Positions 1-64,000 of a stretch of 64,000 nucleotides of DNA are shown here, piece by piece. The DNA comes from Eremomyces bilateralis CBS 781.70 (taxonomy: Eukaryota): the NCBI GenBank assembly GCA_010015585.1, contig ML975160.1. One strand, 5' to 3'. Numbering within the stretch: the stretch's first letter is position 1; the number at the start of each line of letters is the position of its first letter. The position numbers and the translations under genes are program-made. The notes beneath the pieces were generated by a model, which saw only the letters and a list, made by a program, of their open reading frames with translations, was not told where the DNA came from and made no database searches.

Positions 1-1
1 G

Positions 2-867
2 GCCCTCTCCAAGTCCCCCAACAAGCACAATCGTCTGTACATGACCGCGCAGCCCCTCGACGAGGAGGTCTCCAAGGACATCGAGTCCGGCAAGATCGGA
101 CCGCGCGACGACTTCAAGGCGCGCGCACGCATCCTCGCCGACGACCACGGCTGGGACGTCACCGACGCACGCAAGATCTGGTGCTTCGGCCCTGACACCA
201 ACGGCGCCAATCTCCTCGTCGACCAGACCAAGGCCGTCCAGTACCTCAACGAAATCAAGGACTCCGTCGTCTCCGGTTTCCAGTGGGCCACCAAGGAAGG
301 TCCCGTCGCTGAGGAGCCCATGCGCTCCGTCCGCTTCAACATCATGGACGTCACTCTGCACGCCGACGCCATCCATCGCGGCGGTGGACAAATCATCCCG
401 ACCGCCCGTCGCGCACTCTACGCCGCAGCGCTCCTCGCCGAGCCCTCGCTGCTCGAGCCCGTCTACCTTGTTGAGATCCAGGTCCCCGAGCAAGCCATGG
501 GCGGCATCTACGGCGTGCTCACCCGCAAGCGCGGCCACGTCTTCGAGGAGGCCCAGCGTCCCGGCACCCCGCTGTTCAACGTCAAGGCGTACCTCCCCGT
601 CAAGGAGTCGTTCGGATTCACCGCCGACCTGCGCGCCGCCACCAGTGGCCAGGCGTTCCCGCAGTCCGTGTTCGATCATTGGCAGGTGCTGCCGGGTGGA
701 TCGCCGCTCGACCGGACGACGCTGCCGGGTCAGGTTGTGGAGGAGATGCGCAAGAGGAAGGGAATCAAGGTCGAAGTTCCGGGTGTCGAGAACGTAAGTT
801 ATCCCACGTCATCCATGCCTCATGAAACCACCACTAACCATCATCGCAGTACTACGACAAGTTGTAA
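2..867 (+). CDS. EFT2: Translation elongation factor 2, 3' part (5' end outside window)
   Basis: [27 protein letters not shown] (diphthamide His), [23 protein letters not shown]. Intron 794-849 (GTAAGT..CTAAC..CAG) joins ENYYDKL* (850-867). Confidence 0.98.
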
Positions 868-1227
868 ACGCTTTCCAACGATGCATATCCACTTTCTTTG
901 TTATCAAACAAACCAAATACACGCATCCCAAAATCATCGTGATGAGACGCTTGTCGTGAGGAGTCGGCCGGATGAAATCAAAACGCCGTGGTCGGTGGTG
1001 GGTGAGGGGTAGATTGGGAGGGATGGATGGACCGACGACGAATGCATGCTGATGGTCGACGTATCTCTCTTTATGGTAGACCGGACGTATCTCCTTGCTG
1101 TTCTGTTTTGATAGCCGAATTACATCGTTTGCAATCATTGCAGGCTCTCGTCTGTCTGGTCCATGTGATGATATATGTGTAGCATCTTGTCCTGCATCGT
1201 GATATCCTAGAGCCAGAGAGCATCAAG

Positions 1228-2428
1228 ATGTTCTGCACATCTGATCGTATCGCCACCTCCGCCGCCCCTCTTAGTCATCCAGACATCACCCTACCTCCCA
1301 GCACATGCACTGATGCACTTGCTGCGCTGTTATGCTCAACTCCACCAAAACGCTGGCCGCAAGTCCTGTTTACAACATTTCACTGCAAGTTTTTGATCAT
1401 TGTCCCGAGAGTCAACATTGTGGGCGCGATAGAAGAAAATATTCGTTGGAGTACCGCGACGATAGCCAAGGCACCTTCGAGCAGAGGATTCATCTTGGAC
1501 TCTTTTCCCTGTCCTCCCCAGCAGGATGCTCTTGTCATTACCAAAGATGTCCGAGATTTGGCCCGAAGGCTTTCATATGCCAATCCAGACCTGCATGGGC
1601 TCCTCATGTGTAAAGGTGTCCTCAAGACAGAGGACCCAATCACCAAGGCTTCTCTCTTGTTCACGTTCGTTTTCAAACTGCCCGAGAGCTACACAGATGT
1701 GCGCAGTCTCCGGAGTCTCTTGACAGATGCCAGTCCCAACCATTCTCTCTCTGCCAGATTCGAGGTTGCGAGCCAGATCGCTAGGTCCGTATGCAATGTC
1801 CGCAGCTTTGGTTTCGTTCACAAAAACCTTTCTCCCGAGACGATTCTCGTACTGGGCAACCAGAACACCTCAATAGGGGCAGCGTACCTTGTAGGGTTCG
1901 ACCGGTTTCGAACAACGCAAGGCAATACAGCACGGTTAGGGGATTCAAACTGGGAGCGGAACTTGTACCGTCATCCACGGCGACAAGGTGCAAGCCCGGA
2001 AGATATCTATATCATGCAGCATGACATCTACAGTCTGGGCATCTGCTTGCTGGAGCTTGGCTTGTGGCAGTCATTCGTGGAATATCGCGCTCTCGATGGG
2101 CTACCCCTCCGCTCGGCGGCACTGAGACTCCAAGATGGGACACCAGAAATGCAGTATCCGACTGCGCTGAAAGATCACCTCGTGGCGCTCGCACGTACAG
2201 CTCTTCCGCAGCGCATGGGTACAAAGTACACCGAGGTGGTTCAAACCTGTCTGACTTGTTTGGATCGCGAGAACGTAGACTTTGGCGATGAGCGTGAGTT
2301 TCAAGATGCGGACGGTATCCTTGTTGGGGTCAGATATATCGAAAAGGTTTGACGCCCTCATAAAATCCTCGAGGAACTCGTCTGACACAATCCAGGTTTT
2401 GATGCAATTGAGTCTCATCTCGGTCTAG
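1228..2428 (+). CDS. Fungal kinase-like (pseudokinase) protein of the type usually fused to HeLo/Het-s N-terminal domains; appears N-terminally truncated
   Basis: DVRDLARRL, GLLMCKGV, FVHKNLSPETIL, LVGFDRFR, NLYRHPRRQG, HDIYSLGICLLELGLW. Intron 2347-2395 restores the C-terminus YIEKVLMQLSLISV*. Confidence 0.7.
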
Positions 2429-2815
2429 CTTATGAAAGCTACAATTCATCACGATCGAGCGATAGACTGAAAGAATGACACGCTGAAAACAACCGATGGG
2501 CAACAGAATGCCAGGGCGAACAAAACAACATTTGCATTTTCATATGTTCAGTTTCATACTGAGGAAGATTAGAGAACAACGCTTTCGAATGACGACAGAC
2601 TAGACTCGTAATCCAAATAGTTATTGTGATCATTCGGAAGGTAACATTAGTAGCACCTAGCACCTTGATCACTAAAGCTTTAACGTGCATTTTTGATCAC
2701 GTTGGAGCTTTCAGCTATGGTAAACGAATATCGCCCTTAACCTAGACGACGAAGGAGGCGACTGAATGAGTGAAGCAGAAGTGCAGGACATGTATGTAAA
2801 AAGAAAAAAATTGTC

Positions 2816-2898
2816 AACCCACGGCGGGATTCGAACCCGCAGCCTTGAGATTCCTTGTTATAAGAGTCTCACGCGCTAACCAATTGTGCCACGCAGGC
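2816..2898 (-). tRNA. tRNA-Lys(CTT) with 9-nt intron
   Basis: Minus strand: GCCTGCG TG GCACAATTGGTTAGCGC G TGAGA CT-CTT-A [TAACAAGGA] A TCTCA AGGCT GCGGG TTCGAAT CCCGC CGTGGGT T, followed by an oligo-T Pol III terminator. Confidence 0.93.
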
Positions 2899-3367
2899 GA
2901 ATTGAGATGGAAGAAAATCATAGGAAACAAATTTGAGGAAGTTCGGTATTAACTATCCGTATTTCCGTAACTAAGTTATCCATATATTTTTGTATCTAGT
3001 TTCACGTGACCATTGACGTGGTGGCACCAGCCTCAATTTGTGGCGCAACTTTTCACCTCAACCAGCACCGAAATGAGGATGATCCGCTGTTTGTTGAACT
3101 TCGATTATGGTAAAGAACGCGTCTTGAAGTCTAATTGTTGAACTTTCTAGCTGCTGCTACACTTACAAAACCTGCCTAGCGATTTACCGAAACCAAGCCA
3201 CAATTCATTGGACCGGTGTGTTCCCGTACCGACTACATCGCATCGACCTATTATCACATCACTCCCATGTTTGCTGGGCAGCTCCAGTGATCTTTTGCCC
3301 CCCCATCCAGAGTTCCGATCGGGCGAAGAGTGCTTTAATTCGAGGGTACGGAAGAGAAGTCATCATA

Positions 3368-5862
3368 ATGCGTGTTGAAGAGGAGAACACTGCTACGCTT
3401 AAGAAGTGGATCATTAAGCGTTTAGAGGATATGTACGAGCCATGTCTCCTTGCAGCCGACTATCGACTGATTTGTTCTAGATCTGATGCCGACTCCGATG
3501 TCCTTGCAGACTATGTTCTGGCTCTGGTCAAGTCCGAAGAACCAGATGATCAAGTCAGACAGAATTGTTTGGAGAACCTCGAAGATTTCCTACACGATCG
3601 TGAGTGCTCACATCCGTTCGTCTAACTATCGGATTCCCTAATACCTCCTAGACACCGCAACGTTCGTGAACGATGTTCTCTCCGCGATTCGCACTCAATC
3701 ATACAATCCCGAAGCCCAACCTCCCTCGACTCTCTCCGCATCTGCCGCTGAATTCAACCCCCCCGCTGGCCCCTCGGGTGTTCAAAACCGCCCCGCCTCC
3801 GACCCCTTCCAAAACGGTCACAAACTTCCTGACTCTCGTAAACGCGCGTTTGGCGACCGCGAAGGCAGCATACCCCGCGATGGCCGAGATCCACATTACC
3901 ACCGCAATGGCGACCGCAATATCAAGCAGCTCCGGCGAGGTGGCTTCCGTGGCAATCTCGCCGCTGGAGGCGATGGACGTGGGCGATTTAGCAATCAACG
4001 TGGGCAAATCGGTCATTTAGGAAATCCAGCGATGCAAGGAATGCCGCCCGGTATGCAGCTGCCGGGAATGCCGTTGTTGCCTACTCCGCCAGGCTTTCCG
4101 CAGTTTGATCCCAACAACCCGCTTTCGGCGATGATGGCGATGCAGGCGTTGACGTTTGCTGGTATGCAACAACAGGGTGCACCCAACCCATTGGGCCAGG
4201 GGCAATTTGGTCAACTGGCACAAATACAGAAAAAGGGGAGGTGTAGGGAGTTCGACCAGAAAGGGTTTTGCACGTTAGGAAGCTCATGTTCGTATGAGCA
4301 CGTTGACAAGGGAGCTGATGGTAAGCATCCAGTTCTTCCTACAATGCGTTGTACTAATCAGTTGATATAGAGTATGATCCAACAAACGCATCTATAGTGA
4401 CTAACACTCACCGCCCGAACGGCACTACCTCAACTCGGGGTCAGCATGGTGGAAGAGGTCGAGGGCGAGGCGATAAGCAAGGACGAGGACGTGCTCCTTT
4501 CTCCTCCGTTGGCCCCAATTATGATCAAACCGTCACGACTATTGTCGTTGAGCAAATCCCTGAAGAGAAATTCACCGAAGAGGCCGTCCGGTCATTCTTC
4601 TCTGAATATGGCGCGGTGGAATCCATCGACATGCAACCTTACAAGCGCCTCGCACTTGTCAAGTTCTCCGATTTCGCCTCCGCTCTCCAAGCATATCAAT
4701 CTCCCAAAAGCGTCTTCGATAACCGCTTCGTGAAAGTATATTGGTACAAACCTGATGACGTTGGAATCAATGGAACGAAGGACAGCCGTCGAAGTTACCC
4801 GGATGAAATGGTAATCGACGCTACCGACATCGCCGAGAAACAAGCTGAGGCGCAGAGAGCACATGAAGAGAAGTTGAAGAAACTAGAAGAGGCGAAAGTA
4901 CAGCGTGAGGAGCTCGACCGGAAACTCCGTGCCCAGGAAGAAGAACGAAAGAAGCTCCTCGCAAAACTAGAAGCGAAGGCTGCTGCTACAGGAACTCCCG
5001 CACCAGAAGGCAGCACAGAGAAGAAAGCTGATGCGTCCACCGATGGCGTTGAGGATATGCCCAGGGTTACAAATACTGAGACCGAGGCTCTCCGTGCGAA
5101 ACTTAAGGAACTTGAGGCCGAAGCTACAAGCATGGGCATCGACCCCGAGTTGTCTATGAGTAGCCCATTCGGCTTCGGTCGCGGGGGCCCCTCATTTAGA
5201 GGGCGTGGGCCACGAGGTGGCGGCGGTTATGCTCCGCGAGGCAGGGGTTACGACCCATACCGCGGCAATTGGAGAGGCGCAGGACGAGGATATGCGGCGC
5301 CGACATACGGAGCGCCCCGCGGAGGGGTTCGACGACTTGACAATCGAACTAGAAAAGTTGCTGTCGCTGGAGTGGAATATGGAACCGAGGGGGATGAGGC
5401 TCTGCGATCGTATTTGTTCAACAATTACGAGGTGGACAGCATCGAGAAACATCCAGAGAAGGCGGATGCACAAGTTGTGACGTTCAAGGAGAGATATGTT
5501 GCGGAACAGGTACAGTCCACCCCTCTTTTCCCATCCGATCCACGCCATTCAAACTTACCTCCTTACAGTTCATCGCTGCCGGGTCCACGACTTCCATTAC
5601 CAGTCTCGGTAAGCTGGATCTCTCCTGGGTCCAACAAACCTTCCCACCTCCCACTTCTGCGCCACAAAGTACAGCCGATTCCGGTCTTCCTCGATCCGGT
5701 GCCAACCAGGTCTCCGAGACTACGAACGGGGATTCTGGGAAGGACAAGGAGTTGGATATGCCAGACTTGGAGTCTGCAGCCGCTGCGGTGGATGCGGTGG
5801 TAGGGAGATCAGAGGAATATGATCCAGATATCGCGGATGATACGGATCGGTGGATGTCGTAG
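3368..5862 (+). CDS. RBM26/27 (Rmn1)-like RNA-binding protein: PWI, CCCH zinc finger, RRM, coiled coil, RGG
   Basis: LKKWIIKRLED..SDADSDVLADYVLAL (PWI); CREFDQKGFCTLGSSCSYEH (CCCH); TIVVEQIPEE..VFDNRFVKVYW (RRM); RLDNRTRKV. Introns near 3433-3480, 3600-3651, 4321-4370 and 5510-5568; stop DRWMS* at 5862. Confidence 0.9.
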
Positions 5863-6710
5863 TCGAAAGGCTAAAGGAATGGCTATCGAAAGGAGCATAG
5901 AGGTGAGTGTAGCATTGCATTGTGGCAATAAGCGCGGCTTGCCCATGCATCGACTGTACATTAGCATTGGGACGAGCATCAGAATTGACGAAATAATAGC
6001 GGGCCATACGCTTGAATACTTCGATTTCCTATACCCTGCCAGTCCATTTCCTAACGATGCTTCCACCAACCCATTTACGGCCCATGCGTATCAAAAGCCA
6101 ATGTGCCGCTTTAGGTAATCCTACCCATAGTTGGCCTTCGGTATATGGGCTTGTACCGTCTCGCACAGTAGTTCAGTGGATCGTTGTTCTCTCGAGGAAT
6201 GAAATCAATCCAAAGCACAAATCCTACTCCCTTCCACGCTTCAGTTAAGTCCATTCCTTTACCCCCTCTACAAAAGGTATAGCCATCCTACCAATTCACG
6301 CATTATCGTAGTACCTGTTTTTACTCCTAACTACAAAAAGACATAACTAACTAGCTATTCTACTACTAATTCGTGCATTATCGGAGTACATGCTTTTGCT
6401 CCCTCTGCAATAAATCATAAGTGCTGGATATTATATCGATGAAAAATCGCTATCTTATCTCCATTATATTTTTCTACTGTTACCTGTTTTTATAATGCTC
6501 TTTACGGAATGATCGTCGTTACGTGGTCTCTGCAGCCGACACTTCCCTCATCCAAACTTTCAATATTCATAGGCCGACTGTATACAGCACGGTGTACGTA
6601 GTACATGTGTTGAGTCAAAATGGTCTAGACGTCGTTACCCATTACGGTAACACGTTGTAAACGGAAGGAGGAAGAAGAAACTCGATAGTATAAGGAGATG
6701 CTCCTTCATC

Positions 6711-6718
6711 TATAAAAG
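6711..6718 (+). promoter_or_regulatory. Candidate TATA box for the secreted chitin-binding gene
   Basis: TATAAAAG about 200 bp upstream of ATG 6913. Confidence 0.4.
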
Positions 6719-6912
6719 AGAGATGGATCTCACTCTCCGAGGTGAAAACAATCACTAAAACTTACCTTCCCTACGATCATATCTTCATGGCTCACACTTG
6801 ACAAAGCACCAGTGCTACTTGACTTCGTTCATCACTATTGCTTACTTCAACCGAATCTTAAACATCCCATCGGCTTCACCTCGCCTATCAAGTGCAAAAT
6901 CACCCTTACATC

Positions 6913-7966
6913 ATGAAATACCTCGCTTTCGCTTTCCTCATTATCGGCTCTCAAGCGGCGGCACTTCCTAATAAGGACCAGTTGGCCCCGTATGCAACCT
7001 CTCAAACGCGTAGCAAGGAAGTCTGGAACTGATGCATTGTTAGGTGGGAATTGGAGTCGCGTCAGGCGACCTTCGATTGTACCAACAAGCCCCCTGGCCT
7101 CTACACACACACCAGCGACTGTAACAAGTTTTTTCGATGTCTGACTCCGACCGCGCCGGCTAGAGAATTGGCGTGTCCCCAGGGCATGATATTCTCTTGT
7201 GCCGAAGTAGCATGTGTCCCGGGGCTACCTGTATTTCAGTGCCAACTTCATGTAACGGGGCAAGGGGTCTGCAATCGGCCGCTCGTCGACCCTCTCCCCT
7301 CCCTCTTCCCCCTTCCCCCCATTCCCCCCNNNNNNNNNNNNNNNNNNNNNNNNNNNNNNNNNNNNNNNNNNNNNNNNNNNNNNNNNNNNNNNNNNNNNNN
7401 NNNNNNNNNNNNNNNNNNNNNNNNNNNNNNNNNNNNNNNNNNNNNNNNNNNNNNNNNNNNNNNNNNNNNNNNNNNNNNNNNNNNNNNNNNNNNNNNNNNN
7501 NNNNNNNNNNNNNNNNNNNNNNNNNNNNNNNNNNNNNNNNNNNNNNNNNNNNNNNNNNNNNNNNNNNNNNNNNNNNNNNNNNNNNNNNNNNNNNNNNNNT
7601 CCCCCGATTCCCCCGATCCCCCCGATTCCCGCTTCTCAATCGGCAGCACTACCTGGTGCAGGCGAACAAATGGCCAAGCACGTACGCTCTCACCCAAGTG
7701 GCAAAGAAGTCAGGAACTAACGCATTTCTAGGCGGGAATTTAAATCACGCCGGGCGACTATGAATTGCGCCGGCAAGCGCAACGGCCTCTATGCTCACAC
7801 CACCTCCTGTGCCATGTATTTTTTATGTGTGTCTGGGAAGGCTACGGAACTTACCTGTCACTGGCCATTTATATTCAACTGCCGCATAGGTGGATGTGTC
7901 GTCGACGGAGACGTTCCGTGCGTATTCGATTCAACTGGGGAAGGAATATGCAATCTGTCACTCTAG
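6913..7966 (+). CDS. Secreted Cys-rich protein with two chitin-binding peritrophin-A/CBM14-like modules and a Pro-Pro-Ile repeat linker (spans an assembly gap)
   Basis: Signal peptide MKYLAFAFLIIGSQAAA; intron 6990-7043; module 1 CTNKPPGLYTHTSDCNKFFRC..ELACPQGMIF; (PPI)n on both sides of the N gap; intron 7678-7731; module 2 CAGKRNGLYAHTTSCAMYFLC..ELTCHWPFIF. Confidence 0.8.
7290..7630 (+). repeat. 9-bp coding tandem repeat (CCCCCGATT, Pro-Pro-Ile) flanking a 270-N gap (7330-7599)
   Basis: cccccc-att-cccccc before the gap; ccc ccg att ccc ccg atc ccc ccg att ccc after it. Confidence 0.8.
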
Positions 7967-9882
7967 TGTGCAATTTTGAAGGAGACAGGATGGTTTCGGT
8001 AGTTGAACGCGATGAATTGGCACTGTTATTCGGGCGCAACAGGAACTGGAATCCAGAATGATGACTATCTCCTTCAGACCTACATTATTTCAAAGCACAG
8101 CAAAACAGTAACCAGGTCCTAGGTAAACAACTTATTCTACGCATGCTTTGAAGCCTTGCGACCTGTGCCATTTCGTCTAAGAAAACGAAGTGACGCGCCA
8201 ATTCTGTTCCTCGGACCACTTATATGTACCTATAGATGGTAGTTACCTGTTGTATGTACAATTGGACTTTCCACAAATGAATCTGGTGCTGAGGTCTGCA
8301 AATGAAATAGCAATGAAATACACGATCAGGGGCTCGATTGACTTTTTTAGTGGCTGTCTGGACGCACGGCCCAGGGCCAGGAATCAGAATCTAAATTTGT
8401 GCTACATAGTGTAAGTGGAAGGTCGAGTAGACCGACCGGCCTAGGCCTCGGATAGTTCCGGGAAATAATCTAGATTTCTTTGCTCTAGCGAACGCTGTGA
8501 AAGAAACATGGACGGAGAGAGAACCGATTCCAAATGTTGGTATCGTAACCCGACGCCATATCTAGGATTCCCGCTCAAAACCTGATGCGCACCAGTCAGC
8601 AGAGTAGGACAACGGCCGTGTCCCGGGCGAATCCAGTGGCTTCAGTTACGGCACAACGGTAGTCCGGTCATTTTCGATAGTCCAAAGTGATACATGACCC
8701 TAAACAGTCACAGGTAGTTCCTCTTCCCCTTCATACGGTACTTACACAAGGACCCCTACCGTCGACTAATCAGTCAATTCGCTCGACCAGACGCAGCGTC
8801 TTCAAAACTGTGCTCGTCCCGCGTTTCCAGCAGCTATACCGGAAGCATCCTGTCAAACCCAAGGCCCGGTAATCCCTCAACACGCATGGGTGCACTGATG
8901 GAATTGACAATTTAGAGGTTCCTTCGGCGGAATGGAATCCTGCATTCTTGTAGGTAGATGGGTAGGATGGGATATACCCGTATCGATACTAGATATCGGC
9001 ACTGGAAACGGTGGAGGACGTGATATTGGTACTACTTCTGGGAGTCCATCAATCGAGCGTTCAAGAACACGTGGATGAACCTCTCACGACGAGCACGGGG
9101 AAGGCGGACATAGGAATATCGGGTAGGCGAAAGGATCGGTGTAGAGAACGGAATAGAACGGAACTTTTGTTGGTATCAAACCACAACCTAATCGAATCTA
9201 AGTCTCCCCCGAAGTGTGGTATGGTATCTCCCCTTTCCCCCTTTCCTCCTTTTTCTACCCACACCACGCCCTAGCCCACCACCCACGAATCAAACAAGCA
9301 AAACATCCGCAAAAAACAAACACCATTCCACCCATCCGCGATCCAGCAAAACAAAATCAAGCTCTTGGTGTGGTATAATGCAATCATGAACCCGTCCGTC
9401 CGTCCGTCGTAATTTTCTTATCTCGAGCATCAATCGAGGGGGGTATAATTTTCCCAGCGCAAGCAAAGCGACACATCAATTTTATAGCCGGTGGAAAAAA
9501 GCCGGCCGAGGGGAATTGGAGAGGAAAGGGATGAAAATGGAATGAGAAACAGAGTAGCGGGGAAGGGGCGCGGAAAGCAACGAGGTGATGATTCTCAAGC
9601 TCGCCAGGCAATGACCCTCGTCATTTCCGCTGTTTTCCACCCCTACAAAGCAAGGAACAGAAAGCAACGCAGAGCAGAGCGAACAGAAAAGCAACGGCAA
9701 AACAATAGCAAAAGCTGGGTATATTTGGGTATTTCGTGCTTTTGGTACCGTACCACCCGCGTAGTTCCCGCCCGTCATGATCTCGCATCAGAACTTTTTC
9801 ACATCCCCTCGCATCGCATGGCACGTCCACCTCCACCCACCCATCTCGCGATCCAACGGGATTTTAGGGTATGATGTATGAT

Positions 9883-12800
9883 CTACCGCGGCGGCCCAAT
9901 CACCCCCGGAAACCCATTCCCCGTCCCCACGCTATTCGCCGTACTCGGCCGCCCGCTATCCACCGACGCGCGTGGATCGTATCGTGGCGTCGCGTCGCCG
10001 GGACCGCTGTTGCTGTTTCCCCCGGGGCCATTCCACCCGGGCTTGCCGGAATACGCGGCGGACGTCGGCGTTGGCGGGCCCCAGCCGGCGACGGCGCTGG
10101 AGGGCGGCATGCCGTGGTGGTTCGGCGCGGGGCCGTGCGGGTGGGGGTTGTGACCATGGTAGACGCTGGAGGTGGCGCCCCCGTGCATGGGGTGGATGGG
10201 GCCAGCGAGGGAGTGGGAGGAGTGGGAGTGGGGGTGGAGGTTGTGGCCGAGGCCGGAGACGATAGGGGCAGTGGCTAGGGAGGCGGAGGAGGCGTTGAGG
10301 GAGGCAGAGGAGAAGACGGAGGGGGTGGAGGGGTGGGGAGGGAGGGAGAGGACTTCGTCTTCGGGGAGGTTGATGCCGGAGTCGTTCCAGGGGTTGCGGT
10401 AGCCGGAGGAGGCGGACTCGAGGGAGGCGAGGGAGGCTTTGGACGCGTTGCTGCTAGCGTGCTTGAAGAGACTGCCGGGGGAATTGCTGCCGGTGCCGGT
10501 GCCGTGGTTCTTGCGCCGGTCGATCAGACTGCTGAAGCTGGACATGCTGCCGGGCTTGCGGAACTTGGAGAAGAAGGAGGGGCCGCCTTCCGTGGCGCTT
10601 CCGGCGGTGGGATCGCCGACGGCGTCGCCGAACTGGGACCGCGTGGGGCTGTCGGTGGACGCGTGGGGATCGGCGCGGTGGAGGAGCTTGGACTCGAAGA
10701 AGGGGAGAGAATCTTCGAAGGAGTCGGATTTCGGACGTGGGATGGCGCCTTGCACAGCCGTGGCGTCGAGACCATGGGCGGCAAGCCGGGTGATGAGGAA
10801 ATCGATGGCGTCCTTAAGGCCACCGGCGTTGTTGCGCGTATAGGAGAGAGTGAGGGACTCAATGGTTTGAGGTATTGACTCCTTGGTTTCGGCGGAAGAG
10901 TCTTCGGACGCTTCGGTTGGCTTGTCGGCGGCTCGAGCGTCGGCTTGGGGTGCAGGGGTGGAAGTGTTGGACGTGGTAGGAGCAGTCGTCGCGGCCGAGA
11001 GACTCAGATTCTTGGAAGGGTTCGGATTCAAGCGCACTTCGACGACATATTGCGATTGGAGTTTCTCGGCCACGTCGGACTGGAACTCAGGGGATCGAAT
11101 GTAGGTCTTCAATTCCTCGTTCGCAGGGAAAGCGAGATCATGGCGCTCAGGAACCATTCCCTAACAAGGTCAGATGTTGTGCACAGGTCAATGATCATGT
11201 AGACTTACCAAGAACTCGTCCACCGCTTGTGGCACCTGATACTCTGGCCCACTGACAACCACCACATCGCTCGCCGACTCCGTATTCGGGAAGTTGATCT
11301 TACAGTTCCACTTCTTCTCGAGCTCCTCGATCCGCCCCATTTGCGCGATCAGCTCCCGATGATACAGCCGATCGATGACCACCAGCTCCTGCACGAACTC
11401 CGCGTCCGCCTTCTCCACCATGTCCATGATCTCCTGCTTGACGAGGTCGAGGTTCTGCGCGTTGCGCGCCGGGGTGCGGCAGATGACGTTGTCGACCTTG
11501 ATGTCGTCTTCCTCGCGCCCGATGCCGCCGCGGTCCATGGCGTTGGAGAATTTGACGAAGACGGAGTATTTCTTCATGATGCGCTGGATGTGTTGGCCGC
11601 CAATGCCGATGATGCGCTTGTGGTATTGGTCGGGGACATGGAACGAGATGGAGGCGGGCATTTCTTGCTCGACGAGTTCGAGGCCTCCTTTAGTCGCCTC
11701 GTATTGCTGGCCACGTACGTCGATGTAGAAGTTGTACTCGTTGAATCCGTCGAAGACGATCTGCACGTTGCTTTGACTCATGATCTTGTTGATCTTGCCG
11801 TTTTTCTTGCCACTGACGAATTCCTTGTGCTCGTTCGCCAATTCGATCTTCACGCGCATGGTCGATTGCGATTTCTTGACGAAGGGGATGTTGCTGATGA
11901 CCATGAGGGCGGCCTTGACGGCATCGTCGGAACCGTGGATGTGGAAATTGAGACCCTCGAAGCTAATGTCGGCGCCGGAGTTGATGCAGATATCGGAAAG
12001 CATGGTCCGGACGTCGGTTGGGGTCGGAGCACGTGCGGAGGGGTCCGGATGCGTGATCCACCAGGAGGCGCTGTAGAATTGGCCGGCGAGCGCCATAATG
12101 TCACGGACCGTCCGTTCAACATTGAGGATATCTGTCCCTTGTACACGAACAATCCCTCGTTGCAGACCAAGCGATGGAAGTACGACGTAGGACCCATTGT
12201 TTTCCATGATCTTGCGAACCTTGTCCAATCGTTCCAGAATGATGTTGTCCAACTTTGATGGAGTGACGATGACGTCCTTGACAAAGGCCTTGGTGCTTAC
12301 TGAGAGGTCGTGGAGGCGCTTCTTGGCTTGTAGAATGGCTTCCGGACTTTCGCCCGTGATAACAATTTCATCCTGCTGTCTCCTGACTCCACCTGGAGGG
12401 GTGTAGCCAAATAGCCGGGTGAACGGGGGCGGGAAGTAGATGGCAGTATTCGTGGCCGATTCGATATGCTTGATGTTTCGGCGGGCCTTTCCGCTGATTA
12501 ACGTATGCATGCTTAATTCCAACATGAGGGCGTCCACATGACGATGAAGCTGTTCTAGTCAGTATCGTATGTCTGAAGTATAGAACTCAAACCCACAATC
12601 TGGTCAATCATGGTCAAGACTCTAAGCTTGGCATGCTCCGAGTTCTCCAGATCACCGTAGATGTGGCACCGCAATCGCTGATCCAGGGCGGTCTCAATGC
12701 CACCGCTTACGCTCGCCGACTCATCGATGGGCTTCGGATGGAGAAGGAAGATGTCGGCTTTCGTCTGCTTGGCAACTTCGTCCAGATGCTGCAACACCAC

Positions 12801-13541
12801 CGCCTTGACGGCATTGGCCGCGGCATCGAAGATCAACCGCTCATCGATATCGACAGTCGCACAGCGCTATCAACGTCAGTACTACTCCTTGCATACATCC
12901 CTCCGAGACCACGCATATCATACCAGGGTAATCGGTGTATCGTTCAAGATCCTCTCCCTCATCCCATGCACCATCTCCGTCTCCCCATACAAACACACAT
13001 TCGTCACCAACGCCTTCAACGGCCCCCTCTGATACCCCGGAATCGGCTTCGGCTCACTCGACACCACCGTCGCCTGCAACTGCCCCTGACTCGGGTCGCT
13101 CAGCACCCGACACATGTTCCGCAGGTGCTCCACGTTCGCGGCGTGGATCGGCAGCTTATGGTTCGGCGTGCCCTCGGGCGTCCCGTCGGCGTGCGTCCAG
13201 CGCTCAAACGCGCCCGGCGACGAGTAGATGATCTCCTCGGGGTCCGGGCCCGCGAGGTTGGAGTGGAAGGGCACGTTGAAGGAGAGAGTGATGATGGTGC
13301 CAGGAGCGGGGGCGGGGGAGCGGTTCGCGGCGGTAGCAGCGGTAGGGGGAGGGCCGGTGGGCGTGGCATTGGGGGGGAGAGGGCCGGCGGAGTGCGGGGG
13401 GTGTTGGGGGCCGGGTCGCTTCATGGGGCTGTTGAGGGACGCGTCGTTGTGGGAGCGGGACATGCCGAAGGAGGGCATGGAGGGCGTCATGCGCTCCCAT
13501 CCATGGCGGGCTTGGCCGGTAAAGTTTTGGAGCTTGTGCAT
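9883..13541 (-). CDS. Multi-KH-domain RNA-binding protein (Mug60/YLL032C-like)
   Basis: HKEFVSGKKNGKINKIM and YHKRIIGIGGQHIQRIMKKY KH GxxG loops. Four ORF blocks (12918-13541, 12555-12836, 11188-12537, 9883-11157) joined by short introns. Confidence 0.9.
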
Positions 13542-13859
13542 CGTGAGGGATGGGAATCGGGTGATGGTCGAAGGAGCGATTGGCCAGGATGTTGGACGTT
13601 CGGATGAGCGGGATGGTAGGGAGGTTGAAGTGAAGCAGGTTGATTGTGCGTGTGTGGGGGATGGGTATCTCTAAACGACGGAATTGAGCAAGATGAAAGG
13701 GAAGAAGAGGGAAAGTGGGAATCAGAAAAGAAGAGATAGAATAGAAAAAGGAACCTGATGGGAATGGACACAGGAACGAGGATAATTCATGGACTTTGGT
13801 GGTGGAGGTGAATGGAGGAATGGGATGAAATGGGAGGAGTGAAGGAGTAGAAGGACGTC

Positions 13860-13923
13860 TGAGAGAGTGACGAGAGAGGAGAGGATCGGGGAGAGCGAAA
13901 GAGAGAGAGACACTGAGAGAGAG
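13860..13923. repeat. GA-rich low-complexity tract upstream of the KH gene
   Basis: gagagagtgacgagagaggagagg..gagagagagacactgagagagag. Confidence 0.6.
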
Positions 13924-15573
13924 TTGGGCTTCGTCGAGGCTGAGTAGGTGGTCTGTGCACGCGGATGCCTTGGCGCCTAAGGCTGAAATCTACATTGCTG
14001 CAATTCTAGACCTGAAGTGAGCTGTCAGGCTTGAGCTCCACGAATCCACCACAACCACAAGAAACACCGGATCGTCACCATCAGTCCCTTGACGTCCTCC
14101 TCAAATCTTCATCACCCATCAGCTCCCATCCTGCTTCTACAGTTCGTATCTCCCTTCCGTTCCCATTCCATCCCCTCCATCCACCCCAATCCACCCCGGC
14201 TCGTCCAAATTGGCCCTCCCACCACCCAGCTCCGGGCGGCTAATGGGCGGGGTAGCAGCAGGCACATGCAATCAATCATCCACGTCCCCAGCAATCAACA
14301 GGACTACAGGAAGGGGATCAGCCAGCACCGACACTCGGCCAGCTTCCGATTCGGTCATCGGGTATCCGGAGTGTTTCTCGGTTCCCTCAGCTAGTCTTAT
14401 CTGCCATCAAGGGGATCCAAGCCCATTGGCTCTAGTGCTCCATCATCAAACTTTGGAATTTGGATGCGTGCCCGGGACGCGTCGTCACTCTTCTCGATTA
14501 TGGCTTCGTCGGACGTGGATGCCGTCCCAGGTGCTACCGTTCCTATTAATTATTAACCAGGAAATCTCCGCCCAAGGGCTTGAAACTCGAATCGAGATGC
14601 AAATTGCCATCACCTCCTTCATGGCTCCTTGGCGGGCCGCTCAGTCATCAAATCCTTTGTTCTTCAGCTCTGGGCGGGGACCGGCTGGGATCCCGGAATT
14701 GTTAGAGCCTTACAGCCTGAGGTGTCAGTACACTACAGTACTTGGTATGCGGGCTCCCTGCATCAGAATTCCGTTCAATTCGATAGGTCTGGATATCCAG
14801 TTGTCCACGCGTCCTATCCACAACTCCACATGCTCCGCCCAGAATGCCCAAATGCTCGATACCTATCCCAAATTCCCAATGCTATGCTCCTCAACCCGAG
14901 ATGCTCTCCCCAATTCCTCCCATCCCCCGCCCAACAATCAGAATTTAGTCCCAACCCGAACCTCCGCTTCTCACTCTCACCCCTGATCCACCATCTTTCC
15001 GCCCCCAGTCTAAGCCTCCAAGCACCTAATAGCGATGCCAGATTGCCAGGAACCTATCCCGCCGGACTCGCAACCTCCGGGCGATGGAAAGCAATAAGTA
15101 TGTCGTTGTTCGTTTCCCTACCGTGATTGACTCCGCCCTGCGTCGGGAGGAAATAGTGATATTTATGTGCATCCGAACTCCCAAGTATCGAGAACGGTAG
15201 GAACGGTAGTTAGTACTATATAAGCCGTCCCGATGCTTGGCGAACGAAGTTGGCTGGAGAGAACCAGTAGGGGCGGAAATGTGGACGAGGGAGACGGGAG
15301 GATGGAAGGTAGGTAGACAACCTCAAACCACGTAGACAGGCGAACGAGGATGATGAAAATGGTTATATAAGCGGTAAATGAGACGCAAAGAAATTGATAT
15401 ATTACAACGCTGCCTGTCTCGAAAATGCAAATCGAGCGCTCTCAAACCACCATCCCATGCAATGCCAGATCCAAACCAAACACAACCCAGGCAGCCCGTG
15501 CAATGCGACAGCGATTCATATCCTTAACCACGACAATGCCAACCACCACCAAATTCCCAAGTCCTCACTCTCC

Positions 15574-18014
15574 TCAATACCGATACGCCACCCTCCCCCG
15601 CTCATACTCCCCTCCCATCCCCCCCTCCTCCACATACCTCCCCCCCCCAACCACACTAACTTCCCGCCGCGGCACATACTCCCTCGGTGCCATCCCCTCC
15701 TCCAGATACTCCGGCCGTCCCATCTCCGGCCGCATACTATACGCCCTTGTCCCCACCGGAACATATTCCCGCTCCCTCTCTCTCTGAGGATACCCCTCAG
15801 CCACCCGCTCCCGCTCTGCCGGCCGCATCGAGTACTCCCGCTGTCGATACCGCACCTCTGGTGCCGGAAGGTACTCCTCCTCGCGCTCCACCGGCGCAGC
15901 CACGACCCGCCGCATCGGCGGCGGCGGCGGCGGCATGAGGAATGCGTCTTCGGGGTCGTACGGGTCGGGCGCGCGGCGCGGTGGCGGGACGCTCGCCATG
16001 TGGCGATGGGATGCGGGGACGGGTGCGGGCTCGTGGGTGTATTCGCGGAATTCGCGGCGCTCGTAGTCACGGCGGGGCTGGGAGTCGTAGGCGACGGGGG
16101 CAAGGGGCGCGGAGGCGTAGTATTCGTTGCCGTATTTGTCGTAGACGATGGTGGGGCGGGTAGGGACGGGAGGTGGGGCCATGAAGGAGGGGGAGAGGAT
16201 GCGAGAGGGGGCGCGAGGGGCGTCGGGGTAGTGAGTGGGTGGAGAGCGGGAGCGGTCGGAGCGGATGTAGCGGGGTGCGGAGGGGCGGACGGATGACTCG
16301 CGGGCTGTGAGGTGTTGGGGCGCGTCGACGTAGTGGGACACGGCGCGGACGGGCCGGATGCTTGGTGAGGCGTAGCGGATGGGCTCACTGGGAACCGCTC
16401 CAGGGGAGTAGGGTCGTCGGGCATATTGGAGGCTGGCGATGCGGCGGAGGTCGACGTCGTCACGTTCTCGACGGTACATGGGTGCGGGTGAATGGACGCG
16501 GACGTAGCCGGGAGGGACGCCATCGTCGACGTAATAGGCTGGGGCGGGACGAGGGTCGTTGTAATAAACCCGGCGGCGGAATTCCCGTGGCGACACTTCT
16601 TCGATCTCGTCCGCGTATGGAGCCGGAGCCGGACGACGCGGCGGTTCGGCTTCTGGGAAAGAGGCAAACGGTGGTGGAGAGACAGGCTCTTCTTTGATGA
16701 CCGGTTCGGGAGATCGTGCAATGCGTTTTCCGGATGGACGACGGGTCTCCTTCTCGGCATCGGGGCGGTTCTTGCGCTTGCGTGGGTTGACCACGTTCCG
16801 CTGTGGTCCACGTGGTGAGCCGTTTTGCAAGCCCGAAGACCCGCTATCTGCCCCCCCTCGAGCAATCTCGGACATTGGGGAATGCGGCCCGCTCGGTTGG
16901 TTTGCTTGCGGTCTGTTGAAAGCTAGTGGAGAGACACGGGCAGGTTGGGGAGCAAACGGAGACTTGATTCGATTGCGAACGATGGGGGCATCGTTTGGAG
17001 AAGCGGGACCTTGGGGTCGAGACCCTTCGGCGTACGTAGAATGTTGAGGCACATAACGGTCATACTCGGGTGGATTAGCAGCATCGCGTGTTCGATTGGG
17101 CGAAATGACGGGGAAGTCATCTGCTTCTGGAGGTGAGTACTCCGATTCCTCCCTCTCGCGCTGTTCTCGAGGTTCTTGCCCAGATGGCCCTGTGAACATG
17201 GTGAGTGAAATTCGTCGAGGTTGGAATAGGACCTTGCAAAAGTCAGACTGCCACCCTTACCATGAGCCGGACCTTTCCCTTTCGCACGTCGACTCTGAGG
17301 AGTCGCTTTGACCGAGTTGTCAAGAATCTCGCCTTCTTCTCCATTTGAACCAACGTCTGTCGACCAGCTGTTGGCCTGGCTAGAGTAGTAAGAATTCTCA
17401 TCAAATGACTCGGTAGGCGAATGAGCAGAAGCAACCTTCAACCCCGAGACATGTTTTACAACCTCATGCGCTTGGCCCAGCGTGTCCGCGACGTCGAAAT
17501 TGGCATCGGCCGTCTCCACGCCAAACTCCACCGTATCACCGGTAGGTCCCTTCCTTATACCAGAATTATCCTTCAAAGTGCGTTCCACGCGTTGTCGTTT
17601 GAGGTTGATCTCGGCTCGGATCAGTCCATCGGACTTCTGAAGGAGCACCGGATCAATCTCATGCGTGGATTTGGGGCCGAACGCCGGATGGTCTGGAGAA
17701 TACGGGGACGCGATCGAGGTGGTTGGGGTAGGATCATAGGCCTTACTCGATGCTTGGTTAGCAGCTACAACACTATTCTGCATCTCTGGCAGATGACCGT
17801 TGGTTCGACCTGCAGATACGACAGGACGGGAAGTCGGTGTTGCGGATGCGCTGTGGCGCGAACCGGCAACGTTCAGGTTTGGCAGCTGGAGTCGAGGATG
17901 TTGCCCTGAGAGAACATCGTTCTGAACCACCGACAGCTTGTCATAGAACGCGGTCCAAGGATTGGCAGCATTGTTTGCTGGTACGTGAAGTCCATTCACC
18001 GGTAATGATTGCAT
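15574..18014 (-). CDS. Fungal Pro/Arg/Glu-rich hypothetical protein (about 790 aa, two exons)
   Basis: ORFs 16923-18014 and 15574-17199 are joined in frame by intron 17260-17190 (GTAAGG..CTCAC..CAG). Ordered-looking blocks IDPVLLQKSDGLIRAEINLKRQRVE, SFDENSYYSSQANSW, IKEEPVSPPPF. Confidence 0.75.
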
Positions 18015-18592
18015 ATTGCAAAAGAGATGGCGAACCGCAATGGTTCGATGAATGGCTTGATACCCGTGTTCTTTGACACGTTGTTAGACGAGCGAGCGAT
18101 GCGACTTGTTGTAGCAGGAAAGACAAGTGGTTCTAAAGGACATGATAGATCCAATGAAACTGGCGCAAGAGAAAGCCAAATGTCAAACCTGTTGGTCAGT
18201 CATTATCGACAGCAAAAAGGGTAGAAGTAGGAGTGGGAGAGAGAAAGAAGAAAGAAGAAATGGGTTATGGGAGAGAGGAATTATTGGAATTTCGACGGCA
18301 AGCAGCAGCTCCGAACGAATTACATAGACAGTTGCACGTGGTCCGAGCGTATTCACTCTGTTCCCTTTAAATCCCTTAGTACTTCCCTGACTCCCTGAGG
18401 CCTGTGTTCCCTGTGCTCCCGGTGTTCCCTGCGTTCCATCATCCATGCCGAGGAAAGCCAATATCGATTAAGTCATTCGAGTCCGGAAGGGTCATACAGA
18501 AATAGATGGATCAGGAATAAATATGTTCATCGTGCCCTTACTCGCTGCTTATTCCATACTGTAGGCGAGGGTTGATACTGGACGTAGTCACA

Positions 18593-19472
18593 ATGGCTAC
18601 ATCAAACCCTGCCCCTGCCGACAAGAGGGCGGTTTTCTTTTTTGATATTGATAATTGCGTGAGTCTTCAACATGTCGTTCTTGTTATAAAGGAGTCATAT
18701 CACTCATAACCCCTAGTTATATCCGAAGAGTCTTCGAATCCACAACCATATGAGCGTTCTGATAGGTATGGATCATGTTCATGGTTCCCATATCTGGTCC
18801 TTACGTAACCTAATTTCATTTAGACAAGTATTTCGAAACCCATCTCGGCATATCTCAAGCTGAGGCATATGAGTTGCACATGAAATACTACACCCAATAT
18901 GGACTTGCAATAGAAGGGTTGGTTCGTCACCATAAAGTCGATCCGTTGGATTACAACCAAAAGGTGGACGATGCGCTGCCGTTAGAAGACATAATCAAAC
19001 CTAACCCGACTCTACGAAAGTTGCTGGAAGACCTCGATACAGACAAAGTCCGTCCTTGGTTATTGACCAATGCTTACGTCACACACGGTCGACGAGTGGT
19101 CAAGTTACTTGGCGTGGACGACCTGTTCGAAGGTCTCACCTACTGTGATTACGGAGCAGAGAAGTTTGTCTGCAAGCCGAGCACGGAGATGTTTATGAAA
19201 GCGATGCAAGAAGCAGGTGTTGACGACATCAAGTCCTGCTACTTTGTTGGTGAGTATATCCTAAGGCCCCGCATGCAAAAGCTATTTGTCCTAACTCAAG
19301 ACTAGACGATTCGGCCTTGAATGTTAAAGCTGCCCGAGCACTGGGATGGTCGTCAGTCCATCTGTTGGAGGATGCGGAGCCAAAGCATGCAGACGAACCC
19401 AGGGAGATGCAAATCAGGGACCTCGAGGATCTACGGAATATCTTTCCGCAATTCTTCAAGTCATCCAGTTGA
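18593..19472 (+). CDS. SDT1: Pyrimidine 5'-nucleotidase, HAD family (SDT1/PHM8-like)
   Basis: VFFFDIDNC|LYP, YYTQYGLAIEGLVRHH, WLLTNAYVTHG, GLTYCDY, CKP, YFV|DDS; three introns; ends FPQFFKSSS*. Confidence 0.93.
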
Positions 19473-19683
19473 GCATCATTCATACCGGAGTCGGGTTTGG
19501 GCATTACGGTACTTTTCAAAGCGATGCAATTGGGGTATAAATGTCTCTATCGGGACTGTCCAAATAGACAATACATGGAAGATAGATGGCTCGGCATTCA
19601 GAGTCCTCAAGCGCCCGCTCAGGAAATATGTGTCCACTATAATCACGCGCGCCTTCCAACTCCTGCAGTCTATAATCCAGACT

Positions 19684-20409
19684 TTAAGCCCTCTCCTTAC
19701 AGTCCTTCCCGCTCTCCTCCGTCATACTCTTCCCATACTCCTCCCACAGCCTCCCCACCCCCTCCCCAAACAACCCCTCCCAAAACCTCTCCTCCTCATA
19801 ATCCTCCCCCTTCAACTTCTCATTCACCCTCCTAACACTCCCCTCCCCAAACCGCCCCTCCAAATACTCCAAAAAATACCCCGTATGCTGATACCCCGCG
19901 TCCCACTCCCCATCCGCCTCCCGCTTCCAGTGCGGCGGCACATACCGACACCGCAACCGCACCCAATCCGCCACCCCCTCAATCAACCCCCCCGGCGCCG
20001 TCCCCCGCGCGTCCCATTGAAAGCAATGCACCATCTCATGGCACACCACGCCGCAGATCTCCGCCTCGATGCGCGCCTCGGAGATCCCCGCGATATAGTC
20101 CGTGGAGAAATGGATCTCCTTATGGTCGGCGTCGAGGTCGGTGCCAGTGGTGTAGGCGACGCCTGGCATGGAGCGGAGGATGAGAGTGACGGAGCGGGTG
20201 GGCGGGACGGCGCACGTCCGGGTGTAGAGGTGGGAGATGACGCTGGAGACGCAGGTGGAAAGGAGGGTACCGCAGTTCGGGGTGGAGAGGAAGCGTTGGG
20301 CGCCGGGGGAGGAGAGGTCGCGGAGTTCGAGGCGGAGGAGGGGATGGATGGGGGGAGAAGGGGGGGGGAGGGTGGTGGAGGGGATTTGGTAGTAGATGGG
20401 AGAGGGCAT
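19684..20409 (-). CDS. BSP (basic secretory protein) family zinc-peptidase-like protein
   Basis: GVAYT, KEIHFSTDYI, GVVCHEMVHCFQW (HExxH), GGLIEGVADWVRL, WDAGYQHTGYFLEYLE. Confidence 0.9.
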   Translation of the reverse strand: MPSPIYYQIPSTTLPPPSPPIHPLLRLELRDLSSPGAQRFLSTPNCGTLLSTCVSSVISHLYTRTCAVPPTRSVTLILRSMPGVAYTTGTDLDADHKEIHFSTDYIAGISEARIEAEICGVVCHEMVHCFQWDARGTAPGGLIEGVADWVRLRCRYVPPHWKREADGEWDAGYQHTGYFLEYLEGRFGEGSVRRVNEKLKGEDYEEERFWEGLFGEGVGRLWEEYGKSMTEESGKDCKERA

Positions 20410-20939
20410 GGTTGGATGGGATAGGGGTTATGACTACCTCGAGTAGATTTTATATTAACTAGTTGTTGTCGCTTTTTGAATGCCATATTTCTTGGGATGC
20501 GATTGCATTCAGCTCTCGAGGTTGGGGTCGTCGTTATATGGCTTCATGACTCGATCACACCGAAGGGAGGGCACGACATGAGTCATGCGTCCCGCCTCGA
20601 GTGGGAACTGGGAAGCCTAGTTACTCAACCAAAGGCTGCCTTCCTAAAAATAAACCACAGGTCTCCTTCATTTGAATCATTTTACACCATTGGTCTAATT
20701 ATAGTCACGTGACCAAAAGAATCCTGCGATAATATTGGCTGTATTGGATATCGTACACTGATACAGGAGGCGCGAATCAGTCAGCGGTTCGCCCATAAAG
20801 AGCCTTGAGGAACGACGCTCGAGTTGGCGATTGTGAATTCCAAAACGGCACTCGAATCATTCACAGAAGCATCACGAAAGGTTTGCGGTTCATTGGTTCA
20901 TGATTGGTCCGTATTCCTAATTAAATTGTTTTTAGAATA

Positions 20940-21497
20940 ATGGCGACCTACCCAGTTCGGTTCGAGTTCCACTGCGACAACGAAACCCTCGAATTCATTC
21001 ACAATATTCCGCGACATCTCATCACGGCTGACGCGCAAGCCTCACGAGAAGATGCAGGGTATATAGATCAGTTTGCCCGTTCACTACGGCCCATCATAAA
21101 AGAGCACGAACCGGCCTGTCGTGCTGCTTCTAATCCGTTGTGCATAATTTGCGGCTCGCTCATGGTGACTGTCTTGCAGACGCCCATGTCGTGGCTTCAC
21201 AAGGTGGAGGATCCTTTTGTGGTGGTATTGATTAGTGGCATATGTGGGAAAGGCGAATGCGAAATCAAGATGCGACAGGAAGTGCAGGAGACGATGGGTG
21301 AACTTGTAACAATGGGTCAGAGCCATAGACCGTCGGAAAGTGGTGGGGGTAAGGAAGTGCTGCCTTGCCGAATCTGTGGGAAGACGGAGGGGACCATGAG
21401 GTGTGGGCGGTGTAAAGTTGTGGCATACTGTGGGAAAGAGCATCAGAAGAGGGACTGGAATACGCATAAGAGAGCCTGTGTGTCCAAGGAGGGCTAA
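20940..21497 (+). CDS. MYND zinc-finger protein (intronless)
   Basis: C-terminal CRICGK..RCGRCKVVAYCGKEHQKRDWNTHKRAC; additional CxxC/CxxxxC motifs upstream. Confidence 0.9.
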   Translation: MATYPVRFEFHCDNETLEFIHNIPRHLITADAQASREDAGYIDQFARSLRPIIKEHEPACRAASNPLCIICGSLMVTVLQTPMSWLHKVEDPFVVVLISGICGKGECEIKMRQEVQETMGELVTMGQSHRPSESGGGKEVLPCRICGKTEGTMRCGRCKVVAYCGKEHQKRDWNTHKRACVSKEG

Positions 21498-21533
21498 GGC
21501 GGGTAGGAATGGAGGCGAGGGTGTGCAGACGCT

Positions 21534-22681
21534 TTTGGCGGAATCCCCATCGTCGTCTTCTACGGGAATTTCTACTAGTTCCGTCTAGTGCAGGAGCGGT
21601 CGATCCTGCTCTCTAGTTAGGCCATTGTGTAGATCGAAGACAAATCGTTCCGAGCAGAGCAGAGGTACCAGCATGATAAAGCATACGCTCTGTGGACAGA
21701 GTTCACCACGGTGGTTTGCTCGACGAACAAGTCCGTGCTGCAGAAGATGCACGACTACAGCGACTCCTGACGCGGATCAGACAAGGCATGCAAGAGGGCT
21801 CCGACGTTGATTTATTGAACCGCACGTGCTACCGGGAAGGCCGACGGATCCCATGGGAATTCGGAATCACCGTCGTCATGCCGCTGAACCGGAACCGGTG
21901 GAACTTGAACGTCGAGACCATGCTGTAGTTTCGAAGGCAACGGCAAGGCCTACTCCGGATTTTCATGTCCGAACACAAGTGGAAAGACGGCCAGCCGACG
22001 GAGGAAGCGCTTACGATGTTCAGTCACGGAGACGACGGCGCCGTTCCGGTCCCGGCCATCTTCATGTTCGTGCCTGGGATGCCCATCATCGTCAATTAAA
22101 AAACCCTCCAAGGCCTGAAACTTGTCAATGGTGCCAGCTACGCGGCGTTGGACATCATTCTCGACAAGGCATACCCCAGGTATGGCGTCGATGCCGAGAC
22201 AATCCTCCACTTCGGCCCTCCGGCGGGGATCCTACTGACGTCGGAGACGACACGAGACTTCCATTTCGTCGGCATGCCGGCCGGCACCGTGCTTCTCACG
22301 CCCATCAGCACCAAAATTGAGTGGCAGAGGAAGCAGCCATGGCAAAAGCACAATGTTAGCCGCCGAGGGTTGCCATATGCAGCCGCATTTGCCTGTAAGG
22401 AGTACAAAGTGCAAGGCAAGACACTAGACCCAGTGGTGCTGGAGCTGCGGGGGATGCAGGTGACCAACATCGACAGCAAGGCGGCGGCTAGCCAATGCGA
22501 TCCGTACAGCTTATACGTGCAGTTGTCGCGCTGCCCGTCGCTGGATGCCACCATGCTCCTTTCCAAGGCGCGAGAACGGGACTTCGTAGGCAATCGGGTG
22601 CCCGGCAACATGGTCGCCGCGGAGGCAAGGTTGGAACGGCTGAGCGAGACGACAATCCAGGACGCGGAATCTTGGGACTAG
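21534..22681 (+). pseudogene. Decayed PIF1-type helicase (C-terminal half), Helitron-like transposon relic
   Basis: FGGIPIVVFYGNFY*FRLV (motif III, normally GDFxQF.PV), L-DEQVRA (IV), KLVNGA, AFACKEYKVQGKTLD (V), SLYVQLSR (VI). Several in-frame stops and one frameshift near 21718. Confidence 0.85.
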
Positions 22682-23043
22682 TCATCAGAGGAAAGGTTCA
22701 CGGCGCACCAAGGGGAAGTAACTAAATGTACCGAGTAGTCATCAGAGTAACTGAACTAGTGTTCTGGATCAGAATTGGGCGCCGATGGTGGAGCCGATTG
22801 ATTGATTTCTTGCACCCATTTCAGCCAGAGAAGTCCGAATCAAGCTGTCACACTGGGACGTGCTAATGGTATGAAGTCGGAGTAATTTGATAACCAAGCA
22901 GCAGAATTGCATTACTATGTAGTTATAGGTTAGTTAGTTATGTATAGAAAGATAGTTAGACAGATTTCATTGGTAGATGACCCCTGTACAAGAGTCACCG
23001 TGCCATCTTAGGCTAGGGGGCATTTTCAGCAGACGAAGGGATA

Positions 23044-23297
23044 TGGTCTCAATCCTCCGATCCCACACTATGCCCGAGTAAGAGCAGCATCACTCTAGAA
23101 CAGAACCTAGAGGAACAGAGACGTCCAGCAAACTGACCATCTTATCCCCATACCACGGTTATAATAATTTCCTATGTTAGAAGCAGATATAGAAGCTAGA
23201 GGAAGACATAAAAATGGGGACACAAGGCCACAAGGCACCAACGCATGTAATTAGTCAGCCTAGGTAGTTCCCCTCCCCACATGGGCCTCGTAGAGAG
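23044..23297 (+). repeat. Solo copy of the LINE 3' UTR found at 34118-34375 (inverted)
   Basis: Shared blocks: tggtctcaa, tgcccgagta, cagaacctag, aacagagacgtccagcaa, cctatgttag, cagatatagaag, gcatgtaattagtcagcctaggtagttcccc. Confidence 0.85.
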
Positions 23298-23798
23298 CCT
23301 TTTAGGCTTTCCCGCCTCGGGTTTGATTATCCATCTCAACTTCCGTCTCCCGCCCACAACTACCGGTATTACTTCAATTCCTACTCCGTACTTACGATGG
23401 AATCACTTGGGCATACCATATGGAGATATCTCTCGACTATGTCGTAGCACCCTCTACCATGGTCAAACTCTATCGGTCATAAGCACCAATGAATGGGGCA
23501 TGTCGTGAAGTCGGCCAAGGCAACTAGTCTACAGTAGCTCCATGCTACATCTCCGCACACTTTCAGGCCCTCGGATACAACTATAGCTCTCGGCCTTGAT
23601 GGGACCTGATAGATATGGCCCCCCATCAGATGGAGTCTTATTGTTACTCGTAATTCTAAACTTGATCTTGCTTAAGAAGGTCTCTTCTCGCAAGTTTCGT
23701 CAGTTCTCTAATTCAGTCCAGTCTGCTTCCTTCTAACTATTCAGCATCATTCTTTATATATACCTTAAGTCATTATCTAGTTGAGTCAATCGATCACC

Positions 23799-24758
23799 AT
23801 GCCTGGCCGGCTCCAAGGTAAAGTCGCCGTTATCACGGGCAACAGCACCGGCATCGGCCGTGCCACATCCTTGACCTTCCAGCGCGAAGGCGCCACCATC
23901 GTCTGCAGCGATCTGAAAGAAGAGGCCCCAGATGGCAGCTCCACGCGCGCCCTTATCGAACAGGCCGGAGGCAAGGCGATCTTTGTCCCATGCAACGTGA
24001 CCAAGCCCAGCGAGGTCGAAAACCTCATGGACACTGCCATCAAGGAATACGGGAGGATCGACATGTACCTGCTTCTCCCCCGCCTTGCTCGCGCTGCTAG
24101 CTAATGGAGGTGCTTAGTTTGGTCTGCAATGCCGGCATCCATGGGTTCTCGAAGGAGCATGGTCCGGGGCCTATCTGGGAGATCGATCACTCCGCGTGGG
24201 AAGCGTCAATGTCAGTGAACGTATACGGCGTGGTTCACACCCTGAAGTACGCGATCCGCCATATGATCAAGCAAGATCCCGCGGCGGATGGGAAGCGGGG
24301 TCGGATTATCAATTTGGCGAGCATTTACGGGCTGGTGGCCAGCACCGGTGCATGTATGTGACCTCGCTCCCAGAAACGAGGGGTGGCCATGGCCTGACGA
24401 ACTCTAGCTCCTTATATCGCGGCGAAGCATGCCGTCTCCGGCCTAACCAAGGCGACTGCTCTGGAACTTGCGCCTCATAAAATCCACTGCAATGCCGTTT
24501 CCCCAGGATGTGAGACTACCATTCCCTATGTCACATTGCTTGGATTGGGCTAATTCGTAAACAGTTACCGACACTGCGTTTATTGCAGGGCAGAAAGACG
24601 ATATTGCACTCTGGGAGTCAATCAACTCCAAACACCCGCTGGGGGGCATTGGCCAGGCACAGGACATCGCGAATATGATACTGTTTATGGCGTCTGAAGA
24701 AAATACCTGGATGTCTGGCGCAGTTGTCCCTGTTGATGGCGGATATACCGCGCAGTAG
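23799..24758 (+). CDS. Short-chain dehydrogenase/reductase (classical SDR)
   Basis: VITGNSTGIG, GRID, CNAG, IINLASIYG, YIAAKHAVSGLTK, NAVSPG, VPVDGGYTAQ*; three introns. Confidence 0.93.
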
Positions 24759-25024
24759 ACGGTGTATGCCACTACCGAATGTCGATGGCAAGCATCGGCC
24801 TTTCTTCAACATTCAGCTATGGCAGCCTGCTAGAATATAGCGGAACAGTAGGGAATGGGGCAAGGGCACTGCTCCACTCTAAACCTCCACTAGCCAAGAA
24901 AATCATATTTCAACATCATATATTTCAACATCATACTGAAGGGCTTCGAATAGGGGCTGGTTACTAAGCTGACAATGTCCTTAAATGGACCTGATAGCGA
25001 TCTATCTCAGCTACCTTTCTAAGG

Positions 25025-25949
25025 CTAGACATTCCAAGCAAGCCGAGGAAGTCCCTGCGATTTATAGCCGTCCACGTCCGTACTGTTCGACAACTCCTTA
25101 TGCTTCTCCACACTCTCCGCGTACCGTTCTAGCTTCGCCTTCATCAACGCATACGCATCCGTGCCAACGACACAGTGTAGTGGCGGATTTTCCATCATCG
25201 CCAATTCATAGAATGCTTGCACACCCTTGACGGGATCGCCGGCCTGGTACCCCTCCTGCCGACTCATGACCGAATGACCATGGAGATGGTCGTACGCGGG
25301 ATTCTTCGTTTCTGCGAACTCCATGCTACGTCCCGCCCAATCCGTGCGGAACCCACCAGGCTCGATGCAGGTGAACTTGATGCCCCATTCTGGCTTGACT
25401 TCCTGGCTGACCGATTCAGTGAAGCCCTCCACCGCCCATTTCGACGCGTGGTCTCGCACCAGTTAGCGACTCGCTTCGAAACCATCAGGGGTCGCGACAC
25501 ATACAGATGCTGCGCAGCGGCATGCCTATTTGCCCGCCGATCGACGTGATCTGTTGAATCACCCCGCCGGTTTTCAAATCTCGCATCGTCTCCATGGCCT
25601 TCCTTGTCACGGCTATGAGCCCGAAAAAATTCACCTCCATCTGCTGTCGAATCTGCGCATCAGACAGGGCCTCAAACTCGCCCGTCAGCCCGTACCCGGC
25701 GTTGTTGACGACCACGTCAACGCTCCCGAATTTCTTCACCGCCGCGGCGAATGCTGAGTCGATGGATTTGCTGTCGGTGACATCAAGCGGGATTCCTAGG
25801 AGATTGGAATCGTTCGCACCGTCGAAGGTGAGTGTGGATGGCTTGCGGGCAGTGGCGACTACTTTATGGCCGTCTTGGAGGGCGGTCTTGACGTATTCAT
25901 TGCCGAAACCAGTGCTGCAACCCGTTATGAGGAAGACTTTGGGTGCCAT
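25025..25949 (-). CDS. Short-chain dehydrogenase/reductase
   Basis: MAPKVFLITGCSTGFG, VDVVVNNAGYG, EVNFFG; intron 25504-25453 gives SIYHASKWAVEGFTES; IEPGGFRTDW. Confidence 0.92.
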
Positions 25950-26317
25950 ATTCAAGACTCGAGATGCAGAGCTGGTGAAAGTGCGTAGACTTTGCGTGGA
26001 ATTAATAATGAGATGAGGTAGGTGCTTAACTTCCATCTTCGAGGTCCTAAGCAGCACGGCTGAACAGCAATTAAAAGCGCGACATACTTCGTCGCTTTAT
26101 ATATATCAACGTGTTGAGTCATCAGCGCTGAAGTGTGTCAGCAGGCGAAGCGCATGAGGTTAAATTTGGATTCAAGTGAAGTCATCAACATGAAAACTGC
26201 AGCAATTTCTGTAATGATGAATAATATCCAACTACTGCTAGAAAATCCTAGGATTATAATAATCCATTTGGTCAGGATTGGTGGAAGGCACTGCAGGAAC
26301 TGGCCGATAAGGCTGTA

Positions 26318-27072
26318 TCCGTGCCCCATGACCGCCCCACAACCTCCGGTTGTGGGGCGGTCCGCCAAAACGCCTTCAAATTGCGTACGATTCGACACGC
26401 TTTTAAAGAGAGGGGTCTTTGGCCATGGGATCCTGAGCAGATTTTACCAACCCTTCGGCAACAGGTTGACCAAGAGGCAGAGGAGCTTCAGATATTCAAT
26501 GGCACGCCACCAACGTCAAGTATTACGGCAACACCGAGAGCATCTCCACCAAATACCATACGTACGGTACGCCGGACACAACAGAAGATCATAAATACGC
26601 CTGAGGCCCAACTTTCTAGCCGGAAATACCAACGTCGCGTTCGCCAAGCTACGGAGTCATTGATCAAGGCGGTCGAAGAGATCGAGGCGTATAAAGCATC
26701 CGTTTCAGCCACACAACGCCAGCAAACCAAAAAGAGTCGCCGCCAGGTTAAAACAGGACTTAGCCAGACCGGTGCTTTGTACGTTAGTGAGGCGAACCGC
26801 CATATCGAGGCGCGTGGTCAGAAGGAGCGGGAGGCGGTAATTAGGAAGGCACAGCGGGACTGGCAGCGGGAAAACCAACAGGAAAATCAGCAGGAACCAT
26901 CTCCTATACCCGAACAACCTACTAGTACGGAGGATCTCGGTTTTTATATCGATTTACATCCTGAGTTCTGATATATAGATGATGGTAGTAAAATTGTACT
27001 TTTGGCCTGGGTTGTGCTTTTGGTCTGGGAGCACCCACAACCTCCGGTTGTGGGGCGGTCATGGGGCACGGA
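26318..27072 (+). mobile_element. Non-autonomous pogo/Fot1-type DNA transposon (internal deletion derivative), 755 bp
   Basis: Perfect 27-bp TIR TCCGTGCCCCATGACCGCCCCACAACC, flanked by TA on both sides (26316-17, 27073-74). The interior encodes a transposase C-terminal part (RQNAFKLRTIRHAFKERGLWPWDP, SPPNT, KKSRRQV, GAL). Confidence 0.92.
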
Positions 27073-27817
27073 TAGGAGGCTTCGGCCTTGAATTGCTCCG
27101 TACCGCAAGTACGTACAGTACCTACAAGGCTACATAGTACTTATCTACCAGGCATCACGCTCCATAGTACAAGCCAGTGATAGAATAACTTAAACGAGGA
27201 ATATTCCCTTAGGTTACCTTTCGGTTTGCGACGATCTTTGACTTTACTGGATTTCATAGCTTCGGTTTTCTTGTCATCATGTACTCTACCTATGGTGGTC
27301 TTTGCTTCAGTCTCTCGATTCTCATCTACATTCCCTCTCGCCGATCACTTGAACATTTTCTAAAGCAAGGTTTTCAATGAACTCCATCATGAAACGTATC
27401 ATATCGGTCAGGGGCTTTGCATTTTCAGGTTAGTACAGTCCTGAAGCCTGGCTCCGCCAGCAGAGTCACTCCATGCGCCACAAAGAATCTAGAGGGGCTC
27501 TATGGCGTGTATACCTACCTACTACTTAATACTTCGTGGTCGAATCCATTTTGGCGATAGCATGAATCTCAGCTCGCTATCCCCCGCCGACGCCACAGAG
27601 CACCCCACCAATGGCCAACTCCCGAATCGATGGAGGTCGACCTCTGCCAAAAGAAGGTAATCTGATTGGACTCAGAACAGTTATACAGAGTCCTGGTGTT
27701 GGAGTCTAGATGTAGCTTAAGATATATCTGTTTCTCGTCACTCATAAGGCTGAGTGAACCCACTTCAAAATGATGTCTCGAGGAATTTTCACTGAACCAC
27801 GGATCACCCCCTAAAAT

Positions 27818-29239
27818 ATGGCAGCATCAACTCGACCTCCAACAACGTAGACGCGAACAAGCGTACTTCCATTGACAACTGTCTTTGCTCCTCCGACACA
27901 ATGCTTCGGAGACGTCTCCTTGCAATCGAATTATGCGTTGTCGATTCGCCTTGCTTTTTACGGAGACTGCTCCCGTTCGTCCTGCTGGCTTGGTCTCGCA
28001 AGTTCTTCATCATGTATGCCGTCAGGCTGGGGACCTTCGGTTACCTATTCACCTAGACGATGTCTACTGGGATACACTATTGTCTTCTCGTCTCCAGTTA
28101 ACCTAGGCCCAAGAACAACTGAGACGGTGGGAACCTGCTGTCCAAGGTTCGAGCACCTTAGATCTGCTAGGTGAGACTGTCAACTAATAACAGCTTCCAG
28201 CGGATTCATATTGTACAACCGCCGCACCTCAGCGGATATACAAGAGCGCCGTATTGCGAATTTCTTTAGCCTCAATTTCAATGCTACAGCTCATTTAACA
28301 CGAGGGGAGGTATTCGTAACAATAGCATATCCGTCGTCACACTTCTCGTCCTATGCGATGCACGCAAACAGCATCGAGATACGATGGCAATGCACTGATC
28401 CAGACCCAATGTTACCACCGACAGATCAGCCCTCAAACACGACTACTCCATTTACCAGGAAGGGGATAAGTCCAGGGACTGTAGCCGGCACCAGTATCAC
28501 CGTGGTGGCGGTAGTGACTGGCCTAGCTGTCGGATTGTTCCTCTGGATCCGAAGACGAAGACGGACCGAGGGAGGTCACATCGAACAACCCCACCAGCAT
28601 GAGTTTGCCAAGCCAGAGTTGGATACACGGAGTCCCCCTATGGGCAGAAACGCCTATACTGTCTCGAAAGCAGCGACAGCAGACATTGGGGAACTCCATG
28701 GCAGCCCCGTACCGATATCACCGACTAACACAACGCCCGTGTCTGGTACGACCACTGTCAGATATTTCAAATGGGACGCAGATAAAAGTGCCGAGCTCCC
28801 ATCACCTACAAAACCAGCAGAAGTTCATGGGGAGGGAATCCAGGAGCTTCAGGGGCAAACTGTCAGCCATATGGATACGAATGATCATAATATTTCGGTT
28901 TCGCCAATTGGAAATTCAAGATCAGGACAGTTGAAACGGAAACCAGTACGACAGTCTCAAACCGAACCTTCATACGATCTTGTTCAGAACCTCTGTTCGC
29001 GTTTAGAAGGATTAAGGTTCGGGCAATATGCCGGAAAGGGTTGTCACTACATGTGGATCGAATCCCCAGTTGATGTCAGTATCATAAACCGGGCAAATAC
29101 TGTTTCAATGGCCTTTCAAGTAGCAATGATGATGTCCGTAATCTGTGAGAAAACATGGGCTGGCTCACTGCTCAACTCGGGGTCCGGAACTAACCCGGCG
29201 GCGGAATGCTTCTTGAACACATTCCTCCTGTCGCCGTAA
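27818..29239 (+). pseudogene. Fungal single-pass membrane protein with Cys-rich ectodomain; early in-frame TAG, probable pseudogene
   Basis: MAASTRPPTT*TRTSVLPLTTVFAPPTQC..CMPSGW..YSP..C..GYT..TCCP|SGF (intron 28148-28200); TM GTVAGTSITVVAVVTGLAVGLFLWIRRRRR; tail with repeated EL/EV-x-G motifs. Confidence 0.6.
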
Positions 29240-31271
29240 CGCCGGTGTGATTTACAGGATGTATTTTATTATACACGAGTGGGAAGAGTTGAGGGCTCTG
29301 GACCTGAGGACTGCGACTCAATTATGCCTTGGATAGTCAAACGGGTTTCTGTTCTCGCGCGAAATACCTCATCGAGGGTACTAAGTGCCCATGATCTTAG
29401 AAGATTGCTCGTCCGTTGAAGGCTCAACTCCTTCCAGGTCTGCGGACTGAGATATTGCCCCCCACTGGGCAAATCTTTTCAACTGCATGTAACTCTTTTC
29501 ATGCTACTCGGAGAAGCCTAATCGACGGGCTGCAGTCCCAGAGGTCTATCAGTGGTGGACATGCGCTTGGATCAGACCGTCATTTGGTTACCCCATCTAG
29601 ATGATTTCCAAATTGTAAAGAGAACCTTGGGGGTTAAATTTTGGTATTCTAGTGCTGCATAATGTATATGTACATGATGTCTCTTTTTCCGAAAGTTGGT
29701 TGCCCAGAATATTCTCCGTCTGGCTCTATCCCATCCCACCGAGACCCGCTCCGCCTCTCTTCCGTGCTGATAATGATGTTGACAAGTTTATGATTTCTTT
29801 GTTGCGGAGCATGACGGAAAAGACGCAAGAGATACTTGAGCAACACGGGGTGAAGTTGCGAGTTTTTACCGATAAAGAGCTGAATAAATAGTCAGAACGC
29901 CTCGCGAATGCCGGAGCGATCATGTTCGCTAAAGGATACTCGGAAAACCCGAAGTTCAATTTGGAGTTTATATTCTGTATCCACTCTTTCCAGATGCGGG
30001 ATTTGGCAGGTATGGAGATTATAACCGAAGGTTGGCAGAATGTTCCGATGGAATGTGCTTTCGAGGTGTCGAAAGCAATAATTATGGAAGCGCCAGATTT
30101 GATCCTGGCGGTCAAAGTCATCGTTGGGTTGCCTATCTGAATTCCTGTCTATACATCTTGACCCTTGGGGTTTTGAATAAGGAGATAGGAATGCCCATAG
30201 TGGACGAGTGCAAGGCAAGAACGGTCACAAAATCCTCCCAGATGTAAAGGCGAGCTAGAAACAGGGTCAGTAAAAAGAATATCTCGTTTTACGAAAAGTT
30301 TTTCGGTGCCACATTCAATTTGTCGCTCACCGAGCCCTCTTTTGACTCCGGATCCGTAAACCTCAACTTTGCCACTTCAATGTCCCTGTATTGCCATTCC
30401 AAAAATGCAACTGCAGCCTCCCCGAATTTTCCTCCGTTGGTCGCACTCTAGGTCCCCTTGCGGCCGGTATCCAAACTTGCCCACATGGCAGGGTGTCCTG
30501 GAGCCAGAGTATCATGATCCGCTTGTGACTGTGCCCGAGAATCTGTCAATGAGTGTGCCAAACACGCAAATGAGAACACAACTTCACACCTGGCTCCCAG
30601 TAGCGGGTTGAATACGTTTCCTGCCCCACAAATCGGTCCGGCGGCATCGATCTTCCGCGTATCAATATTCACATATTTGCTTGCGCCTCCTTTTTCAACC
30701 AGTCCAGCGCCTCTTTATATTAGCCAAATTTCGACATCTGGCCGCTAAGGGTTCCATTGAGGAACCCACCGCCAAGATCACTGGTGTTGCCTCTCGAAGT
30801 ACGATTGACTGAAGAAGGTGGGCCGTTCGCAATGATCAAGGTACCCTTTACTGGCGTCATGGCACCACCGTTCCCCTATGCAATAATAGGCATGATCACA
30901 CACTCCGGAGTCCGGGGGGAGATGGGCACACAGACTGTGTGATTTGGGATAGTTGGATCATCGAAATGCTTCGCTTGGTAGGGACCCGAGCGACCAGTCG
31001 TTTGGGAGAGGCCTTTGCGTTTGGGGGCCTCGGAACCAGTGGATGAAAGGTTAGTGAATATGTCCGTATTGTCCTGTTCCTATTCGAGAATAAATGAGCG
31101 GCCATGCTGTATAGCGAAGCAAGATGTGATTGGCCTAAATCAGTGTGTAGGGCTAAGACGGTAAGTAATATATCCGGAAGCGATAAAACTCGGGAAGAGT
31201 ACTTCACAAGGCCTACATCAAGATTCATAGCCCTCCAATAAACATTAGACTTATTATTTCTAGCGAACTTG

Positions 31272-33297
31272 TCACCGATGAATACTCCCAGCCCGCTGCC
31301 TCATACTTCCGCGACTTTTTTCGGAATATTTGTGCTCAAGGCCATAATCTTCCGATTTCCTGCCTGCAAGTAGCTTCGGTTCGCCGCCAAGAGAAGCCAA
31401 GACGGCTTCGTTGTTGGCAGTCAAGTCATCCATGATCTCGAGTTCGTGTTGTGTAAAGAGCTTAGGCATGATACGGGTACGGATAGGGATGAGTGCGGTG
31501 ATGATCACAGGGAAACCTAATGTCTGTTAGTGACATGCGTATCAAAATCAGGAAGGGAGGATGGGGGTACCGATTGCGGCAACTGTCTGTGATATAGCAA
31601 CAGAACAAGCGACGCCAAATATCTGGATGCCGATATAGAGACAGATCTTCGTCTTCGGCACTTGAAGTAGTGGATGATTCCTCTGGATGAATCGACCCTC
31701 TTTCATGAGAAATAAGAGCTTCTCGACTATCCCATTGGTCTCAATAGAACCCCAACCGACAACAAAGAACACGCCAGAGAATACAGCCACTGGCATCGTA
31801 TGCAGCACTCTGAGCAATGGTCCTGTCATGGTCCCAATGAGCGCAAGTGCCATGATGAAGTGAGATATTCTCTGCTCCACGACTGTAACGGCTTTGACAG
31901 CAGAGCGGCGAATCTCGGGGTTTTCGCTTTCAGAAGCTGAGAAGACCTCCACGACGGTTTTATAGTTGGTGAGAGAATCCGTATGCACCGGAGCTTGTGG
32001 CACAAGGCCATTTGGCATAGGCAGGCCCAAGATACCCGAGATGAAGGTCGTCACACCAAGCAGGAAGAAATCCCAATGGAAGCCTCCGGGCTTTTTCAGG
32101 GGGAAGTTTCGTGCCTGTGCGGTCAGGCTACTGACGTTCTAGAGGCCAGTCAGCGTTCTAAGATATGCAGAGAGAGCTATTAGATGCACTCACATGATCG
32201 TAATAGAAAAGCAGCGTCAAGAGAAATGCAAAGGGCAAAGCTACGAACACCCATTTGACTGGGAGGTTCCAGAAGTCGATTACCCAGTTCCGAGGCTGAG
32301 TGGGATGGAAAGTTCGGGTTATTGGTACCCATGCTACATCTGTGTCTTTCAGCTCGCCTGGAATATGAGCAAAACCGACCCAGAAAAGTGTCGCAATCTA
32401 GATACTGTCAGTATACCGTGATATTCCGTTTAGTAAGTCAGAACATACTGGAAACGCGTAGTCTGCAAACAAGCCGCGAACGAATGCATTCCATACCGTG
32501 CCGGCCCCTAGCTTTTCAAGGAAGTATACAGAGCCGAAGTACAATATGGCAATCAAGCAGCTGAGAAACCCTGCTGACCTAGATGACTCCGGATCTCGGA
32601 ATTGATATACTAATTCCTCTACCCCCTTAACTATAAATTTGGTCAATATTTAAACACCCATGCCATTAGGTTTGGGCTTACTCATGTAAATGATACCGAC
32701 GTACAGCCCGAAAGAATCGCTGGAGAAATCGGTGACATATCGCATATAGTCGCACCAATTCCAAAGAGCTGTGAGCCAATGGAGAATTGCTGCCCAAATG
32801 CCGACCCAGGCCATGAACTGCGGATACCACTCTGGTGCATGCATTTGGATGATATCGAATGTTGTATAGTTGAACAACGAAATCAAACCAGTGATCCCAA
32901 CGATGGTGAGAGGTTGCGCAGCGAAGATGCTGAACACCACAGCTGCGAGCGCAGACGCAAACAGGGCTTCGTTGATTCCGTAGAACTCTCCCGTGCGTCG
33001 GTACATGTCCAACTGATATGCAACGGCGGGTAACAGATTGACGAAATAGATTCGGATGATACTGGCGACGGTTCGATATGTCCATGCATCTCGAATATCG
33101 GACCAGTAGAATGGGAACCGTCGTTTGATGTCATGGTACATTCCCCATCCGGGTCGCAGCATACGGTAGCGACGCCATCCTCTCGCCCCTTTGTATGTGT
33201 ATCCTTCGTCTGGATGCGAAGCGACATGGATGGATCGTTTCTTCTTTAAAAGCGCTCCATCGTGAACTCGAATATTACCGAATTCTTGACCGGCCAT
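31272..33297 (-). CDS. BOR1: Boron efflux transporter / SLC4 HCO3- transporter family
   Basis: DIKRRFPFYWSDI, QPLTIVGITG, FPLKKPGGFHWDFFLLG, PNGLVPQAPVHT, VVEQRISH, SQTVAAIG|FPV; several introns. Confidence 0.95.
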
Positions 33298-33629
33298 GTT
33301 TGGTGAGAAATCGGTCTAGGGAGAGATATTAGGGGACAAGCATGAAGCGAAAGACTTTCAGAGTGCAAAACTTGTTTTCAATTGACAGTATCGAGAGTAT
33401 TATTGCGACATCAGTCCAAGAACATGACAGAATGAATGAAGGCTACAGAATTAGGATTGATAATCAAGATAGGTCTTCCAAATTGCCCAATGGTGGTGAT
33501 GATGTTTGGGATGATATGGAAGGGATCGTGACGTCAATTTAGGGTCGTATGGATACCACAAACCTCACGTTCTTCATCAGACACCAACTGTCCCATTTCA
33601 ACGATCAACATTCAAGATAATTCTATCAA

Positions 33630-34004
33630 ATGGAGAATTTCGGAGCAGATATTTGTGCCAATCGACAGCCAAACGGACACTTATCCCGTACTGCAAGAGC
33701 TACGATATTGGAGGCCGCGGGAAATGGGAAATCGAACTCGGATATTGCGAAAGAATTCCAGATCGGTCGAAGCACTGTGGTTGCAACGGTTCAACGATGG
33801 AATCGGAAGCGCACACTCGATGATTTGCCTGGGCGGGGCCGCGACCATAAAATATCACCTGCCGACGAACGCTACATTGTGAAAACTCTACGGAAATCCC
33901 CGAATATGGAGTTCTCCAAGCTTCTCGACGGTATTCCCGACTCCCGTGTTTCTAAGAGGACTTTAAACCGAGTTATGAAGAGACACAATATTAAGAGAGT
34001 ATAG
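33630..34004 (+). mobile_element. Tc1/mariner transposase N-terminal (double HTH) fragment, no DDE domain
   Basis: LSRTARATI..GKSNSDIAKEFQIGRSTV..PGRGRDHKISPADERYIV..VSKRTLNRVM; the GRxxK linker between two HTHs is typical of Tc1-type transposases. Confidence 0.75.
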
Positions 34005-34080
34005 AGAACTGGGATTGACATCTAGAAATCTGCGACTAAGTTAGGCCGTGTTAGATTTCACGATAGAAAAACACGAAGTC

Positions 34081-35150
34081 GATTGGTTGATTGATTTATT
34101 CACATGTCCGTCAGACCTCTCTGCGAGGTCCATGTGGGGAACTACCTAGGCTGACTAATTACATGCATTGGCAGCATTGCTGCCTTGCGGCCGTGTGCCC
34201 CCATTTTTCTATCTTCGTTCATCTGACTTCTATATCTGTCTAACATAGGGAAATTTTATGTGTGCCAAGGGAATAAAATGGTCGGCTTGCTGGACGTCTC
34301 TGTTCTTCTAGGTTCTGATCTAGAGTAACGCTGCTCATACTCGGGCACAGTGTCGGATCGGGGAGTTGAGACCAAATAGTTAGTAGAAGGGGAGCTGTGG
34401 GAGGGGAGGTGTATGGTAGGGGGATCACGTTCCTGGGTCTGGTCTTCCGGTGTCCTGGATGAAATGTAGCGTTGCTGTAACTGCCTCCATATTCGAGGAC
34501 TAGCGCTTGATCGGGCCGTCTTTGATTCTGATTCGTATGCTCCAAGGAGGAAGGCCAGGTCTCTGGCTCGGGCCCAGCCGTTGTCTTCAGTTGCTGCATC
34601 TATTCTTCTCATTTCATGAATTCCAGTATCAAGTGGTGGACGCTCTTTGTTGCTCCGCATTCACAGTCGCTGCTTTCGGCTTTCGCGATCTCATGGAGGT
34701 ACCTATTAAGGCGGCTGTATCCTGATCTGACTTGCACTAGTAGAGCTGCTTGGTCTCTCGATAGCTTATCATAAAGCTTTCTTGTGTCTGCTCCGTAGTG
34801 CTTTGTCGAGCTCCTTCGCGTAGAGTCAGGGATTTTAGGCTAGGAAGGCCTTTCTCTTTGCTTCTAGATGGCTCCTTCCTTGCTTGATCGCGTGTCTCAG
34901 TACCATGGTGTGTTCTTCTGGTCTAGATCCGGTGGCAGTAGCAGATTGGGTGAGGGCGTTCTGAGTGCTCCTTGACGTTGATGAGGTACCATATATCACG
35001 ACTGCCTGATTGCAGTCCGGTGCACGTGTGGTCAAGCCAATCGTAATGCCACACTGTAGTAGCCCTGTGCCAAGACCCCAAGCAACGGATCGATGCTTTC
35101 CCCGCAATGAAATCCACAACGGAACCGTAGATCTATCCACTTCCTGACAA
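34081..35150 (-). mobile_element. 5'-truncated, decayed Tad1-like LINE (ORF2 C-terminus, 3' UTR and tail); 5' limit approximate
   Basis: Minus strand: ELDKAL..TRKLYDKLSRDQAALLVQVRSGYSRLNRYLHEIAKAESSDCECGATKSVHHLILE..RDLAFLLG..AVTATLHFIQDTGR, with stops and frameshifts. Ends AATAAATCAATCAACCAATC. Confidence 0.85.
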
Positions 35151-36149
35151 CCCTCCCTCTGTCTTTCTGCTCTCGCATTACCGAAGTGACTCTCCGCTCC
35201 ACTCTCCAGACAGTCTGACTCTCTTCAGTCTTCAGTCTCATCACCTCATGCCTCTTCTATTCGCTCAGCTTTCTTGGCTGTGGCCAAGCTCCTGGCTCTC
35301 ACGGGTCAAACCCAACGGCCCTGCCCCATCTCCAATCATCTGAGAGATCCTTAAACCCTATGGGAAGCTTCAGTCCCGTATTCGGTTGTATTCCACCTGT
35401 GGTCCTGTTCGATAGTCCATGTCAGTTATCAAATCGATGGTATTCCCAACAGGCCACAGTTTCGATTCCGCCGGATATAACCCCTTTTTACGAGGCTCCA
35501 GAGTGTTTCGTACTCACATGATTGGGGAATAAGGGAGAGGTATTCCTATCCTTCTAGGTCCTCATCGCCACAATCGCTATTCCAACTCAGAGTTGATGCT
35601 GTCCAACAGTTCTCAAGTTGTCTCCTGCCTTCACACAATAGTACTGTAGTCCACAATAATGAGTGGTACTGTAGCACAACCTGGCCCAGGAAGAAACACG
35701 CTTCCCCATTCAATCCAGATTCCAAGCAGCCCACTACTCATGCCAAGGTACAAGTGTACGAGTAGCGCACAAGTGTCATTTGGTTCTCCCTGGGGAAATG
35801 CCCGAGGCGATACATTAATAGCGCTTCCGCATGGAGATTGCGGGGATTGCACTACTCGTCTTATGAGTAAAGTCGTCCCCGCAAAGATGAGGGGAAATTT
35901 GTGTCTATGAGGATCAGCATGTGGCTGCGGCTATTGGGCCTCATGGCAATGCGAGAATGCGGTGATAGAAGGACGACCAAGCTTCGGTCAACCGGTATTT
36001 CTCGGGCACAGTCTCGAACACGCTCAGTCGAACATATTTAAATCGCCCTCTCCCCAGGGCGTCGAGTCAGGAGCGCCATACATGCCCCTCCCCACTTCTT
36101 TCATATCCGTTAAGTCCATTCACTTACCAGCAAGTCTTCGTTCGCAACC

Positions 36150-38093
36150 ATGAAGGATGTGCGTCATCCCGTCGATGCGGCCGATCGTGACCCCAGCCTG
36201 GATATTGGCATCGACCATGCCGAAAAGGGGGAGGCAAGCTCCTCAGAGCAAGAGCTCGGTTATGGTGACCCTGATTACCTGAAGAAAGTGAAAATAGCTA
36301 CGTGAGTTGGAAGTCCAGGTGCACAGAAGGAATTAGGATGCTAAAACATCTCTGCATAGCCGCAAGGTCGATATCAGGGTCATCCCCATTTTAGGGGCTC
36401 TGTACTCTATCAGTGGTATCGATCGAACAAATGTAGGAAACACCATTGAGCAACCGTAGGTATCCTTAAGCTAACTTCCGTAGCTTGCCAACGCCCGCGT
36501 TGCTGGAATGGATGTTGATTTGGGCTTCAATCAGGGCGACAGGTACCAATGGCATCGCGGTGGCGTTCCTGACGGAATCGTCTTCCTAACAGATCCTTTT
36601 GCAGATACTCGATCGCCCTCCTCGTCTTCTTCATCACTTATTTCATATTCGAGATTCCCTCGAACATCATCCTGCGCAAGCTTCCGGCCCATCGGTACCT
36701 CTCCTTCCTCGCGTTCGCCTGGGGCATCTGCATCATGTGTGCCGGCTTTGCCCAGAATTGGATCCCTATTGTCATTATCCGGTTGCTGGTCGGGTTCTTC
36801 GAAGCTGGCTTTTTGTGAGTTCCCCGCCATCGATGGCGCGCATGTTCTTCGGTGGAGCGCTGTCCGCAGCGATCCAGAACTAACGCTTCAACTCAGTCCT
36901 GGATGTGTTTACCTCATCAGCTCCTGGTACGAAAGATACCAAGTCCACCAACGGTAAGCCCCTCTCTTATAAATGCGACGACAGGATAGCTGATGGCTCC
37001 AGCATCGCCTGGTTCTATGCTTTCAATACCGTCGCCGGTGGTTTTGGCAACACCCTGGCCTATGGATTGATACAGATGGAAGGGGTTGGTGGCGTGCGCG
37101 GTTGGCGATGGATTTTCATCATTGAAGGACTGATCACCATCGTCCTAGCTTTCTTGGGATACATCTTAATCGTTCCTTTTCCTGACCAAGTATCCCAATC
37201 CCGAAAGCCGTTTTTGAGCGAAGACCAGGTCCAGCTGATTACCGACCGCCTAAATCGTGATCGTGGCGATACTACATTTGATCCGATCACTTGGTCCAAG
37301 ATCAAATTTTGTTTGCTAAAATGGGAGATCTGGGTTTTGTTAGTATTGTTCCTTCCTATTGTCCGCCATCGAAACTAACTATAGTAAGTGCACTACTATT
37401 CATGAGTTGTGGGGTTTGTATATATGCGATGGCCTACTTTCAACAAATCATCATTAAGTCTTTCGGGTATTCTGTCAGCGAGACTTTCCTATTGTCCACA
37501 CCTCCCGCTATAGCCAGCGTGCCATTTGCCATTTTTTGTTCCTGGTTGGCCGACAAATATCACACTCGAGCCCCTATTGTCATCGTCCAGGCCATTGTCT
37601 GCCTGGTCGGGTTGCTTCTCGTTCGATACGCTCAAGGTACCGGTCCCCGCTACTTCGGACTTTTCCTTGGAAAAATGGGCTGCAACGCCGCGCTGTCAAC
37701 CGTTCTTGCATGGCAGGCGAATAACATCCGTGGCCAGAGCACTCGAGCGTAAGTCTCCAACCATCAGGCATAGTTTCATGACACTAACGCCGAGACAGGA
37801 TCGCGTCCGCTATGCAGGTCATGTTTGGAGCCATTGGAGGCATATATGCAAGCACGGTTTTCATGGAGAAGGAGTTGCCGCATTATACTTCCGGAATCTG
37901 GGCTGCGGTGGTAAGCTGCCTTCGGCCCCGTGTGCCACTCAAAGGCACTTTGCTGACTCGTCTTTAGGCAACCCAATTCTACATGATCCTAGCGTCAATC
38001 GGAATGTCTTTGTACTATATGAAGCGGAACAAGCAGGCGAACAGGGGTGAACGAATTCTGGAAGGCCTGCCAGAATTTAGGTACACCATATAG
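36150..38093 (+). CDS. MFS transporter, anion:cation symporter (DAL5/TNA1-like) family
   Basis: RKVDIRVIPIL, IDRTN|LANAR, FEIPSNIILRK, GFFEAGF, GWRWIFIIEG, WQANNIRGQ, FRYTI*; about 8 introns. Confidence 0.93.
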
Positions 38094-38938
38094 GGCTCTG
38101 TCCTGAAGGATTTGTAGACGTCGTTGTAGGTCGGATGCAATTCGTAGGATTTACCCGATCGTATAGTATCTCTCAAGTTAGGGATGATACCACATTTATA
38201 GCAAATAAAGAGAGTATTTAGGGGGGACTCCGTATGGCGGACCGAAAGGCATAGGTAACCTTTGGTTGAGTAGCAACAATTCAATGTTTGCCTCACGATT
38301 GGAGCAGGAGATTCCCTACAGTGAGACCCTGACATCCACCATTACTAGCGGGGAGGAGAAATCTCGCCAGCCAAATTACAGTCCGCGATTACACAAGAGG
38401 AGTGCTGTGATATGGTATCAAGGAGATACGTCATGAGTTTAGATCTCTTCATCTCTTGGAGAGGAGTGTCAAGGCTCGAAATGCAAGCGCAGAGTTTTGT
38501 AACGAGGATATCAATTCAAAACGTATAGATAAGGAAATTGTGAGGAGTTGAACGTAAGGTCTAAAGAGTGAAGACATTGCTTGTTTATATACCCAAATCC
38601 TCATCAAGTGAGTATCGTGGACCATGCTCACCCAGCTCATTCTTTCGTCAAGCATCGTGAGCAGAACTTACGGTGCTCTGTTGCGGATATCGTGGGCATG
38701 GATCACCACCAACGGTCAGGTGATCCCTATCCTATCTCTATGATAATGCTTCCTGTAGTTATGTAGCATTCTAGATAGGACATCGGTCTTCTTCATCTTG
38801 ACACAGTTCATACGAAACCATAACAAGCTCACGTCTGTTCCTTGCGAGCCCTTGCTTACCCCCGTAGGTAAGTATAACTGTGATTGGTCGTAAAGCTCCT
38901 CCCATCCCTTAGATCGTAACAAATGGAGTTCTCGTTGC

Positions 38939-40345
38939 TTAGAAGGCGGCAATGGCAAAGGCAATGGCAACAACGAGGCCAACGACCAGATTGGCGGACG
39001 CGGCGCCAGTGAAGGATGGCGGAGGGGTGGCGCTGGTTGGGTTGGGTGGGCCTCCGGACAACTCAGAGATAGGGGCGCTGGTTGGGTTGGGTGGGCCTCC
39101 GGACGACTCAGAGATAGGGGCGGCGGAGCCACCTCCGCTGGAGATCTCAGCCGGAGTAGGGCTTGAGTTTTCGGGATCGGAAGAGGCCGCGGTCGGCGCT
39201 AGAAGAGAAGCGGAGGGAATGGTGCCGCCGTTGCCACTACGGTACCAGTTTTGGATCGGGTCGCCCAAGCACTCGCCCATGGTCACTGCTCGGAAACCCA
39301 GAGCCTGGATACGATCGAGCATGAAGAGGGTCAGGTCCTGGGTACTCAGCGGATGGAGGTCATGGGAGATAGAAAGGAACTTGTTAGTAGTCGGAAGGAC
39401 GACAGCGTCCGCGAAGTTGTTCTTGGCGGTCTGGATCGACTCTGGGGTAAGGTTATTATAATCGTCCGTGTCCACATCAAAATAGCTGATGTGGTAGCCA
39501 AGATCTGCCATATCCTGCATACATGAGGGCGTAATGCATCCAGAGTAAGGTGGCCGCATGTAAGTAGGGAAGTACCCAAGAATATTCTGGAGGGCGATCT
39601 CGTTATAGAGAATTTCCTGCTTACGCAGTTCATCGCTGACTTTGTCCAAGTTCTGGTGCGACCAGGTATGGGAAGCAACCTGGTGACCGTCGTTGGCCAT
39701 ACGTTGTATAACAGCGCTCCAAGCAGGGGTCGAGTCGATCATTCCCTTGCCATTATTATTACCGGAGATAAAAAACGTAGCCTTAGCGTCATATTGATTA
39801 AGGAGATCCAGCACAGCATTAGTATAGATGGATGGACCATCGTCGTAAGTCAGGGCGACGGTCCCAGGAACAGTGCAGTGGTAGATACCGGCGCCACCAT
39901 ATGGGACGCTACCAAGATGTGGGCGATCAGTATTAAAAGTATCAGGTCCTGATGGCTTCTCGTTCGTACCGCAGCCAGATCCGTACTGGTACTGACAGTT
40001 TGGTGCGCTACAGTAACTAGAATTGTTACCACACCAACTCTTTCCGAAGGTTAGTTGCTATCATAACGACGCTGAAGTTATATAATAACTCACAGTAGGT
40101 GAACAGCAGTATCCTTCCGCGCAACTTGTTCCACCAAAGTCTGAACCGCATCGTCCATCGGTTCCTCCAATTGGTTCTTGGCGCGATTCCTTCAAACCTC
40201 TGGTCTCGTAGTCGGATCCGTAGTCGATTTCGATGCCTCTCAACACCTTCAGAGGGGGAGCACCGAATAATCCTGGCCCGTGGTAGCCCTCGAGAGCTAC
40301 CGTAATGGCCGGCAAAAGGGCCAGAGACGCGGCCGCAAGACGCAT
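38939..40345 (-). CDS. Secreted, probably GPI-anchored chitin deacetylase (CE4) with N-terminal CBM18
   Basis: Signal peptide; DGRCG..CAEGYCCSPT|SWCG (hevein-type); TYDDGP, HTWSHQNL, YMRPPY, DTDDY, SHDLH; Ser/Pro-rich stalk; hydrophobic C-terminus. Confidence 0.93.
39029..39123. repeat. Two-copy 45-bp coding tandem repeat in the deacetylase stalk
   Basis: ggcgctggttgggttgggtgggcctccggac(a/g)actcagagatagg x2, encoding APISE(S/L)SGGPPNPTS. Confidence 0.9.
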
Positions 40346-43300
40346 GATGAAATATTAAATATACCAGTGACTAAATATGGTATTGCTTGTCAACGACTTT
40401 CCAAAAAGCGAGAGTAAGAAGAAACGACAGACAGTCGACCTGACCTGGTAAGCACGGTGCTGAGGTACGAACGTACAGGTCAAATAAAAGCGAGCATGTT
40501 TTAAAGGATGGAAAGGTCAGGTAGAGTCCGATGTGAACATCGGCAAGATTTTGAGTGTTGAGCTCTTGAGGACAAGGGTGTGCCCTGACTGGCTGCTTGC
40601 ATCTGTCCGATACTCCGATTTGACCGGTCACGAAACGGGGAATCTAGGCCCGACGAATCGTTTCCTATCCACTTTTATGTGCCCTTTTAGGCATTTACAG
40701 AGGAGGACTGTCTCCCAGGCTGCTGGTAATAATCTTTTTAGGGAAAGGAAGTCCTTGCAGAGTTAGAAAGGATTGCATACACCTCATTCGCAGGCCCCTG
40801 TTTGACCAGGATGATCCCAGATAAGGTTTCCATTCTTCAGCTTGGCGCTAGCGTTGATTGGGAGAGCAAGCCACCCGCTGCGCTCCAGGCATGAACTGCT
40901 GTCACACGAAACTCGAAATAGCATGGGTTTGCCTCAAACCGGCTACGAGACAAGCTCTCTGCCATAGACGGCGATAGGTGGCATAATTGAGAGGGAAGAT
41001 TGGCTTGTTTAATATCTCTTTCTTCCAAGGAAGCGGGACGTAGTCTACGTCTTCTAAGATCGGCCGTGTGAGCAATGTGGGAACAGATCAACAGAATCTA
41101 TGTATAGATCGAACGCATCGTCCTTACTCCTTAGTGGCGAGGGAACAGACGAAACTTGTCAAGCAGGGATTAGAAACGGAAAGGAGGAATGGTAAATAAG
41201 ACCCTGTAAAACGACGGTAAGCCACGACATAGAAATGACGGGGATTGCGACGTCGACTCACAGCTCTGGTTTGTTGTTGCGCCGAGCGCTTTTCCGGTCC
41301 TTGATGATCAGAATGGTGGAGGGGTGAACGTGGCAAATTGACGTTCTTTGTCGGTCGTACGAGTCTCACACAACGGCAAGATTTACTCTGCTGCACGTTG
41401 AATTCAAATGATCTCATTTGAATTGCCTTAAATGCGACATCCTCCGGGGGAGACGAAATTGAGTTACGTTTCTTGGCATTCCCCTATGCACAGTTCCCAC
41501 GATCTTAACCAGAACGCGGCGGAGAATTCACCAAAACAGACCTCTAGTAGTTGCTTAGTTAGGAAAAGAGTAGTTATACTTTTTGGTATTATGCTGTTTT
41601 TGAGCGAATTGGGCCTGCCTGTGATGGTGGTGATGGTTGGGGGAATGCCAAGAGACGTAACTCAATTTCGTCCCCCCCGGAGGCATCTTCGATCTGCATA
41701 ATCCTTGAGCGGGGATTCTAGGTACAGTTCACTGTCCTGTATGACAAAGGTGGATGAGCTTCGTTTTCCGAAACACTGAACACAGAGTAAACTCGATATT
41801 GTATTGTGTGTAACTAAGCTACGGAATAAGGGAAAAGGAAGGGAAAGAATATACGCAAGGTAAACATAGAAGGCACTGTCTTCACTCCTGTGTATTTAAC
41901 ATACACATCACAAACAAACGTGGAATCCACTAGTCACCACCAGCCACAAGTAGTGAGTGGGCCCTGCGGGGTGAATACCTGCAACATCATATCTAGCTGT
42001 GTCACAGCAGAGGTATAAGAAAACACCCTAAGCAAAGATAACTTACTACGAGGCATGCAGCGAGTCCCCACTGACTCGAGGGCTACACGTAACTCCCGCT
42101 AAGGTAATGACGTGTACGTAGTAGTACAGAGGAACCATGGAAACCCTTCATGGAGCCCTTCTCCTCTCCTTCTCCAAGGATTAGTCTAAGTATTATGACA
42201 TAGATATCTTCCATCAATAACTAACTATTACATGCCTCAACTATTAATGTGACTATCTCACTCTACGCCCACAACCGTTTTCATGACCTTACAATACCGT
42301 ACTACGTAGTATATGAGTAGTAGTAGGAGTAAAACTTAAGCTCTCTGCTCTCTGCTCTCTGTACTCTACACTCTGCAGCACTTGGCTTCTCACGCCCGGC
42401 GGATTTCCATTATCTTTCTCCTCCCGGAAACTTAACTCGACTTGATCTCCTCCCCTGCTGCTACGTTTCCATCTAGCGGTTCGACCAAATTCAACTGTAA
42501 CAACCACAACCACAACCACAACCATTCCATAATTGCGGTACGCTATCATCACTGTTGTCGGTGCCGTTTCCTATTCCTCACTCCCCTCTAAGCTTCCAAA
42601 TCATCCTCACCCTGCTGCCTGCATCACCCATCACCCACCAAGCGTCAAGCGTCAAGCATCAAGCGTTTAACAGTCCATCCAAACCCCAAAGCTCATTCTC
42701 ACAAGTGGTGCAGCAGTGCAGCTCATGCATACAAGGATCCTGTTTCCCTCTTTTGTATTCGCTTGACTTGCCCCATCTGCCCATCCATCCATCTATCCAT
42801 CCACCACCTGCTTTCCTTCTCTGTCTCTCACACACACTTGTTGGATATCAACCATCCTCTAGAGGTTGGGAGTCAGCTGACATCCCAATACGGCTAGTAT
42901 CATGTGGGGTTACCTCCTATTCCTCCAAGGCCTCCCATACTCCTAGATAGATCAATCAATCACGTATCAATACTTCTACAACACTCTCTCTGCGTCTTCT
43001 ACCTCCCTCTCTCTCACTTCACTCAACTGCTTCACCTTAGCCTACCTATTCACATACTGCACATCCCCTATAAATCCACCTTTCCCTATCTTAATTTCAG
43101 ATCTGGTACCATCCAACCCTTCACTGGCCTACCATGTTCTACTTCAACCGCTGTCCTGTTTGGCTGCTGGAGTACGACTGACCCTGCCCGCCCACCAATC
43201 CTTCAAGCAAGGCAAGCCCCGTCATTCGCCACCAACGCCATCATACCCTCATGCCCTCAACATCTCGAATCCCCATCCCCCACCCACTTCCCCGCCGTAT

Positions 43301-43558
43301 CGTCACTTATCCGCTCTTGTGCCCCTCTCCAATGTCGGTCCGTTGCGTGTTCAACTTACCTCGACCCTCATCATTGACGATTCCATCTGGGAATTCCCTC
43401 TCGGCCATCCACAGTCGGGTCGGACAGACTTCGCGATCCTGCATCCTCGCTCCCCACCGATGCACCCACATCTCGCGAAAATCTAAGCCACCACTTAACC
43501 GTGATCGGATTCGAACGCAGACGGTTTAGAGGTCTCAACATCATTAAATCATTTCAGC

Positions 43559-45102
43559 ATGTCGCAGAGCCGGCCGTCGGCGTTCTCGACGCTTCGCATA
43601 GGAGGCAAGGTCCCTATCTGCATTTAGCTGTTGACCCAACACGTGCGACGTCGCAGGTATACTGACGATTTTTTTCCCATTACAGAAGTCATTCGAGAGA
43701 AGGTGCAGGATGGAGTAACTGGCGAAACTAGGGATCTGGCGTATACGCAGTGTAAGATCGTGGGGAAAGGATATTGTGGCGTGGTGTTTCAGACCAAGTT
43801 ATCGCCAAGTGGTGAAGATGCTGCCATCAAACGAGCACTACAAGACAAACGATTCAAGGTATACCATACTGAAATATTCGATAGTTGAAAATAGGGTTCT
43901 AATAGCCGATTTCTAGAATCGAGAGCTACAAATCATGCGTATTGTCCGTCATCCAAACATCGTCGAGTTGAAGGCCTTCTACTACAGCAATGGGGAACAG
44001 GTACGTCACTCTTCTTTCCTGCTTCGATTCAATTTGAACAATTCTGACACCAGACAGGAGAATGAAGTCTACCTGAATCTTGTCCTCAAATTTGTCCCTG
44101 AGACCGTATACCGAGCATCGCAATGGTTCAATAAGATGAAGACGGTCATGCCGATCCTCGAGGTCAAACTTTATATCTACCAGCTCTTCCGCGCTCTCGC
44201 ATACCTCCACTCCCAAGGAATCTGCCACAGGGACATCGACCCTCAAAATCTGCTTCTCGACCCGGCCACCGGCATCTTAAAACTCTGCGATTTTGGCAGC
44301 GCGAAGATCCTAGAAAATAATGAACCGCACGATTCTTACCTCCGCTTAAAGTACTGCCGAGCGCCGGAGTTGATATTTGGAGCGACCAACTACACAACCA
44401 AGATTGGTAGGTTCACGCAGTCGATCCATCCGGTCAAGCTGACATGGTCAGATGTCTGGTCCGCCGGCTGCGTCATGGCGGAATTGATTCTTGGCCATCC
44501 GCTCTTCCCATGTGATTCCTCAATCGACCAGCTCGTGGAGATGATTAAAATGCTCGGAGCGCCCACCCGGGACCAAATCCGCGCGATAAACCCCAAATAC
44601 ATAGGACACAAGTTCCCACAAACCAAACCGCATCCATTCTGCAAAGTATTCAAGCCCACATCCCGTCCTCGCCGTGCCCAATCAGGAAGACCCACCTCTG
44701 ACATCCCCCAGGTCTTCCGCGAAGCCGATGCCGACGCCATCGATCTGATCTCCAAGTTGATCGAATACACCCCCACGCAAAGATTGTTGGCTATCGACGC
44801 TATGGTGCATCCGTTCTTCGACCAGCTGCGGGATCCCAGCACCAAGCTCCCTGATTCCCGTCGCATCAACGGTGCCGCTCGGGAACTGCCCGTGCTGTTC
44901 GATTTCTCCCATCACGGTAAGTGTTCCCTCGGTCTGCGTTATTCTCCCGCTAATCATAGCAGAACTCTCCATCGCCCCTCCACTCAACCAAAAACTCGTC
45001 CCGAAGCACGTCCGCCCGACCTTGCGCGCTAAGGGCCTTGACGTCGATTCACCTTATTTCCGACCCCTCACCAAAGAGGACATGGCGGCTCAGTTGGATT
45101 AA
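43559..45102 (+). CDS. gsk3: Glycogen synthase kinase-3-like protein with atypical catalytic motifs
   Basis: [73 protein letters not shown]; six introns; ends AAQLD*. Confidence 0.92.
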
Positions 45103-46499
45103 AGACAACCTGTTGATCATTTTGGCGTGTCAATCAATCACGGAAGCCATAGGGTACCCGACATAGGGAGTGGGATGCTTATTTTGTATAAGAAGTAGGA
45201 CACATGGCAGGGCAGATATACCCGGGATTATGTAATGTACAGAATGGGATGACTAAGTAAACCGCCGATTTCCGACACAACCCCCTTCTTTCCACTTGTC
45301 CCTTCTCCTTCAGCACAAGGCCAGCCGACCTAGACCGGAACGCCTGGGCACAGTCCTCTCGCTCGCCTTGGTGGAAACAATGGGGATGGGGGAACCATGG
45401 GAACATCCCGCGATACAGGAATGGGGTGTAATGGAACGGAATGGCACTGAATGGAATTGGGACGCATTCACGAAGTTATGTTTCTAGGAAATTCACATAT
45501 GGTACACCACTACGCAAATCACATCGCACGCAGAGCGCATCTGTCATGTCACGGATGTCAGTTGGTCATTACCGCTCCCTCGCTCCCTCCCCCACTCCCT
45601 CTCTCTCTTTTTCCCCATCTTCCCCTCCCCTCTCTCTATCTCGTAGTTCACAAGAGTCTTGGCACAAGTATGAGTACGAGTACATGTTGGCAGCGAAAAT
45701 TATGGATGGGTTATTTCGATTGTTTTTTTCGTCATTCTGTTCGTTGGCGTTGGTGTGGTGTCATCGTCGTCGTCCGTGTCGTCCTTACCAGTCGTGTCCT
45801 ACTGTTGTTGATGGACCTTTCCCGTCCCCATCCAACCATTCGTTCCTCTACCAGCCAGCCAGTAGTCACCCAGCGTCTCCTGACCTCCCTCGACTACGAC
45901 CTCCCACCCAGCGTTTGACGCCGCGCTTCAACAACCACATGTCCCGATTAACCATCCCGATCGATGATCAACAGTAACGTCTCATCGCATACAACTGTGC
46001 CCTCTGTCCTCCCGACCAACCGATCACCAGCTTCCCCCATTTCTTAACAGTCCCCCCAAAAGGGGTTAGGGAGACCGATTTGGCGAGCAGCGTACCTGTT
46101 TCTCTCCCTTCCTCTCCTCCACGCCATTCCACTTCGCCTCCCGAGAAAGTGTGTGCTTTCGATTTTTGAACCATTGCTTCCACGTGTGCAGATACCTTGC
46201 GACTCGTCTATTTTGTCCCTTTCGTTTAATCCGGGGAGCAGATGGGCCTATATTCTGTGGTGTCCTTCTGGTTAATCCGTCGGGCGCCTTCGAATTGCGG
46301 TACGATTACCTGGACGTCGAGCTAGCGTGCGTCAGCTACCGCACTCGCCCGTTGTGAGAGCATCTGGTGGAGGTCTTCCGTGCCTGCCGCCGTGATCAGG
46401 TTCGGTCGTGAGTCGCTGTGGGCTAAACAGTGGAGGAGGACGTGCCGGACTGTTGGTGCTTGTTAGCCGCATGCGCAGCCTACGAAAACTATCTCCATC

Positions 46500-47340
46500 T
46501 CAACAAGAACCTGCCGTCGCTCGTTAAGTGCAGCTTTTGGTGTCCAAGAAAGGTTACTTGAATCGCGAATCATCTACTTTCACGAACAAGAGGTGGCTTT
46601 TGAATGTTTTGTGGGAATGGACTGCAAATGTAATAGGATCCATGAAGGCCAACACGCGAAGCACGTCAAAGCCCGATTTTCCCAAGCGCTTGCAAGTGAA
46701 AGGGGCAAAAATCACACTTTAGAGACGGCCCTGGATCCATATTCCTATTTATGCGAAGATTGCATTGGGAAAAGACTCACTATCCCACGAAACACCTTTC
46801 CAGCCCTGTCGAGTTTGGCCAGCAGGTTGAGTGGTGGACTTACTAAATTTTACGCTAAGGTCTAGGAGGATAATCTCATATATAGGCTCCTCTGGGAGAG
46901 AAGAGACCCAAAAAGGCCACATTGCCACAAGAGCTATGCCCACCTAGCTGGCCATGGCCGTCGAGGACTGGTGCACTGAATTGAAACCATCAGGCAAGCC
47001 ACCTATCTGGTGTGAGTGTAGAGATCATCGACGTACAATATAGCGCTGCGACCCCCGACTCTTTTAGTCTCCCTTCTGACGGAACTCCGGTATTGGGTGA
47101 GAATGTCATTACAACAAAGCTTTGGACAGCTGGAGGACGCTAAGTTGGACCAGACATGGTTCCATGATCACGACTTGAGCTAGATGACCAAGTCCTGGCG
47201 GAAACAACAAGGGAGAAGAAAGTCGAATGCCTTGGGATGCCGAAAGTCAATTACGGTAAGATACTCGCGCTGGTACTGATCAAGAAGCAGGTTCAGGGCG
47301 AGGAGTTCTACTATTGAGTTGGCATAGATGACCTAAATGA
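46500..47340 (+). pseudogene. HET (heterokaryon incompatibility)-domain gene remnant, C-terminal part
   Basis: W-C/QERLLESRIIYFHEQEVAFEC..CKC, KRLTIPRNTFPALSSLA, V*EDNLIYRLLW, PPSWPWPS, LVLI..FYY*VGI, broken by frameshifts and stops. Confidence 0.7.
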
Positions 47341-47927
47341 GGAGGTGATCGAGGATACAGCTTTGATGGAGATCAAGGTTGAATGATCGACTACTTGCTC
47401 TAAATGAAAACCAAAAAAGGGTGGGGTAAAAAAGAGAAAAATGTAAGTCCTGTGGGATTCAATCTTGCACCTTTCCACGCCGCAACCCCTGGGTCAGATT
47501 GGAGAACTACTCATTGACTCCCCCTTACCCAGGGTTTTGTAGGATTGGTACTGGGTGTCAATTGCACCACACATGACTTATTGATTATAAATCTACAATC
47601 AGTAATTATATACCACCATGCTGCATTCCCACATCACCTTCACCTACCGATATTGACGTTCCCGTGCTAGCTGCGAATAACACATTGGTTTTCGGACACA
47701 CTCAAACTTTGTTGTATATATGATGGAGGGTTCTACATCTACGTTTTCTAAGGCAGATGCCTTTCTGTTATTTTCCGATCTGTCCAATGCTCCCCTTTCC
47801 CTATCCAGTGCTTTCTTTCAACTCATACATCACCACTGTAACCCCCTTTCTTGGGCGTCTTCAGGGAAACCGGCAGTGTTAGGCGCCACGGTAGGAGGTT
47901 TCCTCTACCCGGACGCTACTTAGACTA

Positions 47928-48338
47928 ACGTAATCCACAAGTGAGTTAGCCATACAAGCGAGTTAGCCAGGCCAAATCTCACCAGAATCGGGATATTTCA
48001 TTGCCCTCTATCTCAATAACAACATTATAATAAAGACTAAAAGTTGGTAGATAGACTTTACTAGTCATTTTAAGTCTTTTCTTAAATTTATAGAGCTTAG
48101 TTATGGTAGTGGTAGATATATCTAGGTCCTAGGTGTTAAAAGGTGCTAGAATCTACTCTGACCTAGGTATATCCACAACTACAATGGCTAGAGCTCTATA
48201 AATTTAAGCAAAGGCTTAAAATGACTAACTAGTAAAGTCTATCTACCAACTTTTAGACTTTATTATAATGCTATTGTTGAGATACAGTATCCTGATTTTG
48301 GTGAGATTTGGCCTGGCTAACTCACTTGTGGATTACGT
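47928..48338. mobile_element. Fold-back MITE with Fot1/pogo-type ends, 411 bp
   Basis: TA|ACGTAATCCACAAGTGAGTTAGCCA ... TGGCTAACTCACTTGTGGATTACGT|TA; inverted homology continues inward to a loop of about 30 nt; AT- and TpA-rich. Confidence 0.92.
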
Positions 48339-51300
48339 TAGAGATTCATAGCCTCCAAAGTCATATCCAAAGCTGAGGAGATCAATTGGTCTCTACTGGA
48401 GCTATCCTCGGGCGGTTCAGGGGCAAGTCAGGCGTTGAGAACCCATTCAGTGCATCTAGTCACCTCCGATCACGAACATACCGCAAAGACATTCCGATAT
48501 TCTCGATTCCATAAGATCCAAAATGATGAATAAAGAGCGCGGCGACTGAAATACTTGGTTCAAAATTGCAAAGTTTAGGGTTGAGGCGGTCCCTCTGGTT
48601 CTAAGCCATGCGGTGGGTTAACCTTCACCATCAGGATCGGAATACTGGAGACGACATGTGAAGATAGGGGTCTTCGCCGCAACGCTGCATCCAAACTTTC
48701 CTATACTAAACCGGAATCTCTGCTAACGCCTTTTCTTTATATTAACTATCTGCCGAACCTTGATCTTCCTACCCTAGGTCCTCGCCGCTCTATGACAACA
48801 GTGTCCTGGCAACCCGTGCCTCGAGCCCCCTGTCCTCTGAACCGGTTACGTGAGCTAGGATGAAGCGGCTCTACCGTGACTATGCACTAATCCGACGTGG
48901 CATTGGAGAGCGTCGGGTTTGCGATTGGTCCTGCTTTTCGAAGGACCTTAAATGCGGAAGGGGGAGCAGTGACGGAGTCTTTGTGAGAGATCCATCGTAG
49001 GATGCCACTGAATCCCTGATGGAATTTCCTGCTGTGACAAGTCCAGCGATAAGCATCGCAACACAGGAGGATTGCGGCCTTTTATTCATCGGTTTATGCC
49101 AGCCGTGATAGTCATTCGGGGTCATCCGAAGGCGGAGCCGTTTGGAGCGTCCTAGGCGCTCCATTCCATTTAGTATGCATTGTTGTGGAGACAAACATCA
49201 ATCAGACAACAGAAGAGTCACGAACCATTGGAATTACTGCATTCGATACTCAACAACCGGACCCAAGAGGAGCCAAAGGGTAGTAATCGAATCCACATCG
49301 TGGAGTTACCTACCAAGTAAGTCCATAGCCACGAGGCTAAACGAATAGCGCATCTACCCACAATCAAGTGACCTCCATCCACCAACCTAACGCACCGGTC
49401 GATCAAGCACGCCTCAAACAATGCCCGGCCATCATCCCCGCTGTCCCACCACGCCAGAAAACAATGCCCGTCCCAGAACACCGACCTCCTCCCACCGCCG
49501 CGTCCCACCTTCCGCTGCGACTTCCTGCGCGCGGGTTCCACCGCATGCGATATCCCCGCATGCGGCGCCAATCGTCGGGGTGGGTGATGATGTAGAGGGC
49601 GGATACGGCAGGATCGGCGGGCCGTTGGGAATCGGGCTGGATGGAAGGGGTGGAGATGGGGTTTGGGTCGGGAGGACCGGTTGGTTGGGGAGGTGTGTGA
49701 TGGGTTGGGAGGTTGGAGGTGGAGGTTACACGGGGGATATAGGCTTTTTGAGCGGATCATGCGATATCCTTGCGCATCACTGTAGTGTCTACACTTGGCG
49801 AGTGGGACGTCGACTGTTCGTTGACCTGATGGAGGTCGAGCAGACGGTACGCCGTTTCTTAGTTTTTTAATGTAGTAGGTCGGCACTATATGGAATTCAA
49901 GCCCATCCCGGCGGCGATCACCCATTCCCTTCCGTCTAGCTGCTCCCTTGCCGCTGCGGCAACCAGGTAATCGGTCTACGTCGGGAGGCATATGATAGAT
50001 TACCTAGCACTTAACATCCATCAGATGCGGTACCGTGATATACCGGATCAGTTGTGGTGCCTTAATCTGGGGAGATTGAAGCGGACGGGGGGTGATGAGC
50101 TGAAGGCATGTCGGTTGGGGAGGAGAGATAGACGAGAGGTAATATACTAGGGTTCGCGAAAGGACCTACAGTACTCCGTACTATGCTCGGGATGATGCGA
50201 TTTACGAGGAAGTGAACGGCGTTAATATGGCTTGGATCTTTGCACTGTCTTGGTCTCGGTCTCTGGATTCTTAGTATCCATGCAATGGATATTGCGGGAG
50301 CAATCGGATAGACTCCTTTAGATGCGATGCGAGGTTTGGGGAAGTTTGCTGGCTAGGAAATTATGCAGCCATCTGTACTCAACCTTGCATCATCAGCAGG
50401 ATAGAGATGCAAGTTGAAGGGGAAGCTCCACCTCCTTATCTGCCTCTGCTTGGAATTCAGGAGGCTCGTTCTGTCACAGTCGCACGACAGGCTCCATCAT
50501 CGTCTCTGCATCATCGAAACGTGCAATTTCGAGCCCATGATTGCGAGAATGTCGCGAATCCGATGGAACGTCCGATTGACCACGAAACAAACTCGTCCGA
50601 TCAGCACGTGATCCCCGCAACCGAACCAAGCTGACCTGCGTATAGATTCATTTGGCTTACCGCTGCTGCATCCTCGTCGTTGCACAGGAAGGACGTGCCA
50701 TTCGTAGGATTCATTTATCCCCCGTTGATCTCCCGACCCCGACATTCCCCAGATTTTTATTAGTTGCGCATGTTAGACGTTAGCCTATATCCATACATGC
50801 CATTTACCCAGGATTCGGCTGCGCAAATTATAAATATGCCCATCAAATGTGATTCAGGCACGGTGCTCTGGAAGCCCCGCACCGACTCCCCTGTGCACCC
50901 TGCGTTCCTCGCCCCAACGTGCACGGAAACATCAAACATCGAAGCGGCTGAAACACTGTGGTAAATTTGGGGCGCGCACACCCGTCCACTGTGGGATGTT
51001 TCAGATTCGTGGAATCCTGGAGCCGGAGAGGTGGTCGGCTTGGTTCCGCTAGTGATTCAGAGGGGCAGCGAACGGACGCGTCTGTCTCAGACATAGTTTA
51101 GGGCCTGTGTGCTAGACACAAAGGGACTATTTATTGTTGTGGCGGTTCTAGGGTCGTGGAGGTTCGGGTACCTGCTTGGTAGGCTGTTGGTGACATCGGG
51201 ACGGGTAGAAGTGATGGTATCTAATCTTAGAGTCGTGGGGAGAGGTGGAGGTACCGTATGAACGTGTGTCAATTGTTGAATCTGGACTATTGGAAGACGT

Positions 51301-54230
51301 GTCCATGAGTTGAGCCGTTTCAGCATTCAAGCCCATCTGAATCCGATGTGATTTGGAGCAGGGCAATCCCTGGCGAAACCGGTAACAGCGAACATCAAAC
51401 GCTCGACCCTTTGCACTATTTTGCAATTTGCATAGTAGCTCCGGGATGCGATGAGGGGATTGATCGCTTTTCGGGTAGGTTAGTATTTAGTACGGAATAG
51501 GATTAGAGGATCATTTCCACCACATCTTTATGTTCAGGACTTCAGGTATGGATACACGCGGTACGGAAGTATCCGAGGTATCCTGAACGGTCGAAAGCGA
51601 CATGACCTTCCCGAAATGTCTCCTTGTCCACCACTCAGAAATCGATCCAGCTCATATCACATCGAGGGATTTTGCGCAAACCTGCAGTGCCGTAGACACG
51701 GCATACGACCACGCAATGGACATCCAGCGACAGGTCAAGCGTGCGGACCAGGCGTTTCAAGTTTGCCTGACCAGCCTCATGATCTCCATTCTTCACCGTT
51801 GCGCAAGGGAATATCCTGGCGTTGCCGAGTTGCGATAGTCTGGTTAATTTCACCTGATAATACGGACTACGGAGTTCTTATTAAAGGCATGGATATATGT
51901 ACTTGGTACTTCTTGTCATTGTGTAGTATGGTACACCAGTGCTCGCGGGCCCTCTTCATGAGACGGCTTGCGATTCACGACCTAACTGTCGGGATGGCAA
52001 CGCGGGTAGCGGCAGTAGCGAACGTGGAAAGCAGCACAGTTCGATCGATCGAACTTCCGTAACGAACACAATCCGCTCTGCGATTGATGAGAATGGCAAA
52101 TGGGTAACGAGTGGCAATCGATCAGGTATGACTTCTGATATGTAGTTGGATGAAGGAATTGACCCCGCTGCACGCCGCCCGATCAGCACCATCGCTAAGA
52201 ATAAATCGTTGAGCTCGAGCTGGTGGTGGCATTGTCCCCACGATTGGGCGGGATGTCGCGATACCCCTGGTCAGGCACCCCTCCTGATCCCTTTCGCCTC
52301 ACTGATGAGCCACAAGTTGGCACTGATGATTGATGATGTCGAAATGCCAATCAGACTCGGTTCTGGTGTCTGCAAGGCTGAGAGCGCAAGGCACGAACCA
52401 GGACGGCATCGGACCATCAACAAGAAGCAGAGATGCTGTGAACGCGTGTTGTATTTCCAACCAGGCGGGGGGATATTTGGTGTCAATCGTGTTGGAAGAT
52501 GGTTTGAGATACAGACTTCAGGATTCGATGACGACTTCTCCTTTTTATGTAAATCGATCTAACTTGACTCTTCTCTACAAAGACGGGGTTCCGTATCTCT
52601 TATTATAACATAGCAAACAGATTTGTTTATTGATCGGTGTTGATATTGTTCGCCCAGCTGCTGTTAATCTCCAAATCTTCTTGGTGGCCCCTGCCGCTAA
52701 TCCTATTTGGGCATCGTATGAAGCCACAATAACTCAATAATAAGGCACATGAACCTCCACGCTGACGGCCACATATTTCAAGTTTTCAAGCTGAAAATCT
52801 CCAGTCGATAATCAATCAATAGTAGTAATTAGTCTCCTACGGAGTAGATTTCATGCAATCCATGGGGATTATGAAATCTTCACGCGCTGCAGTGCGACCA
52901 TCCAGTAGAACCTTTGATACGCGCATGTCCAGCAGAAAATCAAGCTAACCTTCCCATGCTCTCGACCTAACAGCCATTACGTGTTCTGTATCTGTATTCT
53001 ACACATTATAGCTTCTCAGGAGACCATTACAGTTCAGACAGCTATGAATCCCGCTCTCCGAGATTAGGTATACATATCATACCGTCCCTAACTATATCAT
53101 GTGCAGAATAGAAATATTCTCAGCTCTGCGAAAACAATAACTATTAAGGCGATGATAAGGCCTGTTAATAGGAGCAACAACCTGGAAGATTAGAAGGAAG
53201 GAACCCCCCGGTCGACCTTCCCACTTAGCACCAAGGCCGCGACCCTCCCGGCCCACTGAGCTGACCCACCACACCCCATCAATTCACCAATCAGCCATCC
53301 CTGCGGGTTCAGTGGAGGAAAGAGCGGAAACTGAGAGAGGGAAAGCGCCGAGCAGCGAGCGACCATCGCAGATCGATTGGATTCAACGTGAACCGCCGCC
53401 ATGATTCTTCACTTTGCAGTATTGGACTCTTAGTGTTCTCACTTCTCGAGTTACGACGACAAGACTTCTTCCCCCCCAGTCCATCCAACTCTCTCTCTAT
53501 CCACTTCCACCTCTCCTATTCCCATTTCATCCCTCATCCTGATGATCAGGGAGTTTGGTTAATGTCTTCGGTTCCACACGATTTCTCCATCCGATCTCAT
53601 CACTTTCGTCCATCGAGGACACCTGGAACGTCCCTGAATCGACCCGTATTCAGCTTCCCGACGTCGCGGATCACCCTTCTCACTCGCTGACGATTCACCT
53701 TCGAATATTTCCTTCTCCTTCACGATTTCACGACCTTATATACGTATTCCCGGATCTGGATCCATTGCTCTGCCTTCGTTTAGCTTTCACGACCCTGTTC
53801 CGAGTTCTGCACTTCGTTTTCTCGCCCGACTGCGTCTCCTGAAATCTTACCCCAGCGTTTCAGGTTCCTGGATATTCTACCCAGCCCAATACCGTCGACA
53901 ACATCAACGAAACGCTTCGGACGGGTTCGATGCATGCCATACGATCGAGACCGATTCACCATTCCCTTTGATGCACGACATCTGACGTTCGTTCTCGGAG
54001 GATTTCCTCAGGGTCGTCTTGGGGTCGAGCATAGTTATTTCCGATCCCCACACCTACTTGCACGATTCAGGGCACGCAATCCAAATCGCTCGGCGACGAT
54101 CTTTGCGATCAGAGCACACAAATTCAACATCGGCCATTGACACGGTGGAATAACATCGTGGGAGGCCAGCACAGATCACAACTCGTTATTTGAGTATCTT
54201 TATCGGGTGGAAACGCAAATCGTAGCCACG

Positions 54231-57200
54231 ATGGATGTCGCGACGATGGATTCTTCCACAGAATACCCCGACATGGAGTCCCCTATGGATCAGGATGATG
54301 TGATATACCCGTGCAAAGGGTGCGGAGAGGTGAGTTACAAATGAATGGAGTGTCCTGAACGAGGTTCTGACCGCGCCCCCCTTTAATAGGTTCTTGAAGA
54401 GGGCAAAGCATTTGAGTTAGCGGGAAACCGCTGGCATATTGACTGCTTCCGCTGCCATACATGCGGTCTTCTCCTCGATAGCGACGCGAACCTGCTGCTC
54501 CTCGGCGACGGCTCGCTCATCTGCAACAACTGCACCTACTCCTGCAGCGCATGTGGGGACAAGATCGAAGATCTCGCGATCCTCACCGGCGAACAAGCCT
54601 TCTGCGCGTCATGTTTCTGCTGCCGTAACTGCAAACGCAAGATCGAGAACCTACGATATGCGCGAACCAGCCAGGGCATCTTTTGCATGAGTTGTCATGA
54701 GAGCTTGATGGCGCGGCGGCGGAAGAAAAGCAGGCAGAAAAGCGAACGGGCGGCAGCGGAGAGGAACGCTCACATTAGTAAGGAAAAGAGTCTGCCGGCG
54801 CTACCGCAGAGCGCGGTGCCACCGAACGAATTCAGTCGCTCGACTCTGGGTGCGCCGGAGCCATATAACAACGATGTGTCGCCGAGACCGGGGAGTAATA
54901 AGTCTCGACAGGATCTCTCTGCTGGCGAAAGAGGGAGAGATGCGTCGCCGGGCTCATTCGAATCGAGTCGTAAAGGTATGGACGCACTTCATCGTATGAC
55001 CTATTTCGAGCTGACTCTTGCAGAAACCCTACCCGCCAGCACCTATAAGGACGAATCTCGAAATTTGTCGATGGATGGGAGTGTGAATGGCATCAATAGT
55101 GATGATGGCGTATTCGTCCCATTAGCTTTCGATCCAAATCCCGCCCCGGATCCATCTCCCATGGCCAAATCACAACCCTTTAGCGACGGATCAGCCTCGC
55201 TCAATGAGAACTCCGACCTGTCTGAGTCCACTTCATCTGTACGCGCCGCTAATACCCGCGACTACTTCAGTCGAACGAACGCCCCTCCTTCAGCAAACCA
55301 CCGCGAGATGCTTAAAGAAACGCTTGGTCATAAAGCCAACTCGTCCCGGTCCTCCTCGGCGGACCGTGGAAAGGAGGGTCCTGGCACTCCCCATATCATG
55401 TTTCAAGAAAAAGGGCGAGTGCCATCGGATCAGGTACGGTCACGGAAACAACCAAGTGGTCCGCCATCGCCAGCACCACCGGCGGACAAACAATTTGGGA
55501 ACACGACTCAATCAGTTGCATCCCCAAGTTCCGGAGCGCCGGGAGAGTTCAAACTTCAGGATGCACCGAAATCAAGAAAAGCCTCGTCGCGTCGAAGTAC
55601 CGGAAATCACAAACAGGAGGGTCATCTACACACCCATTCACAGTCCGGCAGATCTCCGGGAACTTCATCGGTCTCTTCACCCAACTCGGATTTGATAGCT
55701 CGGACCCTTTCTCCACCTCTGGAACACTCCATCACCAACACGTCACACACGTCGGATCCTTCCGAAGGCTCCTACTCTTCATATGGCGATTCGCCAAACC
55801 TCACACAAGGTTCCCCTCCTATGGCATCACACCGTGCAGAACTACCCCAACGAGGCGACTCTCTCGCCGCATCATCGCTGAAACAGACGATCCCCAGGAA
55901 AGAAATCGGCGCTCCTAGATCCGATCCTACCACGCCAACCGGGCCGACCGGTCCAACCCGATTTGCCCATGACCGAGCGGCGCCTCCCGCGTCGTCGTTG
56001 CGGACACAAGAGTCACAAGTGAATGGAACGCAAGCAGGCGGAAAGTATGCCTTGGACATACCGCACCCGCCTCAGCGCTCCGCCAGTCGGCCCAATGCCA
56101 GCCCTCAGCAAGGCATGGAGGCATCGGATGATGGCGAAGGTGGCTCGTTCACTTCACCTCGACCACCACCCGCGCCACCAACCGAGAATAGACACAAGCC
56201 GGGCGAATCGATCAGCTCTGTTCATAGCGAATCCGCATCGCCATCCTTCCTTCGGTATAGCGGCGGAGGGGAATTCAGCTTGGACGAGGACATGGCACGC
56301 ATTATCCGCGGGGAAGATATGCTCCCCGCCGAGAAAGACTCGTCGCTTGCGCGCCGCATATCCAACGCGGTTAGCAAGCACTCGCGTAGTTTTAGTGACC
56401 GTGGATCCCGCTCATCAGCATCGCAGAAATGGCCCCGAACCACCCCCATCAACGGCACGTTTGACATCAGCAACCCAACGTCACCCGACGCGACCCGGGA
56501 TGATCCATCCGTGCTGCGGAATCAGTTGCGGCGCGCACAGCAGCGCATCGCAGAATTGGAGGCCGAGAAGGTCGGTCTTCAGGATGTGATCAACTCGTCG
56601 GCGGAGATCAAGCATGTCAACTCTGAGCTTCGCGAGAAGCGGTCCACCGTTGCTGTCCTCGACTCGCAGCGCGAGATCGTCCTCCGCGAGCTCGAAGTGA
56701 TGACCGATCAGCTCCGCAAAGCGAAGGATTCCAATTCACCAGCCACACCTTTCGACATTGCCGCGCTGAAGAGCGATGCCGTGCGCGAGCTTGCCGCCAG
56801 CCTCCGCGTTCTCGAAGACCAGCTTCGTTCGGAGATCGAAGAGCTCATGGAGAAGCGGGCCGACCTCACACAGGAGATCGCAGACCTGATCCAGATGAAA
56901 GACAAAGGCTTCCAAGAATACGAAGCGCTGTCCACACGAAACGCACAGTTAAACACGTTAAACCATCAACTCGTCCAGAGCATTCAGGAGATGTACAAAG
57001 CCGGGAAGCACCCCAACGGTTCCGCCTCCGTCGACGCCGGCCGCCCTGGCACCAACGGCCTCGGCATCTACCACCACCAAAAGGACAGGTCCGAAGCCTC
57101 CGTCGACCTGCGCACCATCATCAGCGGCCCCACCAGCACCGGCACGAGCATCAGCGGACCGAGCATCAGCGGCCCGATCCCCGCCGAGGCATCCTACGCG

Positions 57201-58353
57201 CACCTCCTCAATGGGCCGGATGGCCTCGAACACGAGCCCGTGATCGTCGGACCCCCGCACGTCGTCAAGCTCGACCGCACGAAGGGCAAGGCAAATATGT
57301 GGAAAAAAGGCGGCGCCTCGCTCGCGAAGAACATCAAGGGCATCCGCGGCGCCCTCAGCGGCGACCGGGCCCACGAGATCCCCCGCTATGGCAGCATCGG
57401 CGGTAACGGCACCATTACTGAGCCCGGCATGCCCTACAACTCTATGCCCGCCGGCCAGCAGCCAAACGAGCTCGGCACCCCGAACCTGGCCTCCAACAAC
57501 AACCGCGCCGGAGAGCGCGAACGTGAGCGCGAGCGGCAGGGTTTCGGGGGGCTGTTCGGCAGCGGGCAGAAGGTCGGGAACAAGCTTGGACCCGGCCACG
57601 CGCACCTCAAGTCGCACCACACCAACTCATCCAGTCCGTCACTGTCAGACGGGACGAAAGACACGCAGTTATTCGGCACGGATCTCGCGACGCGGTGCGA
57701 CCAAGAGAAGCGCAGCATCCCGTCGATCGTGATTCGATGCATCGAAGAAGTCGAACTCCGCGGCATGGACGCAGAGGGAATCTACCGCAAATCCGGCGGC
57801 AGCGGGCAGGTGAACAGCGTGCGCGCCGGCTTCGAGAAGTCGAACGAGTTCGACATCTCGGATCCGGATTTGGACATCCACGCGGTAACGAGCGCACTGA
57901 AGCAGTATTTCCGACGGCTGCCCGAGCCGCTGATCACGAATACGGTGTACGATGCGCTGTTGGAGGAGGCGACAGGCGGGAATATCGGGGCGGCGAGTCC
58001 CGGCGAGGAGGTGCCGGAGCCGGAGATGGAGGAGCGGGGACGGCGGATCCGCGAGGTGTTTAAGGGGCTGCCGGGGTGTCATCGCGACTGTCTGGAGTTC
58101 TTGGTGTTCCATCTGGTGCGGGTGGTGCGGATGGAGAAGATGAATCTGGTGAGTTTTTTGTTGGATTTCCTTCGTTCTGCTCGGTGCGCTAATGTTTTGA
58201 TAGATGACCCCCCTCAACCTCGCCGTGGTCTTCGCCCCGACCATCATGCGCCCCACCTCCATCGAACGCGAGATGAGCGACGTCCAGGCGCAGCGCGTCG
58301 CCGTGCAGACCTTGCTGGAGCAGTACAAGACCATTTTCGACTCCGAGGCGTAA
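54231..58353 (+). CDS. RGA1: Rho GTPase-activating protein with two N-terminal LIM domains (Rga1/Rga2-like)
   Basis: YPCKGCGE|VLEEGKAFELAGNRWHIDCFRC, CSACGDKIEDLAIL, coiled coil, GMDAEGIYRKSG, LKQYFRRLPEPLIT, NL|MTPLNLAVVFAPTIM. Introns 54330-54389, about 54977-55023, and 58149-58204. Confidence 0.95.
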
Positions 58354-60118
58354 TCGACCCGCCCCTCTCCCCTTTCCCCTCCTTCTTTCTCGAACGATTG
58401 AACAATCTCCTACCCCGCTTCTACTTCAGCGTGCTTTCCCCTTCCAGAATCGAATGATATCCGATCCGCGCGACATGCCCGGCTCCCCTCAAAACAGATC
58501 TACCCAACCGATTCTTTGCTTGTCGTTTATACATTTTGTCTCTTTTCTGCCGGTGATACCACATAGCGGCGTTTGCTTCGTTGAGCCAATCTTCCCCCAC
58601 TACTTTGTGTCGTCGGGCGGATGGCCGGATGCGTTTTGCTTGGTGTCTATCGTGTGGAAACGGAGTAGGGACGGAGTTAGATGCGTCGATCGGGTTTCTT
58701 CTTCTTTTTCTTCTTCATTTCGTGTTTAGAGATTGGACGTGTGCGGGGGGGGTTGGTTGGTATGCGGTGGATATTAGCCCTGCGAGCGAGTGGCGGAGGG
58801 GAGTGAGTGGGCGCTCGGACGCTGCTGGAGGCAGATTGAGGTGTTGAGAAATGCGGTTTCTTTGAGGGGGATGCGATCTAGTGGAGGATCGGGATGATAG
58901 GTGGAGATAGGGCCTCGGTTGGCTATATGTTTTGTGTTGTCAATAAGAGCGATATGATGAGCGAGTTTCTCGTATCGATATGTTGTATGTTTGATGTGAC
59001 TGTGTGAACCGACTCAGTAGAGATTCGAAGTGTTTGATTTCTTGGTCCTGAGAGACTCCCCTCGTTTCGCTTGGCTAGTATGCACTGACTAATCAGGGGT
59101 GGATTTGCCGAAGGGTCAGGATTGTTCTCTGCTATGGATGGGACGTGCCTGACTGAGGGCGGAGGGGTCTCGCAGCAACCACATCAGTCGCGCCAGTCAG
59201 TGTACTGCTTATTTCTGGTAATGTGGGTTGCGAGCAAGCAGGATCTGCCAGGACAGAGCACGATATTCAGTCGCAATCAGTGGCTTGACTAAGAATGAGA
59301 TAGGTGGATCACAATCATGGACATTGACGTGGCATGGGAGGAGTCTGGCTTCCGGCCTCCTTCAAGGGACATGGATAAGTACTAGAGCTATGCTATGATC
59401 AATGCTATGTATGTACACCTCACACGCGTGGCACTCATCTGGGCAGGTCCAATAACGATCTGCTATTGGCCAGAGCAGGGAGGTAAAAGGTCGGACCCTC
59501 GTAAATCTCTTTCCCTATCGTAGTTGGGCTCAAATACCTCCGTCTCATAGACTGTGCCGAAGCAGACCTCAAATTCTAGGTAAGACTGCGAGCCTTAGAA
59601 CGGTGGCATGGCTGCGGTGACGGTTTGCGAGATTGCTCGATTAGCGAGGTCATGTGCAGACGGCACTACCATAGGGGACTAGCGAGCGGACGTCTAATGG
59701 TAGTTATGGCAGTGCAGCTCGAGCTCAAAAGTGGTATCGCCAACGTGGAACAGGTTCTCGGCGCGCTGATTTCGGCAGGATTGCAGTGAAAGATTGAAGG
59801 GGATTTCCAAGGGTTCGAATCCTAAATTTAAGCTATTGGTTGCTTGAATTCGCTCCTCAGAACATGAGATATCAACACCACGATTCGTAGACTTGTTGAG
59901 CAGTCTAGTGGTAATGAAGCGAAGGAGAATTGCCTCCGGAAGGGAATCTACTAACGGTGCTGTTGGTGAGGAAAACGTAGAAAGTGTAATAGGATCTGAT
60001 GGTTTGATAGGGATATATATGTTAAGTCGTCCGAGTTACACGTAATGAATGCTGCTAGAATAGACCGGTTGGAGGAGACAATCGCCACTTCAACCACGCC
60101 TCTCTTCTGTCCTGAGTC

Positions 60119-60449
60119 TCATTCCCAAATTCTTTGAATGGCTGCACTGCCACGTAGCTCCCTTGTACTCTGCTTTCTATGCGAGACAAGTTGCCAGCGA
60201 CGGTTCAACGTAGCCGGGCTTCGATCAGTCAGCAGTTGCCGATTTAGTTCTTTTGTGACTGTCCCCCAGTGGCAGTTGTGCTTCTTAGCGAGGCGAAGAA
60301 GCAGGCCATCTTCAGCGTGAGTGAAGGGAATCCTCTTTCGTCTCTGTTTCGCCCGCTTATTTCTCCTGCTTGCCCTGCTGATCCCTCTAGTCCTACTGAC
60401 TCTTCGGATTCCGGATCCGGATCCACAGCGACCGGGTCGCTGCCGGTGC
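60119..60449 (-). pseudogene. Myb/SANT-domain coding remnant without an evident start
   Basis: KRAKQRRKRIPFTHAEDGLLLRLAKKHNCHWGTVTKELNRQLLTDRSPATLNRRWQ; TAG immediately upstream. Confidence 0.45.
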
Positions 60450-63400
60450 TAGCACAGGTGCCTGTGCCCGTCCACTGTCATAAGACAGGCTCAGTCCACC
60501 GTCCTTTGGCGGCGAGGAGGTGTTAGGGGTCCCGCGACCTTCCACCCTAGCCGTTCGTAGATCCCTCGGTCGAGCGTCTCACGTGCCGGGTAATTCGAAA
60601 CCTGCTGCGACGCAAGTAATCCCGCGAACAAGCGGTTTGTTTGATGGGAGCCGTCCAAAATCTCAGCCAGGCACTGCCGCACTGGTTCCGGGCACCGGGA
60701 AGCACCAGGGGTCGATCCACTGAACGCGGTTCGAATGATGACGACGGGGGAGTCGGCAGTGGCGGAAGAGCGGGTGGACGGTACGGAATCAGCGGTGGTG
60801 ATGCTGATGCGCTGTGACTGAAAAGAAGTAAATTCAAATAAGTCAACCACCCCAGTTCCCGTGCACCCCGTCTCTCAAAACTCCAACAGGACACAGAGTA
60901 GTACAAATTGTGCGTAATTCAACGCACACAATATATTTTTCTATGGCTGTGTTCGAAATTTAAAACACATTGACTCAAAAGTAGCCCGTTGAACTTGTCA
61001 TAATATATCCGCAGCCTCAATTTGTTGGCGTTTCACAGCCTTTTGAAGCCCTTCTTTCAAGTAGGCGATCCCCGTATTCTTGATTGAAAATGCCTTCGCA
61101 ACTTTCCCCCCGAAACCCCTTGGAACCCCGCTTCATCATGCCCTTGTACTTTTGCGTATATATATCCTTTGGGCCTTTTGGTGCATTATATGATATAGGG
61201 AAACTAAGTTCCGGGGTTACAGGGCGTTGTATGATGTGATTCTGGTTCAATTGGGTGCTTTGTAGGACTTTGTCAGAGTTGAACGGAACCATTCCCGTTC
61301 CACAAAATCCTGCACGGATATTATGTATATCCAGAGCCTGGATTCTTGATTTATAGTATATAGAGATAAAATTATGCTTTTGACAGGTGCAGAGCTGTCA
61401 AGAGAAGCCAATTTGCTAAGCTCTTTCTGGTAGTTATCTAGACTTCAGAGGTGAAAAACACGCAACATCAAGGGGCTGGAGGAAACGGGAACAGTGAGCA
61501 GGTAAAAATAAGAGAATGCACGGTTTTCCTTCGTCAATTTTCATGAACTCTACCGTGGCATGAGAACCGAGCCCATCGCACACTAAAAGGCGCCAATCGT
61601 CTGAGGAGTTCAGTGAGTTACTTTCCGGTCAGAAGTACTTTTCCATCCATTGGATGCCGATCTCGTTCTATGTCTAGGCATTCTCTGAGCTAGTATAGTG
61701 CCAATTTGGTATATCATTATGGTTTAGTGGAAACCAGGAAGACTGTACCAATTTTCCTTTGAAGATGATTAGGGGGGAGATTGTTCGACCGTCTGCTGAG
61801 ATAGCTTCAAGAACTGAAACCCATTCGTAATCCGCGGGCATTTGGTATATGTATGCGTTTTATTTCACCCTTGTGAAGAAGTCTGAGTAAGAGCAATTAC
61901 TCTCCCGTTAGTTCCGCAGCCAAGGGATAGACCGTGTTCGTCGAAATTCCACTGGTTCGCGATTTTGGTATTGTATCGCTCGCAAACGTGTCCATACGTC
62001 TCGCTCGAAGAACTTCTGAATGACCTCCTTTTCTGCGTGATTTACGCGAGCAGCCTCGATTGACCTTTCCGACCATGGCTTTTCCCTGAAGATTCTGTCG
62101 TGAAACGCTGGTGGTCCAACTTTGCCGCAAGGAGTATCATCGCCATTTTCTTAGGCGATTGTATTAGCACATTTATTGATAGAATCAAATTCTCCGTCCT
62201 GAACAGCTTGTATAGCAAGTTCTATGGCGTTTTCATTGATTTTAGGCATTTTCACCATATATTTTGCATTGGTTGAATTGCTTCGTATATTTCAAACCAA
62301 TCTATCAATCTATCTAGATTTCATGGGGGCTGCACGGAAAGGGGGGTTCACGGGAACTGGGGTGGTTGACTTATAATGCGAAAGAAGAGCCAAAGATGTG
62401 AGCAGTGGAAAATGGCCGTTTGCAGAAACGTTGTTTGACATCACAGAAGCAGGGAATGATGAGGGTGGATTTAAAGCCGATGGCAAAATTGTTTGCTCAA
62501 GTAAAGCATGATCACCCCGTTTCATCGGTGTCGTCTAGCCCCTCGATGTGATTGCTTCGGATATTCCTAGAGCCAATGATACCTGTAGCAATTTGTTTGC
62601 TACCCTGGTAGCATGGGGAACAATAAAGAGAACAGAAACGTGGTTGTTCGGGGGGCTGATGGAGATCAAACGCCAGAATTGTGAATGTAACACTCGTGAC
62701 TGCTTCTGAGGGTTGAAGATTCCTGGTTCTTCTGGCCAAGGAATCAGAGTAGGATCTAAATTGAAACCATTGAACAATTGTTGGAGGGACTTGCACGAAC
62801 AAGCTTAAACCCAACGCCCGATGGATTCACCCAGTCCATTGGAATGAGCACTCATCTTGAAAATAGCCACATTCTCCTGGCTGCTCCCCAATGCCTCTCT
62901 ATAAGGGAAAATGTCAATGCCAACTCGCCGCAGCTTCGCTAGAGGTTGGGCGAGAGGAACTCTTCTTGCCCCGCAGTACCCGGACAAGAAATTCCAATAT
63001 AACGGGGTGGAGTTGGCCCCTCAGCTCATTCAGTGCAATGGATACGTCAGGTTCAACAAATTATACAGGCAAAGCACTTCCAGACTGGAGGGGTACTGTA
63101 GAGTGAGCAGAGATGAAAGTCACCACCGGACTTTCTAAGAACCAGACTAGACATTGCCACAACAACAGCAATGGGGGACGGCCAAAACAACGATACAAGT
63201 TATAAGAGTGAACAGAAACCAAAACCGAAGTCCTTAAACTTCCTAAAGGCTGGTAAGAACTTTGTAGAAGCTGAACAGGCCATATAATTAACGGAGAAAT
63301 ATTTCAACCTGCTGGACTGAATGGAAGCCAACAGGCCATTCGTATTATGACAGGTATAAGGGATAGGCTTTGGATGGAAATATCCGCACAACTCTTCACT

Positions 63401-63693
63401 CTGAGATACTCTCAGCTCAGGGGAAATGAGAAGTATCAGATCAAAATCCATGAGGGCGACAGGAGAGGTCATGACAAACTGAAGTGAAGTTGAAGTTGGG
63501 GATGTGTGGCTGCGTGCTTGAATGAACTGTGGCTGGTGTTGACACCTAAAGTAGTTACATGATTGACCAGCATCTCTTTACTGTTTTCCCGAACTTCAAC
63601 CGCCGGAGTTAACTCGGACCTATTCCTATCTCCAAAATTCAACGACGCCACAACGCCACAGCAAAAATCCAGCGCCATAATTGCACCGCCACA

Positions 63694-64000
63694 ATGACTC
63701 CTCCAATCCCCAACCGCGAATTCGACCTTGGAGATGAAGACCCAGATGATATTCCAGACTACCCAGACGTCTGTCGGCGTTGTCAAGGAAATCATCAAAC
63801 AAACGAGCATAGAGATCAACCAGTATTCGGCAACATTATGGAGAACCCTCTTCCCGACCCGCGACCTCCGGGATCCGGTCCTGATGCCATCATGGTCCCT
63901 GCCAAGCACTTCTATACAGAGGCGCAGATCCAGCTTCGGTTGCAGCAGATCGGGATGGATGAGGCGAAGGATATGCCGGCCAGGTTGCAGGGAATCAGCA
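63694..64000 (+). CDS. Probable Ctk2-like C-type cyclin, 5' part (runs off window)
   Basis: Open frame MTPPIPNREF..GPDAIMVPAKHFYTEAQIQLRLQQIGMDEAKDMPARLQGIS resembles the AKPY..EQ.I..L..IG......RLQGV N-terminus of fungal Ctk2 cyclins, from memory. The cyclin box lies outside the window. Confidence 0.5.
   Translation, partial: MTPPIPNREFDLGDEDPDDIPDYPDVCRRCQGNHQTNEHRDQPVFGNIMENPLPDPRPPGSGPDAIMVPAKHFYTEAQIQLRLQQIGMDEAKDMPARLQGIS

Follow-up and report, generated by a model that had tools for sequence, protein, structure and literature searches.

Does the region at 6913-7966 of the 64,000-nt stretch of Eremomyces bilateralis CBS 781.70 analyzed here (contig ML975160.1; 'the window') encode one secreted precursor for two chitin-binding peptides, and how did such a gene come about? 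E. bilateralis belongs to the Eremomycetaceae in the Dothideomycetes, and a dung isolate is listed (PMC4150071); a plant host is therefore unlikely. In the arrangement we propose, a secreted precursor of ~314 residues would consist of a signal peptide, an LxxR propeptide, a first CBM14 module, a Pro/Ile rod of ~110 residues, a relic of signal-peptide tail and propeptide, KR/RR sites and a second CBM14 module. It would have arisen by internal duplication of the segment from the signal-peptide tail to just after the last cysteine. Kex2 would remove propeptide 1 and cut ahead of module 2, leaving a stalked lectin (module 1) and a free lectin of ~70 residues (module 2), both presumably disulfide-bound CBM14 folds, as modeled for module 2. 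Taken together, this Kex2-cut precursor of two lectins is a tentative reading, a little short of an even chance. The features of the locus are as follows.

6711-6716 (+), TATA-like hexamer ~200 nt 5′ of the ATG, a bare pattern match
6913 (+), start ATG, gene start
6913-6989 (+), exon 1, 77 nt, phase 2: signal peptide and start of propeptide 1 (sequence, hydropathy)
6990-7043 (+), intron 1, GT-AG, 54 nt, phase 2 (predicted from sequence)
7051-7062 (+), LESR, putative Kex2 site of LxxR type at the end of propeptide 1 (motif)
7063-7278 (+), CBM14 module 1, eight cysteines (Pfam PF01607, residues matched 7078-7233; cysteine pattern)
7288-7630 (+), Pro/Ile-rich linker, 9-nt repeat unit, mostly inside the gap (TRF, codon reading)
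7330-7599 (no strand), assembly gap of 270 N (sequence; contigs break here too)
7634-7677 (+), duplicated signal-peptide tail and propeptide 2, SQSAALP... (DNA alignment, translation)
7678-7731 (+), intron 2, GC-AG, 54 nt, phase 2, CTAAC branch site (alignment to intron 1)
7682 (+), competing GT donor for intron 2, giving a 50-nt intron (sequence)
7748-7753 (+), RR, canonical dibasic site ahead of module 2 (motif)
7754-7963 (+), CBM14 module 2, eight-cysteine pattern as in module 1 (Pfam, alignment, AF2 model, fold searches)
7964-7966 (+), stop codon TAG (sequence)

The internal duplication of signal-peptide tail, propeptide, intron and CBM_14 domain is real. Local alignment of the DNA of the two units scores 229.5, compared with a maximum of 48.5 in 200 shuffles, and bears out the original prediction that the prepro tail, intron and domain were copied as one unit; the similarity runs from the signal-peptide tail to just beyond the last cysteine. 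Both introns are indeed 54 nt long and in phase 2, and they match without gaps at 38 of 54 positions (binomial P ~4e-12; 23/32 in the interior with the splice signals removed, P ~4e-8), except that intron 2 begins with GC (GCACGT) rather than GT. The runner-up 54-mers for intron 1 in the window reach 30/54 on the plus strand and 27/54 on the minus strand. Intron identity does not differ significantly from that of the coding DNA (142/231; Fisher p 0.27). Of the signal peptide, only the tail was duplicated. Exon 1 contains a hydrophobic core with cleavage, judged by eye, near SQAAA/LP, whereas ahead of SQSAALP the core is replaced by Pro/Ile repeat (hydropathy of the best eight residues 0.75 vs 3.23). 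The modules are 42% identical (32 of 77 aligned residues), and in a six-frame search of the genome they are each other's only relatives; the exon 1 region is single-copy. Module 2 has been maintained, with an open frame and 8/8 cysteines shared at dN ~0.50 and dS ~0.70. The twin introns thus record the duplication event, and the locus offers a snapshot of polyprotein birth in which a copied signal tail, propeptide and domain supplies a ready-made convertase site.

Both modules belong to the chitin-binding family to which they had been assigned, scoring 34.6 bits (module 1) and 41.6 bits (module 2) with Pfam CBM_14 (PF01607; cut-off 22.1); NCBIfam gave no match. Each has the six peritrophin-A cysteines, with the spacing of animal CBM14 domains, plus one cysteine in an FxC motif and another in a C-terminal GxC motif, and this extra pair may form a fourth disulfide. 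The eight-cysteine pattern gives 2 matches among the 170 proteins compared, both unrelated. The AF2 model of module 2 (41 alignment rows, pLDDT 80) shows the two-sheet CBM14 fold with no helix. CBM14-type structures take up all of its first 11 Foldseek ranks and first 8 VIA rows, with animal and Avr4 domains ranking alike within a narrow range. Module 1, folded without an alignment, reached 47.5, too poor for use.

The known chitin contacts are another matter. The chitin-stacking residue of CHIT1 is Trp465 (PMC5459812), and CfAvr4 contacts chitin through Trp100, Asp102 and Tyr103 (PMC6128652). At the Trp465 position, two residues after the fifth cysteine, module 1 has a proline and module 2 a valine, and in alignments the three CfAvr4 positions hold neither an aromatic residue nor an aspartate in either module. 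Only 445 of 1184 domains, taken from 138 of the best 150 matches to module 2, have an aromatic at the Trp465 position, so that it is not required for CBM14 membership and its absence lowers, but does not exclude, chitin binding. Overall, chitin binding by the modules is somewhat more likely than not.

The motifs KR, RR and LxxR are used for calling Kex2 pro-domains (PMC8528282). K2PP-type precursors have such a motif behind a disordered pro-region; here LESR precedes module 1 and RR module 2, and the FKSRR of unit 2 aligns with the LESR of unit 1. KR and RR had both been placed just ahead of domain 2; the RR is there in the sequence, but the KR spans the exon junction and is created only by splicing at the GC donor. 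A second KR lies inside module 2, so dibasic sites alone are no proof of processing. Given one ORF, we regard Kex2 cleavage as probable. The proposed release of two peptides from one precursor holds to the extent that a single Kex2-processed ORF is the likeliest arrangement, but the products would be unlike, with module 1 keeping the Pro/Ile stalk and module 2 free. About 34 of the ~110 linker residues are seen in sequence. A three-residue Pro-Pro-Ile repeat would form a stiff polyproline-II rod with the isoleucines on one face.

The same ORF with an uncut linker would give a bivalent lectin whose polyproline-like rod allows it to cross-link chitin fibrils like the multi-domain peritrophins. 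Tandem CBM14 domains joined by linkers are the usual animal architecture, as all of the best 150 of 613 protein matches align in at least two stretches (a ranking that favors such proteins), and the KR inside module 2 also fits a protein that is not cut at such pairs. Against this, the RR sits at the canonical exposed end of a pro-domain, in register with LESR, and the propeptide relic has been kept alongside it, making an uncut lectin unlikely.

Release of module 2 from the Kex2-cut precursor also requires that intron 2 is spliced appropriately. Read as 54 nt, it starts at 7678 with GCACGT, and GTACGC, a GT donor, follows 4 nt downstream. Aligned without a gap, the GC donor corresponds to donor 1; it matches the U1 consensus at 7/11 positions, compared with 6/11 each for donor 1 and GT-7682. 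In the Pro/Ile frame, splicing at the GC donor gives 103 open codons with all eight cysteines, whereas GT splicing meets a stop after 30 codons and retention after 39, neither with a cysteine. To be encoded, module 2 therefore needs a donor of a minority type that has a rival close by: GT-AG introns make up 98.7% of fungal introns (PMC7072748). In 264 kb of the genome, donor hexamers at 300 branch/acceptor anchors show an excess of ~46 for GTnnGn and ~4 for GCnnGT, and GTACGC heads one other plausible intron with open frames on either side. Enrichment of single hexamers (GCACGT, 5 vs 1.3; GCATGT, 8 vs 1.8) was rejected as support for the GC donor because at most of these sites the frames are short or a stronger GT is close at hand. 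We infer that at least a fraction of the splicing at intron 2 uses the GC donor.

This donor pair could itself be regulatory. Most transcripts would then use GT-7682 or retain the intron and encode module 1 with its stalk, a GC-spliced minority would add module 2, and the donor pair would set the ratio of the lectins. The early stops after GT splicing or retention, beside the 103 codons opened by the GC donor, are what such a gate requires, and GT donors dominate the genome, with GTACGC in use elsewhere. However, the GC site is the slightly better U1 match, and the overlap may be incidental because any donor ending in GT at +5/+6 creates a second site. We consider a splice gate doubtful, slightly more so than the uncut lectin.

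For the Kex2-cut precursor, the remaining question is whether one ORF crosses the assembly gap. Four sequencing runs were compared over 6300-8700, of which three yielded contigs. Contigs of X1 and X2, DNA runs of a single sample that may have supplied the assembly, end at 7330-7599 as well, so that the gap is a real repeat problem, and no contig from X1, X2 or X3 bridges it. One X2 contig enters the gap by 75 nt; the first 30 of these bases continue the module 1 frame as ten stop-free Pro/Ile-type codons, and at least ~195 gap bases are unseen. A period-9 repeat (TRF) encoding the same Pro/Ile unit stands on both flanks. Scaffold gap sizes are estimates. Taken literally, 270 nt would lead unit 1 on in the frame at 7600, where a stop follows whichever of the three splice outcomes applies. 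For a two-module ORF, the gap length modulo 3 would have to be 2 if the GC donor is used and 1 if the GT donor is, and a gap of 269 nt gives a precursor of 314 residues. The in-frame join through a Pro-rich linker put forward in the original prediction is thus supported by the repeat at both edges, but the join itself is unreadable in 270 N and its literal length is out-of-frame. Since module 2 comes without a signal core, its secretion requires exon 1 and a separate second gene is unlikely. This, together with the stop-free Pro/Ile codons at the start of the gap, makes it likely that one ORF of ~314 residues spans both modules.

Were there a stop in the gap, module 2 would be a gene in its own right or a decaying duplicate. 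The unseen bases and the out-of-frame literal length leave room for this, and the protein collection yielded neither module. Yet the missing signal core and the shared repeat on both flanks argue against two genes, and eight cysteines and an open frame kept at dS ~0.7 argue against decay. Moreover, gene finders miss GC-AG introns (PMC5677156), so that such an intron, combined with the gap, could account for the absent annotation. Two genes or a dead copy are improbable. Least probable is a frameshift in the gap repaired by GT-7682, yielding a two-module ORF with a Pro/Arg-rich last stretch and neither SQSAALP nor KR: with the GT splice, the frame that begins at 7602 has no stop through module 2 (104 codons, eight cysteines) and GT is the common donor type, but two compensating changes would be needed, the duplicated propeptide codons differ mostly silently in the Pro/Ile frame (by eye), and the gapless match between the introns favors 7678.

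With the Kex2-cut precursor as the working model, we turn to the origin of its modules. An exhaustive protein search with module 2 gave 613 matches at E ≤ 0.001, the best 150 of which are 24-42% identical to it. Organisms were sought for 20 of the matches; 13 are annotated, all of them (13/13) as animals, and 7 carry no organism. Fungal single-domain matches may hide among the other 463 because the ranking favors multi-domain proteins. The best single-domain scores are 34.7 bits for module 2 and 27.1 bits for module 1, compared with at most 16.3 and 10.8, respectively, against five Avr4-type domains, a difference inflated by the much greater size of the animal set and by its selection with module 2. 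In a search of PDB sequences, both modules match animal CBM14s, and neither matches PfAvr4 or CfAvr4 at E ≤ 1, whereas the control, the third CBM14 gene of the same genome (L004), matches them at 2e-15 and 4e-15. The earlier analogy with Avr4 is therefore sound at the level of the fold and fails at that of sequence. Atlas neighbors of the modules fall in CBM_14 clusters that are mostly arthropod where known (0.90, 0.89), and serve as leads only.

In a domain tree (43 rows, 57 columns), the five Avr4-type domains group together with support of 100/97, with both modules outside and little else resolved; modules 1 and 2 are not joined with support. By sequence, the modules are outside the Avr4 family. 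For a possible horizontal transfer no donor can be named, as the tree places neither module and the AU test does not reject both as sister to the Avr4 type (p 0.25). One could picture an invertebrate-derived, non-Avr4 eight-cysteine CBM14 that acquired fungal introns and a Kex2 pro-domain and was duplicated, its second lectin gated by GC and GT donors four bases apart. This is an improbable combination; if true, it would be a splice-gated, protease-released lectin pair in a non-pathogenic fungus.

Other searches added little. For module 1, a word-based search among longer proteins yielded 4 candidates, none of which scored, and for module 2 one among proteins of near length turned up no homologue; a three-row alignment search returned three proteins, all Avr4-type relatives of L004. 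None of 40 pattern matches in viral contigs was confirmed. The one of 126 metagenome contigs that passed proved to be a 14-residue chance match beside a stop, and the one of 32 prokaryote genomes that passed has a frame full of stops.

Two further CBM14 proteins came to light during these comparisons. L004 (contig C2, 1372-1725, +) is intron-free and encodes a 117-residue protein with an N-terminal hydrophobic stretch and an Avr4-type CBM14 domain; its presence in the same genome allows a direct comparison of lectin roles in fungi that have no plant host. P0168, annotated as a protein of the mite Oppia nitens and located on a contig of 15.6 Mb, has two Avr4-type CBM14 domains in tandem, grouping with the fungal ones, possibly through fungus-mite transfer or contamination.

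The two-in-one precursor plan is already known from defensins, and each ingredient seen here has precedent. Five precursors of fungal defensins (maglosin, beauvesin2, manisin, pochlasin2, asosin) are described as predicted to release two defensins with removal of the spacer (PMC4165938). Like the protein proposed here, they are secreted and have two cysteine-rich modules with a spacer predicted to be cut by a convertase. Here, in contrast, the modules are CBM14 domains, a long Pro/Ile stretch and what is left of a signal peptide make up the spacer, and the duplicated unit includes an intron. KEPs, defined by at least three repeated motifs separated by KR, RR or KK (Le Marquer et al. 2019; PMC6339444), and K2PP proteins (PMC8528282) are described as also having a signal peptide, with Kex2-type sites preceding similar units. 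The present gene differs from KEPs in that two units are seen, though the gap could in principle hold more, and in that the first site is LxxR rather than dibasic. No fungal two-CBM14 Kex2 precursor was found in main-text literature; Chang and Stergiopoulos 2015 (CBM14 transfer), the Pyronema alignment and the KEP tables may bear on this point or on the subtype.

Avr4 shares the CBM14 fold (VIA Z 5.8 for CfAvr4, 6BN0, and 5.4 for PfAvr4, 4Z4A; PMC6128652), eight cysteines and secretion from a fungus. Its fourth cysteine pair, however, lies in an N-terminal helix and a loop, whereas here the pair is C-terminal and the module 2 model has no helix; the present protein also has two modules and none of the Trp100/Asp102/Tyr103 contacts. 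Animal peritrophin-A and chitinase CBM14s (CHIT1 ChBD, Aplysia EHEP 8IN3, Der p 23 and the multi-CBM14 proteins of amphioxus and insects) are the best sequence and fold matches, with the same six-cysteine spacing and a start of the FxCxGKxxGLY type. Even so, the best single-domain score is only 35 bits, the pair formed by FxC and the C-terminal GxC is absent among the proteins searched, and here the introns are short and fungal-type and a pro-domain carries Kex2-type sites. The modules point to a non-Avr4 subtype of fungal CBM14 that lacks the known contacts with chitin and probably differs in its fourth disulfide. The value of the finding is moderate, as each ingredient has precedent and the gene has no close relative for a conservation test.

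Another comparison is with Pyronema confluens, reported to have 13 small secreted CBM_14 genes, mostly of 80-140 residues, for which the authors speculate on wall protection from microbes and transfer from insects (PMC3778014). Compared by published description rather than by sequence, the two cases share CBM14-only secreted proteins in a non-pathogenic ascomycete; Pyronema has 13 separate genes and E. bilateralis one two-module gene. By analogy, wall protection against microbes would be the nearest functional model. The lectins released from the Kex2-cut precursor would most likely coat chitin, that of their own wall first, against microbial or invertebrate rather than plant chitinases, which is the weakest step of the proposal.

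Run X3, which we take by guess to be RNA, covers exon 1 and what follows to 7267 at a depth of 3-4 (flanks 42 and 549); its empty stretch at 7268-7844 is uninformative on expression, and the contigs list no spliced joints over 6300-8700. The depth-4 contig reads through intron 1 unspliced. Another begins at 7044, the first base of exon 2, as a fork between spliced and unspliced reads would, and was not counted in the absence of a joint.

The locus lies between a zinc-finger/RRM gene (+) and a Mug60/KHD4-type KH gene (−). Contamination was rejected as an explanation, since independent contigs carry each half of the locus several kb into these neighbors. High-depth X3 contigs (5970-6667; 8302 onward) run far beyond the stop codons of both, which suggests, if X3 is RNA, that long neighbor 3′ UTRs close in on the gene. 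Past the TATA-like box but ahead of the start codon, two ATGs (6723 and 6787, +) may open short upstream frames; a promoter scan with bacterial models was uninformative for this fungal gene. Elsewhere in the window, 38939-40057 (−) encodes a polysaccharide deacetylase (PF01522) with a Cys-rich N terminus and a hydrophobic tail, which by eye resemble a chitin-binding module and a GPI signal.

What the first reader, a model, noticed from the sequence alone, without database searches (positions are those of the whole stretch)
43559..45102. GSK-3 with intact structure but rewired catalytic and substrate-recognition motifs
Compared with the near-invariant fungal GSK-3 sequence (recalled): G-loop GNGSFG to GKGYCG; hinge LE(Y/F)VP to LKFVP; catalytic loop HRDIKPQN to HRDIDPQN (Lys to Asp); activation/P+1 loop EPNVSYICSRYYRAPE to [25 protein letters not shown] to FPCDSSIDQ. 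The beta-3 Lys, HRD Asp, DFG, activation Tyr and the primed-phosphate pocket (NRE Arg, HRD Arg, GSAK Lys) are kept. There are no stops or frameshifts and all six introns look spliceable. Inference: a duplicate that became a pseudokinase, a substrate trap or an altered-specificity kinase.
Basis: partly seen in the sequence, partly recalled or inferred. Interest (0 to 1): 0.7.

Follow-up and report, generated by a model that had tools for sequence, protein, structure and literature searches.

The report
Rewired expressed duplicate of fungal GSK-3
This fungus carries, beside its normal GSK-3 kinase gene, a second transcribed and intact copy whose substrate-binding and phosphate-transfer residues have been rewritten, so it probably no longer works as an ordinary GSK-3 and may be a kinase caught turning into a non-catalytic regulator.

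Summary
Window 43559-45102 (+) holds a 7-exon, 396-aa GSK-3 gene identical to an NCBI protein of Eremomyces bilateralis CBS 781.70. None occurs in the 119 nearest homologues, and none of 150 family-wide representatives has Asp at the catalytic-loop Lys.

The same genome encodes a fully canonical GSK-3 on another contig. The two are sister genes sharing alignable introns and 5' flank, so this is a DNA-level duplicate. Of 53 amino-acid differences, 46 are derived in this copy and 3 in the canonical one.

Contigs of a run that skip the introns match this copy exactly, so it is transcribed and spliced, including a GC-AG first intron. All 12 listed indels are non-coding. Rough dN/dS on this branch is 0.4-0.7. 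The changes cluster (p=0.001) on the G-loop tip, catalytic-loop Lys, P+1 loop and alphaG region.

Best reading: a selectively maintained paralogue with impaired canonical, primed-substrate catalysis, a nascent pseudokinase or low-activity kinase. It does not meet the formal pseudokinase definition. Function is untested. The scan had not noted it before.

The parts
43253..45110 (.). Block that aligns to the canonical GSK-3 locus of the same genome (the duplicated segment, about 1.86 kb: 5' flank, whole gene with introns)
   Evidence: DNA contig X2 record 10 (16,887 nt, canonical locus) aligns only from 43253, with 98 other letters and 16 gaps over 43253-43970. Further canonical-type pieces cover 43943-44162 and 44144-44751. 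Loose ends sit at 45110/45111.
43290..43558 (+). 5' untranslated region (minimum extent)
   Evidence: X3 record 17 (310 nt) matches 43290-43599 with 0 other letters.
43559..43604 (+). Exon 1 (codons 1-15 plus the first base of codon 16)
   Evidence: the model equals P0001.
43605..43685 (+). Intron 1, 81 nt, GC-AG
   Evidence: gagGCAAGG...TTACAG. X3 joint 43602->43684 skips 81, with 2 letters fitting either side, i.e. 43604/43686. Its depth of 4033.8 equals the canonical contig (2661) plus the window-type depth (1372.8).
43686..43858 (+). Exon 2. Holds G-loop GKGYCG (43763-43780) and beta-3 AIK Lys64 (43823-43831).
43859..43916 (+). Intron 2, 58 nt, GT-AG
   Evidence: X3 joint 43856->43915 (GT..AG with the cut +2).
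43917..44000 (+). Exon 3 (NRE Arg75, alphaC)
44001..44057 (+). Intron 3, 57 nt, GT-AG, in frame and stop-free
44058..44406 (+). Exon 4. Holds hinge LKFVPE (44085-44102), catalytic loop HRDIDPQN (44226-44249, Asp162 codon GAC at 44238-44240), DFGSAK (44289-44306) and activation/P+1 segment [16 protein letters not shown] (44322-44369).
   Evidence: X3 record 19 matches 44256-44405 exactly. At 44238 the window's G has depth 847.8 of 3052.3 in X3.
44407..44451 (+). Intron 4, 45 nt, GT-AG, in frame and stop-free
   Evidence: X3 record 19 skips it (joint 44405->44451).
44452..44645 (+). Exon 5. Holds FPCDSSIDQ (44505-44531), alpha[11 protein letters not shown] (44532-44561) and loop [15 protein letters not shown] (44583-44627).
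   Evidence: X3 record 19 is exact over 44451-44645.
44646..44711 (+). Intron 5, 66 nt, GT-AG, in frame and stop-free
   Evidence: joint 44645->44712 GT..AG at depth 667.4, the window-type contig.
44712..44916 (+). Exon 6
44917..44962 (+). Intron 6, 46 nt, GT-AG
44963..45102 (+). Exon 7 with stop codon TAA
45103..45500 (+). 3' untranslated region (minimum extent within the stretch laid)
   Evidence: X3 record 22 (659 nt) matches 45060-45500 with 0 other letters.
45111..45277 (.). High-copy short repeat directly behind the stop codon, at the 3' edge of the duplicated block
   Evidence: X1 summed contig depth is 8558-24253 in bins 45048-45278, against about 230-560 elsewhere. Many loose ends at 45110/45111 (before) and 45277 (behind). 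No second copy in the window.

Best explanation
A lineage-specific, DNA-level duplicate of the GSK-3 gene. It is still transcribed, correctly spliced and kept open by selection. Its peptide-substrate groove and second-shell catalytic residues have been rewritten, while the fold, the ATP-binding core and the three canonical catalytic residues stay intact.

The main changes, in human GSK-3beta numbering (P0001 position +21):
- Catalytic-loop Lys183 -> Asp.
- Its P+1-loop hydrogen-bond partner Ser219 -> Leu.
- G-loop Ser66/Phe67 -> Tyr/Cys.
- Asn213/Val214 -> His/Asp at the rim of the priming-phosphate pocket.
- Ile217/Cys218/Arg220/Tyr222 -> Leu/Arg/Lys/Cys.
- A run of changes in the loop before alphaG, in alphaG, and in the 283-296 loop.

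Inferred consequences. The protein folds like GSK-3 and may still bind nucleotide. It can no longer phosphorylate primed GSK-3 substrates efficiently. What selection maintains is therefore either a non-catalytic role (a nascent pseudokinase that competes with, or modulates, the canonical kinase through the conserved surfaces) or a weak activity with a different substrate preference.

Shown: duplication, asymmetry of change, transcription and splicing, open frame, clustering, predicted fold.
Inferred: loss of canonical activity, and any non-catalytic role.
For: 1. Duplicate with a canonical partner.
- P0001 (this gene) and P0002 (all canonical motifs) both come from E. bilateralis, on contigs of 701,702 and 1,301,577 bp.
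- They are sisters with support 0.998 in a FastTree of 42 of the 120 homologues. The P0002 branch is about 0. The P0001 branch is 0.163, the longest terminal branch (median 0.041).
- Canonical-type DNA contigs align through introns and 5' flank. The listed letter differences reproduce P0002's residues.

2. Asymmetry.
- There are 53 differences; one is an artefact of a retained intron in the P0002 model, leaving 52.
- 46 are derived in P0001, 3 in P0002 and 4 are ambiguous, judged against 96 other fungal sequences. 30 of the 46 fall at columns invariant in those 96.

3. Transcribed and spliced.
- X3 records 17, 19 and 22 match the window with 0 other letters.
- Record 19 skips introns 4 and 5 at GT..AG.
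- The joints over introns 1 and 2 have depths equal to the sum of canonical-type and window-type contigs.
- DNA runs X1 and X2 show no such joints.

4. Frame kept by selection.
- All 12 listed indel rows lie in the 5' flank or introns 1-3.
- The two proteins align with no gap once the retained intron is removed.
- From at least 7 separate indel events in about 500 non-coding bases, my arithmetic expects about 8 indels on this branch in 1188 coding bases if the copy were neutral. None is seen.
- The chance of no stop after 100 random substitutions is about 5%.

5. Constraint relaxed but not gone.
- In exons 5-7 (515 of 1188 coding bases) I count at least 27 non-synonymous and at most 21 synonymous differences, over N=388 and S=119 sites.
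- The pairwise ratio is about 0.4. On this branch it is roughly 0.4-0.7, depending on how the synonymous changes are shared.

6. Not evenly spread.
- 9 changes fall in one 15-residue window (187-201), p=0.001.
- Dispersion p=0.0075, from 100,000 permutations.

7. Experimental precedent for the key sites.
- K183R or K183Q lowers GSK-3beta activity more than four-fold (PMC5860870, passages).
- F67A severely impairs activity. The Val214 amide binds the priming phosphate. Ile217 is the platform for P+1 to P+3 (PMC3953950, passages and section 7).
- The P+1-loop Thr/Ser hydrogen-bonds the catalytic Asp and Lys, and the pseudokinase VRK3 lost both (PMC2639636, passages).

8. Fold intact.
- AF2 with a diverse alignment gives pLDDT 93.0 and pTM 0.93. 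The lowest kinase-core block is residues 191-200, at 81.
- The top 50 Foldseek matches are all GSK-3, with TM (target-normalised) 0.92-0.98 and rmsd 1.1-1.7 A.
Against: - No activity, nucleotide binding or partner was tested.
- Lys64, Asp160, Asp179, Asn165 and the three G-loop glycines are all kept. An active kinase would need them; a dead one would not. Of 56 positions at least 90% conserved family-wide, 47 are unchanged.
- The changes are not significantly enriched at conserved positions: 30 of 46 against 227 of 396 invariant columns, and 9 of 56 against 46 of 396, Fisher p=0.26. So positive selection is not shown. Relaxation confined to one face explains the data equally well.
- In codons 187-286 my rough ratio is near 1, not clearly above it.
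- The dN/dS figures rest on counts per contig piece and on 43% of the CDS. 265 of the difference rows were not shown.
- The kind of run X3 is the tool's guess. That it holds RNA is my inference from the intron-skipping joints.
- A recent loss of function, say in the last fifth of the copy's history, would leave no trace yet.
Confidence: 0.6

Rival explanations
1. Still an active protein kinase with altered substrate specificity. In particular, a priming-independent GSK-3. The new Asp at the Val214 position would sit at the Arg96/Arg180/Lys205 pocket as a built-in phosphate mimic. New basic residues (Arg at 218, Lys at 64) would partly replace the lost catalytic-loop Lys.
For: - All three canonical catalytic residues, Asn165, the G-loop glycines, the alphaC Glu and the activation-loop Tyr are kept.
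- Position 214 lies at the priming-phosphate site (PMC3953950, section 7).
- The frame is under selection.
- Recalled, not seen in a call: residue 214 corresponds to the phospho-threonine of MAP kinases.
Against: - Even K183R lowers activity more than four-fold (PMC5860870, passages), and Asp reverses the charge beside the gamma-phosphate.
- The Ser219 partner and Phe67 are lost as well.
- 0 of 150 family representatives have an acidic residue there.
- No structural evidence for compensation could be obtained, because the tools do not expose model coordinates.
Confidence: 0.2
2. A redundant copy in early decay. It is transcribed because it was duplicated with its promoter-proximal region, it is not yet hit by a stop or frameshift, and it has no function of its own.
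For: - Very fast, one-sided protein change (46 against 3).
- The changes hit invariant positions about as often as variable ones.
- Synonymous changes run towards A/T-ending codons: 21 of 30 polarised changes are GC->AT.
- Known from a single genome only (1 member sequence, 1 contig).
- It sits in a stretch of about 14 kb without any Pfam domain.
Against: - No coding indel against at least 12 listed non-coding indel rows.
- No stop, which has about a 5% chance after 100 random substitutions.
- Significant clustering of the changes, with long untouched stretches: one change in residues 47-100, two in 124-186, none in 202-221.
- Rough dN/dS is below 1.
- All checked introns are spliced.
Confidence: 0.15
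3. A target-duplicate 'self-resistance' gene that protects the fungus from a GSK-3 inhibitor, either its own or a competitor's.
For: The theme therefore recurs in this genome. That is a lead only.
Against: - No polyketide synthase, NRPS, terpene cyclase or other core biosynthetic domain appears among the 60 ORFs of at least 120 aa that I picked from the 118 listed in the window, nor among 37 smaller ORFs around the gene.
- A resistant target must stay active, which the Lys183 and Ser219 changes argue against.
- The ATP-site lining is essentially unchanged, so ATP-competitive inhibitors would not be evaded.
Confidence: 0.03
4. An artefact: assembly error, a RIP-scrambled repeat, or a mis-predicted gene model.
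For: None found. The GC donor of intron 1 could have suggested a wrong model.
Against: - Exact contigs appear in two DNA runs and in a run from another sample and study.
- The model equals an independent database protein.
- The GC-AG intron is skipped in contigs.
- Transitions to transversions are 141:68 over 209 places (X1).
- Only 4 of 30 polarised changes are of the CpA->TpA / TpG->TpA type.
Confidence: 0.02

Closest known systems
Canonical fungal GSK-3. Examples: the same fungus's own P0002; An-Gsk3 AN6508 of Aspergillus nidulans (PMC3591445); Ustilago maydis GSK3, PDB 4e7w.
   Same: - 86.9% identical to P0002 (344 of 396).
- Same exon-intron layout with alignable introns.
- Same predicted fold.
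- Same catalytic triad, priming-pocket basic residues and activation-loop Tyr.
   Different: - Asp for the catalytic-loop Lys.
- Remodelled G-loop tip, P+1 loop, pre-alphaG loop, alphaG and following loop.
- 46 derived changes, 30 of them at positions invariant in 96 other fungi.
VRK3, a vertebrate pseudokinase derived from active VRK kinases (PMC2639636, passages seen)
   Same: - The kinase fold is kept.
- Both the catalytic-loop Lys and the P+1-loop Thr/Ser that hydrogen-bonds it are lost.
- It arose by duplication of an active kinase.
   Different: - VRK3 has also lost the DFG Asp, often the catalytic Asp, and ATP binding.
- It is old and conserved across vertebrates.
- The present gene keeps all three canonical residues and is known from one genome.
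Bub1/BubR1-type duplicates, in which one paralogue repeatedly loses kinase function (as described in PMC3591445, passages seen)
   Same: A kinase duplicates and catalytic features in one copy then degrade, while the copy is retained.
   Different: A different family. Those cases have demonstrated non-catalytic roles; here no role is demonstrated.
ROR1/ROR2: kinases with intact VAIK, HRD and DFG that are nevertheless catalytically dead (PMC13519141, passages seen)
   Same: They show that keeping the three defining residues does not guarantee activity.
   Different: The mechanism there is occlusion of the ATP site by a hinge aromatic. Here the ATP site looks intact, and the changes lie on the phosphotransfer and substrate side.
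The four GSK-3 paralogues of Saccharomyces cerevisiae: Rim11, Mck1, Mrk1, Ygk3 (recalled, not checked in a call)
   Same: A precedent for multiple GSK-3 genes in a fungus.
   Different: As far as I recall those keep the catalytic-loop Lys and the P+1 motif and are active kinases. Filamentous ascomycetes usually have one GSK-3; A. nidulans and N. crassa list one each in PMC3591445.

Membership tests
GSK-3 family (CMGC/GSK protein kinases) | Closest sequence relatives are GSK-3, and it branches inside the family | tested here: met
   - every named protein among the best 120 hits is a GSK-3-type kinase.
- best PDB hits are GSK-3, at 1.5e-152 to 4e7w.
- sister of the canonical copy, support 0.998.
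GSK-3 family (CMGC/GSK protein kinases) | GSK-3 fold | tested here: met
   - pLDDT 93.0, pTM 0.93.
- the top 50 Foldseek matches are all GSK-3, with target TM 0.92-0.98.
- The model leans on an alignment of GSK-3 relatives, so this is a weak test.
GSK-3 family (CMGC/GSK protein kinases) | Catalytic loop HRDxKxxN with Lys | tested here: not met
   HRDIDPQN at 44226-44249. 119 of 119 near homologues and 146 of 150 family representatives have Lys. None has Asp.
GSK-3 family (CMGC/GSK protein kinases) | Activation/P+1 segment (S/A)YICSR(Y/F)YRAPE | tested here: not met
   It reads [12 protein letters not shown]. 119 of 119 near homologues have the canonical string. 125 of 150 representatives contain YICSR.
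GSK-3 family (CMGC/GSK protein kinases) | Priming-phosphate pocket (Arg96, Arg180, Lys205 in human numbering) | tested here: inconclusive
   The three basic residues are present (Arg75, Arg159, Lys184). The neighbouring Val214 is Asp193, though, and 0 of 74 diverse relatives have Asp there. The effect on phosphate binding cannot be tested here.
GSK-3 family (CMGC/GSK protein kinases) | Phosphorylates primed Ser/Thr substrates | not testable with these tools
   Needs an enzyme assay.
Pseudokinase (formal sequence definition) | Lacks at least one of VAIK Lys, HRD Asp, DFG Asp (PMC13519141, passages) | tested here: not met
   Lys64, Asp160 and Asp179 are all present.
Pseudokinase (functional sense) | No phosphotransfer activity | not testable with these tools
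   Only inferred, from Lys183Asp, Ser219Leu and Phe67Cys together with published mutants (PMC5860870, PMC3953950).
Unprocessed pseudogene | Stops or frameshifts; not transcribed or not spliced; neutral and evenly spread change | tested here: not met
   - No stop or coding indel.
- Exact spliced contigs.
- Clustering p=0.001.
- Rough dN/dS on this branch is 0.4-0.7, from partial data.
Self-resistance copy of a drug target in a biosynthetic gene cluster | Lies beside core biosynthetic genes | tested here: not met
   there are no such domains in the 97 ORFs scanned across the window and around the gene.
RIP-mutated repeat | Changes almost all C->T / G->A in CpA/TpG context | tested here: not met
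   - 141 transitions and 68 transversions over 209 places.
- 4 of 30 polarised changes are of RIP type.

The most novel reading that the evidence does not exclude
This is a pseudokinase caught at birth, and the first one derived from GSK-3. A duplicate of a hyper-conserved, pleiotropic kinase has been kept by selection after dismantling the second shell of catalysis (the catalytic-loop Lys, its P+1 Ser partner, the G-loop Phe). An Asp now sits at the priming-phosphate pocket. The classical Lys/Asp/Asp triad has not yet been touched. The protein now acts non-catalytically on GSK-3 signalling, for example by competing for partners that bind the unchanged N-lobe, alphaC and C-terminal surfaces.

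If true, the usual three-residue definition would miss the earliest stage of pseudokinase evolution.
Probability: 0.35. Interest if true: 0.65.

Novelty: new variant of a known kind. Interest (0 to 1): 0.5.

Why it matters
GSK-3 is among the most conserved eukaryotic kinases. Here 227 of 396 columns are invariant across 96 fungi, and the canonical copy did not change measurably after the duplication.

A sister copy in the same genome has taken 46 substitutions, concentrated on the catalytic and substrate face, while staying open, transcribed and spliced. It is a natural mutagenesis experiment:
- It separates what GSK-3 needs for folding (kept) from what it needs for primed-substrate catalysis (given up).
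- If the protein proves to be functional, it would be an early-stage pseudokinase that current sequence rules do not recognise.

Practically, the public name 'glycogen synthase kinase-like protein-3 beta' should not be read as evidence of a second active GSK-3 in this fungus.

Tried and rejected
- Whole genome. None is held for this window. The canonical copy's DNA could therefore not be fetched, and a full codon-model test was impossible. I used counts per contig piece and the 40 of 305 difference rows that one search printed.
- Run search. No RNA holder is listed on record, and X3's kind is the tool's guess.
- Paralogue-type joints over introns 3 and 6. They are not among the rows shown (170 pieces not shown), so I make no claim about them.
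- Depths. Window-type contigs are 299.5-1372.8 and canonical-type 1805-2661 in X3. They are not used to rank expression.
- X4, another organism. One contig was laid. It carries the canonical letter at 32 of the 40 listed places, including A at 44238. No paralogue-like contig was laid. Contigs show presence, not absence, so I make no claim that the paralogue is missing there.
- First AF2 job, with 42 close fungal sequences. It gave pLDDT 52.0. That reflects a shallow alignment, not disorder. The job was repeated with a diverse alignment.
- Enrichment of the changes at conserved positions. Not significant.
- RIP. Rejected.
- Biosynthetic cluster or transposase next to the gene. None within 40.1-54.3 kb. 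The only transposase-like ORF is at 33621-34001.
- Repeats bounding the duplicated block. Only short, low-identity chance-like matches, and no second copy of the locus or of the 3' repeat in the window.
- Earlier notes of this scan. Nothing by place or by the repeat's sequence.
- Literature. No paper on a GSK-3-derived pseudokinase, or on this gene, stood out. One search ('Eremomyces bilateralis') found 13 papers, 10 listed. One search ('GSK3', 'pseudokinase', 'paralog', 'fungi') found 487 papers with at least 3 terms, 12 listed. Only listings were read beyond the papers cited. Search 45, for the MAPK-phosphothreonine equivalence of Val214, gave nothing usable, so that point stays recalled.
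- Binding prediction. No complex-prediction job was sent, because I do not claim a specific binding partner.
Full report
WHAT IS THERE

The stretch 43559-45102 on the + strand is a complete protein-coding gene of seven exons: 43559-43604, 43686-43858, 43917-44000, 44058-44406, 44452-44645, 44712-44916 and 44963-45102. Its 396-residue product is letter for letter the database protein P0001, named by NCBI 'glycogen synthase kinase-like protein-3 beta [Eremomyces bilateralis CBS 781.70]'.

Introns 2-6 are GT-AG. Intron 1 (43605-43685, 81 nt) has a GC donor. Introns 3, 4 and 5 happen to be in frame and stop-free, which is why a single 371-codon open frame runs from 43917 to 45032. Pfam finds a protein kinase domain. 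The best solved relatives are GSK-3 of Ustilago maydis and human GSK-3beta. That alignment gives human numbering as P0001 position + 21.

The recalled 'near-invariant' fungal sequence is borne out. Of the 120 nearest homologues, all 119 others have HRDIKPQN, EPNVSYICSRYYRAPE and FPGESGIDQ. 110 have GNGSFGVV; the 9 without it lack that region. The hinge is LEFVPET in 75, LEYVPET in 29, and gives no match in 15.

A search of 1.84 billion cluster representatives gave 150 GSK-3-family proteins down to about 40% identity. 146 have Lys in the catalytic loop, one has Arg, three show no motif and none has Asp. 125 contain YICSR. 106 of the 110 with a recognisable G-loop have Phe at its tip.

A CANONICAL COPY EXISTS IN THE SAME GENOME

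The second-best hit, P0002, is from the same strain but a different contig (1.30 Mb against 0.70 Mb) and carries every canonical motif.

- In a FastTree of 42 sequences (my choice of named, full-length proteins out of the 120) the two are sisters with support 0.998. P0002 has a branch of about zero. P0001 has the longest terminal branch in the tree, 0.163 against a median of 0.041.
- Against 96 other full-length fungal sequences (98 of 120 passed my length and end filters), 46 of the 53 differences are derived in P0001, 3 in P0002 and 4 are ambiguous. One of the 53 is an artefact of an intron retained in the P0002 model. After removing that insert the two proteins are both 396 long, with 52 differences that need at least 55 base changes.

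IT IS A DNA-LEVEL DUPLICATE

No whole genome is held, so I laid public runs on 43200-45500 at 80% likeness.

- Two DNA runs of one sample (X1, X2) each give two sets of contigs. One set is identical to the window. The other differs by 11-15%, with small indels, and aligns through the introns and the 5' flank from 43253 onwards.
- The printed differences turn the window's codons into exactly P0002's residues, so the second set is the canonical locus.
- Alignment ends near 45110. There a short repeat of very high summed depth begins (45111-45277, depth up to 24,253 against a few hundred) with many loose ends.
- The duplicated block is therefore about 1.86 kb: the gene, its introns and some 300 bases upstream.

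TRANSCRIPTION AND SPLICING

Run X3 comes from another sample and study. The tool only guesses that it is RNA. Its contigs skip the introns at their exact borders, which the DNA runs never do, so I take them as spliced transcripts.

- Three X3 contigs match the window with no difference: 43290-43599, 44256-44405 joined to 44451-44645 and on across intron 5 (joint 44645->44712, GT..AG), and 45060-45500.
- At 44238, the first base of the Asp162 codon, the window's G is present beside the canonical A (847.8 of 3052.3).
- The joints over introns 1, 2 and 4 have depths that equal the sum of canonical-type and window-type contigs (4033.8 = 2661 + 1372.8; 3034.2 = 2366.8 + 667.4). Both copies therefore splice them, including the GC-AG intron.
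- The depth sums are my reading of the table, not a stated result.
- I do not rank expression by depth.

SELECTION

All 12 indel rows printed lie in the 5' flank or introns 1-3 (11 more rows were not shown). The proteins align without a gap. Counting at least seven separate events in about 500 non-coding bases, a neutral copy should have collected roughly eight indels in its 1188 coding bases. It has none. A hundred random substitutions leave the frame stop-free only about 5% of the time.

For exons 5-7, where transcript contigs give total differences (25, 10 and 13; the 13 are all printed), I obtain at least 27 non-synonymous and at most 21 synonymous differences over 388 and 119 sites.

- That is a pairwise ratio near 0.4.
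- Since nearly all amino-acid changes but only part of the synonymous ones belong to this copy, the ratio on its branch is roughly 0.4-0.7.
- These are rough figures from 43% of the CDS.

The changes are not evenly spread.

- Nine fall in residues 187-201 (p=0.001).
- Dispersion over 22-residue bins has p=0.0075.
- Residues 47-100 carry one change, 124-186 two and 202-221 none.

The changes are not significantly enriched at conserved columns: 30 of 46 against 227 of 396, and 9 of 56 deeply conserved positions, Fisher p=0.26. I therefore claim relaxed constraint on one face plus retained constraint on frame and core, not proven positive selection.

The base changes are ordinary. There are 141 transitions to 68 transversions. 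21 of 30 changes polarised with the X4 contig are GC->AT, and only 4 of 30 are of RIP type.

WHAT THE CHANGES HIT

Human numbering is used here.

- Lys183 -> Asp. K183R and K183Q each lower GSK-3beta activity more than four-fold, and the side chain lies by the nucleotide's magnesium (PMC5860870, passages).
- Ser219 -> Leu. The P+1-loop Thr/Ser of Ser/Thr kinases hydrogen-bonds the catalytic Asp and this Lys. The pseudokinase VRK3 has lost both (PMC2639636, passages).
- Ser66/Phe67 -> Tyr/Cys. Phe67 packs on the substrate's P+2 residue, and F67A is severely impaired (PMC3953950, passages, citing Ilouz 2006).
- Val214 -> Asp. Its amide binds the priming phosphate, and its side chain must rotate away from it (same paper, section 7). 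A carboxylate here should disfavour, or mimic, the phosphate.
- Ile217 -> Leu. This residue is the platform under P+1 to P+3.
- Cys218 -> Arg, Arg220 -> Lys and Tyr222 -> Cys complete the P+1 loop changes.
- Further changes line the pre-alphaG loop (Gly259Cys, Gly262Ser), alphaG (Ile269Met, Val272Met) and the following loop (Asn287Lys, Glu290Gly, Ile296Thr). I recall that in animals this is the Axin/FRAT groove; no call checked that.

Kept are Lys85, Glu97, Arg96, Arg180, Asp181, Asn186, Asp200, Lys205, Tyr216, the G-loop glycines and the ATP-site lining.

The predicted structure is confident with a diverse alignment: pLDDT 93.0, with the lowest core block at residues 191-200 (81). It superposes on GSK-3 structures at 1.1-1.7 A. 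A first attempt with a shallow alignment failed (pLDDT 52.0).

READING

The most economical account is a paralogue that selection still keeps translatable and folded, but that has been released from, or driven away from, primed-substrate catalysis.

- I put 0.6 on 'maintained, catalytically impaired for canonical substrates'.
- I put 0.2 on 'still active with new specificity'.
- I put 0.15 on 'early decay'.
- Small odds go to self-resistance and artefact.

The gene does not meet the formal pseudokinase definition, because Lys, Asp and Asp are all present (PMC13519141, passages). ROR1/ROR2 show that this does not guarantee activity.

No biosynthetic genes or transposase domains flank the gene. 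It lies in about 14 kb without any Pfam hit, between a polysaccharide deacetylase (38.9-40.1 kb) and a LIM-RhoGAP gene (54.4-58.5 kb).

NOVELTY

The gene model is public, but I found nothing in print on it or on a GSK-3-derived pseudokinase (searches; listings only). No orthologue carrying the derived residues appears among the nearest 120 of 7488 scored homologues. I rate it a new variant of a known kind, of moderate interest. Its value is as a natural dissection of GSK-3 and a possible earliest-stage pseudokinase.

Noticed in passing
window 45111-45277: A short repeat of about 170 bp directly behind the stop codon. Its summed DNA-contig depth is 8,558-24,253 against a few hundred nearby, and it has many loose ends on both sides. 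It marks the 3' edge of the duplicated block and lies inside the transcript's 3' UTR. No other copy is in the window.
   Followed up: partly
P0002 (canonical copy, other contig); corresponds to window 44646-44711: The public 417-aa model of the canonical GSK-3 retains intron 5 as 21 in-frame residues. The canonical-type transcript contig skips it (joint 44643->44710, depth 2366.8), so the 417-aa model is probably an annotation slip or a minor isoform.
   Followed up: partly
window 44722-44915 (exon 6): The two copies differ at only 10 of 194 bases here (5%), against 10-13% in exons 4, 5 and 7 and 15% or more in the flank and introns. This could be a gene-conversion tract between the paralogues, or chance.
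   Followed up: no
window 44082-44084 (codon 110): The paralogue has Val, the consensus of 96 other fungi. The canonical copy and the X4 organism's contig share Ile (A at 44082). This is either a reversion in the paralogue or a hint that the duplication is older than the split from that organism.
   Followed up: no
P0001 residues 46, 201, 238, 281: Four of the 46 derived changes create cysteines (Phe->Cys, Tyr->Cys, Gly->Cys, Ser->Cys), while Cys197 is lost. Three of the four lie on the catalytic face. A metal or redox site is conceivable but was not tested.
   Followed up: no
window 43917-45032: Introns 3, 4 and 5 (57, 45 and 66 nt) are all multiples of three and stop-free. Intron retention would therefore keep the frame, and a 371-codon ORF spans three introns.
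   Followed up: yes
window 33621-34001 (+): An ORF with HTH_23/HTH_29/HTH_32 domains, typical of the DNA-binding part of Tc1/mariner-type transposases. It lies 10 kb upstream of the gene.
   Followed up: no
window 40100-43250 and 45100-54300: About 12 kb around the gene hold no ORF with a Pfam match (37 ORFs of at least 75 aa scanned). The paralogue sits in a gene-poor stretch.
   Followed up: partly
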